From: Verrucomicrobiota bacterium
GTDB lineage: Bacteria > Verrucomicrobiota > Verrucomicrobiia > Limisphaerales > CANJSG01
NCBI GenBank assembly: GCA_038209745.1
Contig: JBBQXJ010000008.1
Coordinates: 16,298 to 80,297 of the forward strand
Length of the DNA: 64,000 nucleotides
Direction: 5' to 3'
Shown piece by piece: positions 1 through 64,000 of this stretch. The stretch's first letter is position 1, and the number at the start of each line of letters is the position of its first letter. Below the pieces are notes generated by a model, which had not been told where the DNA came from, searched no databases, and saw only the letters and a list, made by a program, of their open reading frames with translations. The position numbers and the translations under genes are program-made.

Positions 1-1748
1 CCCGTCACGGTCACCTGCCCCGTCAACGTCCCGCTGGCGTCCTGGTTGATCACCAGCAGCGAGAGCGCTCCGTTCGTCCGCCGGACGGCATGGGCGGAGA
101 GCAATTCAAAACCCGTGTCCGCCGCCACGACCGTGTCGCCACCCCGGGCGAATTCGGAGAGCAGCTTGAAGGCATAGAACTGCGGGTGCCGCGTGGTCGC
201 CCCGTTCAAGATGCCGTAGTCGCCGTAGAACTGGCCGCCGCTGGAGCGCCAGCCGTAGAGCGAAGGATCCATGTTGTTCGAGGTGTCGGTGCCGTTCCGC
301 AGATCCCACCAGACCAACGCGTTCATTTCCGTGCGCGCCAAACGGCCGAAGCTCTCGCCGAGATACAGCGCATTGACCAGGCTGACGGACTGCTTGCCCG
401 GTTTGCTGGAGACGGAGTTGTTCTCGGTGCAGACGAGCTCGATGTTCGTGTGCCCGGCGCCGAAGTAGTCGGCCAGCATCTGCCGCATCCCGGCGACGTC
501 GCGCTCCCAGTTGCGCGCGGTCTGGAGCAGGAACGGATCGCTCTCTCCGCCGCCGTTCTGCGGATAGTAGTGGTAGACGGCGAAGTCGGGCGTGACCCCG
601 AGCTGCTTGAGGGTGGAGAGCAGGACGGGCGTCCAGCCGTTGTGCTGCTGGCCGGTGCGTGGATTGGTGGCGGGATGGTTGGTGTAGCCGTTCACGAAGC
701 TGTCCTCGCCGTCCACGATGACCACGCCGACCTTGATCGTCGGATCGGCGGCCTTCATCTGCGCGAGGTAGTCCTTGGCCCGATTGGCATAGGTCCAGGC
801 ATCGTGTGGGCGGGCGTTGGTATCGGCTTCCCAAGTGCCGTAGTTCTCGTTGCCGATCTCCCAATACTTGAAGGCGAACTGATTGGTGACGTTGGAGTGG
901 CGCACCCAGCCGGCGGCTTCCTCCGGCGTGCCGTTGCCGTAGTTCGCCGTGATGAAGACCTGCGCGCCGAGGTTGGTGGCGTTGCGGGCGAACTTGGCGA
1001 AGGACGTGGCCCACTCCCCGGAGTTGTTCGCGCTTTTGTTGCTGGACCAATGGTATTCGTCGGAGGCCGATCCTCCCGGAAACCGCAGCGTGGTCAGGCC
1101 CATCTCCGTGATCGCCGACCGGGTGGCGGCGGAGTCGAAGTTGCCGTCCCAGATGGCGGTGTTCACCCCGAACCAACGCGCGTCCACCTTCCGGATCGGC
1201 TTCGACGCGTCCACCGTCACGGGCACCGCTGCGGGAAACGGCTTCGCCACCAGTTCGATGTCGTCCACGTAGAAGGTCGGTTTGGCCGAGCCGACACGGT
1301 CCTGGATCCAGAAGCCGTTCGCGTTCGTCGCGTTCGCCAGTCCGATGCTGGAAAGCGGGACGATGAATTCTTTCCAAGTATTGGCCGGCAAGGTCCCGAG
1401 GCTGAACGCCGTCTTCTCCGATCCACCGACAACGCCCCGCACCTGGATCTGCTGCCCGCCATTGGTTCCTCCATGGATCCAGAAACGCAGGCTCTGGAAG
1501 CGCGAAACGTCGAAGTCGTTCCGGCGGACGAAGAGCGCCTGCCAGGCTTGGCCCATCGTCACGCTGATCGCGTGGCTTCCACTGTGCGCGGTGGCGGTGC
1601 TGGCGGCGTCGACCGTGGCCCAGCTCCAGTTCTGGAAGCCGTTCACAAGGTTCTCGCTGTAGACGAGCAGCGGTGCCTGGGCGCGAATCGTCGGGGCGAC
1701 AACCAGCAGGGCACTCGCGAAAAGGAGGGCGATTTTGAAACGGAACAT
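1..1748 (-). CDS. Secreted clan-A glycoside hydrolase (alpha-L-arabinofuranosidase/GH44/GH51-like) with N-terminal carbohydrate-binding-like domain; 3' end runs off the window
   Basis: Absent from the ORF track because it has no stop in the window. Read by hand from ATG 1748: MFRFKIALLFASALLVVAPTIRAQ (signal peptide), then LRFPGGSASDEYHW, KYWEIGNENYG (clan-A NE acid/base) and IELVCTENN (nucleophile-like E). Confidence 0.8.
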   Translation of the reverse strand, partial: MFRFKIALLFASALLVVAPTIRAQAPLLVYSENLVNGFQNWSWATVDAASTATAHSGSHAISVTMGQAWQALFVRRNDFDVSRFQSLRFWIHGGTNGGQQIQVRGVVGGSEKTAFSLGTLPANTWKEFIVPLSSIGLANATNANGFWIQDRVGSAKPTFYVDDIELVAKPFPAAVPVTVDASKPIRKVDARWFGVNTAIWDGNFDSAATRSAITEMGLTTLRFPGGSASDEYHWSSNKSANNSGEWATSFAKFARNATNLGAQVFITANYGNGTPEEAAGWVRHSNVTNQFAFKYWEIGNENYGTWEADTNARPHDAWTYANRAKDYLAQMKAADPTIKVGVVIVDGEDSFVNGYTNHPATNPRTGQQHNGWTPVLLSTLKQLGVTPDFAVYHYYPQNGGGESDPFLLQTARNWERDVAGMRQMLADYFGAGHTNIELVCTENNSVSSKPGKQSVSLVNALYLGESFGRLARTEMNALVWWDLRNGTDTSNNMDPSLYGWRSSGGQFYGDYGILNGATTRHPQFYAFKLLSEFARGGDTVVAADTGFELLSAHAVRRTNGALSLLVINQDASGTLTGQVTVT

Positions 1749-1888
1749 GACGATGGATCGTGAAAAGGTAGGGAAGAAATACGCCCGATCCGCCCGTTCG
1801 GCTATTCCCGCAAACTGACGACGCGCCTTCTCCGTGGCGGCGATTGGCCGTTCGCCGCGACACGGCCGAACCCCGGCCGGTGCCCTGC

Positions 1889-1917
1889 TTGACTTGGATT
1901 TTCGCGAACCTCATTTT
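1889..1917 (+). promoter_or_regulatory. Candidate sigma70 promoter for acnA
   Basis: TTGACT-N17-CATTTT, ending 38 nt before the acnA ATG. Confidence 0.35.
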
Positions 1918-1955
1918 CGAAAGGCTGTTTTGACGTCAGCAACACCCAGATTTTC

Positions 1956-4895
<2,940 letters not shown>

Positions 4896-4984
4896 GCCAA
4901 AGATCGTGGGCGCTTCCGCACCGCCAGCTCTCACAGCCGTTGGTTCAACTTTTTGGGAGCAGTCCAAACGAACCGAAACCCAAT

Positions 4985-5446
4985 TCAATGCCGGAGCTCC
5001 GGGAAGTGGACTTCCGCGCACTTCGGACAAAACGTGTGGGTGAACCGGGCGGGAGTCCGGGCGCCGATGTAGGATTCGATCCGGGACCATTCCCCTCCGT
5101 CATCCCGAACGTCTTTGCAGAAGGCGCAGATCGACAGAAAGCCTTCCAGGGTTTTGACCCGCTCCCGGAGCAGCCGAGTCTGACACGAAGCGCGATTGAC
5201 CAGAAACGCGACGATCAGGACAACCATCGCGAAAATCACCGAATTGATCCCGGCAATCTCCAAGGCCGTTTCGTTTGCCCAAAAGAAATGAAATCCGAAA
5301 TGGACCAGGTTGAGCCCGAACGCCAGTCCCCAGGCCTCGGCCACTGATCGATACCAGGCACTCAGGACAACCGGCAGGATCAGCAGGATCGGGACCTGGA
5401 GATGGGGGCCGGACGCGAAGTCCACGATCAAACTGGCAATCGCCAC
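4985..5446 (-). CDS. Small membrane protein with ~4 hydrophobic helices and a C-terminal CxxC...H..CxxC domain of the type found after many response-regulator/sensor domains; probably 5'-truncated by an in-frame TGA (see findings)
   Basis: Hydrophobic N-terminal half. C-terminus LEGFLSICAFCKDVRDDGGEWSRIESYI...FTHTFCPKC matches the recurring LPICxxCKKIRDD..W..E.Y.....FSHGICP.C pattern. Confidence 0.75.
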   Translation of the reverse strand: MAIASLIVDFASGPHLQVPILLILPVVLSAWYRSVAEAWGLAFGLNLVHFGFHFFWANETALEIAGINSVIFAMVVLIVAFLVNRASCQTRLLRERVKTLEGFLSICAFCKDVRDDGGEWSRIESYIGARTPARFTHTFCPKCAEVHFPELRH

Positions 5447-5653
5447 GGCGCAGCAGGTCGCTCGAAGCGATCAGAGCGGCGAGGCAAACCCCTGGAGGCG
5501 TCGATCGATGAAATCAAAATCCGTTTTCATTTGCTTCCGAATCAGGCGCACCAAGAGAGCAATGAATGCGGACGTCGCATGGTCGTAAAATGGACGCTCC
5601 TGCGCTGGGTCATCAAGAGAACGCGTTTTGCAGTCTCGGCCTTGATTCATACA

Positions 5654-5670
5654 AGCTGCGACTGTGCCAA
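5654..5670 (-). promoter_or_regulatory. Candidate sigma54 (-24/-12) promoter
   Basis: Minus strand TTGGCACAGTCGCAGCT = GG-N10-GC with TTGGCAC; about 125 nt upstream of ATG 5530. Confidence 0.55.
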
Positions 5671-6036
5671 TGGTTTTTTGAATCAAGGTTGAAACGATCG
5701 CCCAGAAGATCGATCAGCAGACGCAAATTGAAGCCGCGCTCGAGCCGGGTAGAATGCCGGGCGCAAAATGGTCAACCAAACGGTGGAGCGACGCTCTTCC
5801 AGAAGATGGGCCCAGAAAAGGGGGAGGCTGAAAGGTCGAAGGGAGGCTCTTTCACCGGTGTCCGCTCAATGCGGGACCGAGAGCCTCCCCTCAACTGTTT
5901 GGTAACGATGGCTACAACCAAGGGAATGGAGTGCAGCCGGTGAAAAGCTTCCCGAGCCGCGAAATCGACTCAAGGGAAAAGTCCGCGAAAAAAACTGGCT
6001 ATCAGGAAGTTCCGAGGGGATTGGGTGCGGGAGAAA

Positions 6037-6114
6037 TGGTCGGGGCGGTGAGATTTGAACTCACGACCTCTTGCACCCGAAGCAAGCGCGCTAGCCAAAC
6101 TACGCTACGCCCCG
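6037..6114 (-). tRNA. tRNA-Pro(CGG)
   Basis: Reverse complement CGGGGCGTAGCGTAGTTTGGCTAGCGCG-CTTGC-TTCGGGT-GCAAG-AGGTCGTGAGTTCAAATCTCACCGCCCCG-ACCA. Cloverleaf, anticodon CGG, encoded CCA. Confidence 0.97.
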
Positions 6115-6220
6115 ACAAGGCGGAAAAACTGAACAGCGGGGACCCCGATTGCAATTCCATTTTTTGCAAACCTCAGGACCCGTTGTCCCTGACTCGCGAC
6201 CCAAAACAGGCCTCCGAGCG

Positions 6221-6715
6221 TCACACAACCGCCGGATCGTTCAAGACGGCGAAGGCCATCCGTTCCTGGGCCTGTTTCTCCGCGACGGCCCGCCGGAGCC
6301 GGTTCGCCTCGGTGGCGAAGGCTTCGCCCGGATGCAGACCGGCGCTGCGGAGAACGAACTCGGCCAAGCAGGAGGCGACCAGTGAAAAGTGGCGCCGTCG
6401 GAAGTTCCGGATCTCCCCGGCCGGAATTTCGGTCCCGCCTCCCAACCATCGAACCGACGGATTTTCGGCGGCCGCGAGCTGCACCTCCTCTGATCGGAGA
6501 CAGCCCCGGGCGTAGCAGTAGGACATCACGCTCAGAAGAATTCCGGCCCGTTCGCGATCCGGCTCCGCCACCCGGGACGGAAAAAGAGGTCGATCCAGAA
6601 ACTCCTGCGCCACGCTCGCGGCCAACGCCACGTTCCGCCCATCGGGCACCTCGAACGGCAGGCCCGGGTCATGGGCCGTGCGGTTCCGGGTTGGCATCGA
6701 GGCGGCGGCGTTCAT
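6221..6715 (-). CDS. Stand-alone DUF772-like (IS1182/IS5 transposase N-terminal helical domain) protein lacking a DDE domain; start uncertain
   Basis: LLSVMSYCYARGCLRSEEVQLAAAENPSVRWLGGGTEIPAGEIRNFRRRH resembles the LL..L.Y.Y..G..SSR.IE.......RWL.G...PD..TI..FRRRH pattern. Clean stop after ~165 aa. Confidence 0.65.
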   Translation of the reverse strand: MNAAASMPTRNRTAHDPGLPFEVPDGRNVALAASVAQEFLDRPLFPSRVAEPDRERAGILLSVMSYCYARGCLRSEEVQLAAAENPSVRWLGGGTEIPAGEIRNFRRRHFSLVASCLAEFVLRSAGLHPGEAFATEANRLRRAVAEKQAQERMAFAVLNDPAVV

Positions 6716-6819
6716 GGGCAATATCTTGGTTGGCAACTAGGACGATCGAGTGACAACCCGGCGACAAGCCCGGGAAAACTCGTGGATTCCAAACGTCCAT
6801 CGTCAGTCCATTGATCCAC

Positions 6820-6850
6820 TTGACGCGGCATTCATCCGGGCTGTTAAAAT
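6820..6850 (+). promoter_or_regulatory. Candidate extended -10 sigma70 promoter for metH
   Basis: TTGACG-N19-TAAAAT, with TG one base upstream of the -10 hexamer (TGnTAAAAT). Confidence 0.5.
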
Positions 6851-6897
6851 TCTTGGCGCCTCCCCTGAAAGCCATTCCCAAAACACCAAAGCCTACA

Positions 6898-6927
6898 CAT
6901 CATATCTACGCATCCTGATGCGATGAT
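6898..6927. promoter_or_regulatory. Palindromic candidate operator between the promoter and the metH start
   Basis: CATCATATCTA-CGCATC-CT-GATGCG-ATGAT; perfect 6+6 inverted repeat at 6909-6922. Confidence 0.45.
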
Positions 6928-6947
6928 TTTTATTCTAGCGCAAGCCT

Positions 6948-10904
<3,957 letters not shown>

Positions 10905-11097
10905 ACCTTCGCGGATCGAGTCCGGGAAGCAGGCACCCGACAAGCGGTTTAATCTTGTTGGGCCGCGCCCGGCGTCTCTAGCGTCCGCTCGTGGTTCCAT
11001 CTCCATGGTTTGAGGCCCGGCCCGACGCAGATGCAGTCTGCGGTGACAAGCTGCCTGCAACCTGGGGCACAGCAACAATCCGCCCGTAAGCAATCCC

Positions 11098-12849
11098 GTG
11101 CACACCGCCACCAAGAACCGTCTCGGACTCTGCGCGGCCCTCGCGCTTTTCTTAACCTCGAGCCAGCCGGGCGCGGCCCAAAACACCACGCCGCGCAGTC
11201 TGGACGAGTATCGCCGGCACGCCCTGACGCGGCCCGGAGACGCCGCTCGCGGCGCGGCGCTCTTCGCCGACGAGCAGCGTCTCGGCTGCGCCAAGTGCCA
11301 TTCGATCGACGGCACGGCGTCCAAAGCCGGTCCGGATCTATCCGCCGCCGGAGACGCCTTTGGCCGGTGGGATCTGGTCGAATCCGTGCTGCTGCCCTCC
11401 GCGAAGATCGCCCCCGGCTACGGCACGGTGACGGTCGAGACGAAGTCCGGCGAGACGATCCAGGGCATTCTCAAGCAGTCCATCGGAAGCGGCATCCAGT
11501 TGATGGGCGGTGACGGGAAGCTCGTGGCCATCGCCAAAGCCGACATCCTAAAACAGGAAGGCAGCGCCGTCTCGCTCATGCCGGAAGGTCTCCAGGCCGG
11601 TTTGTCGCTCCAGGAATTCACCGACCTCACGGAGTATCTGACCACGCTGAAACAACCGGCGAACGCGCTCATCAGCGATCACGGCATGCCGGCGCTGATT
11701 CCCGAACTGGCCAAGCCGATCGCCGTCCGACCTTTCCTTGACCAGCCTCTCACGATTCCAAAGTCCAAGATCCAGACCGGGCTCACCGCCATGCAGCAGG
11801 TGCCCGGAGTTCCCGACACCTTTCTCGTGCTCCATCAGAAAGGCTTCATCTGGCGGGTGAAGAAAACCGCGAACGGCGAAGAGAAGGCCATCTTCAGCGA
11901 TCTCACCCGCGAGGTGTTCAGCGACCGCGGTCCGAACGGTCTGCTCGACCTGGCGTTCCATCCGAAGTTCCGCGAAAACCGGAAGTATTATCTGAAGTAT
12001 CAGGTCTTCGAGGACGGCACCGTCGCCACCGTTCTGGAAGAGAAGGAATTCAACGCCGACTTCTCGGCGGATTCCGGTCGACCGGGCCGTCGCCTGATCA
12101 AGATCGTGAGCGTGGCCGAAGACCACAGCGGCGGCTGTCTGGAGTTTGGACCGGACGGCTTCCTCTACTTCGCGATGGGCGACACCGGTCCGCACAACGA
12201 TCCCAACGGCCACGCCCAGAACCTGCAGCTCCTGCTCGGCAAGATGATGCGGATCGACGTCGACCACCAAACCGAAGGCAAGGCCTACGCCATCCCGTCC
12301 GACAACCCGTTCGTGGGCCGCCCCGACGCACGGCCCGAGATCTGGGCCTACGGTCTCCGCAACCCGTGGCGCTTCTCCTTCGACCGCGTGACCGGCGACC
12401 TTTGGCTGGCGGATGTCGGCCAGGACCGCGTGGAGGAAGTGGACATCATCAAGCGCGGCGGAAACTACGGCTGGAACGTGTTCGAAGGGTATGAACCCTT
12501 CTCGAATCAATACCGGGTCGAGGGCCGGAAGTTCGTTTCGCCCGTGTTCGCCTACCGCCGGAAATACGGGAACTCGGTCACCGGCGGGCTGGTCTATCGC
12601 GGCGACAAGCAGTCGTCCTTCTACGGCGTGTATCTCTGCGGCGACTACACCTCGCGCCGCATCTTCGGCGTCACCCAGGAGAACGGCGTTCTTAAAACCG
12701 TCCACCAGATCGGCTCGCTCCCCCAAGGCCAAGGACTCGTCTCGTTCACCGCCGACGAGGCGGGCAATCTCTATGCGGTCGGCTACGAGGGCATGATCTT
12801 CAAGCTGGATTTCACCGGCTCGCGCTTCGACGAACTCAAAGCCGACTAA
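11098..12849 (+). CDS. Secreted PQQ-dependent sugar dehydrogenase-family beta-propeller fused to an N-terminal PVC-type c-type heme domain
   Basis: Signal peptide; GDAARGAALF...CAKCH...GPDLS...SLMPEGL heme domain; GLLDLAFHP, HSGGCLEFGPDGFLY, WAYGLRNPWRFSFD and GGNYGW motifs. Confidence 0.88.
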   Translation: MHTATKNRLGLCAALALFLTSSQPGAAQNTTPRSLDEYRRHALTRPGDAARGAALFADEQRLGCAKCHSIDGTASKAGPDLSAAGDAFGRWDLVESVLLPSAKIAPGYGTVTVETKSGETIQGILKQSIGSGIQLMGGDGKLVAIAKADILKQEGSAVSLMPEGLQAGLSLQEFTDLTEYLTTLKQPANALISDHGMPALIPELAKPIAVRPFLDQPLTIPKSKIQTGLTAMQQVPGVPDTFLVLHQKGFIWRVKKTANGEEKAIFSDLTREVFSDRGPNGLLDLAFHPKFRENRKYYLKYQVFEDGTVATVLEEKEFNADFSADSGRPGRRLIKIVSVAEDHSGGCLEFGPDGFLYFAMGDTGPHNDPNGHAQNLQLLLGKMMRIDVDHQTEGKAYAIPSDNPFVGRPDARPEIWAYGLRNPWRFSFDRVTGDLWLADVGQDRVEEVDIIKRGGNYGWNVFEGYEPFSNQYRVEGRKFVSPVFAYRRKYGNSVTGGLVYRGDKQSSFYGVYLCGDYTSRRIFGVTQENGVLKTVHQIGSLPQGQGLVSFTADEAGNLYAVGYEGMIFKLDFTGSRFDELKAD

Positions 12850-12863
12850 ACGTCCCGCGACTG

Positions 12864-13227
12864 CGGCGAGACAAGCTCCTGGGAGAGGATCGTCTTGTTC
12901 CGGCCGGCTCCGAAGACCCCGCTCCACAGGTTCCAGCCTTTGGAGCGAGGTCTTCGGAGCTGGGTCCTCATTTGGCGGCTTCGGACCGTTCTCCCGAGCT
13001 TGGACCCGGGCGGGTCCAGCTCTCTCCGCTCGGGAGTGCGCTTGGAGGCGGGAACGGGTTCGGCAACGCCATTGTCGCGCGGCAAGCGACCTGCGTTTGA
13101 ATGGCTACCCCACCTTGAAGATCGTTCGGAGATCGCGGCCGAGATTGAACCAGGATCTGCAAGGATTTCTGCCTGTTCGATGGCGTCCCATCTACTCGTG
13201 GTCCGCTTCCTCGGAGTTGTCTCGCCG
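12864..13227. other. Closed, multi-hairpin structured intergenic element (candidate ncRNA or MITE)
   Basis: Terminal imperfect inverted repeat 12864-12891 / 13200-13227. Internal long hairpins at 12904-12963 and 12991-13036. Confidence 0.5.
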
Positions 13228-13295
13228 GTTCCTGCAATTGCTCCTCCCGCCGACAAACCACTTTCGGAAAGACCACGCCAGTTCTTCTCCCCGGA

Positions 13296-15548
13296 TCACT
13301 TCTCGCGAGTCTTGACGGTGAAGCCGCGAGCATTGACGGGCACGCTGGTCCCATCGGAAAACCGAACGGTCCTGGCGCCATCGGTCAGGCTGTAGACGAC
13401 GTAGGAGAGTCGCGATCCACGACGGAAGACGACGGCCATCGGCTCGGTCCCGGTGATCGATGGATCGGGTGCGCCGAGACGTTCAAGATTCGTGATCCAG
13501 TGGCGGGTGTTCACCCACGAATTGCCGTCTTCGAGCCTCGTGTTCGAAGGCGCGGCATCAAGCAGGCGACGGGCATCCGCCGGATCGCTGAACGCGCGAT
13601 ACATCCAGACGAGGTCGGGCCAGTTGTCCCATTGATCCCCGCCGTGCTCGGCCACCAAGGCTGCGTAGTTCTTCGCCGCATAGCCGGGAAAATGCCCGAG
13701 GTAGAGCGAACCGCCGTGGATGGGCAGCCAGTTGATCCCGTGCACGAGCTGCGGATCGGCGGTGAACCAGGTGCCGTTCGCACCTTTGCCTCCCCAGATC
13801 ATGGTCACGACGGAGGGGGTGTAGTCGCGGGGATGGTTCTCGTTCCACACGTCGAACCAATACTCCTGGATGGCCTGCATCTCGGTCGTGTAGAGCCAGA
13901 CACCGAGGTCGCGGAGGCGGGTGTTGCCCGTGGCCTCGCCCCACAGGACCAGTCCCGACCATGCGTTCATGGCCTCGGAGGAAGATTCATTGTTGTTGCC
14001 GTCCGCAAACTGGGCGGGGCCACTGGCCCACGAATGCCCGGCGTAAGGATCGAAACACCGGAGAAACGGAAACAGCGGGTCGCTCCGCTCGGATGCGGCG
14101 ATGTCCCGGATCAAAAGTTCCACCATGCCGCCCCAGCGATCGGACCGGGCCCACTCCGGATCCTCCCGGGCGATCTCGGCGGCGGCCTTGATGAAGTAGC
14201 CGTAGTGGAAGTAGTGGTCGTTCAGCTCACGATCCGACCCGAAGCTCGCCGGATAGCCGATTAACGTGCCCCAGTTCCGATCATAGCCGAACCACGCGCC
14301 TGCTTTCGGTTTTCCGTTGGGGGCCTTGGCCGAGAACCAATCCTCCAAAACCCCGCGAACCCGCGCCCGCACGGCGGCCGTTTCGGGCAGCCCGTATTGC
14401 TCGGTGATGGGAAGGAGCGTCGCGAGCCGGCCCAACTGTTTGCCCACCCAGTAAGTGTCGCGCCCGTCGCCTCCGGGGCGGGCCAGATCGACGGCGAAAT
14501 CGCGGACCATCGTGTCCCGGTCCGTTCCGCCCACATCGGGCAGCGCCGGAAGAATCCCGGTGAACCGCGTCCGCGTGGCGAACGAAGAGCCGGCAGCCAG
14601 CTTCAGCGCCCCGCGCACGGAACGGTAGCCGAGCGGAAGCAGCGCGGTGCCGGTGTTTCTCCATTGGTGCGGATACAGGGCGAAGAGCGTTCCGCGCTCG
14701 TCGCCTTCGCGGGCCACGGTCTCAAAATCGAACCGGGTCGTCACCGCCGCCGAAGCCGGATCGTAGCTCCACGACACCTTGGTTCCGACCACGTGGGCGT
14801 GGGCGTGCCGCGCGAACAGTTCGAGCGTGGCAGTGGCGCCGTCAGGAAGCACGGCCACGCTGAAGTAACCCTTTCCCTTGGTGTCGCAGGAAAGCGTCCG
14901 CGTTCCGAGACCGCTCCAGGTCGAGCCCGACGGCGCGAACAGTCCGTAGCGCCGACCGTGGATGTTCACGCCGAGAGTCGGCGAATGGTCGTCACCGACC
15001 ATCACCGACGGGGCGGACCCGAAGGTCAGCCGCGGTTCCCCGCCCTGATAGACCGCATAGACGTAGGGTGAGCCGTGACCATAGGAGACGCGCAGCGCCG
15101 CGTCGTTCGTCGCGAATCGCAGATCCACGAACCAATCGCTGGATCCATCCACCAGCGGTCTCGGAAAATGGTCCACCGCCGAATGACCGAGGACGAAGTC
15201 TTCCTTTCCGCCCGCCATGGAACCGTAGATGGCCGCTTTGTCCGAACGGATCGAGGGCCCAGGATAGTAGATCCGCAGGCCCTCCGGCTCGGTCTTCACC
15301 GCCAAAGGATGGGGATACTGCGGAAAGGATTCACCCGGCCAGGCAGCGGACGACCACCAGTCGTTCGACGGCATCGGACCCCTGACTCTCTCCGTGCGGA
15401 GAATCGTCCCGGGAGGACCCTTCGCGCCCATGGGCAGGTCCCTCGTGTAGCTGCCGGCCCCAAGGTCCACTTGCTCCGCCTGGAGCAACCCCGTAAAGAC
15501 GACCAAAACCCAGAGTCCGCTGAAGAAGACCGATTTTGAAGGTTTCAC
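13296..15548 (-). CDS. Glycoside hydrolase family 81, endo-1,3-beta-glucanase
   Basis: PSNDWWSS, LNDHYFHYGYF, FDPYAGHSWASG, GNNNESSSEAMN (catalytic D/E/E region), HGINWLP. GTG start at 15548 overlaps the upstream stop (GTGA) and gives a signal peptide. Confidence 0.9.
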   Translation of the reverse strand: MKPSKSVFFSGLWVLVVFTGLLQAEQVDLGAGSYTRDLPMGAKGPPGTILRTERVRGPMPSNDWWSSAAWPGESFPQYPHPLAVKTEPEGLRIYYPGPSIRSDKAAIYGSMAGGKEDFVLGHSAVDHFPRPLVDGSSDWFVDLRFATNDAALRVSYGHGSPYVYAVYQGGEPRLTFGSAPSVMVGDDHSPTLGVNIHGRRYGLFAPSGSTWSGLGTRTLSCDTKGKGYFSVAVLPDGATATLELFARHAHAHVVGTKVSWSYDPASAAVTTRFDFETVAREGDERGTLFALYPHQWRNTGTALLPLGYRSVRGALKLAAGSSFATRTRFTGILPALPDVGGTDRDTMVRDFAVDLARPGGDGRDTYWVGKQLGRLATLLPITEQYGLPETAAVRARVRGVLEDWFSAKAPNGKPKAGAWFGYDRNWGTLIGYPASFGSDRELNDHYFHYGYFIKAAAEIAREDPEWARSDRWGGMVELLIRDIAASERSDPLFPFLRCFDPYAGHSWASGPAQFADGNNNESSSEAMNAWSGLVLWGEATGNTRLRDLGVWLYTTEMQAIQEYWFDVWNENHPRDYTPSVVTMIWGGKGANGTWFTADPQLVHGINWLPIHGGSLYLGHFPGYAAKNYAALVAEHGGDQWDNWPDLVWMYRAFSDPADARRLLDAAPSNTRLEDGNSWVNTRHWITNLERLGAPDPSITGTEPMAVVFRRGSRLSYVVYSLTDGARTVRFSDGTSVPVNARGFTVKTREK

Positions 15549-16444
15549 TTCCTGACGAGAAGCCCGCTGCTCCGCATCCAATCAGCGACCCGATCAGGCC
15601 ACGTGGTGACTTCCTGTTCGGTGCGACGAAGGCCGTAGCCGTGGCCGCCGGTGGGATAGAGATGCATGGAGGCGGGAACCTTGGCGTCTTTCAGCGCCTT
15701 GAAATAGACGAGCGCATTCTCGGCCTTCACCGGATCGTCCTCGGCCATGGCGATGAAGGTCGGCGGCGTGTTGCTGGTCACGGTCATTTCCGGAGCAAGA
15801 ATTTCGCCCTGGTTGTCCTTGGTCAGATAGGCGGGATAGATCAGCACCGAAAAGTCGGGCCGGCAGGATTCCTTGTCCGCCCCGTCCACCACGGGGTAGG
15901 TGCGGACCTGAAAGGTGTTGCTCAGGGCGGCGGCGAGATGTCCTCCAGCCGAAAAACCGAGCACTCCAATCCGACGGGGATCGATGCCCAGCTCCTTCGC
16001 CCGATGACGGACCAGGCCCATGGCCCGCTGGGCATCCTGCAACGGCGCGGCGTGCGGCGGCAGGCCTTCGCGGCGCGGAACGCGGTATTTCAGGAGCACG
16101 CCCGTGACGCCGACGGAATTGAGCCACTCGCAGACCTCGGTGCCCTCCAGATCCATCGCCAAGATGTGATAGCCGCCGCCGGGACAGACGAGAACCGCCG
16201 CACCGGTGTCCTTCTCCGGGGCCGGTTTGTAGACGGCCAGCGTCGGCGTGGAGACGTTGCCGAGCCGGATGAGCCGGCGGCCCGCCACGAAGTCCTCGGT
16301 CGGCTTGGTCAGGTCGGCCTCTTCGGCCATTCCACCTTTCTCGCCCGGCGCCGTCTCCGGCCAGAGGCGCTCCGGTTTCGGTTCGGCGGCACCGAGGCGC
16401 AGCGTGATGATCAGCGATCCGAGCAGGGCGAGACGGCGGTTCAT
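15545..16444 (-). CDS. Secreted alpha/beta hydrolase (carbohydrate esterase-like)
   Basis: Signal peptide; CPGGGY oxyanion motif, GFSAGGHL nucleophile elbow, DDPV and GGHGYG. Confidence 0.9.
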   Translation of the reverse strand: MNRRLALLGSLIITLRLGAAEPKPERLWPETAPGEKGGMAEEADLTKPTEDFVAGRRLIRLGNVSTPTLAVYKPAPEKDTGAAVLVCPGGGYHILAMDLEGTEVCEWLNSVGVTGVLLKYRVPRREGLPPHAAPLQDAQRAMGLVRHRAKELGIDPRRIGVLGFSAGGHLAAALSNTFQVRTYPVVDGADKESCRPDFSVLIYPAYLTKDNQGEILAPEMTVTSNTPPTFIAMAEDDPVKAENALVYFKALKDAKVPASMHLYPTGGHGYGLRRTEQEVTTWPDRVADWMRSSGLLVRK

Positions 16445-16457
16445 AGTTTGGAGACGA

Positions 16458-19400
16458 TCACTTTTTGGAGGCCTTGTTCAACCGTTCGAGGTAGTCGAGG
16501 AGCGAGGCGAAATCGGAGACCGTCAGCGGTGCGACCAGGCCTTCGGGCATGAGCGACTTCTCCAGTTTCTCGCGCTTGGCGACATCGGCGACCTTCACCT
16601 GAACCTCCTGGGCGGCGACGTTGCGGAGAGTCACCACGTCGGCCGCTTCCCGCACCACGAAGCCTTCGATCTCGTCGCCGTTCTTCATCTCGAAATGCTG
16701 GGTGACGAAGCCCTGGGCGATGGTCTTGTTCGGCATGAGAATGGCCTCGGCCAGTTCCCGACGCGGATAGACGGAGGCGATGTTGCCGAGGAACGGACCC
16801 TTCAGCGGCTCGTCGGTCGTCACGGTGTGGCAGGCGACGCAGCCCACTTGGGTGAAGAGCTGTTCACCCCGGTTCGCGTCGCCCTTGGTCATCATCACGG
16901 CCGCCACGACGTCGGCCACTTTCATGTCCTGGATGTGGGGTGCCTTCGCTTCGGCGCGGAACTTGTCGGGATTGATCCGCAACTGGTCGATCGTCTGTTT
17001 CGCGGCTTTGGCCACGTCTTGGTTCGGATCGTCGAGTGCGGCCACGAACTGGGCGGCCCGGCTGGTGTCGCGGGCCTCGGCGGCGGCCTTGAGGATCTGG
17101 ATGCGACGCTTGGGTTCCGACCAGCCGGCATCGAGTGCCTTGCTGGCGGCTTCACGGGCTTCGGGCGCACCGACCTTGCGGCCGGACAGACGGAGCAACA
17201 TCACGTCGGCGAGCTCGGACGCGTCTCCGTTCAGCTTGGCGGCTTCCTCCGCGAAGACCGCGTGGACCTGGTCGAGCCCGTTGGCGCCGAAGACGGCGCT
17301 CTTCGTTTTGGCGGCGAGATTGTTCTCGGTGCGCGTCGCCTGCACGAGCGGGTAGCCCGCGAGGATGGCGCTCCACGCGTCCGGACTGGAGGTCTTGGCG
17401 AGCGCGATCACGGCCTGGGCGCGAATGGCGTCGGACGTGTCCTGGGCCCGGGCCGTCCGGGCCAGCAGCGGAACGGCGCTCGCAGGCACGGAGTCGGCGT
17501 CGGCCAACTGGGCGGCAATGGCGGGCAAAAGGCTGGCGTCCTTTTCGGCGCGGGCGATGAGCGTGTCGATGGCGTCGCCGGCGGGGATGCGGTTGAGGGC
17601 CATTTCACGGCCGATGAGCGCGGCCTCCTTCGAGTCCGCCTTGTCGAGCGCGGCCTTGAGCGTGGAGCCGATCTTGGCGGTCTCGCTCCACGGATCCGGC
17701 TGGTAATAGGGCCCACGCGTGTCGGGCCGGGTGCCCCAGGAATCACCTTTCCACTCACCGTCGACGAAGTGCAGCCGGCAGAGCGCGGAGATCAATCCTT
17801 CGCGACGGGTCGCGTCGGTCTCCTTGTTCAATCGTGCGATCAATCCGTCCACCACGGCCGGAGTGTGCAGCGTCTGGAGGACTTGCAGCGCGCCGGCGCG
17901 GACCTCGGCGGAACTTTTCTTCGAATCGACCGCCGCCAAGCAAACGTCGTCCGCTTGAAGACGCATCAGGGCCTGGACCGCGGTGCGGGAGATGACCGGA
18001 TCGGCGTCGCCGAGCAATGGCACCAAGGCCTTGGCCTGCGCCACGTCTCCCAGGCGCCCGACCGCCACGACGGCTTCTTTGCGGGTGCGGGCGTCGGTGG
18101 ATTTCAGCGCGGCGAGGATCGGTTTGGCGGGAACGCCCTTCAATTCATCGGCCCGATCGGTCAGGGCCCGGATAGCCCAGGGAGCGATGGATGGATTCGC
18201 GGCGAGCTTGACCAAGGGCTGGATCGCGGCCGCCCCCAGGGCCTGCTTGAGCGCGAAGACCGCCGCCACACGGGTCGCGAGCGGCTTGGAAGAATTGCCG
18301 GCCACAGACTCCAACAGGGCGGCCACGGTCTTGTCCACACCGCGACGCAGCAAGGTGCGTTGCGCTTCGAGGCGACGGCGCGCGCTGGGCGAATCAAGCA
18401 GGCCGACGAGCTGGGAAGGAGTCGCTTTGGCGAAGTCCGGCAGCGGCTCCGGATGATAGCCGGTCGGCGTCAAGCGGACGAGGAAGCCGACGTCCAGACC
18501 GACCCAGGTGAACGAGGCCCCCTTCCAACTGGCCGCATAGATCGCGCTGTTGGCATCCACGTCGATGTCGGTCACGCGGTCGAGCCGGAGAAACTCCTCC
18601 TGGGTGACTTTGAACGTGGCGCCGTCGGGGGTGAGACCGTGGTGATAGACCCAGCCGCGGCCCCAGTCGTCGGTGAACGGAGCGTTGTTCCATTTGGCCG
18701 GGATGCCGGGTTCATCGATCCACGCGGCACCGCAGCCGGCACCGCCACCATAGTCGGCCAGAGGTTCGATGAATTCCCCGGGGAAATTCTTGAAGAGGCG
18801 CGGATACCCGTGCTGCGTCAGGCCGGAGAAGTGGTGGAAGCGAACGTCCCATCCGCCGCCGTCATTGGTGTTGTCACGGGCGAAGATGTCGAGCAACGGG
18901 CTGACCGCCGCTTCCAGGATGTTGCGGGTGCCCATCGCGTAGAGCTCGAGGCCGGAACCATCGGGCCGGAAACGAACCACCCCGCCTCCCCGCAGCTGAA
19001 GCTTTCTGCCGTCCGTTCCTTCGGCGTGCATGAAGCCGAAGTCGCCGATGGCGGCGTAGATCCAGCCGTCGATGCCCAGTTCCAGGCCGTTCGACGAATG
19101 GTCGGCGGGCCGGTCCTTGAAGTCGAAGGCGATGCCCTTGATGAGGACTTTGCTCTCGTCGGCCACGCCGTCGCCGTCGTTGTCGATGAAGACGCTGATG
19201 TTGGGCGGATGCATCAGGTAGAGGCGGTCATGGTCCCAGACGAGGCCGCGCGGTGAAACGACGTCCGGCACGAAGGCTTTCACCTCGTCGGCTTGACCAT
19301 CGCCGTTCGTATCGCGGACGCGAAGAACACGGCCGAGATGCTCCTTCCGGTCGAGCGATCCGTTGCCGTCGCTGGAGACGTAGAGCGTGCCGTCGGGCGC

Positions 19401-19694
19401 GGCTGCGATGAAGACGGGATAGTTCACCGCCGGCGGCGTGGCGAAGATGGTGGCGGTGAATCCTTCGGGCACCTTCACTTCCTTGATCAATTGCGCGGCC
19501 TTTTCCGGCAGCACGCCCGGGAGTTTGGCGAGTTGTTCCGGAGTAGGCTGCGCGTCCTTCGAGAGGAACGGGAACTGTTCGAGGATCGAGCCTCCCCCAC
19601 GCTGCGCCAATCCGGTCAGCGGAAAGAGCGCGGCGAATGCGGACGCCAAAACAAACGGAGCCTTAAAAGCACGGGAATGCGAACGAATAGCCAT
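16458..19694 (-). CDS. PVC-type heme-binding CxxCH protein (N-terminal propeller, HEAT repeats, C-terminal cytochrome c)
   Basis: VPEGFTATIFA, DTNGDGQAD, LGIDGWIY, GTRNILE; HEAT-like helical repeats; GDANRGEQLF...CVACH...SLMPEGL. Start 19694 chosen for its signal peptide. Confidence 0.88.
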   Translation of the reverse strand: MAIRSHSRAFKAPFVLASAFAALFPLTGLAQRGGGSILEQFPFLSKDAQPTPEQLAKLPGVLPEKAAQLIKEVKVPEGFTATIFATPPAVNYPVFIAAAPDGTLYVSSDGNGSLDRKEHLGRVLRVRDTNGDGQADEVKAFVPDVVSPRGLVWDHDRLYLMHPPNISVFIDNDGDGVADESKVLIKGIAFDFKDRPADHSSNGLELGIDGWIYAAIGDFGFMHAEGTDGRKLQLRGGGVVRFRPDGSGLELYAMGTRNILEAAVSPLLDIFARDNTNDGGGWDVRFHHFSGLTQHGYPRLFKNFPGEFIEPLADYGGGAGCGAAWIDEPGIPAKWNNAPFTDDWGRGWVYHHGLTPDGATFKVTQEEFLRLDRVTDIDVDANSAIYAASWKGASFTWVGLDVGFLVRLTPTGYHPEPLPDFAKATPSQLVGLLDSPSARRRLEAQRTLLRRGVDKTVAALLESVAGNSSKPLATRVAAVFALKQALGAAAIQPLVKLAANPSIAPWAIRALTDRADELKGVPAKPILAALKSTDARTRKEAVVAVGRLGDVAQAKALVPLLGDADPVISRTAVQALMRLQADDVCLAAVDSKKSSAEVRAGALQVLQTLHTPAVVDGLIARLNKETDATRREGLISALCRLHFVDGEWKGDSWGTRPDTRGPYYQPDPWSETAKIGSTLKAALDKADSKEAALIGREMALNRIPAGDAIDTLIARAEKDASLLPAIAAQLADADSVPASAVPLLARTARAQDTSDAIRAQAVIALAKTSSPDAWSAILAGYPLVQATRTENNLAAKTKSAVFGANGLDQVHAVFAEEAAKLNGDASELADVMLLRLSGRKVGAPEAREAASKALDAGWSEPKRRIQILKAAAEARDTSRAAQFVAALDDPNQDVAKAAKQTIDQLRINPDKFRAEAKAPHIQDMKVADVVAAVMMTKGDANRGEQLFTQVGCVACHTVTTDEPLKGPFLGNIASVYPRRELAEAILMPNKTIAQGFVTQHFEMKNGDEIEGFVVREAADVVTLRNVAAQEVQVKVADVAKREKLEKSLMPEGLVAPLTVSDFASLLDYLERLNKASKK

Positions 19695-19893
19695 GGGATG
19701 GTGTGTTACGAAGAGCATGGAAAAGCCGGCTGCCCCGAGCAACGCCGCGTTTCATGATTCGTCAGGCTTTCCGCAGGGCTGACGGATCGGCCCGAACGTC
19801 GGTGCGACTCGAAGTTCTCGAATGGCCTCGCGGCGCGGCCCCAAAGAAGAAGCCCGTTTCCCCCAAGGGCGCAGTCCGCCAAACCGTCGGGAC

Positions 19894-21015
19894 TCAGGGC
19901 CGGGGTGGGCGCCCCCGGGTGCCGCGGGCGCGGCGGGCGATCGACGGAATTCGCTCATCGCGGACCTTGGGCTCGAACCGGCGCTTAGCGATTTCGCCGA
20001 ACGGACGGCGGGCGGCAGGCGGACGCGGACGCGGCGATGGCGCCTCAACGCCTTCGGGGCGCCATGGAGCTTCGCGCCGTATTTCGGGACGGACCGTTCG
20101 GCGAGGGGCCGAAGTTGTCCGGCTTGATTCCCGGCCGAAGACTCGCTGTTCGGGCCGCTCCGGGCGCCGGGAAACGCCTCCGCGAGGCGCACGTGAACCC
20201 GAGGCCTGCACGCCCGTCACCTCGTCCTCTTCTTCATCCGGCTCGTTCAAAGGACCGAGCGGCGGATCGAAGCGGACCTGCTTGATCTGCTCCTCGGCCT
20301 GTTCGGCGTTGAACTTGTAGTAGTGGACGAAGTCCTTGATCGGGGCCGACACCATGATGGCCTTGCGGTCAAAGGGGTCCGCGAATCCCAAGCGGATGGC
20401 GCGCAACCCGAGCAGCGCGTGGCGGTTAGCCCCGGCATACATGCGATCACCCGCCACCGGGGTGCGGTTGGCGAGCAGGTGAAGCCGGATCTGATGGGTG
20501 CGGCCGGTGATGGGCCGAACCAGCACGAGCGCCGCCCGATCGTTCTTCTGCAACACCTGGAAATGGGTCTCGGCCTGCTTGCCGTAGTCCGGATCGACGC
20601 GGTGCCGACCGTACCGCTCGGGATCCGGACCGAGCGGGAGCTGGCAGATCCAGCGATCAAGCTTCGGCACACCATGCGTCACGGCGAGATAGGACTTCTC
20701 CACCCGGCGCTGGGCGAATTGAACCGAGAGCGGCCGCATCGCTCCCAGGTGCTTGGCACACATCAGCACTCCGCTCGTGTCGGCATCCAGCCGGTGGACG
20801 AACCGGAGAAACTTCAGTCCCCGGGACCGGGCCCAGAAGGCGCCTCCGCCAATGGAGGATTCGATGGCGATCTGCAGGTTCGAGCGACCTGGCACGGGCA
20901 CGTCGGGCGTGAGCACCCAACCAGCCGGTTTGTCCAGGAGCAGAATGCTGCGGTTCTCAAAGAGGATCCGGACAAGAGTTCCGTCCCCGAGTTCAATGTG
21001 GGTGGTTTTGGCCAA
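19894..21015 (-). CDS. RluA-family RNA pseudouridine synthase with long Arg/Pro-rich C-terminal tail
   Basis: LLDKPAG, VHRLDADTSG (catalytic Asp), TGRTHQIRLHL, VAGDRMY. Confidence 0.92.
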   Translation of the reverse strand: MAKTTHIELGDGTLVRILFENRSILLLDKPAGWVLTPDVPVPGRSNLQIAIESSIGGGAFWARSRGLKFLRFVHRLDADTSGVLMCAKHLGAMRPLSVQFAQRRVEKSYLAVTHGVPKLDRWICQLPLGPDPERYGRHRVDPDYGKQAETHFQVLQKNDRAALVLVRPITGRTHQIRLHLLANRTPVAGDRMYAGANRHALLGLRAIRLGFADPFDRKAIMVSAPIKDFVHYYKFNAEQAEEQIKQVRFDPPLGPLNEPDEEEDEVTGVQASGSRAPRGGVSRRPERPEQRVFGRESSRTTSAPRRTVRPEIRREAPWRPEGVEAPSPRPRPPAARRPFGEIAKRRFEPKVRDERIPSIARRARGTRGRPPRP

Positions 21016-21037
21016 AGGAAAGGACCGGAAACTCCGG

Positions 21038-21355
21038 TCAATCGCGACCTTCCACCAGGGTCGCCTTCTGGGATTCGGCGACGCGGCGGTAGGGCGAATG
21101 GAGATTGAAGTAGATGCCGCACAGAGGCCGATCGGACTCGGATTGGCTAAGAATAATGGTCACGTGGCCGTCCAGTGCGATCCCGTGTCGCAGATGCGGG
21201 GCGCGGCTCTCGAAGGCGTCGATCGCCTTTTGGACAAGACGATGCAGTGCGCCCTCACAATCGGAGGGCGCCTTCTCAAGACAGACGATGCAGCGGTCGA
21301 AGACCCGGAGGGCTTCCTGCATCTCTTCTTCAAACATTTCGATGGTCAGCACCAT
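21038..21355 (-). CDS. Hypothetical protein (105 aa)
   Basis: Globular-looking ORF with ATG start, co-oriented between rpsA and the RluA gene. Confidence 0.7.
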   Translation of the reverse strand: MVLTIEMFEEEMQEALRVFDRCIVCLEKAPSDCEGALHRLVQKAIDAFESRAPHLRHGIALDGHVTIILSQSESDRPLCGIYFNLHSPYRRVAESQKATLVEGRD

Positions 21356-21400
21356 GACCCGGTCATTAAAACGTATGATGGAGGGAAATCAATAGATGCG

Positions 21401-21433
21401 TCCTGGATCGGTCGATCCGCGACCGATCCAGGA
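21401..21433. repeat. Perfect 14-bp inverted repeat
   Basis: TCCTGGATCGGTCG-ATCCG-CGACCGATCCAGGA. Confidence 0.8.
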
Positions 21434-21435
21434 CA

Positions 21436-21466
21436 AAGTAAAAGGGCCGGCTGACGCCGGCCCTTT
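21436..21466 (-). terminator. Intrinsic terminator of rpsA
   Basis: Minus strand AAAGGGCCGGC-GTCA-GCCGGCCCTTT-TACTTT. Confidence 0.8.
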
Positions 21467-21491
21467 ATGGTTGGGATCAGAAGAGACGGGG

Positions 21492-23162
21492 CTACTCCTT
21501 GCCCTTGATCATCTCGTCCGCCGCGTCGAACGCGTGCTGGAGAGCGACGAGGTCTTCGCCGGGCTTCAGGTTGTCGAGCATCTTCTGCTCTTCCTTCAGC
21601 TGTTCCGGGCTGTAGTTGGCCGCCTTGATGGACAGGCCGATGCGCCGGTCGCTGCGGTCGATCTTGATCACACGGGCCGTCACGTCGTCGCCGACCTTGA
21701 GCACGTTCTTGATCTTGTCCACCCGGTCTTCGCTGACCTGGGAGATGTGGACCAATCCATCGATCTCGTGCTGGAGCCCAACAAAGGCACCGAAGCTCGC
21801 CAGCTTGGTGACCTGGCCGGTGACGAGATCGCCGACTTTGTAGAAGTCGTCGATCTTGTCCCAAGGATCGATCTCGAGCTGCTTCACGCCGATCGAGATG
21901 CGCTGGTTGGCCTTGTCGACCTCGAGCACCACGGCCGCGACGTCGTCGCCCTTCTTGAACACCTCAGACGGGTGGTTGATCTTGCGGGTCCAGCTGATGT
22001 CGGACACGTGGATCATGCCGTCCAGGCCTTCTTCCAGTTCGACGAAGGCGCCGTAGCTGGTGAGGTTGCGGACCTTGCCGCTGACCTTGGTGCCGACAGG
22101 ATACTTGGCTTCGGCGTTGTCCCACGGGTTGGTCTCGAGCTGGCGGACACCGAGGGAGATCTTCTGTTCCTCGCGGTTGATGCCGAGCACGACGGCCTCG
22201 AGTTCCTGATCCGCCTTGAGGACGTCGGAGGGCTTGGCGATGCGCTTGGTCCAGCTGAGCTCGGTGACGTGGACGAGGCCTTCGACACCGGGTTCGAGTT
22301 CGACGAAAGCGCCGTAGGGCACGAGGTTGACGACCTTGCCTTTGACCTTCTGGCCAACGGTGTACTTGGCTTCGATGCCTTCCCAAGGATTCTGCATCTT
22401 CTGCTTGAGGCCGAGGGAGACGCGTTCCTTCTCGCGGTTGATGTCGAGAACGACGACGTCGAGGTCCTGTCCGACGCGGAGGAGCTCGCTCGGATGGCCG
22501 ATGCGGCCCCAGGACATGTCGGTGATGTGCAGGAGGCCGTCCAGACCGTTGAGGTCGATGAACGCGCCGAAGTCGGTGAGGTTCTTGACGGTGCCCTTGC
22601 GGATGTCGCCGGGCATCATCTCGGAGAGCAGCTTGGAGCGCTTCTCGTTGCGTTCGGCCTCGATGAGCTCGCGGCGGGACAGGACGACGTTCTGACGGTC
22701 CTGGTTGATCTTGACGACCTTGAACTCGTAGGTGTTGCCGACGAAGGGGGCGAGATTCTTGGGCGGAACGATGTCCACCTGGGAAGCGGGCAGGAACGCC
22801 TCGACGCCAATGTTGACGATGAGACCGCCCTTGACGGCGGCCTTGACCTTGCCGGTGACGGTGGAGCCTTCGCTGGCGATCTGGAGGATCTTCTCCCAGT
22901 TCTGCTTGAACTCGGCCTTCTCTTTGGAGAGGACGACCATGCCGTCCTTGTCTTCGAGCTTCTCGATCAGGACGTCGATGACATCCCCGACCTTCACGAC
23001 CTTGATATCATCGAACTGGTTCCCGGAGACGACCCCTTCGGACTTGTAGCCGATGTCCACCATGACTTCCTTGGGACGGACTTCGATGATGGTTCCCTTT
23101 ACGATCTGGCCCGCAGCGAAGAGCGTGTCGCTCTGCTTCATGGCCTCTTCCATTGTCAGCAT
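21492..23162 (-). CDS. rpsA: 30S ribosomal protein S1
   Basis: Six S1 repeats (VDIGYKSEG, AFLPASQVD, DFGAFIDL..GLLHITDMSW, YGAFVEL, FGAFVGL). Start MLTMEEAMK. Confidence 0.97.
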   Translation of the reverse strand: MLTMEEAMKQSDTLFAAGQIVKGTIIEVRPKEVMVDIGYKSEGVVSGNQFDDIKVVKVGDVIDVLIEKLEDKDGMVVLSKEKAEFKQNWEKILQIASEGSTVTGKVKAAVKGGLIVNIGVEAFLPASQVDIVPPKNLAPFVGNTYEFKVVKINQDRQNVVLSRRELIEAERNEKRSKLLSEMMPGDIRKGTVKNLTDFGAFIDLNGLDGLLHITDMSWGRIGHPSELLRVGQDLDVVVLDINREKERVSLGLKQKMQNPWEGIEAKYTVGQKVKGKVVNLVPYGAFVELEPGVEGLVHVTELSWTKRIAKPSDVLKADQELEAVVLGINREEQKISLGVRQLETNPWDNAEAKYPVGTKVSGKVRNLTSYGAFVELEEGLDGMIHVSDISWTRKINHPSEVFKKGDDVAAVVLEVDKANQRISIGVKQLEIDPWDKIDDFYKVGDLVTGQVTKLASFGAFVGLQHEIDGLVHISQVSEDRVDKIKNVLKVGDDVTARVIKIDRSDRRIGLSIKAANYSPEQLKEEQKMLDNLKPGEDLVALQHAFDAADEMIKGKE

Positions 23163-23439
23163 TCTGCTTCTCTTTATGAATATCAGCGGGAGTCCTATCG
23201 GCGTGAAATCGCCTGAAGGCTCCATTGCCTAACTGAAAACCCTGGTTGCCTGGCAACGGAGGTTGAAGGTTAGGTTGCTGGTTGACTGTTGTTTCTCGGC
23301 CCTGTTCGACAATCCGCACACGCGGCGTCGGGGCGATTGACAAACTCCTGCATCCAGAACCTCGCTGGCAAGCTGTTATTTGCCCTCCGGCTCGCCGCAC
23401 GGGCGGGCCCAAATTCGACTTTCACGCCCACGCTGAGCC

Positions 23440-23709
23440 GGCAAGCCGGCCTCCAGAAGGCCGCTGTCCGAGAACACAACGCCCTCGAGGGTAAAGGCAG
23501 CAGCCGTCGCCCCGGTCTTCAAGACAAAGTCTTCGGTCCTGGTTTGTTCCTGTAAGTGGAGACCCAGGTCGGCATCGATCAGCGGCAGGATATGGGGCGG
23601 GCGTTCGACAACGGTGACGTGGATTCCTCGGCGATGAAGCAGGATAGGCCGCAGCCGACGCACCGCTGGGGACACCGCGCCCGACAACAATACGACGGGG
23701 AGTTTTCAT
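23440..23709 (-). pseudogene. Internally deleted, frameshifted remnant of a CoA-disulfide reductase/NADH oxidase-family flavoprotein
   Basis: MKTPRRIVVGRGVPSGASAAA (decayed IVGGVAGGASAAA) joined in another frame to LHRRGIHVTVVERPPHILPLIDADLGLHLQEQ...EGVVFSDSGLLEA. Confidence 0.6.
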
Positions 23710-23824
23710 CGGGGCGACATTGACAAATCGGAACCAAAAACAAGGAGCGGGTCGCCGATCAGTGGTCTTCCAGCGTCTCCGGGCTGCAATCTCGAATCGC
23801 ACCGCAAACCCGTCACGATGCGGG

Positions 23825-25624
23825 CTACCCCAGCGGCTCCGCACCGCGGGTGACCCTCGCGTAGTACCCGCCCCGGCGGATCAGTTCATCGTGCGATCCG
23901 CTCTCGGCGATCGCCCCGTCCTGGATCACGATGATCTTCGTCACACGCCGGATGGTGCTGAGCCGATGCGCCACCATCAGGACGGTGCGGCCGCGCATGA
24001 GCTCATGGAGGCTTTGGACGACCAGCTGTTCGCTCTCGGCATCGAGCGCGCTCGTAGGCTCGTCGAGCAGCAGAACCGGGGCGTTCTTGAGGAAGGCCCG
24101 CGCGAGATTCAGCCGCTGCCGCTCGCCAACGCTGAGTCGGGATGCGCCGTCGCCGACCGAAGTGTCATAGCCTCGAGAAAGCCGACGGATGAAGGCGTCG
24201 GCATTGGCGGACTTGGCCGCGGCTTCGATCTCTTCTCGCGACGCCCCGGGTTTGCCATACGCGATATTCTCGGCGATGGACGCCGGGAGCAGGATCGGCT
24301 CCTGCAGCACGACCGCGATCTGGGAGCGAAGATCCCGCAGCTTCAATTCGCGGAGATCCACTCCGTCCAATGAGACCGCGCCAGACGTTGGATCGTAGAA
24401 CCGCGGGAGCAGGTTCATCAGCGTGGTTTTGCCCACGCCGCTAGGACCGATGATCGCGGCGGATTCGCCCGGTTTCAGACAGAACGAAATGTCGCGCAAG
24501 ACCGAGCGTTCGGAAGTGTAACCGAAGCCGACGTGGTCGAAGCGCACTTCGCCGCGAACGGTCAACGCGCCAGACGCGGGGGACGGATCTCCGACACGTG
24601 AGACTCCCCGCTTCCCGTCTTTGACTTCCTCCGGCGTATCCAGAAGTTCAAACACCCGACCCGCCGCCGCTGACGCGCTGGAAACGGTCGCCCCTACATG
24701 GGAAAGCTGGTTGAGCGGGTCGTAGAGCTGCCCGAGATAGGTCAGAAAGATGAAGAGATCGCCAACCGTAAGTTTACCAGACAGCACCTCGCGTCCTCCC
24801 ATCCAGATGATCGCGGCGGCCCCAAGCCCGAAAACCGATCCGATCGCCAGCCAATAGACCAATTCCCATGCGTGTTGGGCCAACCGCGTGTCGTGGGCCG
24901 TCAAGGTCTGCGTGTTGAACTGGGTCTGTTCATAGTCCTCCCGCGTGTAGCTCTGGATGAGCGGCAGAGCCACGACGGTTTGTTGGACCTGCGACGTGAC
25001 CGCGCTGTCCGCCTGTTGAGCGGCGGCTCCCCGCTCCGTCATCTTCTTTCCGAAGAACCGGATGACCAGAAGCAGCAGCGGCACGGTGCCGAGGGCGACG
25101 AGGGTCAACCCGCCGTTCAGCTTCAGCATCACGACGACCATCATGCAGAGTGAAATCAGCGCCTTGAGGAACGTCAGGAGCCCCTGCTGAAAAAGTGTCT
25201 GGATCGAGTAGGTGTCCCAAGACGCGCGGTAGATCAGGTCGCCGCTCTTCGTCCCCTGATGGAATTTGAGCGAAAGCCGTTGGAGACACGCGAAAACCGC
25301 GTTGCGCGCTCGCATCAGACCGCGCAGCCCGGCCTGGATGGAGATGAAGTTCTGTCCGGCATCGATCGTCCCTTGGAATAGATAGATCACAAACGCCGCC
25401 AACCCCAATACGGCCACGGCGGTCGCCTTCGGCCAGTCCGCTGCCCCAGTGCCGGCGAGCCATGATGGCAGCGGCTTGTCACCGAGAACCGAATCGATGA
25501 GCAGCGCCACCGGCCATGGCTTGAGAAGATTTGTTCCTACCCCCAGAAAAAGCAGACCCAGAATCGCGACCAAACGGCGGCGATCATCACGATAGAACTG
25601 AAATGCTCTGCGCCACGGCGACAT
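23825..25624 (-). CDS. ABC exporter, fused permease/ATP-binding (MsbA-like)
   Basis: N-terminal TM helices; GPSGVGKTT Walker A, LSVGERQR signature, LLLDEPTSALD Walker B, AHRLST. Confidence 0.95.
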   Translation of the reverse strand: MSPWRRAFQFYRDDRRRLVAILGLLFLGVGTNLLKPWPVALLIDSVLGDKPLPSWLAGTGAADWPKATAVAVLGLAAFVIYLFQGTIDAGQNFISIQAGLRGLMRARNAVFACLQRLSLKFHQGTKSGDLIYRASWDTYSIQTLFQQGLLTFLKALISLCMMVVVMLKLNGGLTLVALGTVPLLLLVIRFFGKKMTERGAAAQQADSAVTSQVQQTVVALPLIQSYTREDYEQTQFNTQTLTAHDTRLAQHAWELVYWLAIGSVFGLGAAAIIWMGGREVLSGKLTVGDLFIFLTYLGQLYDPLNQLSHVGATVSSASAAAGRVFELLDTPEEVKDGKRGVSRVGDPSPASGALTVRGEVRFDHVGFGYTSERSVLRDISFCLKPGESAAIIGPSGVGKTTLMNLLPRFYDPTSGAVSLDGVDLRELKLRDLRSQIAVVLQEPILLPASIAENIAYGKPGASREEIEAAAKSANADAFIRRLSRGYDTSVGDGASRLSVGERQRLNLARAFLKNAPVLLLDEPTSALDAESEQLVVQSLHELMRGRTVLMVAHRLSTIRRVTKIIVIQDGAIAESGSHDELIRRGGYYARVTRGAEPLG

Positions 25625-25753
25625 GTGGCGCGCAGACTAGGAGCGCCGCGAGGAGAGAATCCAGTCCGATGCGTCCGACAACCCCTCGATCAATTCCACT
25701 CGATCCCGCGACCGGTTGCGCCATGAGCCGGCGCGACCCCGGGGCTCACGCCT

Positions 25754-26557
25754 TCAAACGACGACGTCTTCGGACTTCCGGAAGAACACCCAGCGGACCA
25801 TCAAAAGACCAAAGACACCCGCTGCGGCCACCGGTCCTGCTTCCGGGACCGGAGTGGTTTGAAATTGGCCGAACTGCTGGATCGATTGGCCGCCGTCTCC
25901 CGCCAAAATGTTCAAATGGCCAATCGCGAACGAATCTTGTTCGCTCACCCCCAGCCGGACGTAGGAGATGACAGGCATGTCTGCCTGGATCCCGACGAAA
26001 GCCACATTCCCGTTGGAGCAATAGCAGGCATTGCCCCCCACCGAATAGGAGCCAACCATCACGTCGTTGACGTCGAACGCCTCGATCCAACCGGTATACG
26101 CTCCGTAAGGATCGCTCTGGATCCGGGTTCCGACCGCGAGGACAGGAGTGCTGAAAGACACGGTGATCGGCTCGGTGACCGACCGCATGCTGCCCTGCTC
26201 TTCATGCTTCCACAGAAGTTTCTCGCCCGCCGCGAAGCAACCCATCCAGCCCGAGTCCTGGTCTCGCCGATCCAACAATCCCGACGGCGAAGACACCGTG
26301 AGCGAGAGACCGGCTGTAACGGGCAAGGTGAACGACATTGGCAGCGCGTCGTATTCCATTCCAGCTGCGGACCAGTCGACCGTGTCGGACCAAGACACCC
26401 CGCCTTCACTGGTGATGGAAGTCACCAACGGTGCATTCGCCCAAGCTTTGGGCAACTTCATGCCGGGACCAAGAATAGCCAGCCCAACCGTCAACAACGA
26501 AGAAACCCGGGCAACTCTGGTGTTAAGAATGTTGGTGTTTGACTTAGAGGTTTTCAT
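25754..26557 (-). CDS. Secreted protein with a PEP-CTERM-like (VPEAG) sorting signal; start uncertain
   Basis: N-terminal hydrophobic stretch; C-terminus TPVPEAG + hydrophobic helix + RWVFFRK basic tail. Confidence 0.75.
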   Translation of the reverse strand: MKTSKSNTNILNTRVARVSSLLTVGLAILGPGMKLPKAWANAPLVTSITSEGGVSWSDTVDWSAAGMEYDALPMSFTLPVTAGLSLTVSSPSGLLDRRDQDSGWMGCFAAGEKLLWKHEEQGSMRSVTEPITVSFSTPVLAVGTRIQSDPYGAYTGWIEAFDVNDVMVGSYSVGGNACYCSNGNVAFVGIQADMPVISYVRLGVSEQDSFAIGHLNILAGDGGQSIQQFGQFQTTPVPEAGPVAAAGVFGLLMVRWVFFRKSEDVVV

Positions 26558-26782
26558 ATCGCTGCCGAAGTTGTCCCACAACAGGACATCTTGGTCAACA
26601 TGATTTGCTTTATTTCGGGACACTTTTTAAATACAAATCTTCACGCTGTTTTAATTCGTCCTGTTTTTGGTTTTTAAATCGACTGAGATTTTGAAATTCG
26701 AGCCATCTCCTCCCAAATCAAAACCAAAGCTGTATCCCGCTCGCTCTGTTCATTCCGAGGGTTTTCCGCTAGGTTTCGAGAA

Positions 26783-28183
26783 GTGGTAGACCTCCAACAT
26801 CGCGTTCGCACTTTCTTGGTCCGGCGGCTCAGCCACCTTCCCAACGCGAAGTTGGTCGTCGCCGTTTCTGGGGGGGTGGATTCCATGGCGTTGCTCCATT
26901 TGATCCACTCGGCGCTGCCTCGCCCGGCTCTCGCGATCACGGTTGCCCACTTCAATCACCACCTGCGCGGCCGGGAGAGCGATGCGGATCAAAACGTCGT
27001 GCAACGATCAGCCAAATCGCTGGGCATTTCTTTCAGCACCGGTTTTCCCCAAACAGCCTACCAATCTGGAGGCGGCTCCACCGAGATGTGGGCGCGCCGA
27101 GAGCGGCATTCCTTCCTCGCAGCCACCGCTCGCGCTCTCAACGCTTCCTTCATCGTTACAGCGCATCATGCGGACGATCAGGTCGAGTCGGTGTTTCTTA
27201 GGTTGTTTCGTGGCGAAGCCTCCAGTTTGGGGGGAATGGCCCAAGATGAACCGGCTCCGTTTGACCCTGATCTGACCCTGCTCCGTCCCCTGCTAACGGT
27301 TTCAAAATCGACGCTGGTCGTCTTCGCCCAGACTCGCCGGATCCAATATCGGAACGATCTCTCCAACTTGGATGAATCCTTCAAGCGCAACTGGATCCGC
27401 AACCGGCTGATCCCCAGTATTGTCGACCGCTTCGGTCCCTCTGTGACAACAACCGTGCAACGATGTGCCGAGATCTTGGGAGCAGAATCGGACTATATGG
27501 AGGGCGAGGCGACTGCGTGGCTGGCAACGCCAGAGTCACGACGACCTCACCGTTTCTCCGCGCTACCAACCGCTCTCCAGCGCCGCGTCGTGGTCAAACA
27601 GCTCAAAGATGCCTCGTTGGTTCCAGATTTTGCCCACATTGAACAGCTCAGGAACAAGCTGGGCGCGACGGTGATGTTGGAAGGCGGCCACTCGGTCCAA
27701 TTGGATCACACGGGGAGACTGGTTCGCCTTATCCAGCGCTCGCCGCTTACCTTCGATCAGCGCACAGTCCAAGTCCTTCTCAATGAGGGCTCTTCTGTCC
27801 AATTCGGCACCGCAACCTTGCACTGGAAGACCACTCCACTAAGCCACCCGATCCGAATACCCCGCTCCAAGACCGGGCGCGAACTCCTCGATGCGGACGC
27901 CATCGGCCCCGGCATCATCCTTCGCCATTGGCAACCTGGCGACCGCTTCCAACCCATCGGCTTGGGCAAGGCCGCCAAGATCCAGAACTTGTTCGTTTCG
28001 GCCAAAATTCCCGCTGATACTCGTCGGAGTCGAATCGTCGCCGCCCGCCCAGATGGGGAGATCTTCTGGGTAGAAGGCCTGCGAATTTCGGAAAATTTCA
28101 AACTCAGTCCCTCAACCCGCCGATACCTTGATTGGCGCTGGCAGCGCGCCAAGCCGATTCTTGCGACCCCCATGGGAGCATGA
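26783..28183 (+). CDS. tilS: tRNA(Ile)-lysidine synthetase
   Basis: VAVSGGVDSMALL PP-loop, AHFNHHLRG, TAHHADDQVE, RPLL, RNWIR; C-terminal RHWQPGDRF. Confidence 0.95.
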   Translation: MVDLQHRVRTFLVRRLSHLPNAKLVVAVSGGVDSMALLHLIHSALPRPALAITVAHFNHHLRGRESDADQNVVQRSAKSLGISFSTGFPQTAYQSGGGSTEMWARRERHSFLAATARALNASFIVTAHHADDQVESVFLRLFRGEASSLGGMAQDEPAPFDPDLTLLRPLLTVSKSTLVVFAQTRRIQYRNDLSNLDESFKRNWIRNRLIPSIVDRFGPSVTTTVQRCAEILGAESDYMEGEATAWLATPESRRPHRFSALPTALQRRVVVKQLKDASLVPDFAHIEQLRNKLGATVMLEGGHSVQLDHTGRLVRLIQRSPLTFDQRTVQVLLNEGSSVQFGTATLHWKTTPLSHPIRIPRSKTGRELLDADAIGPGIILRHWQPGDRFQPIGLGKAAKIQNLFVSAKIPADTRRSRIVAARPDGEIFWVEGLRISENFKLSPSTRRYLDWRWQRAKPILATPMGA

Positions 28184-28210
28184 TAGATTTTGCAAACAAC
28201 TTGATACGAG

Positions 28211-30253
28211 ATGTCTGACAACAACAAAAAATCCGACGACGAGAAAAACGACAAGAGGGGCGGCGATTTTCGTTTCAACTCCCGGACCTTGGCCTTGTGG
28301 ATCGCCATTTTGGGGGCCTTTGCGGTCCTAATGTTCATGAGGAACACCACAGTCGTCCAACCTCAGGAGCTTTCGCTCGTCGAGCTCTTGGAAAAGGTCA
28401 AACAAGACCGGGTGCTCGACGGAAAGATCACTTATAGCCAGCAATCGAACATCCAGACCATTACTGGCAAACTGATCAAGACGGACGCCAAGGGCGATCC
28501 GATCATGGGCAAGGACGGCAAACCCGAAACCACCGACTTCCGCACCCAAGATGTACTCACCGAGAGCTACCGCGACAAATTGATCGCCTCAGGAAAATTT
28601 AAGCCGTTCGAAGCCAGCACTTTTTGGCTCAACTTTGTCTATGGACTTCTCCCGCTCCTGATTGTCGTCGCGCTCATCTACTTCTTCCTCGTTCGCCAGA
28701 TCAAGATGGCCGGCAAGGGCGCCATGAGTTTCGGCAAGAGCAAGGCCCGCATGATGGCCAAGGACAAGAACAAGCTCACCTTCAAGGACGTCGCCGGTGT
28801 CGAGGAAGCGAAGGACGAAGTTTCCGAGCTGGTCGATTTCCTCAAAGATCCCAAGAAATTTCAGAAACTCGGCGGCCGCATTCCCAAAGGCATCTTGATG
28901 ATCGGCCCACCCGGAACCGGCAAAACGCTTCTCGCCAAAGCCATTGCCGGCGAGGCCGATGCCGCATTTTTCAGCATCAGTGGCTCGGACTTCGTGGAGA
29001 TGTTCGTCGGCGTCGGCGCCAGCCGCGTCCGCGACATGTTCGATCAGGCCCGGAAAACCACGCCATGCCTAATCTTCATCGACGAAATCGATGCCGTGGG
29101 TCGCAGCCGGGGTCATGGCTTCGGCGGCGGCAACGACGAACGCGAGCAGACGCTCAACGCGCTGCTGGTCGAGATGGACGGCTTCGACACCCAAGAAGGC
29201 ATCATCATCATTGCGGCCACGAATCGTCCCGACGTCTTGGATCCAGCCCTCCTCCGTCCCGGCCGTTTCGACCGTCAGATCACGGTCAGCCTTCCAGATG
29301 TGCGAGGACGCGAAGCGATTTTGAAAGTTCACGCTAAAAACGTGAAATTGGACCCTATAGCCGACCTTTCCGTCATTGCCCGCGGCACTCCTGGCTATTC
29401 AGGTGCCGATCTCGCCAACCTGCTAAACGAAGCCGCCCTCTTCGCCGCCCGTACCGGCAAAAAGTCGATCTCCATGTCCGATCTCGAGGAAGCGCGCGTC
29501 AAGGTCCGATGGGGTCGTGAACGCCGCAGCTTGGCCATGTCGGACGAGAACAAAAAGCTGACCGCTTGGCACGAAGCCGGACACGCGCTCGTCAACGTGC
29601 TGCTCAAGCACACTCACCCCCTGCACAAGGTTACCATCATTCCGCGCGGCCAATCGCTCGGTTCCACTTGGTCCCTGCCCAAGGAAGATCAGCTGAACTA
29701 CGGTCGCCTCCAGATGCTGGACGAAATCTCGATGGCAATGGCCGGACGCATCGCCGAGGAGATCGTCTCCGGCGATATTTCCACCGGCGCTTCGGGCGAC
29801 ATCCAGATGGCCACCCATCTCGCCCGCAACATGGTTTGCCAGTGGGGAATGAGCGACAAGGTGGGCATGGTCCAGTTCGGCAGCGACAACGACAACGTGT
29901 TCCTGGGCAGGGACTTCGCGACCAAGAAGGATTACAGCGAACAAACCGCCCAAAAGATCGACGAAGAAGTGCGCCGCATCATCACCGAAGCCTATGATCG
30001 TTCGAAAAGCCTCATCGGTTCCCACCGCGACAAGCTGGAGATGATCGCCAACGCGCTCCTCGAATACGAAACCCTCGATGGTTCCCAAGTCGAAGAGATC
30101 ATCAGCACCGGGACGTTCACCCCGCCGGCGCATCATCCCAGAGATGTGGACCCTCCTTCCGGCGCTCAAGCAGTCACAACCGGCAATGAGCCCGTCAAAC
30201 CGGCTCCTCCGATCCTCCCCGGACTGGGAACCCCAAGCCCGGCCCCAGCGTAG
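28211..30253 (+). CDS. ftsH: ATP-dependent zinc metalloprotease FtsH
   Basis: Two TM helices, [39 protein letters not shown]. Confidence 0.98.
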
Positions 30254-30279
30254 CCGAGAATCGCATTCGCCAGATTCCG

Positions 30280-30318
30280 AACCCCTGCCAGTTATCAATT
30301 GGCGGGGGTTTACTTTTT
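30280..30318 (+). terminator. Intrinsic terminator after ftsH
   Basis: AACCCCTGCCAGTT-ATC-AATTGGCGGGGGTT-TACTTTTT. Confidence 0.75.
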
Positions 30319-30369
30319 AAGGACCGACTCGAGCCCTGACCAGAAGTCGCGTTCCCGGCTCGAGATTCC

Positions 30370-31110
30370 GTCGGCGCCAATGCCTCCAGTTTTTCGTCCA
30401 ATATCTCCAAGAGCCGCCGTACTCGCTGAATCCGACTGTAGGCCACCAGTTGCATCGGCGTGCGTTCCTATTTAGGCAGACATAGCCGCCGTAGATGCTC
30501 CGCGCTGAGATGGGCCCGCTTCGCCAATTCCCCCGACGACCACGCCGCTCCGGACTCGCGCTCAACTTCGTCCCACAGCTTCCAGAGTCGGCGATTGCCC
30601 TGCCACAGGCTCGCCAACCGGGCCGCCGCTCCATGCACCAGACTAAACCAATGATGCACGAACTTCGGATCGCGGGCACCGATGCCTGCGCCCCAGGGAC
30701 CTTCGATCATCCGCGCCAACTCGGTTCCGCCTCCGCTGCCCTTCATCGGGGACATAGCTCCCACAAACGGCTGAATCCATGGCGGCTCGTCGTAGCGCAA
30801 CCAAGCCATCGTGAACGGACTGCCAATTATGTGGCGAAAAACGCGTTCACTACCCGCAGCGGAGCCATGGAGGCCATTCCTTTGGCCACACGCTGCCATC
30901 TTCCATCGATCAAGATGCGATCTTCACCCTGCACACAGGCCAAGAAAAAAACTCCCGCCGGCCGAAGTCGGACCCGCCGATAAGGAGCGCACCCATCGTC
31001 CCGACCGAGCCTGGAAATCCGTTGCGGCGCCAACTCAGGACAATCCGCCAATCCGATTCGCCACCATCGCAAACCTGGACCATCCGCCGTCGACGAGGTC
31101 AGTTCAAAGG
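30370..31110 (-). pseudogene. AraC-family transcriptional regulator pseudogene; boundaries approximate
   Basis: Three pieces: PYRRVRLRPAGVFFLACVQGEDRILIDGRWQRV; frameshift to WLRYDEP...WSSGELAKRAHLSAEHLRRLCLPK; in-frame TAG (30468) then RTPMQLVAYSRIQRVRRLLE...EKLEALA. Second HTH truncated. Confidence 0.75.
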
Positions 31111-31367
31111 GATCTGCGGGCGCACCGCGACGCGATCCGTCGATCGGACCCGATGTCACCGGCTTCCTCTGCCCCGCAGCATTTTTCCTCCTGTCGCCGA
31201 AATCGGAAAAAACAGTTCCTGAACCAAGTCCAACCGAGAACCTGCGATCACATTCTGCGCCTGACTCCCTCGAACCCGGGTCCACCGAACGTTCGCCACC
31301 CATCACAGCCGCAAACTGGATTTGCCGTCCCGCCACTCGGCGGCTTAGTCTCCGTCCAGTTACCCCT

Positions 31368-32219
31368 ATGAAATCCTTGCTGACTGCATTCCTGATCGCC
31401 CTCCCGGCCGCTTTTTACAGCCCCAGTGTGATGGCCGCCACGCCGTCTCCAAAGCCGCTCCGCGCATTGCTGGTCATCGGTGGCGGTTTCCACGACTACG
31501 CGGTTCAAAAGGACATTCTCAAGCAAGGCCTCGAAGCCCGAGCCAATCTGCACGTCGATGTCTGCTATGCTCCGGCTCCCGGCAACGCGACCAAGATGCG
31601 CTTCGACTGCTATACGAACGCCAATTGGGCGGCCGGATATGACGTCATCATCCATGACGAGTGCTCCGCTGACGTGACCGACATTCCCTATATCCAAAAC
31701 ATCCTCAACGCCCACAAGAAGGTGCCCGCCGTGAACCTGCACTGCACGATGCACTGCTACCGGATCGGCAACCCGGGCGACAAGGTCACCGAACTCGGCA
31801 CGCCCCACAGCCAATGGTTCGAATTCATCGGAATCCAATCCAGCGGCCATGGCGCCCAATTGCCGATCAGCATCAACTTCCACGAGCACCCCATCACGAA
31901 AGGCATGACTAATTGGACCACGATCCAGGAGGAGCTCTACAACAACGTGAGAGTGTTCGACACCGCGACGGCCCTCGCCAATGGCCATCAAACGGTCAAA
32001 GGCCGCGACGGCGCCGATCGGGTAGACGACACGGTCGTGGTCTGGGTCAACAACTACCAGGGCGTCCGGGTCTTCAACACCACGCTGGGCCACAACAACG
32101 CCACGGTGGCCGACCCTCGGTATCTCGACCTCGTGACCCGCGGCCTCCTCTGGTCGGTGGACCAACTCGACGCCAACGGCCACGCAAAAACGGGCTACGG
32201 CCCCGTGTCGACCAAGTAG
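31368..32219 (+). CDS. Secreted ThuA-like domain protein
   Basis: Signal peptide; LRALLVIGGGFHDY, VNLHC, HPITKG, EELY, RVFNTTLGH, LVTRGLLW. Confidence 0.88.
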   Translation: MKSLLTAFLIALPAAFYSPSVMAATPSPKPLRALLVIGGGFHDYAVQKDILKQGLEARANLHVDVCYAPAPGNATKMRFDCYTNANWAAGYDVIIHDECSADVTDIPYIQNILNAHKKVPAVNLHCTMHCYRIGNPGDKVTELGTPHSQWFEFIGIQSSGHGAQLPISINFHEHPITKGMTNWTTIQEELYNNVRVFDTATALANGHQTVKGRDGADRVDDTVVVWVNNYQGVRVFNTTLGHNNATVADPRYLDLVTRGLLWSVDQLDANGHAKTGYGPVSTK

Positions 32220-32240
32220 AGTCAAGCCCCAGAGCCTCCG

Positions 32241-32275
32241 CGAAAAACCGCTCCGCTTTCGGGCGGCTTTTTTCG
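32241..32275 (+). terminator. Intrinsic terminator after the ThuA-like gene
   Basis: CGAAAAA-CCGCTCCG-CTTT-CGGGCGG-CTTTTTTCG. Confidence 0.7.
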
Positions 32276-32317
32276 TTCGCGACCATGCGCCATCCGCGAT
32301 CGTGCCAGGAACAAAAG

Positions 32318-32348
32318 TTGACTTTTTAACTCAAATCCTATCTATTAA
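32318..32348 (+). promoter_or_regulatory. Candidate sigma70 promoter for the leader peptide
   Basis: TTGACT followed 17-19 nt later by AT-rich TCTATTAAT; 20 nt upstream of ATG 32369. Confidence 0.5.
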
Positions 32349-32368
32349 TTACCTAAGTGAAACGGACC

Positions 32369-32452
32369 ATGAACAAAGTCTTTACTGGAACATGCCTGCA
32401 TCGCATTGCGATGTGCTGCTGGCGCTCCATGGCTTTGGGCACCGTGGTCTGA
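32369..32452 (+). CDS. Putative 27-aa attenuation leader peptide MNKVFTGTCLHRIAMCCWRSMALGTVV
   Basis: ATG 32369 to TGA 32450-32452, read by hand. The last codons coincide with the antiterminator strand. Confidence 0.65.
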   Translation: MNKVFTGTCLHRIAMCCWRSMALGTVV

Positions 32453-32522
32453 GACAGAATTGAAACAGAATTTGTTTATCAGACCCACGGTTGCGAAAGC
32501 AGCCGTGGGTTTTATGTTTTTT
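32439..32522 (+). promoter_or_regulatory. Transcription attenuator (mutually exclusive antiterminator/terminator)
   Basis: Terminator AGACCCACGGTTGC-GAAA-GCAGCCGTGGGTTT-TATGTTTTTT (32481-32522). ACCGTGGTCTGA (32441-32452) is complementary, with one bulge, to TCAGACCCACGGT (32479-32491). Confidence 0.75.
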
Positions 32523-32588
32523 GTGCATCGCCCGCGCAAATCCGATCACTCCATCAAAAACAAACAACAGACCGACAACACAGACAGT

Positions 32589-32933
32589 ATGACAACCAAA
32601 GACAAGTATCCGCCCATCAAGTATGGAGGGGAAACACGGTTCGGCGTCGAAGCCAGGCCCGTGCCCTTCCGCGCAACGCTGGAAACTGAACTCGACCGGC
32701 TCAAGAACCGGCTCGTTCTGAACTACCTGAGCGAATTCGCGGAGCCCGAGTTCAACCGACTCCTCCGGCAGGCCGCCAATGAAGCCGCTGCGCTCGCTGG
32801 CATCTCGGCCTACCCTCTGCTGTTGCTGCCCTCGCTTCTCGAAGAGAAGGCGCGGGAAGCTCGGCGGCAGGTCGCCCGGCAAAACGTCATCCGCTCCCGC
32901 AGTTCACTCCTCCTTCACGAGGTAGCGGCATGA
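32589..32933 (+). CDS. Hypothetical, mostly helical protein (114 aa) downstream of the attenuator
   Basis: MTTKDKYPPIKYGGETRF...ELDRLKNRL...LRQAANEAAALA...PLLLLPSLLEEKA. ATG follows an A/C-rich leader and codon usage is host-like. Confidence 0.75.
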   Translation: MTTKDKYPPIKYGGETRFGVEARPVPFRATLETELDRLKNRLVLNYLSEFAEPEFNRLLRQAANEAAALAGISAYPLLLLPSLLEEKAREARRQVARQNVIRSRSSLLLHEVAA

Positions 32934-32957
32934 TTATCGACCTCTCCCTCTGTAGCT

Positions 32958-33020
32958 GGACGGGGAACCGTTGACGCCGCCCGCCCGACCGTGTCGGGCC
33001 GCGTCAACGGTTCCCCGTCC
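32958..33020. repeat. Long hairpin: perfect 20-bp stem plus inner 6-bp stem
   Basis: GGACGGGGAACCGTTGACGC ... CCCGAC-CGT-GTCGGG ... GCGTCAACGGTTCCCCGTCC. Confidence 0.85.
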
Positions 33021-33085
33021 TTGCCGCTTCGAGCGACGGACCGATTACGTTTGGCAGACGTTTCCGTTCCAGCCATTTCTCTGGG

Positions 33086-34201
33086 GTGAGCGATCTCCCG
33101 CCCGACATACGACCCAAACGCCGCCACCGTTACTCCGGGAAGAACCCGAGGCGGTTCCATGAGAAATACAAGGAGCTCGATCCGAACCGTTACGCCGACG
33201 ACATCGCCAAAGTTCTGGCCTCCGGTAAAACCCCCGCCGGCACCCACCGCCCGATCATGGTTTCGGAGATCCTTGAAGCGCTCGCACCCAAGCCCGGCGA
33301 GATCGCAGTGGACTGCACCCTCGGTTTCGGCGGGCACTCGACCGAACTTATCCCGGCCCTGCTTCCGGGGGGGAAACTCTTCGGCCTCGACGTAGACCCG
33401 ATCGAACAACCCAAGACCGAGCAACGCCTCCGCGCCGCCGGCTTCGGTCCAGAATCCTTCCAGACCCGCCGGATGAACTTCGCCGGACTGGCCAAGCTGG
33501 TCTCCCAAGAATCGTTGACGGGAGTGGATCTGGTGTTGGCCGATCTCGGAGTCTCCTCCATGCAGATCGACAATCCGGACCGGGGTTTCACCTTCAAAGC
33601 CGACGGCCCCCTCGACCTCCGCCTCAATCCTGAACGGGGCCAATCCGCAGCCTCGCTGCTCGCCAAAATCGACAGCGTCCGCCTCGCCATCCTCCTATCG
33701 GAAAATGCCGACGAACCTCGCGCCCAATTCCTCGCGGACGCCATCTTCGACGCCCAGTCTGGAGCTCCGATCATGCGGACCCAGCAATTGGCTGATGTGA
33801 TTCGGTCGGCTTTGGCCGGCCCGGGCAGGGATCCGGCAAAGATCGAGACCAGCGACACCCTGCGCCGCGTCTTCCAAGCGCTTCGCATCGCGGTCAACGA
33901 CGAGTTCGGCGCGCTCGATTCTCTGCTCCGCGTCCTGCCGAACTGCCTGAATCCGGGAGGCAGGGTGGCTATATTGAGCTTCCATTCCGGCGAGGATCGG
34001 CGCGTGAAAAAGGCGTTTCAAAACGGCCTCCATGATGGCGTCTATTCCAGAGTATCCACGGATGTCATCCGACCCGGACCGGAAGAAATTCGCGCCAATC
34101 CACGCTCTTCGTCAGCAAAACTCCGCTGGGCCGTGCGCGCGAAACCAATTGGCGCGACCAAACGTCCCACAACCGGACAGCCTCTCGTGCGCTATCGTTA
34201 A
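33086..34201 (+). CDS. rsmH: 16S rRNA m4C1402 methyltransferase RsmH (long N-terminal form)
   Basis: HRPIM, DCTLGFGGHS, LADLGVSSMQID, RGFTF, FQALRIAVNDE, SFHSGEDR, NPRSSSAKLR. Confidence 0.93.
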   Translation: MSDLPPDIRPKRRHRYSGKNPRRFHEKYKELDPNRYADDIAKVLASGKTPAGTHRPIMVSEILEALAPKPGEIAVDCTLGFGGHSTELIPALLPGGKLFGLDVDPIEQPKTEQRLRAAGFGPESFQTRRMNFAGLAKLVSQESLTGVDLVLADLGVSSMQIDNPDRGFTFKADGPLDLRLNPERGQSAASLLAKIDSVRLAILLSENADEPRAQFLADAIFDAQSGAPIMRTQQLADVIRSALAGPGRDPAKIETSDTLRRVFQALRIAVNDEFGALDSLLRVLPNCLNPGGRVAILSFHSGEDRRVKKAFQNGLHDGVYSRVSTDVIRPGPEEIRANPRSSSAKLRWAVRAKPIGATKRPTTGQPLVRYR

Positions 34202-34518
34202 TCCCATCCATTGACAGCAGAACCCTACTCCAGATGGGCAGATCCCGCGCGATTGTGCCCTTGTCGAAGATGTTCCGTTTTTGGAATCGGATAACCACCC
34301 CTTTCTCAACCGTTTGGCGGTGCCTCAGTCTCTAATACTTGCACCATCCCCTTGGAGCAGAAGGCAGGTCTTTGGTAAGTTGAATCACATTTTGCGGGGA
34401 ATGGATTCGTCCGTTTCCGGCAGGACTCAGGGTCAGCGGAGAGTCGGAGCGGAGTTCGCGCCGTCCATTTCTGCAGATGAATTGGATCCTGAACTTTGCG
34501 GCGCATCGTCGCCGAACC

Positions 34519-37314
<2,796 letters not shown>

Positions 37315-37352
37315 AGCCTCCCATCTCCAACTCCCCCAATAAACACTCTCAA

Positions 37353-38597
37353 ATGGCCATTGAATTGAAGGTGCCCGCCGTGGGCGAATCGATCAGCGAA
37401 GTTGAAATCGGATCCTGGCTCAAGACCGAGGGCCAAGCCGTCAAAGAAGGCGAAACCCTCGTTGTCATCGAGACCGAAAAGGCGACCGTCGATCTTCCCT
37501 CACCCGCCTCCGGCGTGCTCGGCAGGATCCTCAAACCCCAGGGCAGCGTCGCCGCCGTGGGCGAACTCATCGGCAGCATCGAAGCCGGCGTCGCCCCTTC
37601 CGAAAGCCCCGCCGCTTTCTCGTCAAACGCTGTCGCAAAACCTCCTCCGGCAGAATCCTCCCAGCAGATTCCAGCGCATGATGGATCCAGGATCATGCCG
37701 GCCGCCGAGCGAGTTTTGGCCGAGTCGAATCTTGCAGCTGCCGGGATCGTCGGCAGCGGCCCCGGCGGACGAGTTCTCAAGGAAGACGCCGTCAAAGCGG
37801 TCGAAGCCAAGAAGGCTCCACCCCAGCCCCCGTCATCCTTTCCCGCAAATCCTTCGGCTCCCGTTCCGCCCAATGCGGTCTCGGGCAGCGGGGAGTTCCG
37901 CCAGGAACAAGCGGTCCGCATGTCCAAGCTGCGCCGCACCGTCGCGAGCCGGCTCGTGTCGGCCCAGCACCAGGCCGCCCTGCTCACCACCTTCAACGAG
38001 GCTGACATGTCCGCCATCATGGCCTTCCGCAAGGAGCACGGCGAAGCCTTCCTCAAGCGCCACGGCACCAAGCTTGGTTTCATGTCCTTCTTCGTGAAGG
38101 CCGTCATCGACGGGCTCAAGCTCGTGCCCCAGCTCAACGCCGAGATCCGAGGCGACGACGTCGTCTACAAGAACTTCCAGGACATCGGCGTCGCCATCGG
38201 CGGCGGCAAGGGCCTCGTCGTTCCCGTCATCCGCAACGCCGAACGGCTCAGCTTCGGCGAGATCGAGAAGGCGATCCTCGACTTCGGGACGAGGGCCAGG
38301 GAAGGCAAGATCATGCCCGACGAGCTGGAAGGCGGCACCTTCACCATCAGCAACGGCGGAGTCTACGGATCGATGCTCTCGACCCCCATCGTCAACCCGC
38401 CGCAATCCGGCGTGCTCGGCATGCACAACATCGTGGAGCGCCCCGTCGCGCTGAACGGCCAAGTCGTCATTCGCCCGATCATGTATGTCGCGCTGACCTA
38501 CGACCATCGTGTCGTGGACGGCAAGGAAGCGGTCACGTTCCTGAAGCGAGTGAAGGACTGCGTGGAGAATCCGGCGCGGATGCTGTTGGAAGTGTAG
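37353..38597 (+). CDS. sucB: Dihydrolipoamide succinyltransferase E2
   Basis: [16 protein letters not shown], lipoyl IETEKA, E3-binding [30 protein letters not shown]. Confidence 0.97.
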
Positions 38598-38610
38598 GCG
38601 ATACCCCACA

Positions 38611-39999
38611 ATGCAAACCTTCGATCTAGCGGTCATCGGCGGCGGCCCCGGCGGCTACGTTTCAGCCATCCGCGGCGCGCAGCTCGGCCTCACTGTCGCC
38701 TGCATCGAAAAGGAATCCGCCCTCGGCGGCACCTGCCTCCGCATCGGCTGCATCCCCAGCAAAGCCCTGCTCGAATCCAGCGAGCTCTATTCCGAGGCCA
38801 AACACGGCTTCGACAAACACGGCTTCAAGGTCGGCGAAGTCACGCTCGACCTCGCCACCATGCTGAAGCGCAAGACCGAGATCGTCTCCCAGATGACCAA
38901 GGGCGTCGACTTCCTGTTGAAGAAAAACAAGGTCGCCCGCCTTCTCGGCCACGGACGCCTTCTCGGCAATGGCCAGGTCGAAGTCGCCTCCGCCGACGGC
39001 AAGAGCGAGACCATTTCCGCCAAGCACATCATCCTCGCCACCGGCAGCAAACCCGCAGTCCTGCCCGGCATCGAACTCGACGGCCAGATCGTCGGCACCA
39101 GCACCGAAGCGCTCGCCTACGACACCGTGCCGGAACACCTCGTCGTCATTGGCGCCGGCTACATCGGCCTCGAACTCGGCTCCGTCTGGCAACGCCTCGG
39201 CGCCAAGGTCACCGTGGTCGAATTCATGGACCGCATCGCGCCCGGCATGGACCGCGAACTGGCCGACGAAGCGCAGAAGATCTTCGCCAAGCAGGGCCTC
39301 GAATTCCGTCTCCGGCACAAGGTGCTTTCCGCAAAGGCCGAGGCCGGCAAGGGCGTCGTCGTCTGCGAAGGCCAGGAGCCGATCATCGCCGACAAGGTGC
39401 TCGTCGCCGTCGGCCGCGTGCCCAACACCGAGAACCTCGGCCTTGACGTCGCCGGGGTCGCCACCGGCCTGCGGGGCCGTGTGGAAGTGGACGAGCGTTT
39501 CGCCACCAACGTCCCCGGCATCTATGCCATCGGCGACGTGATCAAGGGCCCCATGCTCGCGCACAAAGCCGAAGAGGAAGGCGTCGCCTGCGCCGAGTTC
39601 ATCGCCGGAAAACACGGCCATGTGGACTACAACTCCATTCCCGGCGTCTGCTACACCCATCCCGAGATCGGAAGCGTGGGCCAGACCGAGGAGCAATTGA
39701 TCGAAGCCAAGATCGAGTATCGCAAAGGCGTCTTCCCCTTCAAAGCCAACGGCCGCGCCCACGCGCTCGGCCAGACCGAAGGCAAGGTGAAGATCCTCGC
39801 CGACAAGAAGACCGACCGCCTGCTTGGCGTCCACATCCTCGGCCCTCGCGCCGGCGATCTGATCGCCGAAGCCGCCGTGGCCATGGCCTTTAAGGCCACC
39901 GCCGAAGACCTGTCGATGGCGTCCCACGCTCATCCGACCCTGGCCGAGGCAATCAAAGAAGCGGCGTTGGCCGTGGACGGACGCGCGCTACACATTTGA
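38611..39999 (+). CDS. lpdA: Dihydrolipoamide dehydrogenase E3
   Basis: IGGGPGGY, GGTCLRIGCIPSK, GAGYIGLE, HAHPTLAE. Confidence 0.98.
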   Translation: MQTFDLAVIGGGPGGYVSAIRGAQLGLTVACIEKESALGGTCLRIGCIPSKALLESSELYSEAKHGFDKHGFKVGEVTLDLATMLKRKTEIVSQMTKGVDFLLKKNKVARLLGHGRLLGNGQVEVASADGKSETISAKHIILATGSKPAVLPGIELDGQIVGTSTEALAYDTVPEHLVVIGAGYIGLELGSVWQRLGAKVTVVEFMDRIAPGMDRELADEAQKIFAKQGLEFRLRHKVLSAKAEAGKGVVVCEGQEPIIADKVLVAVGRVPNTENLGLDVAGVATGLRGRVEVDERFATNVPGIYAIGDVIKGPMLAHKAEEEGVACAEFIAGKHGHVDYNSIPGVCYTHPEIGSVGQTEEQLIEAKIEYRKGVFPFKANGRAHALGQTEGKVKILADKKTDRLLGVHILGPRAGDLIAEAAVAMAFKATAEDLSMASHAHPTLAEAIKEAALAVDGRALHI

Positions 40000-40112
40000 T
40001 CCAAGAATCCGAGTTGAGCCGGAGAAATACCCACCAAATCCCCAGAAACACCTTGCCCGCCGCAGGTCGCTTTCCTAGGTTCACCCCTCGCTGGTTCTCC
40101 TGCCAGCGTGCC

Positions 40113-40184
40113 GGGTTGGTAGCTCAGTGGTAGAGCAGCGGCCTTTTAAGCCGTTGGTCGTGGGTTCGAATCCCACCCGACCCA
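40113..40184 (+). tRNA. tRNA-Lys(TTT); CCA not encoded
   Basis: GGGTTGGTAGCTCAGTGGTAGAGCA-GCGGC-CTTTTAA-GCCGT-TGGTCGTGGGTTCGAATCCCACCCGACCCA. Upstream TTGCCC-N17-TAGGTT. Confidence 0.96.
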
Positions 40185-40306
40185 CATCTTCAAAGTTCAT
40201 AAAGCCCTTCAAAGTAGGGGTTTCTATCCTCAAACGGCCAGATTAGAAGAATCAGGTCCAATCGTTCCTAATCCAGAAGTATCGGCCACTTTTGGCATCC
40301 CCTAGC

Positions 40307-40741
40307 GGTGGAGGCTCAAGAGGTTGTTCATGAGGAGACGGGTGGGAGGAGATTGAGGGAGCTTGGCCAACCGGCCGATCTGGACGCCGGGGAGCTTGCG
40401 GCGGCGCAGAGCCAGGACCCGGAGGACGCGCGCAGACCATGGATGCCGTCCTGGGAGCGTTTTGGCCTGGAAGAACGGTGCTCAAGGCCTGCGGTGCCAG
40501 AGGCGCTGAACGGGCCAGCTACTTCTGGGCCGAGCCGACCGCGATCCCCAACCCGGCGGCGACCTCGGCGACGGGTTGGTGGAGCTCGACAATGCGCTTT
40601 ACCAGTTCGGCTCGACTCAACGGGGGTGAGCTTGGCATTGCGATGGGCGTTCATGCGGGGGTGGTTCCTGGATCGGCGTTGTTTTCACAATCCCATCGTT
40701 CCAGCTCCGCCTCGCATGAACAACCTCCTGCAACCATCACA
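40307..40741 (-). mobile_element. Non-autonomous, internally deleted IS481-family element (435 bp)
   Basis: Imperfect terminal inverted repeats sharing GAGGTTGTTCATG. Flanks CCTAGC / CCTAGT (NCTAGN-type target). Decayed transposase MNAHRNAKLTP..LSRAELVKRIVE..QK*LARF..GLEHRSSRP fused to the C-terminal NNLLSLHR*. Confidence 0.88.
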
Positions 40742-41009
40742 CCTAGTCCCACCCCAGCCCTACGCCCGCGATCGCGATCGCACCCAACCCACCTTCTTCG
40801 CGCGCTCCCACAGCGACCCCACCGCCCCCGTCCGCTTCGGTACCACCCTGCCCACCAGACTTTAGAGCGGCCCTGGCGCTTTGCTGTTCGCCAACGACAA
40901 CACTGGAAGTCACTGAAAGGTTACAAGTCCAACCGCGAACCGCACAGATATCTCCGGAGCGGAATCCGGTTTCAGCAAGAGGTCCGCCGCAAGCCCAATC
41001 CACGAACGG

Positions 41010-41040
41010 AAAAACGGCTCCAGAGTGTGCCGGAGCCGTT
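41010..41040 (-). terminator. Intrinsic terminator of the rpmH-jag operon
   Basis: Minus strand AACGGCTCCGG-CACACT-CTGGAGCCGTT-TTT. Confidence 0.7.
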
Positions 41041-41062
41041 CAAAACGAACTGGAATTGGACC

Positions 41063-41515
41063 TCAGCGCGACTTGGGACGCAGCAGGACCACCTTCTGGG
41101 TCGATCCCTCGATCTCGACGCTGTGGGACTCGACATCGGGATCGTCGCGCAGCATTTGATGGACGATGCGCCGGTCGTAGGCGTTCATCGGCTCCAGCTC
41201 CACGATGTCGCCCAGTCGGCGCACCCGCTCGGCGGCTTCCTTTGCGCGCTTCAACAGGGCGCCCCGGCTCTTCTGGCGGAAGCCACCTACGTCCACGGTG
41301 ACCTTCGGAGAGCTGGGGTCCTGCTGGAAGAGGATCCGATTCACCATGTATTGGAGATCCGCCAGGGTCTGGCCAGCGGGCCCGATCAGACGGGCCGATT
41401 CCTCGCTGGTGATATCGAGAATGGGCCCGTCCTCCGACGGGATCTCTTCAATGGTCGCCGGGAAATCGAGATGCCGAAGGAGTTCCTCGAGGATGGTCTT
41501 GGGTTGGACGGTCAT
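41063..41515 (-). CDS. jag: Jag/KhpB-family RNA-binding protein (KH + R3H)
   Basis: LIGPAGQTLADLQY, VTVDVGGFR, LEPMNAYDRRIVH; follows yidC. Confidence 0.9.
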   Translation of the reverse strand: MTVQPKTILEELLRHLDFPATIEEIPSEDGPILDITSEESARLIGPAGQTLADLQYMVNRILFQQDPSSPKVTVDVGGFRQKSRGALLKRAKEAAERVRRLGDIVELEPMNAYDRRIVHQMLRDDPDVESHSVEIEGSTQKVVLLRPKSR

Positions 41516-41549
41516 GGTGAAAGGATTGAACGGGGCGCCACGGGCCGGC

Positions 41550-43310
41550 TCACTTCTTCCGTTTCCCCAGGAGCAGTTTCGCGGCGGCGGGGTCGGCGCC
41601 GGGTTTGGTCAACTTCGTCTGAACCACGCCAAGGAGGTTCTGCACGGTCCAGTAGAGCGTCAATCCCGAGGCCATGTTGTAGAGAAAGAAGAAGAACATG
41701 AAGGGCATGAACTTCATCATCTTCTGCTGGGCCGGATCCGCTCCGGGCGCGGTCGGGGTCAGGCTGGTCTGCCACCAGGTGCTGGCCGCCCAGAACAGGG
41801 GCAGCAGGTTGAAGGGAAGGTGCGTGCCGGGAATCATGAACAGCGTGTCAGGCTGGGAAAGATCGCAGGCCCATAGAAAGCCGGTGCCGCGCAGCTCGAT
41901 GGCGGCATTGAGCATCTGGTAGAAGCCGATGAAGACCGGGATCTGGATGACGATGGGGATGCAACCCGCGACCGGATTGATGCGGTGTTCGCGCATGAAC
42001 TCCATCGTCTTGGCGTTCACCTTCTGGGGGTCGTCCTTGTACTTCTCCTTGATCTTGGCCATCTCCGGCTGAAGCAGGGCCATCCGCTTCATCGACTTCG
42101 TCGAAGCATGGGTCAGGGGAAAGAATAGGGTTTTGATGATCACCGTGATCACGATGATGGCAAAGCCGTAGGAGAGCCCCCACGAGTGGAGTCCGTTCAT
42201 CGACATCAGCAGGGCTTTGGCGAAGAACCCGAAGAACTTGCTGAATCCCATCAACGAATCCACGTCGGTCTCGGTCTCTTTGGCGAGGTTGACCAGGGTG
42301 TTGTATTCTTTTGGACCGGCGAAGACCGTGTAAAAACGTTCGATGGTCTGGCCGGGCTGAATGACTGTGGCGGGATAGACCAAAGCGCTCTCAAAACCAA
42401 CCGGTTTCGGGTTCGCCCGCGAATCTTCGGCGATGACCTCGGCCGAAGGCGGTGGCAGATCCAGTTGAAGCGAGCGGAACGCCGCTGCGGGCGCTGCGGG
42501 AATCACCGCCAACGCAAAGAACTGGTTGTTGACCGCGGCCCATTTCACGTTTCCAGCTCCGGCGCGATATTCCGTCCGGGGTGTGCCCGGGAAACATCCC
42601 AAAGTCCGGTTGGCGAACCATCCTTGGTTGACCACCTCGGGTTTGGCGCCGTTCTGCCAATGGGTTCCCAGCGCCATCAAGGGTTCGTGCGGGCTCAACG
42701 ACGTCGCCGTCCCGATGACATACTCATACTCGGGAAGAGCGATGGGAACCTCGCTGGTGTTCGTGAAGACGAGCCGATGGCGGAGAATGTAGTTGGTGGA
42801 CGGCAGGAACTCCTTGATGACCGACAATCCGTTCGGCAGATCCGCACGGGCAACCAGTCCGGCACTGACCGGCGTCAGCTTCCATGTCCCACCGCCGAAC
42901 GGCCCGCCCAGCAGAGTGAACGCCGGCAAGGGCGCCCCGCCGTTCAGCGCGACCATGCCCAGATTGGTTGTCCCCGTGTTCTTGCAGCCGGTCGCGACCG
43001 GGTAGCCGCGCATCTCGAACTGTTTCACTCCGCCCCCATGCGAACTGAAGGTGAACACGGTCGTGTCGTTGGTGATCGAGATCAGCTCTTCCGGTCCCGT
43101 CGCGGGCAGCGGCCGCACCGAACTGCCCGCTGGAGCTCCGGCGAGCATCGCCGGAACGGAATTGCCTCCAGTGGCCAAGACGCCGGTGGCCACATCGACC
43201 ACATTGGTCGGACGGGGCTTCGGCGGATACATCTTCGGCACCAGGACCACCTGCCAAAGCACGATCAGGCCGAGGGAAAGGGCGACTATCAATATCGATT
43301 TACGATCCAT
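41550..43310 (-). CDS. yidC: Membrane protein insertase YidC
   Basis: N-terminal TM helix, periplasmic domain, [43 protein letters not shown]. Confidence 0.96.
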
Positions 43311-43587
43311 GAAGAGGAGAAAGAGATGGGGAACGCGAGTCGGCCGAGGGGCCGCTTTCCGGCACGGGGTCGTGGCCACAGCCTCCCCATGGATGGCACC
43401 GGCACAGACGACGGACAGTCATGGCGCCTCCCTTTGAGGCGCCATGGCGCTGCAAAGCTTCGATGCCGTATTGCGAACAACTGGGCGTGAACCGGCATCC
43501 GGACCCCGGGCCCGCGATGAAGTGGATCGCCGGTGAAATCACCCAGCGATAGCCCCGAAGCATCCAGATAAACAATAGACGTATCAC
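43300..43587 (-). CDS. yidD: Membrane protein insertion efficiency factor YidD
   Basis: [33 protein letters not shown]; lies between rnpA and yidC. Confidence 0.95.
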
Positions 43588-43950
43588 TTACAGAAGCTTG
43601 GCCTGGGTCAATGCCCTCAGCAGGTCCGTCTCAACCTGCTGGCGCGACTTGGTCGCTATGCTTCGGCGAGCCACCAGCACGAGGTCCACGGATCGACCGA
43701 ACGAATGACGGTTCAACCGGAACGCTTCCCTTAAAAGCCTGCGGGCCCGGTTCCGCACCACGGCCGGGCCTACTTTCTTGCTGGTGACGACACCCAAACG
43801 GGAGGCTTCCCCCGCCGGGCGTTCGGTCCAGTTGACGATCAAGCACCCGAGCACGATTCGTCGCCCGGTCGCTTTGACCCGGGCAAAGTCGCCCGACTGG
43901 CGGAGCCGACGCTCCGCCGGCAAGGTGCAGCGAGGAGCGTCAGGACTCAT
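43588..43950 (-). CDS. rnpA: Ribonuclease P protein component
   Basis: RLGVVTSKKVGPAVVRNRARRLLREAFR (RNR motif). Confidence 0.95.
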   Translation of the reverse strand: MSPDAPRCTLPAERRLRQSGDFARVKATGRRIVLGCLIVNWTERPAGEASRLGVVTSKKVGPAVVRNRARRLLREAFRLNRHSFGRSVDLVLVARRSIATKSRQQVETDLLRALTQAKLL

Positions 43951-43958
43951 TCAGGTGA

Positions 43959-44096
43959 TCAGACCGGAGTGAGGCGCTTGCGGCCCACGCGGCGGCGATT
44001 GGCGAGGATGGCCCGGCCGCTTTTGGAGGAGTTGCGGCTGAGGAAGCCATGCTGGCGCTTCCGGCGGATTTTCGATGGCTGATACTGGCGCTTCAT
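43959..44096 (-). CDS. rpmH: 50S ribosomal protein L34
   Basis: [45 protein letters not shown]. Confidence 0.96.
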
Positions 44097-44169
44097 AAAT
44101 TCTGGTTCCTGTTGACCCCGATCTGCGGAGCCCGACACCGGCCCGTCGGCCAGCGAATAAGAGCCGCGA

Positions 44170-44197
44170 AGCCTAGCAATGCCGACCTTCGTGTCAA
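44170..44197 (-). promoter_or_regulatory. Candidate sigma70 promoter of the rpmH operon
   Basis: Minus strand TTGACA-N16-TAGGCT with TG extension. Confidence 0.6.
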
Positions 44198-44324
44198 GAA
44201 ACCCCCTGAACCGATTCAAAAAGAATTGGCTCCCGCGCCGCTTCGAGGCGGCGCTCATGGTCCAACCGGCCGGCATCAATCCACACCGCAGAGCGCGGGC
44301 GGACCAATTGGCAACGCAAAGAGG

Positions 44325-46310
44325 TCAGTTGGGCGGCGAGGCGATCCACAGGCCAAAGCCTTCCGTGGTGACCCACAGCTCCCGGGTCTTGGGGTTCACC
44401 CGCATCCAGACCACTTCGCGCGGTCCATCCATGAACTGGTCTCCGGACTTGGGAATGAAATTGAACCAGGACCGACCGCCATCGATGGACCGGACCACGG
44501 GCACCTCCGTCACATAGTCGAGTGCTCTTCCACCCGCGTAGATGATGTTTGGGTCCACCGGATCGACCGCGACCGTCGTAATGTGGCGTTGACCGAACTG
44601 GTCCACGGGCGTCGCGAGCGTGGTCCATCGCCCTGACTCGAAAACCTTCAACGACTGCTGCGAAGCGAAGTAGCCGCGGGCCCGGAGTTGGTCGATGCCG
44701 GCGTCGGTGAACCCGCCGATGCTCGGGGTGATGCTGCGCCACGAATCACCCGCATTGGTGGAGACCATCACGGCAGTGTCGAGCCGGCCGACAAGGGGAT
44801 ACGGCGGCAGGCTGCCGGCCGTATAGACCGCCTCGCAGCTGGGAGTCGCCAGCCACGTCGCGCCCCCGTTCAAGCTTCGCCAACCCGGGGCGAAGAGGAA
44901 CGCCGCGTTGGTGGGATGCGCCGTGATGATGTCGCCTTCGCTCCATTCCACCGGCCGCCGGGATGGATTGGACGCGGACGCCCAGGACGCCCCGCCATTG
45001 GCGGAAACCAACAACCGACGTGGCCCGGCGCCGATCGAATACCCGACGAACAAGCGCCGGTCATCCGCGGCAAAGGCCGTGAAGGCTCCTCGGTTCAAAA
45101 CACCCCGATCCACTCTGAGCAGATCCCAGGTCGCACCGCCGTCGCGGGAGAGAACGGCCTGCGATTGTTTGAGGGAGAGGAGGACGGCGTCCGTTCCCTC
45201 GCGGAACTGGAAGCCCCCGCCAAAGATAGGCTGTGGAGCAGGCGCGCCGTGCCATTTGAAGACCCCGTCGTCGAGACGTCCGATCCAGATCCCGTTTCCG
45301 CCAGAGATCCACACGGAACCATCCACATACCAACCCCAGCTCCTGGTCAGGTGTGGGTCGCCGGCGCCTCCCACTGCGGTAACCAACTGGATCCGGTTCC
45401 ACTGAAGCCCAGCATCCACGGTGAACCAGACAAGCCCGTCGTTCGCCGCGATCAACATTCGCGCCGGATTGGTTGGGGAAACCGACAAGGCCCGCCAACC
45501 GGAGGGATCCGCAGGCAGCTGGATATCGGAAAGGCGGAGGAAATAATTCGCACAGTTTCGCGAAATCCAAAGCTGTTTGTCGCGGATGGCCCAGACGTAG
45601 TCAGGCGCCCGTGCGGACACGGCGATCGCTTGAACGGGCCGGAGAAACTCGAGCTTGAAGGTGAAGCCTCCGTCACCGCTCCGGAAGATTCCGCCTTCGT
45701 TCAAATTGCCGCTGGCACTATAGACGAAGAGTCCGTGGGGGGCGCCGACGAGGAGCCCCCCGGGGTATCGGGGGCCCATCGACCGCCAAGATCGACCGCC
45801 GTCCAAAGAACGTTCCACCCGACCACCTGGATCCAGCTTCCAGATGCGTTGACAGGCACCCCGCTCGCGATTGTAGGAACTGGGATCGACCACCAATTGG
45901 CCCTCGAACGGACCGCTGGAAGAATGCAAATGGCGCCAAGTAGCACCCGCATCGAGAGACTCATAAAGCCCGTGCCCGCGGACGGCCTCGGACCCGCCCG
46001 ACGCCAATCCAAGAACACGAAGTGGATTCACTGGATCAAAGACGAATCCCGAAGCCCCGGGAGCACTCCAACCGCTCATCGACACCTGCCAAGTCGCCCC
46101 ACCGTCGGTCGATCGAAGGACGCCGCCGGAATCAAACCCCGCGAGAAGAAGGTTCGTGTCGCCGGGACAACCCACGACACAAAAAAGCTTCGCCGAACGG
46201 GCGGCGGCCACTCCCCTGAAGTCGACTTGTCGCCAAGGCGACTGTGCCCGGACGTCGGCGGCGGTTGCCAACAGAACGACACAGCAGGCGGCTAACCAAC
46301 GGAGAATCAC
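44325..46310 (-). CDS. Secreted BNR/Asp-box beta-propeller protein (GH74/VPS10-like fold)
   Basis: Signal peptide; many S.DGG.TW boxes (RSTDGGATW, ESLDAGATW, RSLDGGRSW, LSRDGGATW, RSIDGGRSW). Confidence 0.82.
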   Translation of the reverse strand: MILRWLAACCVVLLATAADVRAQSPWRQVDFRGVAAARSAKLFCVVGCPGDTNLLLAGFDSGGVLRSTDGGATWQVSMSGWSAPGASGFVFDPVNPLRVLGLASGGSEAVRGHGLYESLDAGATWRHLHSSSGPFEGQLVVDPSSYNRERGACQRIWKLDPGGRVERSLDGGRSWRSMGPRYPGGLLVGAPHGLFVYSASGNLNEGGIFRSGDGGFTFKLEFLRPVQAIAVSARAPDYVWAIRDKQLWISRNCANYFLRLSDIQLPADPSGWRALSVSPTNPARMLIAANDGLVWFTVDAGLQWNRIQLVTAVGGAGDPHLTRSWGWYVDGSVWISGGNGIWIGRLDDGVFKWHGAPAPQPIFGGGFQFREGTDAVLLSLKQSQAVLSRDGGATWDLLRVDRGVLNRGAFTAFAADDRRLFVGYSIGAGPRRLLVSANGGASWASASNPSRRPVEWSEGDIITAHPTNAAFLFAPGWRSLNGGATWLATPSCEAVYTAGSLPPYPLVGRLDTAVMVSTNAGDSWRSITPSIGGFTDAGIDQLRARGYFASQQSLKVFESGRWTTLATPVDQFGQRHITTVAVDPVDPNIIYAGGRALDYVTEVPVVRSIDGGRSWFNFIPKSGDQFMDGPREVVWMRVNPKTRELWVTTEGFGLWIASPPN

Positions 46311-46350
46311 GGGCGAAAACTAAAGTCACCCAATCGACCTGTCCACCTTC

Positions 46351-47172
46351 TCACAGCCTCCCGCAGAATGCCGCTTTGAGACATTCGAGGCTCCTGGAGG
46401 CGATCACTTCGGCGCCCTCCTCGAACTTGAATACTTCCACCGACACCGTCCCGTCGTAACCGACTTCGCGAAGCGCGCCGGCGATCGGAACAAAGTCCAC
46501 CTCACCAAATCCAGGTCCCTTCAGATTGCGGTCGTTGGCGTGGAAATAGGCGAAGTCACCGGCGGACTCCCGGATGATCTGCGGAATCGGCTTCGGCTCG
46601 GCGCACATGGCTTTGACGTCGAGAATGACCTTCATCCCCCTGCTGTCGAACTGACGGGCGAATCGGATCCCTTCGGCGGCCGAGTTGATGAAGTTCGTCT
46701 CCACCGGCGACAGCGGTTCGAAACAAATGATAACGCCACGATCCACGGCACATTTCACCGCGTCGCGAAAACAATCCGTGGCCCAATTCCAAGCCTGTTC
46801 AAACTCCACCCCCGGCAGAACCTCCCGCTGCTTGGGCGAACCAACAATGACGTTCTTCCCTCCCAAATCCGCACAAAACTCGACCAGATCCACGAAGTAG
46901 CGCGCCGTGCGCGCCCGAGTCGCCGCCTCGGGATGGGTCAGGTGCATACCCTCGGTCTTGACCAGCACCCAATGGATCCCGGCGATGGCCAAACCGGACC
47001 GGTCGGCCAGATCACGGATGCGACGCCGCTCTCCGGCCCCGATATCTGTCACGTGTTGTGCGACAGTGAACGGGGCGATCTCGACGGCGTCGTAGCCGAT
47101 GGCGGCCATCCGCTGGAAGGCATCCTCCAAGGTCCAACCGGCGAAGATTTCGTTGCAGAGGGAGAAGCGCAT
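46351..47172 (-). CDS. Sugar phosphate isomerase/epimerase family TIM barrel (D-psicose/D-tagatose 3-epimerase-like)
   Basis: GYDAVEIAP, CFEPL..ETNFIN, ILDVKAM, FHAND.N..GPGFG, GYDGTVSVEVF. Confidence 0.9.
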   Translation of the reverse strand: MRFSLCNEIFAGWTLEDAFQRMAAIGYDAVEIAPFTVAQHVTDIGAGERRRIRDLADRSGLAIAGIHWVLVKTEGMHLTHPEAATRARTARYFVDLVEFCADLGGKNVIVGSPKQREVLPGVEFEQAWNWATDCFRDAVKCAVDRGVIICFEPLSPVETNFINSAAEGIRFARQFDSRGMKVILDVKAMCAEPKPIPQIIRESAGDFAYFHANDRNLKGPGFGEVDFVPIAGALREVGYDGTVSVEVFKFEEGAEVIASRSLECLKAAFCGRL

Positions 47173-47228
47173 GGCCGGCATTCTCGGAGTGGACCCGACG
47201 AGTTCAACCCCAACTTGTCGGCTGCGGC

Positions 47229-48431
47229 TTAGCGATCGTCGGGATCGGCGTCCTGCGCCTCCACCTCTTCGACCGCTTCCCGGATCAACTGTTTGAAAGC
47301 GGGCAGTCCTTGATCGAACGCGGCGGAAATCGGAAGAACCGGAGTCTTGCGGACGCGGCGCTTGAACTTCCTCAGATTCTCCTCGGCAGCAGGTTCGTCC
47401 ATCTTGTTGGCCACGACAAGTTGAGGTCGGGCCAGCATCGCCGAATCGTATAGCTCCAGCTCGCTGAGAAGCTGGCGATAGTCGTCCCAAGGCTCGCGTC
47501 CGTCCGTGCCGGCCATATCAAGGAGGATCACCAAGACGCGGCAACGCTTGATATGGCGCAGAAAGGCATGGCCAAGTCCGATATTGTCGTGCGCCCCCTC
47601 GATCAAACCCGGCACGTCGCAGATCGTAAGGCGGCGGAAGTCCGCGAATTCTAGGATTCCAATCTGGGGCGTCAGCGTCGTGAATGGATAAGCGGCGATT
47701 TTGGGCCGCGCCTTGGAAATCGCGGCCAAAAGGGTGGACTTGCCGGCGTTCGGATATCCGACCAACCCAACTTCGGCAAGGATGCGAAGCTCGAAAAAGT
47801 AGTCGCCCTCCAAACCCGCCTCGCCGGGCTGGGCGAACCGCGGCGTCTGCCGAACAGAGGTTGCAAAATTGCGGTTGCCCAGACCGCCGCGGCCGCCCTT
47901 GCAGAGCACGAACTGTTGTCCATGTTCCGTAAGATCGGCCACTAGTTCCCTCTCCAGACGGGAGTCGTCCTTGCGGTCTGGCTCGATCGGTTCCTCTTCG
48001 AGATTGATCTCCATCGCGCGGTCGGAGCCGCTATGACGAATGATCGGCCGACCTGCGGAGCCTACCGGCATCATACCGGGAGCGCCGCCCAACGCCTCGT
48101 CGTCGTCGTCGTCCGGTTCGACGGGAACTCGGCTTGGCAGCTTCCACACCATCGTCCCGCAGGGCACTTTGATGACGAGATCTTTTCCCGCGAGACCGTC
48201 CATGCCTTTGTTCAGGCCACCGGCTCCGTCCTCGGCGATCAGCCGCGGCTGGTAGAACTGGTCGACCAGATTGTTGCGATCATGGTCGGCCTCCAAAATC
48301 ACATCCCCGCCGCGCCCCCCATTTCCACCGGACGGACCGCCCTTGGGCCGGAACGCTTCCCGAAGAAAGGCCACGGACCCTTTGCCACCGTGACCGGCAC
48401 GCGCGTAAACCTTGATCTGATCGACAAACAT
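47229..48431 (-). CDS. obgE: GTPase ObgE/CgtA
   Basis: MFVDQIKV..GHGGKG, GGNGGRGG, GYPNAGKST, YPFTT, DVPG, NKMD, SA; follows rplU-rpmA. Confidence 0.97.
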   Translation of the reverse strand: MFVDQIKVYARAGHGGKGSVAFLREAFRPKGGPSGGNGGRGGDVILEADHDRNNLVDQFYQPRLIAEDGAGGLNKGMDGLAGKDLVIKVPCGTMVWKLPSRVPVEPDDDDDEALGGAPGMMPVGSAGRPIIRHSGSDRAMEINLEEEPIEPDRKDDSRLERELVADLTEHGQQFVLCKGGRGGLGNRNFATSVRQTPRFAQPGEAGLEGDYFFELRILAEVGLVGYPNAGKSTLLAAISKARPKIAAYPFTTLTPQIGILEFADFRRLTICDVPGLIEGAHDNIGLGHAFLRHIKRCRVLVILLDMAGTDGREPWDDYRQLLSELELYDSAMLARPQLVVANKMDEPAAEENLRKFKRRVRKTPVLPISAAFDQGLPAFKQLIREAVEEVEAQDADPDDR

Positions 48432-48473
48432 GAATCGGGTAAAATTTGGAGGATGACAGCGAAACGAGAAAAC

Positions 48474-48505
48474 AAAAAAAAGGCGAGGCCGATGAGGACC
48501 TCGCC
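48474..48505 (-). terminator. Intrinsic terminator between rpmA and obgE
   Basis: Minus strand GGCGAGGTC-CTCATC-GGCCTCGCC-TTTTTTTT. Confidence 0.8.
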
Positions 48506-48525
48506 ACAAAATCCTATTCTCGAAA

Positions 48526-48786
48526 TCAATTCTGGGCGACTGCAACCGTCTGGATGCTGACGCGACGACGGTCCTTGTCGAACTTCACCTGACCGTCGGT
48601 CAGAGCGAACAGAGTCCAATCGCGGCCGATGCCGACGTTGACTCCAGCATGGAACTTTGAACCCCGTTGGCGGATGATAATGCTGCCGGCAGTGACATTC
48701 TCGCCACCAAAAGCTTTAACACCGAGGCGCTTTGATACGCTGTCCCGACCGTTGCGGCTACTTCCGCCACCTTTTTTATGTGCCAT
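48526..48786 (-). CDS. rpmA: 50S ribosomal protein L27
   Basis: [30 protein letters not shown]. Confidence 0.98.
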
Positions 48787-48812
48787 AACCTGATCCTGTT
48801 CTCCGTTCCGAC

Positions 48813-49124
48813 TTAAGCTTGAATTCCCGTGATCTTCACGACCGTCAATTCTTGGCGATGGCCCACCGTGCGGTGGTAGCCTTTTCGACGCTTCATCTTA
48901 AAAGCGATCACCTTGTCGCCGCGCTTGTGCTCGACGACGTCGGCCATGACTTTGGCCGCATTGACAGTGGGCGTTCCAAAGGTCGCCGTGTCGCCGCCTC
49001 CGATCATGAGAACGCGTTCAAAGGTGAACGTCTGGCCAGCCTCTACTTCGAGGCGTTCGATTTCCAACGTGTCTCCGGCAATGACACGGTATTGTTTGCC
49101 GCCGGTTTCCAAAACTGCATACAT
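48813..49124 (-). CDS. rplU: 50S ribosomal protein L21
   Basis: [29 protein letters not shown]. Confidence 0.98.
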
Positions 49125-49292
49125 AAATTCAGCCCTTAAAAGGAGCGCTGACAGCACCAAACCAGCGACCATGTGTCAATCATCTATTTTCTCCATTCGC
49201 TCAAATCTCGAAACTTGGTTTGCCATCAAACTCCTTTCTCTAAAACGTCGCCCAAGCCGGAACCATGCAGAAGAAAACACGACTGGGCGATG

Positions 49293-49341
49293 ATCCGGAC
49301 TCCGACCAACGGGTATCCTACCCGTTGGTCGGAGTCCGGAT
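49293..49341. repeat. Perfect 23-bp inverted repeat with TCC/GGA triloop
   Basis: ATCCGGACTCCGACCAACGGGTA-TCC-TACCCGTTGGTCGGAGTCCGGAT. Confidence 0.9.
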
Positions 49342-49589
49342 GGAATCACTCAACCGTGTGGGCCACAGCGGTAGGCGAAACCCTTCGGAACCTGCACGGC
49401 CCACCGGCCAGGCTGGGAGTCCGATTGCAAGTCGATTCGTAATTTCGCCAATCTTCGCATCGTTTTGGCTGGCAGGTTCTTAGTTCGCCCTCTACATCCA
49501 ACCGGTATTCACCCCGTGAAAACGAAGGCGAAAGGAAACGAACCAATTCTGTTGCCAAGTGATGCCAAATCTCACGTTTCAATCGGTCG

Positions 49590-49672
49590 GTTCGGTGCAA
49601 CTCGCGGCCCAGAAACGTCATCGGATTTGCATGGCCTGTGTAAGTTGGGACGAGCAAGGCATAATGCGCCAT
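49590..49672 (-). pseudogene. 5' fragment of a family-1 (MGT-like) glycosyltransferase
   Basis: MAHYALLVPTYTGHANPMTFLGRELHR matches the GT1 N-terminal P..GH.NP...L.REL.R motif; similarity stops after ~27 aa. Confidence 0.6.
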
Positions 49673-49759
49673 GTCTGGTCAGATTACGGAAAGGATGAGC
49701 ATGGGCAAACCCCATCCAGTCATAGAGCATACGCGCCGCGCGCGATTCGACCCGCCTCC

Positions 49760-50607
49760 TCACGGCAATAGTTTCACGAGGTAGAACTGCTGCTGCTGCT
49801 GGAAGGCATTGGCGATCGTCACTTTCTGGGCAGTGCCGTCGCCCGTCCTCATGGACCCTGGAACTTCGACCCACCCTCCGGTGGAGAAGTTCGTGCGGCT
49901 TTCGACGATGAAGCGTTGGCCCCGGTTTCCGGAGAAACGAAAACCCAGTTCGCTGGCGGTATAGCTGGCGAGGGATATTTTGGATTCCTTCCGGGCCGTC
50001 GCGGCGGTGCCTTTGATCGGCATCCTGCGATTGCTGGTCGGGTCGGCCGCTCCCCACGTGGCTCCATCGTTGAACGAGTCCGCGCTTCCAAAGGGTTCCA
50101 GCCGCGCCGGTGGTCATGAGCGGTGTGGCGGGTGTCCTGATGACGGGGCGCTGGGTGCTGCCCCCACGGTGATGAACACTATGGGGTGGGTCTCCCCGGA
50201 GAGGTTCATCATCAGCCCGGTGCTGGAGGAGCGTTTGCCGGTGCCCGGGTCGTCGGAATAAATCAGGAGCCGGACCACCGGGGTGGGTTGCCGAGATCCC
50301 GGCTGCCCAAGACCAAGTCCACGGAGTCGAGCGCGTAGGTCTGCGGTCCGAGGCAGAATTTGTTCGCCTGCCAAACGTTGGGAGCGGCGAAACCCTGGCC
50401 ACTAAAACTGGCGCCGCTGTTGTTAAAAATCGTGATAGGTCCGCCCGCCGACGGGGTCGTTGCAAGCATACTCCAGAATCCTCCTTCGATCACGGAGCGG
50501 TTGTCGTTCATCCGGCCTGTGGCGAGCTGGCCGATGGTGCTACTGAGGGCGAAACCGCCGCCGGCACTCGAATTGCCACCAACGGCGATGAAGAACTGTA
50601 AACGGCT
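49760..50607 (-). pseudogene. Frameshifted, 5'-truncated secreted/surface protein gene
   Basis: Consecutive protein-like pieces in different frames: GGNSSAGGGFALSSTIGQ..IEGGFWS..ANKFCLGPQTYALDSVDL; PVVRLLIYSDDPGTGK; SFNDGATW..FRFSGNRGQRFIVESRTNFSTGGWVEV..QQFYLVKLLP. No start codon or signal peptide. Confidence 0.7.
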
Positions 50608-53600
50608 CTAAAAATTCAACCGTAGGCTGAGCGTCAAGGTCCGGCCGCGCGGGAGAGTGGCGTGGAGGTTCAGAGGGCTGAGCCGATAGTCCTGGTCGAA
50701 GACGTTGAGCAGGCTGCAACGGAGTTCCGCGACGCGGCGAGGAAGGCGATAGCCGAGGGTGACATTGTGCTGCCAGAAATCGTCGCCGGGCCGTGCGGGG
50801 GTGTAGCCGGAGTTTTCCTGATGGAACCACGCGGATTCCCATTGGGCGAAGACGCCGCTGGAGTGGTGGAAGTTCGCGGTCAGCGAAAACGTCTGGAGCA
50901 CCCCACGCTCGTCCTGTTCCAGTCCGGCCAAGCCCGGCGTTCCGGCGGGGATGTCGGGAAACTGGCCGTTCAGTTCCGCTTCGCTGACGCGGTAGTGCGC
51001 GCCGACTGAAAAGCTTTCTCCGAGCAGTTGCCCGAAGTAGGCAGAGACGGAGCGTTCGCGGAAGGCCACCGACTGGCGCGTGCCCGACGGCGAATCGGCC
51101 AGCGCGAGGAACGGGATGGAATTCGTCAGCACGCCGACCATGCGGTCGCCGTCGGACTCCAGCCATTGACCCTCGATGCCGAACCACGTGCCCGAGGCGA
51201 AAGACTGGTCGAAGCCCAGTCCTGCGCTGTCGAAACGAGCTCCCGGCACGAGGCCGCCGGCACTCTCGGGCACTAGGCTGCGGAATGCCTGGTTGAATCC
51301 GCCGACCTGCGTCGGCTCCAGGCGCTCGCTCTGGTCGAACGAAGCTCCCCCCAGCGACCGCGCGAACCCGGCGCGGAATACGCCACGATGCCACGGTTGG
51401 TAGATGATCCCGGCTTTCGGCGCCAAGAGGAACCGAGTCTCGGTGCCGTTTGCTACGGGCGGCAGTTCGCTGTTCAACGGGTGCTCCAGCAGGTCGTAGG
51501 CGACGCCAGCGGTGAGGTGGAGCGTCGGCAGCAGATGCCACGTTTCGTAGCCGTAGAGACTGAAGCGCTGAATCGGATCGGCCACCGTTTGGTCCGTCAC
51601 GATGCCGGCGAATCCACGACCCAGACTGGCGTGCGTCTCGACATCACCTCTCTGCCAGCGGCCGCCGACCACCAACGCCTGCTGCTCCGATTGCCAGATC
51701 TGCTGGAGCTCGGCGGTCCAGAGCTTGGTGGCGCTGGTCTGGTCCAGAGCGAAGGCGGGGCCGGCTGGCGGCGACTGTACCTCGACGTCTGTGCCGCCGT
51801 TTTTGCGAACGAACACGAGATTCGGTTGGGGATCGTGCAGCGTGAGATTGTCCTCGATGTGTGACAGGAGAAACAACGTGTGGCTGCCGGCGGACCACGC
51901 GTGATGCCAGCCGAGGTGCAGGGCGGGCTCCTGGTCTTCGCGGACATGGAACCCGCTCTTGGCCGAAGCGGGATCATAGTAGTCGGCCACGCCGCCCGCG
52001 TCGCTCCGGTAGTCGCCGACCTGAAAGTAGAGCTCGACGTCGACTGTGATCCGTTGCTTCGCTGTGAGGATGAACTGACGGCGTTCGGCGGCTTGGTCCA
52101 CCCGTTCGCCGACGGAGTTTTCGAAGGATGCGTCGAGCGCGTAGCTGAGGCCGTCGACGGTGCCGAAGAAGCTCGCGCTCTGCCGCCAGTCGCCGTTGTC
52201 GGTGTATTCGGTCAACGACGCCACCGCCAGAGGCCGTGGATCGAAGAAGCGCAGGTGGTCCTGCTGGTCGAGCAGCTGCGACAGGTTTCCTGCGCCGGGC
52301 GGTGCCAGGAGATTCGCCACGAGCAGTTCTGCATTGCGCGCGGTTTCGAGACGAAGATTGAAGCGGCTCCGGTCTTCTTGGGCTTGATGGCTGTTGGCGA
52401 GGAAGAGGTGGGCTGAGAATTCGGCGTAGTCTTCGGTCACTGCACGGGCGGCGGCTTGGTGACTGACGTCGGCCAGGCCGACGTCGGCGTAAAGCGCGGC
52501 GAGATTGGCGCTGCGGATCGCTCGGTCGCCGTCAAGCAGGAGGCGTGAACGGAAAACGGCGCGGTTGTCGTTGCGGTCGGCGGCGGCTTCAAGATCGCGA
52601 ATCGCGTCGTTCAGCCGGTTCTGCTGCCAGAGCCGGAGACCGGAATAGAACCAGCCGGTCGGCTCGGCGGGATCGAGGCGTTTGGCGAGATCCAGCTCCT
52701 TGGTAGCGGCCTCGTTGTCGCCACTCTCGCTGGCGGCCTTGCCGAGGTAGGCGCGGAAGAGGCCACGCTGCGGCTCAAGAGCGGCGGCGGTCCGGAAGGC
52801 TTCGCGGGCAGCGGCGAATTCGCGCGAACGCATCCGACAGAGTCCCGAGCCGATCCAACCCGGACCGTAGGCCGGATCAAGCCGGAGCGCTTCGACGAAG
52901 GCGGACATGGCTCCGCGCTCACGGAACTGGTCGAGAGCGATGAAGCCGCGTAGCGCGTGGGCCGGAGCGTAGGCGGGGGACAATTCGGCCGCCAAGGCCA
53001 GGGCCTCCAGCGCGGCGTGGCGATTGCCAAAGGCGAATTCAAGTTCGGCCAATCGGGCTTGGGCGATGCCGAATCGCGGAGCCAACCCGGTCGCTGTTCG
53101 CGCTGCGTCGCGAGCACCGGCCAGCTCGCCGCGCGCCTGCAAGGTGAAGCTCCGGGCCAACGATTCGCTTGGGGTCGGCGGCGTGGACAAGGAGCCGGTT
53201 GAGCGGCCTTGAACGGTGGCGACGAGTTCGCGCAGCGCGCGGGCGGCGGGCCGGTCGATTCCGGCGACCAAGCGGTCGGCGGTTTCGGCCTGACCGACGC
53301 CAAGCAAGAGGGCGGCGCGCAGGCATCGCGCGTCTTCACCTTCGCTTGACGCCGCATTTGGCAGAGCGGCGAGCGCCGCAAGCAAGTCGCCGGTTTCGTA
53401 ACGGCTGAGCGACTCCTGAAGCCGCTCGCGATCCTGCGCTGTGAGCACAAGGTCCGTCGGAGCTACGACGGCTGGATAATAGAGCGCCCACTGGATCGGG
53501 CTCACCACGTCGAGCAATGCAGTTGTGTGCGGGGGCTGGCCGGCGGCGAGCCGCAGTTCATGGCCGCGCTCAACGGTGGTTTCGCCGGCATCGGAGCGCA

Positions 53601-54063
53601 ATGTCACGCGGCCGTCGATCAGGGCGAGACGCAGGCCGTCGTCGGAGCTGGCGAGGAGGAATTCGGTGCCGCGAATGGCTCCGCTGGCCAACGGGGTGTC
53701 GAACTCCACGTCGGTTGGGCGTTCGCGGTTGAAGAAGTAGAGCGAGCCGGCAGGAAGTCCGAAGCGGCGCCTCTCGGCGCGGATCGGCGGAAGGATCTCC
53801 AGCGTGGTGCGTTCGTTGAGGCGGACCACACTGAGATCGGAAAGGCGAACTGCAGCGCGGCTGTTCTCGGCGGTCCGGACCCTCGCACCAGGAACGAGTT
53901 TCGCCCCGATGGTCGCCGCTTGCCAATTGGTGGCGCCAACGTTCAGCAGCTCCACGCGGCCCGCGACCTCGATGAGGATGCTGGGCGGCGGGTTCGTCTC
54001 GGCCGCTGTCGCGATGGCAGCGGCCGACAGGCAGAACAACAAGATGCAGATCCACCGGGACAC
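50608..54063 (-). CDS. Outer-membrane protein: signal peptide, FecR domain, TPR repeats, TonB-receptor-like beta-barrel; start uncertain (GTG 54063, ORF open to 54240)
   Basis: VRTAENSRAAVRLSDLSVVRLNERTTLEI..FDTPLASGAIRGTEF..LIDGRVTL (FecR); Ala-rich TPR helices (AAALEPQ, AKRLDPAEP); alternating beta-strands ending in LSLRLNF. Confidence 0.85.
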   Translation of the reverse strand: MSRWICILLFCLSAAAIATAAETNPPPSILIEVAGRVELLNVGATNWQAATIGAKLVPGARVRTAENSRAAVRLSDLSVVRLNERTTLEILPPIRAERRRFGLPAGSLYFFNRERPTDVEFDTPLASGAIRGTEFLLASSDDGLRLALIDGRVTLRSDAGETTVERGHELRLAAGQPPHTTALLDVVSPIQWALYYPAVVAPTDLVLTAQDRERLQESLSRYETGDLLAALAALPNAASSEGEDARCLRAALLLGVGQAETADRLVAGIDRPAARALRELVATVQGRSTGSLSTPPTPSESLARSFTLQARGELAGARDAARTATGLAPRFGIAQARLAELEFAFGNRHAALEALALAAELSPAYAPAHALRGFIALDQFRERGAMSAFVEALRLDPAYGPGWIGSGLCRMRSREFAAAREAFRTAAALEPQRGLFRAYLGKAASESGDNEAATKELDLAKRLDPAEPTGWFYSGLRLWQQNRLNDAIRDLEAAADRNDNRAVFRSRLLLDGDRAIRSANLAALYADVGLADVSHQAAARAVTEDYAEFSAHLFLANSHQAQEDRSRFNLRLETARNAELLVANLLAPPGAGNLSQLLDQQDHLRFFDPRPLAVASLTEYTDNGDWRQSASFFGTVDGLSYALDASFENSVGERVDQAAERRQFILTAKQRITVDVELYFQVGDYRSDAGGVADYYDPASAKSGFHVREDQEPALHLGWHHAWSAGSHTLFLLSHIEDNLTLHDPQPNLVFVRKNGGTDVEVQSPPAGPAFALDQTSATKLWTAELQQIWQSEQQALVVGGRWQRGDVETHASLGRGFAGIVTDQTVADPIQRFSLYGYETWHLLPTLHLTAGVAYDLLEHPLNSELPPVANGTETRFLLAPKAGIIYQPWHRGVFRAGFARSLGGASFDQSERLEPTQVGGFNQAFRSLVPESAGGLVPGARFDSAGLGFDQSFASGTWFGIEGQWLESDGDRMVGVLTNSIPFLALADSPSGTRQSVAFRERSVSAYFGQLLGESFSVGAHYRVSEAELNGQFPDIPAGTPGLAGLEQDERGVLQTFSLTANFHHSSGVFAQWESAWFHQENSGYTPARPGDDFWQHNVTLGYRLPRRVAELRCSLLNVFDQDYRLSPLNLHATLPRGRTLTLSLRLNF

Positions 54064-54275
54064 GGCCCCAGCGTGGGAGATCGGCCTACGGAGGGGAAGC
54101 GGTGAAGCGGCGAACGGCCCGCGCCACCTCTGAGCCGCCGCAGAACCGGGTTCCGACCCGGTGGAAGTTGGCTTCGAAGCACACACGATGGTTAAGATTT
54201 GTCCGAAGCGGCTTCCGCGAGACTCCAGGTCCCGCTCCACGGCGGAAGGATTTTCATCCCGGTTTCAGGTGAAGC

Positions 54276-55649
54276 TCAGGGAGCCGAAGTCGCGATGATG
54301 AACAGGGCGGCATTGGTGCCCTTCAAGACCCCGTTTTGAAACTGCCGTCGGACGAACATCCCGTGAGCACCGTCGATGAAGTTTAGGTCGTATTCATTCC
54401 AGCGGTCGGCCTTGAACTGGACGACCAGCGAAAAGGTGTCCGCTCCTGTTGCGGCGTAGGTGTAGGTGAAGTCGGTCGGCGCACTGTCGTCGTGCTGTAC
54501 CCCGGTGGCCGTCTGGAAGACGAGATTCTCAGGCACGGCACCGCTCAGCATGGTGTAGGTCAATCCTGCGGGGGACACCGGCGGCGGATTCGTGACAGCG
54601 ATGTCCGTCACGGGCGTCACGGTGCCACCGTTGGATCCGGCCAACCCGGTGGGGCTGAAGACGCCGGTGTCGGTGTTTTTGAGAGTGCCTCGGCGGTATT
54701 GACGGCGCACGAAATGTCCGGACGGACCATCGGTGAAGACGAGATCGATTTCGTAACGGTCGCCACCCGCGCCGTAATAGCCGAATTTCATCACGAGCGA
54801 CGCGGTGTTCGTGGAGAGCACGGTGTAGGTGTAGACGAAGCCATTGGTGGACGAACCTTCCGAGACGACGCCCTGGATCTCCACGCCGGCCGTCGTGTCG
54901 GAGAAGCCGTACTGGTCCGGCACGCCGATGGCCTGGAAGTAGTAGAGCAACCCGGCCAGCGAAGCAGGTGGAGCCGGTGGTTCCGACGCGGTGGCTCCTC
55001 CGCCCGCCGCGCCGTTCGTGGAGACGACGACCAGGGTTCCGGCGAGATCCCCGAGCACCCGGAAGAGCCCCGTGTGCCTGTTTTTCAGGCGGCCGTTGCG
55101 ATACTCCTCGGTGAGCCAGGTGCCGGCGTTCGTCGTGGCGAAGGAATAGGTCAGCACATTGCTGCGGGTCGCGGAATAGACGATGTCGGCCCGGGCTTCG
55201 TTCTCGCCGGTTCGGCGAAATTCGTAGGCGAAGGCGGCGGACTGTCCCTCGGAGAGATCCGCGCCGTTGGTCTCGCCGAGGAAGTCCATCAGTTCGCCAC
55301 CGGGTTCGTCGTCCATCTGGAAGCGCCATCCGGCGACGGACCAAGGGGCGACACCATTGGTGGGACCGTCCATCACACGCACCCGGTAGAAGCGGTGGAC
55401 GCCATTGTCTTCGCGGGCGGAGAACAGCTTTCGGTCGCGACCGCCGTGGCCGGGCTCGGGCTCGCCGAGATCCGTCCAGTCGGTGAGGTTGGTCGAGCTT
55501 TGCAGGACGTAGCTGTGGCCGGGCACGGTGTCGTGCTCAACTTCCACCGCGTGGTTGATGCGGAGGACATCATCGGCGCCGGCGGCGCGCGTTGAGGAAG
55601 CGGCCACCAGTCCGACGGCGATGGCCAGGAGAGGAAGGAATTGTTTCAT
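54276..55649 (-). CDS. Secreted protein with an N-terminal YVLQSSTNLTDW-type beta domain and three tandem ~105-aa beta-rich repeats
   Basis: Signal peptide MKQFLPLLAIAVGLVAASSTRA. Repeats start APWSVAG / PPASLAG / PPVSPAG and end YRNGRLKNRHTGLF / YRRGTLKNTDTGVF / FQNGVLKGTNAALF. Confidence 0.82.
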   Translation of the reverse strand: MKQFLPLLAIAVGLVAASSTRAAGADDVLRINHAVEVEHDTVPGHSYVLQSSTNLTDWTDLGEPEPGHGGRDRKLFSAREDNGVHRFYRVRVMDGPTNGVAPWSVAGWRFQMDDEPGGELMDFLGETNGADLSEGQSAAFAYEFRRTGENEARADIVYSATRSNVLTYSFATTNAGTWLTEEYRNGRLKNRHTGLFRVLGDLAGTLVVVSTNGAAGGGATASEPPAPPASLAGLLYYFQAIGVPDQYGFSDTTAGVEIQGVVSEGSSTNGFVYTYTVLSTNTASLVMKFGYYGAGGDRYEIDLVFTDGPSGHFVRRQYRRGTLKNTDTGVFSPTGLAGSNGGTVTPVTDIAVTNPPPVSPAGLTYTMLSGAVPENLVFQTATGVQHDDSAPTDFTYTYAATGADTFSLVVQFKADRWNEYDLNFIDGAHGMFVRRQFQNGVLKGTNAALFIIATSAP

Positions 55650-55698
55650 GGTTTCGATGGGTTGTGCCGACGTTTCCGAAGGCGGTTGATCCATTGTT

Positions 55699-55715
55699 AG
55701 CAGCCGCTCTGCCAA
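55699..55715 (-). promoter_or_regulatory. sigma54 promoter P1
   Basis: Minus strand TTGGCAGAGCGGCTGCT (GG-N10-GC), 50 nt upstream of ATG 55649. Confidence 0.7.
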
Positions 55716-55775
55716 GGCTCCGGAGGCTTGGAAAGGGGCTTGAATACGATTGGAACCGGGAGTGGAGATCGGGGG

Positions 55776-55813
55776 CGTTCCGGGAGCGGAACAAGTGTTC
55801 CGCTGTCGCGGAT
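55776..55813. promoter_or_regulatory. Upstream activator site(s) for P1
   Basis: cGTTCCG-GGAG-CGGAACA (55776-55793) and a degenerate TGTTCCG-CTGT-CGCGGAT 20 bp away. Confidence 0.7.
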
Positions 55814-55997
55814 CTGAACCCCAAATCCTCGGCCGAAGCCTTGCCCTGAAGACGGAATCGAACCACGCAAAGCTGGGGTCTCCGAACAGAACGGGATTTT
55901 CCCGTGCTTTCCGTGCCACACGGAACAGCCTCGGAGTCCGACCCGCGTTCACCCGCATCGTTCCAACTGACAGTCCCGCACAGAGAACTGAAAACCG

Positions 55998-56032
55998 AAA
56001 GGGCGACGGACCGCAAAAAGCGGTCCGTCGCC
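55998..56032 (-). terminator. Intrinsic terminator of the 199-aa secreted protein gene
   Basis: GGCGACGGACCGC-N5-GCGGTCCGTCGCC perfect 13-bp stem, followed on the minus strand by CTTTCGGTTTT. Confidence 0.7.
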
Positions 56033-56051
56033 TGATTGTTTCGACGAACGC

Positions 56052-56651
56052 CTACTGTCCGGCAAAGACAGGGTTCCCCGAGGCGTCGGAGATCACGACT
56101 CCGACCAGGGTGTCGCCGGGCATGCTAAATAGCTTTTCGGAGCACGAGCCCGCACCCCCGACGATCACCATGGAGGTGTTCAGGTAGGGATACAGGACGC
56201 CCGATCCGACCACGTGAACGTAGAGGACCGTGCCATCGGGCACGTTCAGCGAGCTCACCTGCGCATTCACGGTCATGTCCATGAGTGTCGGGTAGTACTG
56301 GGCGATCTGGTAGGAGCCGGTGCAGACCGGATAGACACCGTTGATCGGACCGGAAGCCGCATAGATCACAGAGGTCAACGGAGTGGCGGCAGGAAGCGCG
56401 GGGCTGGGAGCCGGTGCCGGTGCTGGAGAGGGCGAGGGAGCGGTGGACCTTCCACCCCCGCCTCCGGTGGCACCGCCTCCACCACTTTTCACGAGACCCC
56501 CTTTGTCGGGTATGGGTGTGGGGGTTGTGCTGCTGACTCCGCCGCCGCTGCCGCCGGAGGCGCGGAGCTGGGGTTGGGCGATCGTGCCGCACAGGGCGAG
56601 CACGGCGGCCAAGGTGAAGAACCGGCCTGCGATTGTCTGAGTGGGCTTCAT
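56052..56651 (-). CDS. Small secreted protein with Gly/Pro-rich linker and a C-terminal beta domain containing two Cys
   Basis: Signal peptide; GGGGATGGGGG and PSPSPAPAPAPSP linker; has its own promoter and terminator. Confidence 0.8.
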   Translation of the reverse strand: MKPTQTIAGRFFTLAAVLALCGTIAQPQLRASGGSGGGVSSTTPTPIPDKGGLVKSGGGGATGGGGGRSTAPSPSPAPAPAPSPALPAATPLTSVIYAASGPINGVYPVCTGSYQIAQYYPTLMDMTVNAQVSSLNVPDGTVLYVHVVGSGVLYPYLNTSMVIVGGAGSCSEKLFSMPGDTLVGVVISDASGNPVFAGQ

Positions 56652-56735
56652 AATTGTGTTTGTCTGACCAACGTTTGTTTATCGAACTCCGCTTCTCTGT
56701 TCCTCATGGAACGGTCGGGGTTCGTCCAACGAGAT

Positions 56736-56751
56736 AGCAGCGGCGATGCCA
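56736..56751 (-). promoter_or_regulatory. sigma54 promoter P2
   Basis: Minus strand TGGCATCGCCGCTGCT (GG-N10-GC), 85 nt upstream of ATG 56651. Confidence 0.7.
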
Positions 56752-56925
56752 CGGAAGATTTGGAACGGGAAGAGGCGCGGCGGATGGCCGAAGGAGAAGG
56801 ACAATCTCGGTGGAAACGGCCTTTTTGCCGCAGGAATGTCGACATTTCCAATTCCCAACCTCAGCAGCGATAAGATTAGGCCGGTTCATTCGAACGGACG
56901 ACGCGAGGCTCCGTGTTCCAATGTG

Positions 56926-56943
56926 TGTTCCGGCGGCGGAACA
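56926..56943. promoter_or_regulatory. Upstream activator site for P2
   Basis: Perfect palindrome TGTTCCG-GCGG-CGGAACA. Confidence 0.7.
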
Positions 56944-57168
56944 TGATAACTGCTGGATCATGAACGCGGGAGCAGTCCGGATTATTCCTCCCATCTTTCG
57001 AGCAAGCGCATCCAGTCTGTGTCCTCCCGCTCCTTGATCTTGCGTGTGGGTTCGGGGAGATGGCTTTCGCAGCATGTCCACGGAGTCCGGAGAAAAGGCT
57101 TCCAATTCTCCCCCGCCCCACGAGCCAAGCTGGAAGCTTCGGCCTGGCCGGCACGAACTTCATCCAAC

Positions 57169-58956
57169 CTACTCGATCCGGATGCGGAGGAAGGTGTTGG
57201 TCCCAGCGGGAAGATTCAGCGAACCGGGCTGTCCGTCTCCGAGGATCGATCCGGCCCTCTCGGTCCATGGCCCCGAGACGTCTTCGGCTTGCTGGATGTA
57301 GTAGCTCTGGCCGGCGACGGTCTCGAAGCGGAACTGCGGTCCATCGACTCCGGCGACCAGATCGCAGCGTGGTGGCACGACGACGTCGAGTTGAAGGGTG
57401 ACGGTCACCGGGTCGGCCAGGTAGTTCGCCACCGTGACCGTGTAGTCGCCCGACTGGTCGCGCGTGACCGCTTTCAGGGACAGGACGATGCTCTTTGCCC
57501 CGGGGATGGCCGAACCACCATGACGCCAGGTCACGGTTACCGGTGGGCTCGCGGCGATCGGGGCGGAAAACTCCACGTCCGTTCCGACGGCCACCGTTCG
57601 TTTCGGCGGCAGGCTCAGGATCGTGGGAGGCTTCGGAGCATCGTTGGTGTTCAGCTGATAGTTCAGCCACGCGATACCGCGAGCACCTGCGACGCCATCG
57701 ACGGCCACGAGGTAGGTCCGGCTTTTCAGCACGGGCAATCGCACGCCGGAAGCGACCCCATTCGAGACTCCGCCGTGGTCGCAGTTGATCGGGATGAGAT
57801 CGGCGTAGGAGGCGGGCGTGCCGTTGAAGGTGTAGACCTCCATCACCGTGTCGTAGGTGCTGCCGACGGTGTCGAGCGACACCATGCCATCGGCGGGCGG
57901 CTGGTAGGACAACCAATACGACGCGCCGCCCGGGACCCCGCAATGGACGGGCTCGGTCGCATCCGTCGTGGCATAGACGGTGTTGAAGATCTGGCTGCCG
58001 TTGTAGCCGCGCACCACGCCGACCGGGCCGCCGGACGGCTGGCGCAAGGACGACTGGACCCGGCGATTGGGCGTCGCCGGAACAACTGCATTCCCTCCAC
58101 GGTCGTCGACGCCGATCAACGGGGACGCGAGGGCGTCGAAGGGTTTGTCGCGGGCGAGCGCGTTGGTCTGTCCGTCGGAGTTGACCTGGATCTCCACCGG
58201 TGTCGTGTCGATCTCCAGCCGATTCCCTCCGTTGCCCACGCGGATGCGGAGCGAATAACGGCCGACATTGGTCACCTGCAGGCTGGGGATGAAAAGCGTG
58301 GGCCCCGTCGCGTCGAAAGACTCGTCGTTGAACCGCCACTGGAGATCCACGTCCGGCGCGGCGTCGAGCGCGATGGTCAGAGTCACTGGGTCGCCGAGCC
58401 GGGCGGCGCGGTCGCCCGGCACGGAGACGACGACCGGCGGCGGCGTGGTCAAATCGATGAAGTCCCAGTGCAGATGGATCGAACCGACAGCGCCGTCGAA
58501 ACCGTCCACCGCGATCTCGTAGCGCACGCCGGCCCGTGCGCCGAACCGGATCAAGCTGGTCGGAGCGGCGCCGGGCTGGTCGTCGTTGCGCGCCGTTTCG
58601 TGGAGCTTGTCCACAGTGGTTTCGCCGGGGGCGAGCGTGTAGGCCGAGAGCAGCGTGTCGAAGGAACTGCCGGCCGTGCGGAACGTGGCGACGCCATCCG
58701 CCGGGGCGATCCACGAAATCCAGACCGAGTGGCCGCCGCTCTTGCCGCCGTGTTTCGGTTCCCCGTTCTCGAACGTCGCGGTCAGATTGTCTCCCACCAG
58801 ATCGCCGGTTGGGGTGGCGACGGTTTCGCGTCCGGCGAAGCTGTCTGAAAAGCTGGCGGCACGGCCGACCCTCCCTCCTAACAGGATCAGGAGAAGCACG
58901 ACGGGCCAAAGGCCGTGTCGCGCGCAGAACCATCGTCTGTCCGCCGAGGTGTTCAT
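57169..58956 (-). CDS. Secreted protein with two PPC-like beta-sandwich domains, two immunoglobulin-like domains and a C-terminal beta domain
   Basis: Duplicated EP.H...GG.S.W....PADG......GS..DT....Y...Y..AVDG unit. Ig-like QWRFN..LFIPSLQVTNVGRYSL and TWRHGG..LSLKAVTRDQSGDYTV. Confidence 0.85.
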   Translation of the reverse strand: MNTSADRRWFCARHGLWPVVLLLILLGGRVGRAASFSDSFAGRETVATPTGDLVGDNLTATFENGEPKHGGKSGGHSVWISWIAPADGVATFRTAGSSFDTLLSAYTLAPGETTVDKLHETARNDDQPGAAPTSLIRFGARAGVRYEIAVDGFDGAVGSIHLHWDFIDLTTPPPVVVSVPGDRAARLGDPVTLTIALDAAPDVDLQWRFNDESFDATGPTLFIPSLQVTNVGRYSLRIRVGNGGNRLEIDTTPVEIQVNSDGQTNALARDKPFDALASPLIGVDDRGGNAVVPATPNRRVQSSLRQPSGGPVGVVRGYNGSQIFNTVYATTDATEPVHCGVPGGASYWLSYQPPADGMVSLDTVGSTYDTVMEVYTFNGTPASYADLIPINCDHGGVSNGVASGVRLPVLKSRTYLVAVDGVAGARGIAWLNYQLNTNDAPKPPTILSLPPKRTVAVGTDVEFSAPIAASPPVTVTWRHGGSAIPGAKSIVLSLKAVTRDQSGDYTVTVANYLADPVTVTLQLDVVVPPRCDLVAGVDGPQFRFETVAGQSYYIQQAEDVSGPWTERAGSILGDGQPGSLNLPAGTNTFLRIRIE

Positions 58957-59022
58957 CAGGTGCCGAGGATCGACGCAGCCGGTCGGATTCTGCCGATGCG
59001 CCGATCCACAACGTTCGACCGT

Positions 59023-59038
59023 AGCGGGAAGAATGCCA
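59023..59038 (-). promoter_or_regulatory. sigma54 promoter P3
   Basis: Minus strand TGGCATTCTTCCCGCT (GG-N10-GC), 67 nt upstream of ATG 58956. Confidence 0.65.
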
Positions 59039-59080
59039 GAGCGCGAGAAACGGGAAAGAGGAAGGTTCCATCGGCGAAAC

Positions 59081-59118
59081 CGTTCCGGCGACGAAGCGGG
59101 TGTTCCGATAGCGGAACA
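59081..59118. promoter_or_regulatory. Upstream activator site(s) for P3
   Basis: Perfect TGTTCCG-ATAG-CGGAACA (59101-59118) and degenerate cGTTCCG-GCGA-CGAAGCg 20 bp away. Confidence 0.7.
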
Positions 59119-59275
59119 GGGCAGGACACGATTCCAGCCTGGCCGGGAGGTCGGACGGGACCGCCCAACGGCGGGCGCCAAGGGGAAAGGAGTGGATCCC
59201 AGATTCCTCCACGCCCCACGGGTCAATCTGGAAGACTGGCCTACGTTCGACCGCGCCGTTACGGCTTTGCCCGAA

Positions 59276-60670
59276 CTATGCCGCTGGCGGACGCAGCTCG
59301 GGCCATTTCTCCAAGCGTCGCAGCAGCGCCTGCGGAGACAGCCCGACCTTGGCGGCGGCGCGACGGATGCCGCCATTGGCCTCGGCCAAGGCCGTTTGGA
59401 TCAAGCGGTATTCCTGCTCCTCCAAGCGCGTCAGAGAGCGTTGAGGAGGCGGAGGCGTTACCGCCGCGGCCGCAGATGGAGGAGCGGCAATGTGTGCGGT
59501 GGTTGGACGCCCGCGATGGAGCCAGTTCACATCCAATTTCAGCCAACGGCTATCGTCCGGCGTTTTGAGCAGGGAGCGCTCCAGGACGTTGCGGAGTTCG
59601 CGAACGTTGCCAGGAAAGTCGTGAGCCTCCAGCGCCTCCAGATCGGCGGGCTGAAGAAGCTGTTTGGTGCGTTCGTATTTTACCGCCAGATCGGCCAGCA
59701 ACCGTTCAGCCAACCGCGCGAGGTCGGCTCGGCGCTGGCGCAGCGGCGGTAGTTCGATGGAGAAGACTTCGAGCCGATAGAGCAGATCCTCGCGGAAACG
59801 GCCCGCGCGCACTTCTTCGGACAGTGAGCGGTTGGTGGCCGCGAGGAAGCGTCCCTGGAACGGCAGCGTCTCGGTGCTGCCCAAGGGTCGGTATTCGCGC
59901 GCCTCCAGCAAGCGGAGCAGTTTCGCCTGGAGCGCGAGCGGCACTTCGCCGATCTCGTCGAGGAACAGGGTGCCGGTTCCGGCGGCCGCGACGAGTCCCT
60001 GGCGTTTGCGGTCGGCTCCCGTGTAGGCCCCGCGTTCGGCACCGAAAAGCTCGGACTCGAACATCTCCGCCGGAAGCGCCGCGCAGTTCACCGCGACAAA
60101 GGGCGCACTGTCGGAGGGATGGGTCAACGCATGGAGCATCCGTGCGGCGACGTCCTTGCCGGTGCCGGTTTCACCGGTGACTAGAACCGTGGTCGTGGCG
60201 TGCCGGGCGATCTGTCGGAGCTGTTGGATCACCTCCACCATGGCCGGTGAATCGCCCAGCCATTCCGTGGCGGACGCGGGTGAGGAGCCGGCGCGGAGCC
60301 GTTGCAAGGCGCGGCGCAGACAGGCCGAGAGCGCATCGACGTTGAGCGGTTTCGGCAGATAGTCGAAGAGCCCGTTCCGGGTGAGCGCGACGGCTTCTCC
60401 GAGATCGGGGATGCCGGTCATCATGATCACCGGCATGTCGGGGTTGCGCCGCGAGAGCATGGCGAAGAAGTCGTAGCCCTTGCCGTCCGGCAGATGGTTG
60501 TCGAGCAGCGCCAGGTCGAATCCACGGGTCGTCGAGACCGAGCACGCCGAGGCGATGTCGCCGCAGTGGACCACCGTTCCGCCTTCCGCGCGCACGACCT
60601 GTCCCGCCATGTCGGCGAACGCGGCGTCGTCTTCGACGATCAAGCAAGTGAACGGGGCGGCGGCTGTCAT
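59276..60670 (-). CDS. NtrC-family sigma54-dependent response regulator (REC, AAA+, Fis-type HTH)
   Basis: LIVEDD..LLDNHLPDG..YLPKP; GETGTGKD; ESELFG..GAYTGA; LFLDEIGE; FREDLLYRL; FPGNVREL; AAAKVGLS. Confidence 0.95.
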   Translation of the reverse strand: MTAAAPFTCLIVEDDAAFADMAGQVVRAEGGTVVHCGDIASACSVSTTRGFDLALLDNHLPDGKGYDFFAMLSRRNPDMPVIMMTGIPDLGEAVALTRNGLFDYLPKPLNVDALSACLRRALQRLRAGSSPASATEWLGDSPAMVEVIQQLRQIARHATTTVLVTGETGTGKDVAARMLHALTHPSDSAPFVAVNCAALPAEMFESELFGAERGAYTGADRKRQGLVAAAGTGTLFLDEIGEVPLALQAKLLRLLEAREYRPLGSTETLPFQGRFLAATNRSLSEEVRAGRFREDLLYRLEVFSIELPPLRQRRADLARLAERLLADLAVKYERTKQLLQPADLEALEAHDFPGNVRELRNVLERSLLKTPDDSRWLKLDVNWLHRGRPTTAHIAAPPSAAAAVTPPPPQRSLTRLEEQEYRLIQTALAEANGGIRRAAAKVGLSPQALLRRLEKWPELRPPAA

Positions 60671-60682
60671 GCGTGGCGAAGT

Positions 60683-63394
60683 CTAGGTGGGGTGGGTCGT
60701 CTTGCCCAGTGCCTGAGCGACGGCCAGGAGAAGCTCGTCGAGCGAGAAGGGCTTCGGCAGAAGCCGAGTGTTCTCCTCGGAGGAAGCGGCGCTGTCCGCT
60801 CCGGAAAGGATGACCGGCAAGCCACTGCGGAGCTTGCGGGCTTCGCGAACCAAGCTCGGTCCGTCCATCCCGGGCATCGAGTTGCCGGTGATCAGCAGCC
60901 GGATCTCCGAGCCTTGGTCCTGCAGCAACTGGAGCGCGACCGCGACGTTCGGCGCGGCCAACACGCAATAGCCTTCAGCCGTCAATCCATCCACGAGCAG
61001 CTCGCGGATCGCCAGTTCGTCGTCCGCCACGAGGATCCTTTCGCCCTGGCCGCGCGGAAGGCCGGCCAGCGAATCAGAGCGCGGCGCGGCTTCGGTCTCG
61101 GTCGCCACGGGCAGGAAGACCTCGAAGGTGCTGCCTTGGCCGGGCTCGCTCTCCACCCGGACAAACCCTTCGTGGCTTTTGACAATACGCTGCACGGTGG
61201 AGAGCCCGATGCCGGTGCCCGCCCCTTCGGCCTTCGTGGTGAAGAACGCTTCAAAGAGGCGCGCCCGCACCTCCGGCGTCATGCCGGTGCCGGTATCGGA
61301 TACCATCAGCGAAACGAATCGACCGGGACGACCGCCCGGAATGGCGGCGGCTTCCTCGGCGGACAGTTCGACATTGTCCGCCGCGAAAGTGAGTCGGCCG
61401 CCGGCAGGCATGGCGTCGCGGGCGTTGACGGCGAGGTTGAGCAGGATCTGGTGCAGTTCGGTGGGCCGGCCACGAACAGGTCGAAGGTCGGGAGGCAGAA
61501 ATGTCTCCAGCTTGATGCCGTGTGGGAACGTATCGCGGACGAGATGCTCCAACTCCCGGACAAGACCGGCGAGATCGACCGTCTCGGCGCTGGCGGCACC
61601 GCCCCGCGCGAAGTGGAGAACCTGCCGGACCATGCCCGCGCCGCGATGGGTGCTGTCCTCGATCATCTGCAACATCCGGCGGGATTCGTCATCCACCGCA
61701 TTGCGACGGAGGATCTGCACGCCCATGAGGACTGGCGCCAGAGCGTTGTTCAGGTCATGGGCCATGCCGGCGGCCAATGCGCCAATTGTGTTCATCCGCT
61801 GCGTGCGGAGGAACTGCGCCTCCAATGCCTTCTGCTCGGACACGTCGCGATTGACCAGCAGCAGGGCTTTCGGTTGGCCGCATCCGTCTCGGATGAGCGT
61901 CCAGCGACTCGACGCAATCAGGATCGCACCCGAAGCGGCGCGCAGCAGCAGTTCGCCGTTCCAATCGCCGTCTTTCAACGCGACGGCTCGCGCCCTAGCG
62001 GCCAGGTCAGGTTGCGGCGAAAAGAGGTCCTGCACGGCGGAATGTTCGCGAAGTTCGGCCAGACTTCGGCCAAAGAGCCGTTCGGCGCTGGGATTGGCAT
62101 AGGTCACTGCACCGTCGATCGTTTGAACGAGAATGGCGTCGTGGGCCGCGTCGATCAGGGCGGCTTGTTCACGAATGCGCTCCTGCGCGATCCGGCGTTC
62201 GGCCTCCAATTGACGACGCGCGCGATACCATTCCACCGATTGGAAAAGCACGGACCCGCCCCATGCAGTCGGCGCTTGGACGAGCCCAACCAGCAACCAC
62301 GGAAACCAGGTCCCGGCCCGAAACGCCATCATCGAACCGACCATCGCGACGACGACTGCGGCGAGTGCACCCGCGGTGGCCCAGACAGGACGAAGCCACA
62401 TCAGGCTGGCGGCCAGCCCGAGCCCGATGCCGGCCAAGACAACCAGCTCCACGCCACGAGAGCCGCGGTGGAGACCATCTTGTCGCAGGAGATTCAGCAA
62501 CTGCGTGGCGTGGACCTCGACGCCGGGCATGAAGAACTCCTTGCGTCCCCAAGAGTGAAAAGGGCTGCGGAATTCATCGCGTGGTTGGTCGAAGGAACCT
62601 TCGGACGAACGGGCACCGATGAAGACAATCTTGTCGCGGAAGAACCCGGCCGGCAGCGCGTCGGAAGAAAGAGCCTCCGCGTAGCTGACATGCGGCAGGC
62701 TGAGAGCCGGGCCGTAGTAGCGCATCCATTCGGCGGTCAACTCCGAGGTGTGTTTTACTCCGATCTGCTTGGCGACCGCGTGGGCCAAGCTTGGCTTTGA
62801 TTCCGAAACCAGTCCCGCGAAATGCCGGCGAACGACCAGATCGTCATCGATCCTGATAACCGCCAATCCCCAGCCCGCGGCGGCTTCAGCGAAAGGTCCG
62901 AAGGGTGGAGACCATGAGCGGCTGCGGGCGCCAGTTGCATTGTCGCCCTCGGCGAGGTGGCTGGATTTGATGTCGTATTCGCCGGCGAGGACCACGCAGC
63001 CGCTTTCGCGGATTGCGCCGGCAAGATCGCGGTCCGCTTCGGGATCTGGCCCCGGTCCGGCGAAAAGAATATCAAAGGCGACGGCTCGCGCGCCCGCTTC
63101 GGTCAGTCGCCGGACGAGCTGTGCGTGGACTTGTCGGGGCCACGGCCGCAACGGATCGAGTCCAGCGGCGCGATAGGTTGCAGGATCGAGATATACGAGA
63201 ACCACCGGAGCGTTCATCGCATTCAAGGGCATCGCGTCGGTCGAAAGACGATGGAGCGAATCGTAGCTCGCATGTTCCAGCCAAGAACCCGAAGAAGTGC
63301 CGTAGAACAGAGGCCAAACTCCCAGTAGCGCCGTCAACAACCCGACCCAAATCACGCCAGCAACGCGGGACACAATCTTGGATCTATCGGGCAT
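60683..63394 (-). CDS. CHASE2-PAS hybrid sensor histidine kinase with C-terminal receiver-like domain; start uncertain
   Basis: PWPRQVHAQLV..GARAVAFDILF, DKIVFIG, MPGVEVHA + 3 TM helices (CHASE2); PAS YANPSAERLFG; AHDLNN; LNLAVNARDAM, DTGTGM, FFTTK, GTGIGL; REC ILVADDE..LPKPF. Confidence 0.93.
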   Translation of the reverse strand: MPDRSKIVSRVAGVIWVGLLTALLGVWPLFYGTSSGSWLEHASYDSLHRLSTDAMPLNAMNAPVVLVYLDPATYRAAGLDPLRPWPRQVHAQLVRRLTEAGARAVAFDILFAGPGPDPEADRDLAGAIRESGCVVLAGEYDIKSSHLAEGDNATGARSRSWSPPFGPFAEAAAGWGLAVIRIDDDLVVRRHFAGLVSESKPSLAHAVAKQIGVKHTSELTAEWMRYYGPALSLPHVSYAEALSSDALPAGFFRDKIVFIGARSSEGSFDQPRDEFRSPFHSWGRKEFFMPGVEVHATQLLNLLRQDGLHRGSRGVELVVLAGIGLGLAASLMWLRPVWATAGALAAVVVAMVGSMMAFRAGTWFPWLLVGLVQAPTAWGGSVLFQSVEWYRARRQLEAERRIAQERIREQAALIDAAHDAILVQTIDGAVTYANPSAERLFGRSLAELREHSAVQDLFSPQPDLAARARAVALKDGDWNGELLLRAASGAILIASSRWTLIRDGCGQPKALLLVNRDVSEQKALEAQFLRTQRMNTIGALAAGMAHDLNNALAPVLMGVQILRRNAVDDESRRMLQMIEDSTHRGAGMVRQVLHFARGGAASAETVDLAGLVRELEHLVRDTFPHGIKLETFLPPDLRPVRGRPTELHQILLNLAVNARDAMPAGGRLTFAADNVELSAEEAAAIPGGRPGRFVSLMVSDTGTGMTPEVRARLFEAFFTTKAEGAGTGIGLSTVQRIVKSHEGFVRVESEPGQGSTFEVFLPVATETEAAPRSDSLAGLPRGQGERILVADDELAIRELLVDGLTAEGYCVLAAPNVAVALQLLQDQGSEIRLLITGNSMPGMDGPSLVREARKLRSGLPVILSGADSAASSEENTRLLPKPFSLDELLLAVAQALGKTTHPT

Positions 63395-63959
63395 ACCGTT
63401 AGCGGGATGCTTGGAGTCTGACGGGAGAAAGACCAGCTCTGATGCGGTTGGTTCAGGGGCAACTGTGATGGCCAATGAAAACGGTTGTTCCTGCCGTTCG
63501 CTATCCATTTCCCTTGGGGCTCGGAAAGCGAAGGCATGAACGAGTAACGCCGCCACGTGGCCCTGCCGGGAGCGATGTCGATCGAGTGCGAGCAGGAGCC
63601 GGTGCGGCCGGCGACGATGACGGCGTTGCTTGTGACGGGACATGGCGCGCCACTGCTGCTGGTCGGACCGCTGCTAGGTTCCGGGGATCAGACCGGTCAA
63701 AAGTGACCGGTCATCCCACTCCAATTTAGCCTCAAATGTTCGTGGGGCGCCGGGTAACAATCCCGCGTCCCTAAAGCGGGAAAACGCTCTCAAGAATGGC
63801 TGTCCTCACTTGGATGATTGTCCTGACCCATGCTTTCCATTTCTTTCGAGACTCGGGGACATAAATCACCTGTTGAAAGATAGGGCCATTTTTAGGGCCA
63901 CACATATTTCGCTTTTTTTCGCAAATTGCTGAGCGTTTTCTCGAAACAAACCGAAAACA

Positions 63960-64000
63960 TGGTGGAGGCGGCGGGCGTTGAACCCGTCCGGAAATTTCGC
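63960..64000 (-). ncRNA. tmRNA-like 3' end (degenerate att copy or the end of ssrA lying beyond the window)
   Basis: Reverse complement ...GGAC-GGG-TTCAACG-CCCGC-CGCCTCC-ACCA: T-arm and acceptor strand with U70, discriminator A and CCA. T-stem and loop are imperfect. Confidence 0.6.

Follow-up and report, generated by a model that had tools for sequence, protein, structure and literature searches.

A probable leader-peptide transcription attenuator preceding an orphan gene family of Verrucomicrobia subdivision 3

The window analysed here is a stretch of verrucomicrobial DNA 64,000 nucleotides long. At one locus within it, a promoter-like box is followed by a short open reading frame (ORF), by RNA segments that can pair in alternative ways, by an intrinsic terminator and by a gene for a protein of 114 aa. 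The elements named in the original prediction (a TTGACT box, a 27-codon ORF, the codons TGC-TGC-TGG, a terminator with a GAAA loop and the 114-aa gene) are all present where it had placed them. The features of the locus are as follows.

32318–32323, + strand: −35-like box TTGACT, read in the sequence, with a putative promoter role
32341–32346, + strand: putative −10-like hexamer TCTATT, 17 nt past the −35 box
32357–32452, + strand: leader ORF of 31 codons from GTG 32357 (27 codons from ATG 32369) with the stop TGA at 32450–32452, taken from the ORF listing; frame, start column and stop position kept in 94/99 loci
32364–32378, + strand: region 1 (GGACCATG...CAAAG), which contains ATG 32369 and is the partner of region 2, from minimum-energy folds and the RNAalifold consensus
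32414–32422, + strand: TGC-TGC-TGG (Cys-Cys-Trp), of which the family conserves only the Trp codon at 32420–32422, from the sequence and its relatives
32433–32452, + strand: region 2, which supplies the 5' side of the antiterminator stem (CTTTGGGCACCGTGGTCTGA) and spans the last five codons and the stop, from folds and family pairing counts
32454–32475, + strand: small A/U-rich hairpin within the antiterminator stem, from folds
32479–32494, + strand: region 3, which pairs with region 2 in the antiterminator and with region 4 in the terminator, from folds
32481–32523, + strand: intrinsic terminator with a 14-bp stem, a GAAA loop and a T-tract, from a terminator scan and from folds (−26.1 kcal/mol)
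32589–32933, + strand: putatively regulated 114-aa gene, from ATG 32589 to the stop at 32931–32933, from the sequence and homologue searches

The 27-codon form of the leader ORF (MNKVFTGTCLHRIAMCCWRSMALGTVV) runs from ATG 32369 to TGA 32450–32452. Upstream of it, TTGAC is unchanged in 30 of 30 aligned relatives, and the −10-like hexamer corresponds to columns 27–32 of alignment A3, where T27 and T29 are near-invariant and T32 is invariant. A simple sigma-70 consensus scan of positions 31000–34500 called no promoter. Two other motifs, TGGCA as a sigma-54 promoter and AUUUGG as an elemental pause, were dropped by eye, their spacing being unlike the consensus. The leader and the gene behind it are each single-copy in the window's own genome, in which a search for further copies of the leader found none.

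The last codons of the leader ORF together with its stop (GGCACCGTGGTCTGA, 32438–32452) are complementary to region 3 (TCAGACCCACGGTTGC, 32479–32494). The terminator hairpin itself (32481–32512) has 14 pairs, eight of them G-C, closed by the GAAA loop and followed by TATGTTTTTT. On folding of the window sequence, the antiterminator hairpin reaches −24.8 kcal/mol against −26.1 kcal/mol for the terminator, and it becomes the minimum-energy fold once the terminator is deprived of its 3' arm. A 74-nt piece has a z-score of −4.15 and the whole leader one of −4.46; in either case, 0 of 200 shuffled sequences folded as well. A small hairpin equivalent to that at 32454–32475 was also seen in relatives, with the stop codon included (by reading, uncounted).

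The 114-aa product belongs to an orphan family of about 112 aa that is specific to Verrucomicrobia and is predicted to form three helices after a disordered N-terminus. Searches against Pfam and NCBIfam matched no family. A profile search of the PDB returned chance-level rows alone (E ≥ 0.36), Foldseek gave no PDB match at E ≤ 0.001, and the sole matches in the ESM Atlas were hypothetical Verrucomicrobiota clusters. The original prediction saw no recognisable biosynthetic enzyme in this gene, which the lack of any Pfam, NCBIfam or PDB match confirms. In a wide structural search with VIA-align, the best Z was 7.7, in the range common for helical proteins; sigma-2 domains of sigma factors recur among the middling matches (Z 5.7–7.5) and are kept as a lead only. 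Several homologue entries in the databases are 139–246 aa long; their N-termini are overcalled through the leader, and they offer no informative fusion. The gene usually stands divergent from a conserved gene for a Ser/Thr kinase of ~332 aa with a zinc ribbon.

Homologues of the protein are present in 189 of the 301 genomes of the order. The original prediction had proposed comparing the regions upstream of such homologues, and in this comparison nhmmer located the leader 5' of the gene at every one of 99 distinct loci of Verrucomicrobia subdivision 3 (record titles Limisphaerales and Pedosphaera); its terminator and antiterminator stems carry two-sided changes. A covariance model of the leader, R1, detects it in 85 of 151 genomes, and all strong matches adjoin the gene. 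The leader ORF is intact in 94 of the 99 loci, with the aligned start in frame with region 2 in 95. There are eight length classes of 30–39 codons, which differ by whole codons throughout. Counted from the GGC of region 2, the stop is seven codons further on in nearly all loci, and four codons further on in the window's genus. Unlike the length of the ORF, the spacer between stop and terminator varies by single bases (24–35 nt). In the 94 leaders, frame +1 is open in none and frame +2 in 58; since frame +2 is open so often, openness of the ORF alone is weak evidence, and the case for the ORF rests on its start, its stop and the whole-codon indels. Three leaders look damaged or shifted: the frame is shifted in L024, that of L052 has slipped with respect to the ATG, and L065 contains an internal stop.

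The ORF of the original prediction thus stood, whereas its start probably has to be moved. The ATG at 32369 is ACG in the five other members of the genus, while a GTG four codons upstream is kept in seven of seven sequences; the conserved start is therefore probably GTG 32357, which would give a leader of 31 codons.

Across the family, the 14 pairs of the terminator are paired in 98.4% of cells, and eight of them change on both sides. The ten pairs of the antiterminator are paired in 94.8% of cells, compared with 32–40% when the partner is slid, and two of them show two-sided changes (A-U to G-C and G-C to A-U). The helix between regions 1 and 2 (1:2) is paired in 88.3% of cells. RNAalifold, run unaided on the full leader, returned the 1:2 helix and the terminator; when the 3' arm was removed, it returned the antiterminator. 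For the antiterminator and the 1:2 helix, strong sequence conservation leaves little covariation, and much of what there is stems from one genus. In E-value scans of positions 31500–33800 and of four relatives, no Rfam family accounted for the leader. Comparison of the window with the Rfam leader models gave nothing at E ≤ 10; the relative L019 fell short of the gathering scores, with 28.2 bits for His_leader (gathering score 49) and 26.4 bits for Thr_leader (gathering score 55). A literature search found no paper on this leader element.

The arrangement is probably a leader-peptide (ribosome-mediated) transcription attenuator of the ~112-aa orphan family in Verrucomicrobia subdivision 3. This assignment follows from the conserved frame of the ORF, the whole-codon length differences, the fixed distance between stop and antiterminator, and three helices with pairing support. 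Comparison between genomes demonstrates the ORF together with its frame and stop position, as well as three alternative helices; translation of the leader, the promoter, the direction of the switch and its signal are inferred. The attenuation geometry put forward in the original prediction is likewise backed by the intact ORF and by the pairing of antiterminator and terminator across the family.

The proposed mechanism is as follows. A conserved promoter of the TTGACA type would start a transcript whose first ~110 nt encode the ORF of 30–39 codons. The last codons of this ORF constitute region 2, which could pair either with region 1 (codons 3–5) or with region 3, the 5' arm of the terminator. 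A ribosome standing on the last ~11 codons or the stop while the polymerase makes regions 3 and 4 would cover region 2, so that the terminator could form and stop transcription. With the ribosome held up further upstream, or not yet loaded, regions 2 and 3 would form the antiterminator and the gene would be transcribed. The role of the ORF would be to position a ribosome, the peptide itself not being the conserved object.

The switch was modelled with partition functions and a 27-nt ribosome mask in 11 leaders, at equilibrium and ignoring kinetics. In most of them, the antiterminator probability was about 0.9 as long as no ribosome was present or its P-site was within the first ~24 codons, and in the window's own leader it was 0.4–0.6 under the same conditions; with the P-site in the last ~11 codons it fell to about 0. 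Since the masked folding predicts termination only with a ribosome on the last ~11 codons, any delay in the leader should switch the gene on. The relative L009, from the same genus, differs in that the pairing of regions 1 and 2 wins without a ribosome. The 1:2 helix is also the first to form during transcription. Taken with its dominance in L009, this order of formation means that some members, perhaps those of the window's clade among them, may be OFF when the leader is not translated.

What the leaders conserve bears on two other readings of the locus. The entropies at codon positions 1, 2 and 3 of the leader ORF are 0.73, 0.96 and 0.91, that is, the second position varies as much as the third and there is no overall excess of third-position variation. 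In the conserved GTG codon, the second base is variable (Val, Ala or Glu) and the third fixed; in the GGC codon, the third base is fixed. As far as aligned leaders can show, the RNA and the reading frame are under conservation and the peptide sequence is not under selection. This disfavours the arrest peptide that the original prediction had offered as an option. Such a nascent-peptide sensor, whose peptide has a Trp ~15 residues from the C-terminus and would stall the ribosome when a small molecule or an antibiotic is present, as in TnaC or the Erm leaders, would fit the Trp found at −15 in 66 of 87 leaders, the recurrent C-terminal pattern G-x-V-G-x-x-F and the fixed position of the stop codon. 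However, the C-terminal codons are constrained by nucleotide and not by amino acid; position −6, for example, may be Ile, Asn, Val, Ser, Gly or Asp. Arrest peptides of the TnaC, SecM and Erm types are defined by constraint at the amino-acid level, which is absent in the 94 leaders; common to both are a short leader, a Trp whose distance to the C-terminus is fixed, and a stop in a fixed position. Moreover, a ribosome held at the stop favours the terminator in the masked folding, the same outcome as normal arrival, and we consider this reading very unlikely. The lack of selection on the peptide would suit an RNA-only element with an incidental ORF, be it a riboswitch, a protein-binding leader (the 114-aa protein regulating itself, for instance) or a trans-acting terminated small RNA. 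The very high conservation of the RNA sequence, including the terminator loop and the AUUUGGCA block, points the same way. A terminated RNA of ~175 nt should also be abundant, as the promoter box matches the consensus and the terminator is strong, and attenuator RNAs that act in trans have been reported for trpL of Sinorhizobium. Against this stands the preservation of start column, frame and stop position across eight whole-codon length classes, none of which an RNA-only element has a reason to keep; nor does the leader match Rfam, and a trans role of the terminated RNA would add to attenuation and not exclude it. An element acting through RNA alone is therefore highly improbable.

Within the preferred reading, as a ribosome-mediated attenuator, the sensor codons have to be considered. 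The original prediction took TGC-TGC-TGG as a Cys-Cys-Trp sensor. The triplet itself is not kept: the nearest relative (83% identical DNA) has TGT-TTT-TGG (Cys-Phe-Trp) at this site, and most leaders read Met-Ser/Ala-Ile-Trp. The single Trp codon and the occurrence of Cys are kept. Exactly one Trp codon is present in 83 of the 94 leaders, two in 5 and none in 6 (at least one in 88/94), and at least one Cys codon is found in 91/94, the codons numbering 1–3 and being scattered. A run of regulatory codons was looked for in the 94 leaders and none was found. If the element were a specific amino-acid attenuator, a pause at the single conserved Trp codon, aided by the Cys codons, would report low charging of tRNA-Trp (or tRNA-Cys) and turn on a small regulatory protein. 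The codon counts argue for this, as do the enrichment of Cys (5.4-fold) and Trp (2.3-fold) over a rough background and the position of the Trp codon: of 87 leaders outside the window's genus, 79 have it 14–16 codons ahead of the stop. All 13 leaders of divergent paralogues contain Trp as well, among them L179 and L159, whose terminator arms are unrelated in sequence. Masking of L009 gives antitermination specifically with the P-site on the Trp or the next codon; in most leaders, however, a stall at any of the first ~24 codons, and not just at Trp, is predicted to give readthrough. In the relative L156, another leader that contains a Trp codon stands before a gene for an EamA transporter, and in the rtpA-ycbK operon of B. 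subtilis, a small regulatory protein and an EamA-type protein are under tRNA-Trp sensing. Nevertheless, there is one Trp codon and no run, whereas the Leu leaders of the same chassis show clear Leu runs; 9 of the 99 leaders have Cys, Gly, Glu or Arg at the aligned Trp position; Cys-Cys is absent already from the nearest relative; and the target gene is not of the Trp or Cys pathway. The TGG sits inside a conserved nucleotide block, GTCCATTTGGCA, which itself lies in predicted stems, so that conservation of the Trp codon may reflect the RNA. Upstream of the trpE and pabB-like genes of the window's own genome, no obvious leader was seen by eye. Taken as a whole, a specific amino-acid attenuator seems rather unlikely.

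If the element is an attenuator, the signal would be the rate of leader translation relative to transcription. Quite possibly, it is general translation rate or capacity that is sensed, and the leader would then serve as a general read-out of translation stress, whose likeliest slow points would be the conserved Trp codon and the nearby Cys and Met codons. Charging of tRNA-Trp, with or without tRNA-Cys, is a doubtful but serious candidate; some other signal is unlikely, and an arrest peptide or a ligand is improbable.

Textbooks describe leader-peptide attenuation for proteobacterial amino-acid operons and some drug-resistance genes, and trpL, hisL, thrL and leuL of E. coli are the classical examples for amino-acid operons. 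These share with the present element a short leader ORF (here putatively translated), four regions that form helices 1:2, 2:3 (antiterminator) and 3:4 (terminator), and a stop placed so that the terminating ribosome blocks region 2. By this architecture, the element would be a known kind of ribosome-sensing switch with an unusual target. In contrast to the classical attenuators, the window's family has no run of regulatory codons, its target is a small orphan protein and not a biosynthetic operon, and region 1 lies at codons 3–5, far from the conserved Trp codon. Furthermore, in most members 2:3 beats 1:2 at equilibrium without a ribosome, and the gathering scores of the corresponding Rfam entries (RF00513, RF00514, RF00506 and RF00512) are not reached.

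Leaders without a codon run have been described elsewhere. As reported, bmrB-bmrCD of B. subtilis combines an intrinsic terminator with alternative stem-loops, requires translation of the leader and controls a multidrug ABC transporter (PMC4191407), whereas toiL-topAI of E. coli responds to stalls at different positions, controls a toxin-antitoxin system and works through occlusion of the ribosome-binding site and Rho, with no intrinsic terminator (PMC12121999). As described there, both have in common with the window's family a leader ORF without a codon run and an RNA structure selected by the position of the ribosome, which is a prediction in our case. The target here is a three-helix orphan protein, unlike a transporter or a toxin-antitoxin system, and an intrinsic terminator takes the place of the occlusion and Rho reported for toiL. 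No sequence relation of the window leader to bmrB or toiL was found.

The same attenuation logic would thus be fixed across an order of little-studied soil and sediment Verrucomicrobia, before an orphan gene and without a codon run. The attenuator may provide a testable handle on the function of the orphan protein family, since one can assay under which conditions the switch opens. The RNA family is absent from Rfam and could join the annotation pipelines, which now overcall the N-terminus of the gene through the leader. A wider and distinctly speculative proposal, which we think unlikely to hold in full, is that the leader is a dedicated sensor of translation stress or of tRNA-Trp charging. 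Its three-helix output of ~112 aa, a new small regulator with a weakly sigma-2-like fold, would work with the divergent zinc-ribbon Ser/Thr kinase or with RNA polymerase as a new order-wide pathway linking the status of the ribosome to signalling or transcription, and the terminated leader RNA might also act in trans.

The weaker matches of model R1 in relatives are other leaders: Leu-codon-rich ones before leuA, one before an EamA gene and one before a paralogue. The leuA leaders, which R1 picks up weakly, are built as in the classical attenuators, and their occurrence in the same order indicates that ribosome-sensing attenuators of this build are in use there. These bacteria thus appear to reuse one attenuator chassis while varying the leader peptide, which is rich in Leu before leuA and contains Trp at the locus described here and before the EamA gene.

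The leader is part of an A/T-rich stretch of the window, flanked on one side by a ThuA-family gene with its terminator and on the other by the following gene. The locus has the following layout:

31368–32219, ThuA-family gene (Pfam ThuA)
32248–32266, terminator of the ThuA-family gene
32318–32323, TTGACT box
32341–32346, T-rich hexamer TCTATT, 17 nt after TTGACT
32369–32452 or 32357–32452, leader ORF of 27 codons from ATG 32369 or 31 codons from GTG 32357, with the stop TGA at 32450–32452
between the leader ORF and the terminator, small A/U-rich hairpin
32481–32512, 14-bp terminator with a GAAA loop, followed by TATGTTTTTT
32589–32933, 114-codon gene (ATG 32589, stop 32931–32933), starting 76 nt after the terminator

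The whole leader of the window folds with an energy of −69.3 kcal/mol (z = −4.46), and none of 200 shuffled sequences was as good. Below, the pairing strands of the leader RNA are numbered 1 to 4: pairing 1:2 is an early helix, 2:3 the antiterminator, and 3:4 the terminator; region 2 comprises the last codons of the ORF. When the 3′ arm of the terminator is removed, the minimum free energy (MFE) fold pairs the last codons and the stop (GGCACCGUGGUCUGA) with UCAGACCCACGGUUGC, the terminator 5′ arm. The hairpin energies in the window are −24.8 kcal/mol for the antiterminator versus −26.1 kcal/mol for the terminator. Folded by itself, the leader ORF adopts a rod shape; its start-codon region (GGACCAUG) pairs with region 2, the strand also used by the antiterminator. 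The original prediction had described the box, the ORF, the antiterminator and terminator, and the 114-aa gene accurately; all these elements are present, and the folds agree.

Relatives of the 114-aa protein (hereafter, the orphan protein) were found in 189 of the 301 sampled genomes of the window's order and in 125 of 200 high-quality genomes. The related loci are labelled Verrucomicrobiota, Verrucomicrobia subdivision 3, Limisphaerales, or Pedosphaera. The genome search gave 30 loci and the related-locus search 80; after the removal of 11 duplicates, 99 distinct loci remained. A leader profile search detected the leader, nearly full length, upstream of the gene in all 99, and the TTGAC sequence is invariant in the first 30 loci aligned. 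The covariance model of the leader (R1) found it in 85 of 151 genomes of the order; a comparison of coordinates with the protein matches indicated that all strong R1 matches are directly upstream of the orphan protein gene. The window's own genome has one copy each of the leader and the gene. It also has a stretch that tblastn matches weakly to residues 59–99 of the protein (contig C57, 22050–22172, minus strand; 49% identity, E = 0.009), which may be a distant paralogue or a chance match.

Pairing was counted on an alignment of 75 diverse leaders. The 14 pairs of the terminator are formed in 98.4% of cells, with changes on both sides at eight pairs. The antiterminator has ten pairs (94.8% paired), and this value drops to 32–40% once the partner is slid by 1–3 columns. 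Both-side changes occur at two antiterminator pairs, mostly in one genus, and a 30-sequence alignment agrees. The 1:2 helix, formed by codons 3–5 and region 2, has five pairs (88.3% paired) and one A-U to G-C switch in seven sequences. Unguided RNAalifold folding of the full alignment produced the 1:2 helix and the terminator, and folding of the alignment cut before the 3′ arm produced the antiterminator. The covariation proposed earlier as a check is present and limited, because the nucleotide sequence is unusually conserved. Such conservation is expected where a single strand has to pair with two or three partners and, in addition, preserve a reading frame. The predicted RNA switch is conserved in the family.

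The leader frame was defined as the one in which region 2 reads GGC-NNC-GTG. Of the 99 loci, 95 have the aligned start codon in this frame and 94 have an unbroken ORF. Among the five exceptions, L057 and L098 reflect slips of the alignment and do have the ORF; the others look genuinely altered, with a shifted frame and yet a stop just after region 2 in L024, a frameshift relative to the ATG in L052, and an internal stop in L065. The ORF length ranges from 30 to 39 codons (35 in 46 loci, 36 in 23), and the differences are all whole codons, unlike the stop-to-terminator spacer (24–35 nt), which varies by single bases. The stop is located seven codons after the region 2 GGC almost everywhere and four codons after it in the window's genus. 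An open frame by itself says little, since 58 of 94 leaders are open in frame +2 as well (none in frame +1); the case for the ORF is built on its start, its stop, and the pattern of indels. Judged by this comparison of loci, the leader ORF is a genuine reading frame. In the window's genus, the ATG initially chosen as the start reads ACG in five of seven leaders, while the GTG four codons upstream is kept in all seven; GTG 32357 is therefore the likelier start.

The codons of the leader are constrained unevenly. Mean entropy at codon positions 1, 2, and 3 is 0.73, 0.96, and 0.91 in the 35-codon class and 1.06, 1.13, and 1.20 in the 36-codon class. At the C-terminus, the third base of GGC is fixed; in GTG the second base varies (Val, Ala, Glu) and the third is fixed; the codon between them encodes Ile, Asn, Val, Ser, Gly, or Asp. 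On the evidence of the alignments, the conserved object is the RNA with its frame, not the peptide. C-terminal codons constrained like RNA rather than like amino acids speak against an arrest peptide, which, given an attenuator, appears improbable, and argue for an ORF that serves to position a ribosome.

The Cys-Cys-Trp sensor does not stand in its original form: TGT-TTT-TGG (Cys-Phe-Trp) is found in the nearest relative, whose DNA is 83% identical, and most leaders read Gly-x-Met-Ser/Ala-Ile-Trp-Gln/His/Thr-Arg. What is kept of the anticipated peptide is a single Trp codon. At least one Trp is present in 88 of 94 leaders and at least one Cys in 91; against a rough background of the window's long ORFs, Cys is enriched 5.4-fold, Met 4.6-fold, Thr 2.4-fold, and Trp 2.3-fold. 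Outside the window's genus, Trp is located at position −15 from the C-terminus in 66 of 87 leaders, at −14 in ten, and at −16 in three. Among 21 divergent family members, 13 have a leader ORF and eight have none; all 13 peptides contain Trp, including those of L179 and L159, two loci with terminator arms of unrelated sequence. This retention favours sensing of tRNA-Trp or tRNA-Cys charging. However, the aligned Trp position is Cys, Gly, Glu, or Arg in nine of 99 leaders, a run of Trp codons is never present, and the TGG lies within a conserved nucleotide block also used in predicted stems. Such sensing, given an attenuator, is possible and rather doubtful. The Trp codon probably has a function, be it as a slow codon, as a residue of the peptide, or as part of the RNA.

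The effect of a ribosome was modelled for 11 leaders by masking 27 nt around each P-site and computing the pairing probabilities of a transcript that ends at the terminator loop. In this equilibrium calculation, the antiterminator probability in most leaders is about 0.9 without a ribosome or with one in the first ~24 codons, and falls to about 0 once the P-site lies within the last ~11 codons. The corresponding values for the window's own leader are 0.4–0.6 and 0. In L009, a locus of the same genus, the extended 1:2 helix wins without a ribosome, and antitermination is predicted only when the ribosome occupies one of the first ~10 codons or precisely the Trp codon or the one after it. A ribosome reaching the ORF end in step with RNA polymerase would cover region 2, and the terminator would form; any ribosome delay would open the gene. 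Depending on the order in which the RNA folds as it is transcribed, the untranslated state could be OFF, as it is in the trp operon. The conservation and the model together suggest that the element is quite probably a leader-peptide attenuator; of the original proposal, ribosome-mediated attenuation fits and the Cys-Cys-Trp signal does not hold in the form first given. Given an attenuator, the general rate of translation is the signal that we favour over tRNA-Trp/Cys charging and an arrest peptide, tentatively and at somewhat under even chances.

The weaker R1 matches are organised like the leader studied here: region 2 lies in the last codons, and the stop is followed by a spacer of ~25 nt, a terminator, and a T-tract. 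Leaders rich in Leu codons, located before 2-isopropylmalate synthase (HMGL-like, IPMS_D2, or LeuA_dimer), make up most of them. In these relatives of the same order (L147–L164; e.g., L150, L154, and L160), Leu-rich ORFs (for example ...LRLSLLNALLLG...) with an antiterminator and a terminator precede leuA; in one, L156 (G017:C34:9016-11003), a Val-Val-Trp leader ORF and then a terminator precede an EamA-family transporter gene. Another weaker match lies before the gene of a paralogue that is 30% identical to the orphan protein. These leaders show that this Verrucomicrobia clade actively uses ribosome-sensing attenuators and that its amino-acid-sensing leaders carry a codon run.

The proposed mechanism is like that of classical leader-peptide attenuators. 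The leader is outside the Rfam amino-acid leader families: it has no codon run and no biosynthetic target, and its scores are below the gathering thresholds. It also resembles bmrB-bmrCD (PMC4191407) and toiL (PMC12121999), whose leaders lack a codon run and report translation stress. No paper describing this switch was found among open-access papers and bioRxiv preprints. It is probably a known kind of switch in a new form, order-wide and controlling an orphan protein family, and we do not claim a new principle. It provides a well-defined route into a regulatory module of a poorly studied phylum.

As originally stated, the regulated gene is not a recognisable biosynthetic enzyme: no Pfam or NCBIfam family, no PDB relative by profile search, and no Foldseek match at E ≤ 0.001 were found, and the ESM Atlas gave only hypothetical Verrucomicrobiota clusters. 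The AlphaFold2 model (40 sequences; mean pLDDT 81.7) has a disordered N-terminus of ~27 residues and helices 28–49, 53–71, and 76–113. The best Z in a wide structural search was 7.7, which is rated common for helical proteins; sigma-factor sigma-2 domains account for about one fifth of 50 rows (Z 5.7–7.5), and this resemblance of the modelled structure is a lead only. Protein entries P0001 and P0097–P0102 are 139–246 aa long versus ~112 aa, and gene callers often extend the N-terminus through the leader.

A Ser/Thr kinase gene is upstream and divergent in 66 of 88 scorable loci (e.g., L049:1189-2184 (−) and L047:1031-2143 (−)). The kinase has ~332 aa, four invariant, zinc-ribbon-like N-terminal cysteines, and 83% mean column identity. 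The ThuA gene takes its place in the window and the nearest relative. Downstream neighbours vary (CitMHS_2 transporter, rsmH, WecG transferase, rpoD). In one relative, an Rfam Acido-Lenti-1 RNA match is located downstream of the orphan gene (L019:2686-2731 (−)), just below the threshold (36.5 bits versus a gathering score of 37, E = 2.6e-5).

In 45 of 99 loci (e.g., L013, L019, and L089), a second hairpin (MFE ≤ −6 kcal/mol) whose sequence varies separates the T-tract from the main start codon; in relatives, a purine-rich GAAAGG/GAAAGA stretch comes after it. The hairpin's counterpart in the window is only a weak stem at ~32522–32542. Between the 114-aa gene and rsmH, a long and nearly perfect inverted repeat (32948–33033) with ~24-bp arms, ACGGGGAACCGTTGACGC.../...GCGTCAACGGTTCCCCGT, draws spurious microRNA-model matches on both strands and may be a bidirectional terminator or a repeat element.

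Follow-up and report, generated by a model that had tools for sequence, protein, structure and literature searches.

Whether six neighbouring genes of a soil/sediment Verrucomicrobial genome (assembly 4.58 Mb) encode one signalling unit that spans the cell envelope is the question raised by this locus. The window analysed was the whole stretch of 64,000 nucleotides, in which the six genes, A to F, lie on the minus strand between positions 50608 and 63394. A preliminary description of this DNA had placed six co-oriented genes at these positions, and coordinates, Pfam and NCBIfam confirmed both the genes and their domains.

60683..63394, minus strand: gene A, predicted sensor kinase of the inner membrane, 903 aa counted from the ATG at 63394 (the ORF is open to 63643)
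59276..60670, minus strand: gene B, NtrC-type sigma-54 activator, 464 aa (Pfam, NCBIfam)
57169..58956, minus strand: gene C, predicted exported protein, 595 aa, with Pfam Ig domains
56052..56651, minus strand: gene D, predicted exported protein, 199 aa, with a Gly/Ser/Pro-rich linker and a beta-rich C-terminal domain of ~110 aa
54276..55649, minus strand: gene E, predicted exported protein, 457 aa, with an internal repeat
50608..54063, minus strand: gene F, NsrA-like predicted outer-membrane protein, 1151 aa from the GTG at 54063

Housekeeping genes (rplU/obg) flank the cluster, and rpoN is present in the host genome. A domain search of the locus detected no sigma-70 family domain, ECF sigma factor or uptake genes in the cluster, Rfam returned zero matching RNA families for positions 48000-64000, and the promoter/terminator scan of positions 49000-64000 yielded no sigma-70-like site and one convincing terminator only:

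56002..56032, minus strand: strong terminator-like hairpin 3' of D, 13 pairs, 11 of them G-C

The stretch was present in 20 sediment-metagenome DNA contigs, and no RNA runs containing it were listed.

The outer-membrane protein F

Protein F consists of a signal peptide (judged by eye), a FecR domain at residues ~61-153 (PF04773, 1.8e-12), a TPR array at ~300-580, recognised by Pfam and with strong TPR matches in a PDB profile search, and a TonB-receptor-like barrel at 585-1151. The Pfam match of F itself to TonB_dep_Rec_b-barrel was weak; PF00593 was matched by 43/46 members of the F family (best 1.2e-15), and the profile of the F barrel aligned with the TonB-dependent receptor 5nec (E 2.5e-4). 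Residues 495-600 of F make up a conserved segment. An alternating-hydrophobicity count on the barrel alignment, a crude measure, gave 35 fragmented peaks.

The barrel had been described as having no classical plug or TonB box, and sequence comparisons agreed with this reading. The Plug domain (PF07715) was detected in 4/4 canonical TonB receptors of the genome vs 0/2 F-type genes, hhalign with the host's own TonB receptor covered the barrel part alone (plug region, probability 0.14%, no match), and no TonB-box-like N-terminus was seen by eye. On both counts F differs from a TonB-dependent transporter, and its barrel, in which no plug was detected, is predicted to be plug-less. Nor does F conform to the FecIRA type, as FecR domain and barrel are fused in one protein that starts with a signal peptide, and the cluster encodes no sigma-70 family domain. 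A truncated F paralogue (contig C123) was also considered as the partner of a CHASE2 Ser/Thr kinase (contig C64); this pairing was rejected, since gltX and an unknown ORF precede the kinase gene and the two genes are therefore no neighbours.

The proposed analogy with NsrA and CyaK of Sinorhizobium meliloti was upheld by size, domain order, FecR/TPR/CHASE2 homology and gene adjacency. NsrA and F (1200 vs 1151 aa) have the same domain order, with 31% identity between the FecR domains (E 3e-13) and an alignment of the TPR regions at E 4e-9, and A and CyaK show 30% identity in their CHASE2 domains (E 1e-21). In S. meliloti, nsrA lies directly 5' of cyaK. F has the signal peptide, the N-terminal FecR domain, the central TPR array and the nearby gene for a CHASE2 protein that are typical of NsrA; its C-terminal TonB-type barrel (~570-600 aa) without plug was matched by sequence profiles, BLASTP giving no significant alignment between the barrels of F and NsrA. 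According to the accessible text of PMC7529298 and PMC13001267, signal perception by CyaK requires NsrA, and the signal is the protein uL2.

The kinase A and the activator B

Pfam recognised in A (903-aa numbering) a CHASE2 domain (~30-322; 4e-38), PAS (~411-518), HisKA (~539-599) with the phospho-acceptor His546, HATPase_c (~643-764) and a C-terminal receiver (~787-892). The CHASE2 domain is flanked by membrane segments (judged by eye) and followed by HisKA and HATPase_c, which fits CHASE2 sensor histidine kinases. The C-terminal receiver was absent from the preliminary description. Its phospho-acceptor Asp position is occupied by Gly837 (codon GGC, 60884-60886), a codon confirmed in four metagenome runs, whose contigs have the identical sequence; the aligned kinase-type orthologues of A retain the Asp. 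The genome encodes Hpt domains at five loci, all of them on contigs other than that of the cluster.

The start of B follows the stop of A by 12 nt. Its domains are REC, Sigma54_activat (9e-61) and HTH_8 (Fis-type HTH), with Asp57 in the receiver and a GAYTGA loop at residue 214 of the AAA+ domain, so that the REC Asp, the GAFTGA-type loop and the C-terminal HTH of NtrC-type enhancer-binding proteins are all present. A phosphorelay to sigma-54 had been suggested for this pair. The kinase and sigma-54 activator genes it called for are in place; the multi-step relay became less likely, as Gly837 replaces the Asp. Without that residue, and without an Hpt domain on its contig, A does not have the make-up of a phosphorelay hybrid kinase, and its receiver makes direct His-to-Asp transfer to B appear more likely than a multi-step phosphorelay. 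Since the receivers of the relatives keep their Asp, a relay via an Hpt protein encoded elsewhere may operate in the family.

Conservation in related Verrucomicrobiota

Failure of the genes to co-occur elsewhere had been named as grounds for refutation. They do co-occur: among 57 distinct copies of F from related Verrucomicrobiota, 38 had a CHASE2 gene within the examined flanks, 21 of these directly downstream of the F homologue (≤350 bp), and 19/57 had none within those flanks. The outputs of the F-linked CHASE2 proteins are kinase, cyclase or Ser/Thr-kinase. The order of the window, A-B-C-(E)-F, was found in eight loci, and the gene set is kept in two different orders in many genomes. The kinase module is not unique to the window and is common in the taxonomic order of its host.

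In the CHASE2 tree, a branch with support 99 has 18/18 kinase-type domains on the same side. In the F tree, the partners of kinase-type CHASE2 proteins form a clade of 20 rows (support 100) that is devoid of cyclase or Ser/Thr-kinase partners, and the two trees are congruent. The cluster is real and conserved, and represents a version of the NsrA-CHASE2 system with kinase/sigma-54 wiring; a literature search found no paper describing this variant.

Palindromes and sigma-54-type promoters

Genes C, D and E had each been credited with a sigma-54 promoter of their own and a common palindrome, and all three pairs of sites were found:

59102..59117, unstranded: exact palindrome GTTCCG-N4-CGGAAC 5' of C, presumed B site
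56927..56942, unstranded: exact palindrome GTTCCG-N4-CGGAAC 5' of D
55777..55792, unstranded: exact palindrome GTTCCG-N4-CGGAAC 5' of E
59023..59038, minus strand: sigma-54-type -24/-12 site of C, TGGCATTCTTCCCGCT, 67 nt 5' of the C start
56736..56751, minus strand: sigma-54-type site of D, TGGCATCGCCGCTGCT, 85 nt 5' of the D start
55699..55714, minus strand: sigma-54-type site of E, TGGCAGAGCGGCTGCT, 50 nt 5' of the E start

Each palindrome, presumed to be the binding site of B, lies 71-184 bp upstream of its -24/-12 site, and two degenerate copies are located near C (59082-59097 and 59065-59080). The exact palindrome occurs three times in the window and nowhere else in the 4.58-Mb assembly. 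The pattern TGGCA-N6-CnGCT was found four times in the window vs 0.69 expected (0/100 shuffles reached four), and three of the four copies precede C, D and E, at 50-85 nt from the gene starts; for the classical TGGCAC-N5-TTGC, with two mismatches, the window showed no enrichment (38 copies vs 61.7 expected). The features expected of sigma-54 promoters with an upstream activator site are all present for these putative promoters, namely a GG-N10-GC element, an inverted repeat 70-200 bp upstream and rpoN in the genome.

Genome-wide, palindrome-plus-promoter pairs are confined to the cluster, with the exception of one weak flagellar locus, and on this basis the signalling unit may still be called self-contained, as had been proposed. 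One candidate for a fourth regulon site (contig C42, palindrome with two mismatches) precedes a small membrane protein gene and a FliA-like sigma gene and was judged to be a flagellar promoter without relation to B.

In 16 orthologous loci, a palindrome and promoter stand directly 5' of F in 11, 5' of the E-F pair in four and, given a looser promoter pattern, 5' of a contiguous C-F pair in one; the D homologue of locus L022 has its own palindrome and promoter. The sites before F lend support to the suggestion that the receptor itself is induced. In the window, the gap of 213 nt between E and F contains no sigma-54 site, palindrome, recognised promoter or terminator, and this spacer, folded as RNA, showed no structure beyond that of shuffled sequences (z -1.41). 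G+C-rich hairpins are present in several orthologous E-F gaps, which makes read-through into F uncertain, and the induction of F in the window would depend on such read-through, starting at the E promoter.

Proposed mechanism and alternative explanations

The genes, domains and motifs observed, the uniqueness of the motif in the genome and the conservation in relatives make it probable that the six genes form a signalling unit across the envelope, of the NsrA/CHASE2 type, with a two-component, sigma-54 output. For the membrane locations, the contact of F with A, the phosphotransfer, the use of the promoters and the nature of the signal, we infer the following course. F would be a plug-less barrel of the TonB-receptor type in the outer membrane, with its FecR domain and TPR arm in the periplasm. 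A cue from outside, probably a macromolecule, would alter F, whose periplasmic part would act on the periplasmic CHASE2 domain of A. A would then autophosphorylate at His546 and pass the phosphate directly to Asp57 of B, and phosphorylated B, bound to the three GTTCCG-N4-CGGAAC sites, would open the three sigma-54 promoters. Production of C, D and E, predicted as exported beta-sandwich proteins, would follow, and transcription past E would supply more F, a positive feedback.

The barrel of F is akin to those of TonB-dependent receptors, FecR is known from the Fec system as the module that reads such receptors, and the co-regulated proteins are all predicted to be exported; F could for these reasons be a TonB-dependent-like nutrient transporter, or a pore for the export of C, D and E, with the kinase monitoring the traffic as in FecA-FecR-FecI. 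This is quite improbable in view of the missing Plug domain, plug-region similarity and TonB-box-like N-terminus (the last by eye), and of a cluster that has rplU/obg housekeeping flanks and contains neither an ECF sigma factor nor uptake genes. A role of F as output only, in which the CHASE2 domain of A would sense a periplasmic or membrane cue alone and F would be induced as an envelope protein, such as a porin-like channel or one anchoring C, D and E, accords with the orthologous F genes that stand behind the palindrome and sigma-54 promoter common to the other targets. It also accords with the C-like genes found near F in 29/57 copies. F homologues, however, lie directly next to CHASE2 cyclases and Ser/Thr kinases in loci devoid of a sigma-54 activator, the F and CHASE2 trees agree, and NsrA is needed for perception by CyaK in S. 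meliloti, as stated in the accessible text of PMC7529298 and PMC13001267. An output-only F is regarded as unlikely. That the six genes are functionally independent and neighbours by chance is hardly credible, given that the set recurs in two orders across many genomes and that the palindrome occurs in no other part of the genome and is kept in orthologous loci.

Comparison with known systems

To our knowledge, NsrA is the only outer-membrane CHASE2 partner with genetics behind it; the original NsrA paper is reportedly that of Garnerone in 2018. The NsrA-CyaK/CyaD1/CyaD2-Clr system of S. meliloti and the signalling unit proposed here have in common a FecR, TPR and barrel protein encoded together with a CHASE2 inner-membrane enzyme. 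They differ in output, a cAMP cyclase and Clr in S. meliloti as against histidine kinase plus sigma-54 activator here, and in gene order, nsrA being placed directly before the CHASE2 gene and F being the last gene of its cluster. The putative regulon here comprises three adjacent genes for exported proteins, probably together with the receptor, and the host belongs to the Verrucomicrobiota.

In cell-surface signalling of the Fec type, the FecR domain reads the TonB receptor, and FecA-FecR-FecI monitors ferric citrate uptake. The path from a TonB-receptor-type barrel through a periplasmic FecR domain to the transcription machinery is similar; unlike in that system, FecR is fused to the barrel in F, and there is no plug, signalling extension, anti-sigma transmembrane part or ECF sigma factor. 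With NtrB/NtrC and sigma-54 the cluster shares a REC-AAA+-HTH activator, an inverted repeat ~70-185 bp upstream and a GG-N10-GC promoter, whereas it has as sensor a CHASE2 transmembrane kinase whose receiver is degenerate, and a private putative regulon of exported proteins.

The Burkholderia 'BiofilmReg' operon contains a response regulator, a LysM-FecR protein, a CHASE2 histidine kinase and DUF4136 (PMC5192318). Within the accessible text of that source, this operon and the FecR/CHASE2-kinase pair of Pseudomonas aeruginosa resemble the cluster in their FecR envelope protein, CHASE2-PAS histidine kinase and response regulator, whereas their FecR protein is soluble or a peptidoglycan-bound LysM protein, without TPR array or barrel, and their regulator is of the CreB/OmpR type instead of a sigma-54 activator. 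[quoted passage not shown]

The F family offers material on how signal input to CHASE2 domains works, as a single order joins the FecR-TPR-barrel/CHASE2 input to three outputs, namely cyclase, Ser/Thr kinase, and histidine kinase with sigma-54 activator. The kinase version has a very small and sharply defined putative regulon of three promoters and one unique palindrome, which would make a clean reporter for the ligand search and for the study of TonB-less signal crossing of the outer membrane.

The exported proteins C, D and E

All three proteins have an N-terminal hydrophobic, signal-like segment (judged by eye). The AlphaFold2 model of C is all-beta (mean pLDDT 78.8) and is arranged as two repeats of a beta-sandwich plus an Ig domain, followed by a small C-terminal beta-sandwich; Foldseek matched it to multi-Ig adhesion molecules. 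The C family is conserved, with more than 100 metagenome proteins of 47-74% identity among the matches listed, and the host genome contains one full C-type gene. D and E matched no Pfam or NCBIfam family, and their look-alikes in the ESM Atlas belong to unnamed clusters only, those of E being all from Verrucomicrobiota. The internal repeat of E was seen in tblastn, with three similar units of ~110 aa recognised by eye. C, D and E had been described as three unrelated secreted proteins, which is roughly correct, the exception being a weak common module of ~55 aa in C and E (E 0.015).

The cluster provides a first functional handle on a common, unnamed Verrucomicrobial family of secreted Ig-like proteins. 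It is conceivable, though doubtful, that C, perhaps with D and E, acts as an extracellular bait or co-receptor together with the F barrel, in a self-amplifying sensing of macromolecules. Leads towards C as a co-receptor are the C-like genes near F in 29/57 copies, cyclase-type loci devoid of a sigma-54 activator among them, the single full C-type gene and, within the accessible text of the S. meliloti papers, the perception of a protein by NsrA.

Gene content and limits of the cluster

The six genes studied here constitute a real, conserved system. New features are a palindrome that the genome has only in this cluster, its conserved position ahead of the receptor gene F, three types of output for which receptor and sensor trees agree, and a kinase receiver that is degenerate. 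A full-text literature search found no description in which a sigma-54 activator is coupled to CHASE2 or to a FecR-TPR-barrel protein. All six genes share one orientation, as the preliminary description had stated, and lie on the minus strand at 50608-63643 of the window. The cluster is bounded, since rplU and obg lie downstream of F and the contig ends upstream of A.

Genes of the cluster
60683-63394, minus strand: gene A, with CHASE2 (4e-38), PAS, HisKA, HATPase_c and a C-terminal receiver domain
59276-60670, minus strand: gene B, a complete NtrC-type activator with REC, Sigma54_activat (9e-61), AAA lid and HTH_8
57169-58956, minus strand: gene C, 595 aa, Ig domains
56052-56651, minus strand: gene D, 199 aa
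54276-55649, minus strand: gene E, 457 aa
50608-54063, minus strand: gene F, 1151 aa from GTG, with FecR (1.8e-12), TPR repeats and a weak TonB-receptor barrel match

The reading frame of gene A was open up to an ATG at 63643, and B started 12 nt past A, with Asp57 and a GAYTGA loop. C, D and E each had an N-terminal segment that looked by eye like a signal peptide. D and E were without a Pfam or NCBIfam match even at E = 5. Modelled with AlphaFold2 from a 34-row alignment (mean pLDDT 78.8), C comprised five beta-sandwich domains in a string; the Foldseek partners of this predicted structure were multi-Ig adhesion molecules and a 'grappling hook' protein from bacteria.

The 1.4 kb that separate the end of F from rplU (49173-50607) were of lower G+C content (0.54-0.60) and contained only short open reading frames without a Pfam match.

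Relationship to NsrA and nature of the F barrel

Passages of two papers on Sinorhizobium meliloti (PMC7529298, PMC13001267) describe NsrA as an outer-membrane beta-barrel protein, the barrel lying at about residues 600-1200, that lets the bacterium perceive a plant or ribosomal uL2 protein signal, with the CHASE2 cyclases CyaK, CyaD1 and CyaD2 and the regulator Clr as the route of its action. A Burkholderia operon of a response regulator, a LysM-FecR protein, a CHASE2 kinase and DUF4136 is described in a passage of a further paper (PMC5192318).

When F was compared with 72,556 plasmid records, the best matches were the nsrA genes on Sinorhizobium pSymB. NsrA (1200 aa) has its parts in the same order as F: FecR, TPR and a long C-terminal region. 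By BLASTP, the FecR domains of both proteins were 31% identical (E 3e-13) and the TPR regions aligned at E 4e-9, and the barrels gave no significant alignment. The CHASE2 domain of A was 30% identical to that of CyaK (E 1e-21).

The barrel was characterized by aligning 46 of 58 full-length copies of F, and their barrel parts, from the loci retrieved; one copy was left out for a stop codon and the others by the choice of single-piece hits. The Pfam model TonB_dep_Rec_b-barrel was matched by 43 of the 46 barrel parts (best 1.2e-15), and in a PDB search the barrel profile hit siderophore receptors of the TonB-dependent type (5nec, E 2.5e-4). With hhalign, barrel columns 247-565 aligned onto residues 565-853 of a canonical receptor of the same genome (probability 49%, E 1.7e-4); from this offset, the 567-aa domain of F therefore has the length of a full receptor barrel and starts at the point where the plug stops. 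The full F profile had no likeness to the plug region of that receptor (probability 0.14%). The Plug model matched all four canonical receptors of the genome and neither of its two F-type genes, both of which were matched by the barrel model. Because the Plug model and the plug-region comparison both fail on F, the proposed absence of a classical plug is borne out at the level of sequence profiles. At E <= 0.001 the barrel family numbered 2870 cluster representatives, and 826 remained at <= 1e-30; the best 150 were mostly 1130-1260 aa long, with a C-terminal barrel.

Distribution and gene neighbourhood

Among 40 relatives from the same genus or order, 23 had F-type genes with strong full-length matches (E <= 1e-100), often in multiple copies; among 300 further genomes drawn from across the phylum, only 4 had such genes at E <= 1e-40. 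The homologues were retrieved with flanks of at most 10 kb either way, and the resulting 63 loci were searched with the proteins of the window. After removal of one duplicate locus, 57 distinct full-length F copies were counted, and 38 of them had a CHASE2 gene in their flanks (37 by tblastn and one more by HMM), so that the suggested co-occurrence of FecR-TPR-barrel and CHASE2 genes was found. In 21 of these 38, CHASE2 followed F directly on the same strand within 350 bp, the arrangement of nsrA, which directly precedes cyaK on Sinorhizobium pSymB. Nine of the 19 copies without CHASE2 belonged to the clade of the window, where the kinase lies 5-7 kb upstream of F; the flank in those nine was short or held extra genes. 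In one of these genomes, G039, an A orthologue (56% identity) was located on contig C119 (locus L087), apart from F.

The order A-B-C-(E)-F of the window was shared by eight loci (F 54-59% identical), and a second clade (F 44-50% identical) had the order (C)-B-F-A. Among the CHASE2 neighbours of more distant F copies, the 20 scanned comprised 13 nucleotide cyclases, 5 Ser/Thr kinases and 2 PAS-kinase-receiver proteins, the last two being kinase-type loci added for comparison.

In the CHASE2-domain tree, all 18 kinase-type rows fell on one side of a branch with support 99. Of 20 rows that formed a clade (support 100) in the F-barrel tree, 14 had a kinase-type partner, one had a probable kinase-type partner truncated by a contig end, and five had none in range; cyclase and Ser/Thr-kinase partners were absent from this clade. 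For two of the loci basal in the CHASE2 kinase group (L051, L058), F was placed outside the 20-row clade; L050, also basal, was dropped from the F tree. Because the two trees agree, basal loci included, F and the CHASE2 sensor domain diversified together, the pattern expected of partners.

The genome of the window contained three CHASE2 and three FecR genes. Contig C11 (L086:12244-15413) had a small FecR protein directly ahead of a CHASE2 cyclase, contig C64 (L085:2063-4087) a CHASE2 Ser/Thr kinase, and contig C123 (L084:1-2874) a second F-type gene, cut by the contig end. In G039, two F-type genes in tandem (43-44% identical to F) stood beside one CHASE2 cyclase (L052, G039:C5:8800-28700), with a third copy about 10 kb away on that contig.

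Predicted regulatory sites and the position of F in the putative regulon

The window contained four copies of the local sigma-54 promoter form TGGCA-N6-CnGCT, where 0.69 were expected and 100 shuffles never gave as many. Three of the sites were on the minus strand, 67, 85 and 50 nt ahead of the starts of C, D and E, with an exact palindrome GTTCCG-N4-CGGAAC 71, 183 and 70 bp upstream of them, respectively. Both motifs of the proposed arrangement, a putative sigma-54 promoter for each exported protein and a shared palindrome, were thus found at all three genes. In the whole 4.58-Mb, 92%-complete assembly the exact palindrome was represented only by these three copies, and a reversed control pattern by none. 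rpoN was present. Genome-wide, 60 promoter-like sites were detected, and 497 palindrome-like ones with up to two mismatches; the only promoters with a palindrome 30-260 bp upstream were the three of the cluster and one at a weak locus (G000:C42:15967-16035). The sigma-54-like site of the latter lies ahead of a small membrane protein and a gene for a FliA-like sigma factor; as a probable flagellar promoter it was rejected as a regulon site.

Regulatory sites were compared across 16 loci of the window's clade. In 11 of them (L016-L019, L021, L024, L025, L027, L029, L030, L045), GTTCCG-N4-CGGAAC (once ...CGGAAT), followed after 49-127 bp by TGGCA-N6-yTGCT, stood directly before F. Four others (L020, L022, L023, L047) had the promoter before E and F directly after E, as in the window, the palindrome being exact in two. 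L046 had C and F contiguous behind a palindrome-promoter pair with a looser promoter pattern, and L048 ended at a contig edge. The pair was also present at C homologues and at the D homologue of L022. In the (C)-B-F-A clade, CGGCAy-N5-yTGCT or TGGCA-type promoters preceded F, with CGGACC-type repeats in place of the palindrome. Since palindrome and promoter placement before F or E-F is conserved in orthologous loci, F is, on these sequence patterns, a regular member of the putative regulon.

A strong hairpin terminator follows D. In the 213-nt E-F gap no promoter, palindrome or terminator was found, and its RNA fold had no structure beyond shuffles; in the window, induction of F would depend on read-through from the E promoter. 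This step is uncertain, because several orthologous E-F spacers contain G+C-rich hairpins. Self-induction of the receptor by read-through, as earlier proposed, is consequently supported in that F belongs to the conserved regulon, its read-through step being the uncertain part.

Between the activator and the C homologue, L021:300-7800 encoded an InlB-B-repeat/PKD protein, a multihaem cytochrome c protein and an NHL-repeat protein; this stretch opens with a palindrome and a sigma-54 site, which may mean that some genomes have a larger regulon. In L046 (G039:C19), activator, C and F were together, with the kinase orthologue elsewhere (L087, G039:C119), and a further palindrome and sigma-54 site downstream of F preceded an 870-aa Ig-domain protein.

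Kinase receiver and proposed signal transfer

A phosphorelay had been proposed as the output of the kinase. Its receiver has Gly837 (GGC, 60884-60886) at the phospho-acceptor Asp position; Asp was kept there in the aligned kinase-type orthologues. Identical letters were found at 60884-60886 in contigs of four metagenome runs, some of which may be the source of the assembly. Hpt domains occurred at five places elsewhere in the genome and none was found on the contig of the window. Because of Gly837 and the lack of an Hpt domain on the contig, the favoured reading, rather than a phosphorelay, is that A passes phosphate from its His546 straight to Asp57 in B and that the receiver of A is a modulator.

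About 300 nt upstream of the A start (63691-63713), two copies of the palindrome TGACCGGTC(A) were located 4 nt apart; the pair could be an operator for another regulator of the A-B operon. Seven public MAG contigs titled 'uncultured Bifidobacterium/Bifidobacteriaceae' (L016, L017, L021, L025, L026, L028, L043) carry this Verrucomicrobia-type cluster, and their Bifidobacterium labels look wrong.
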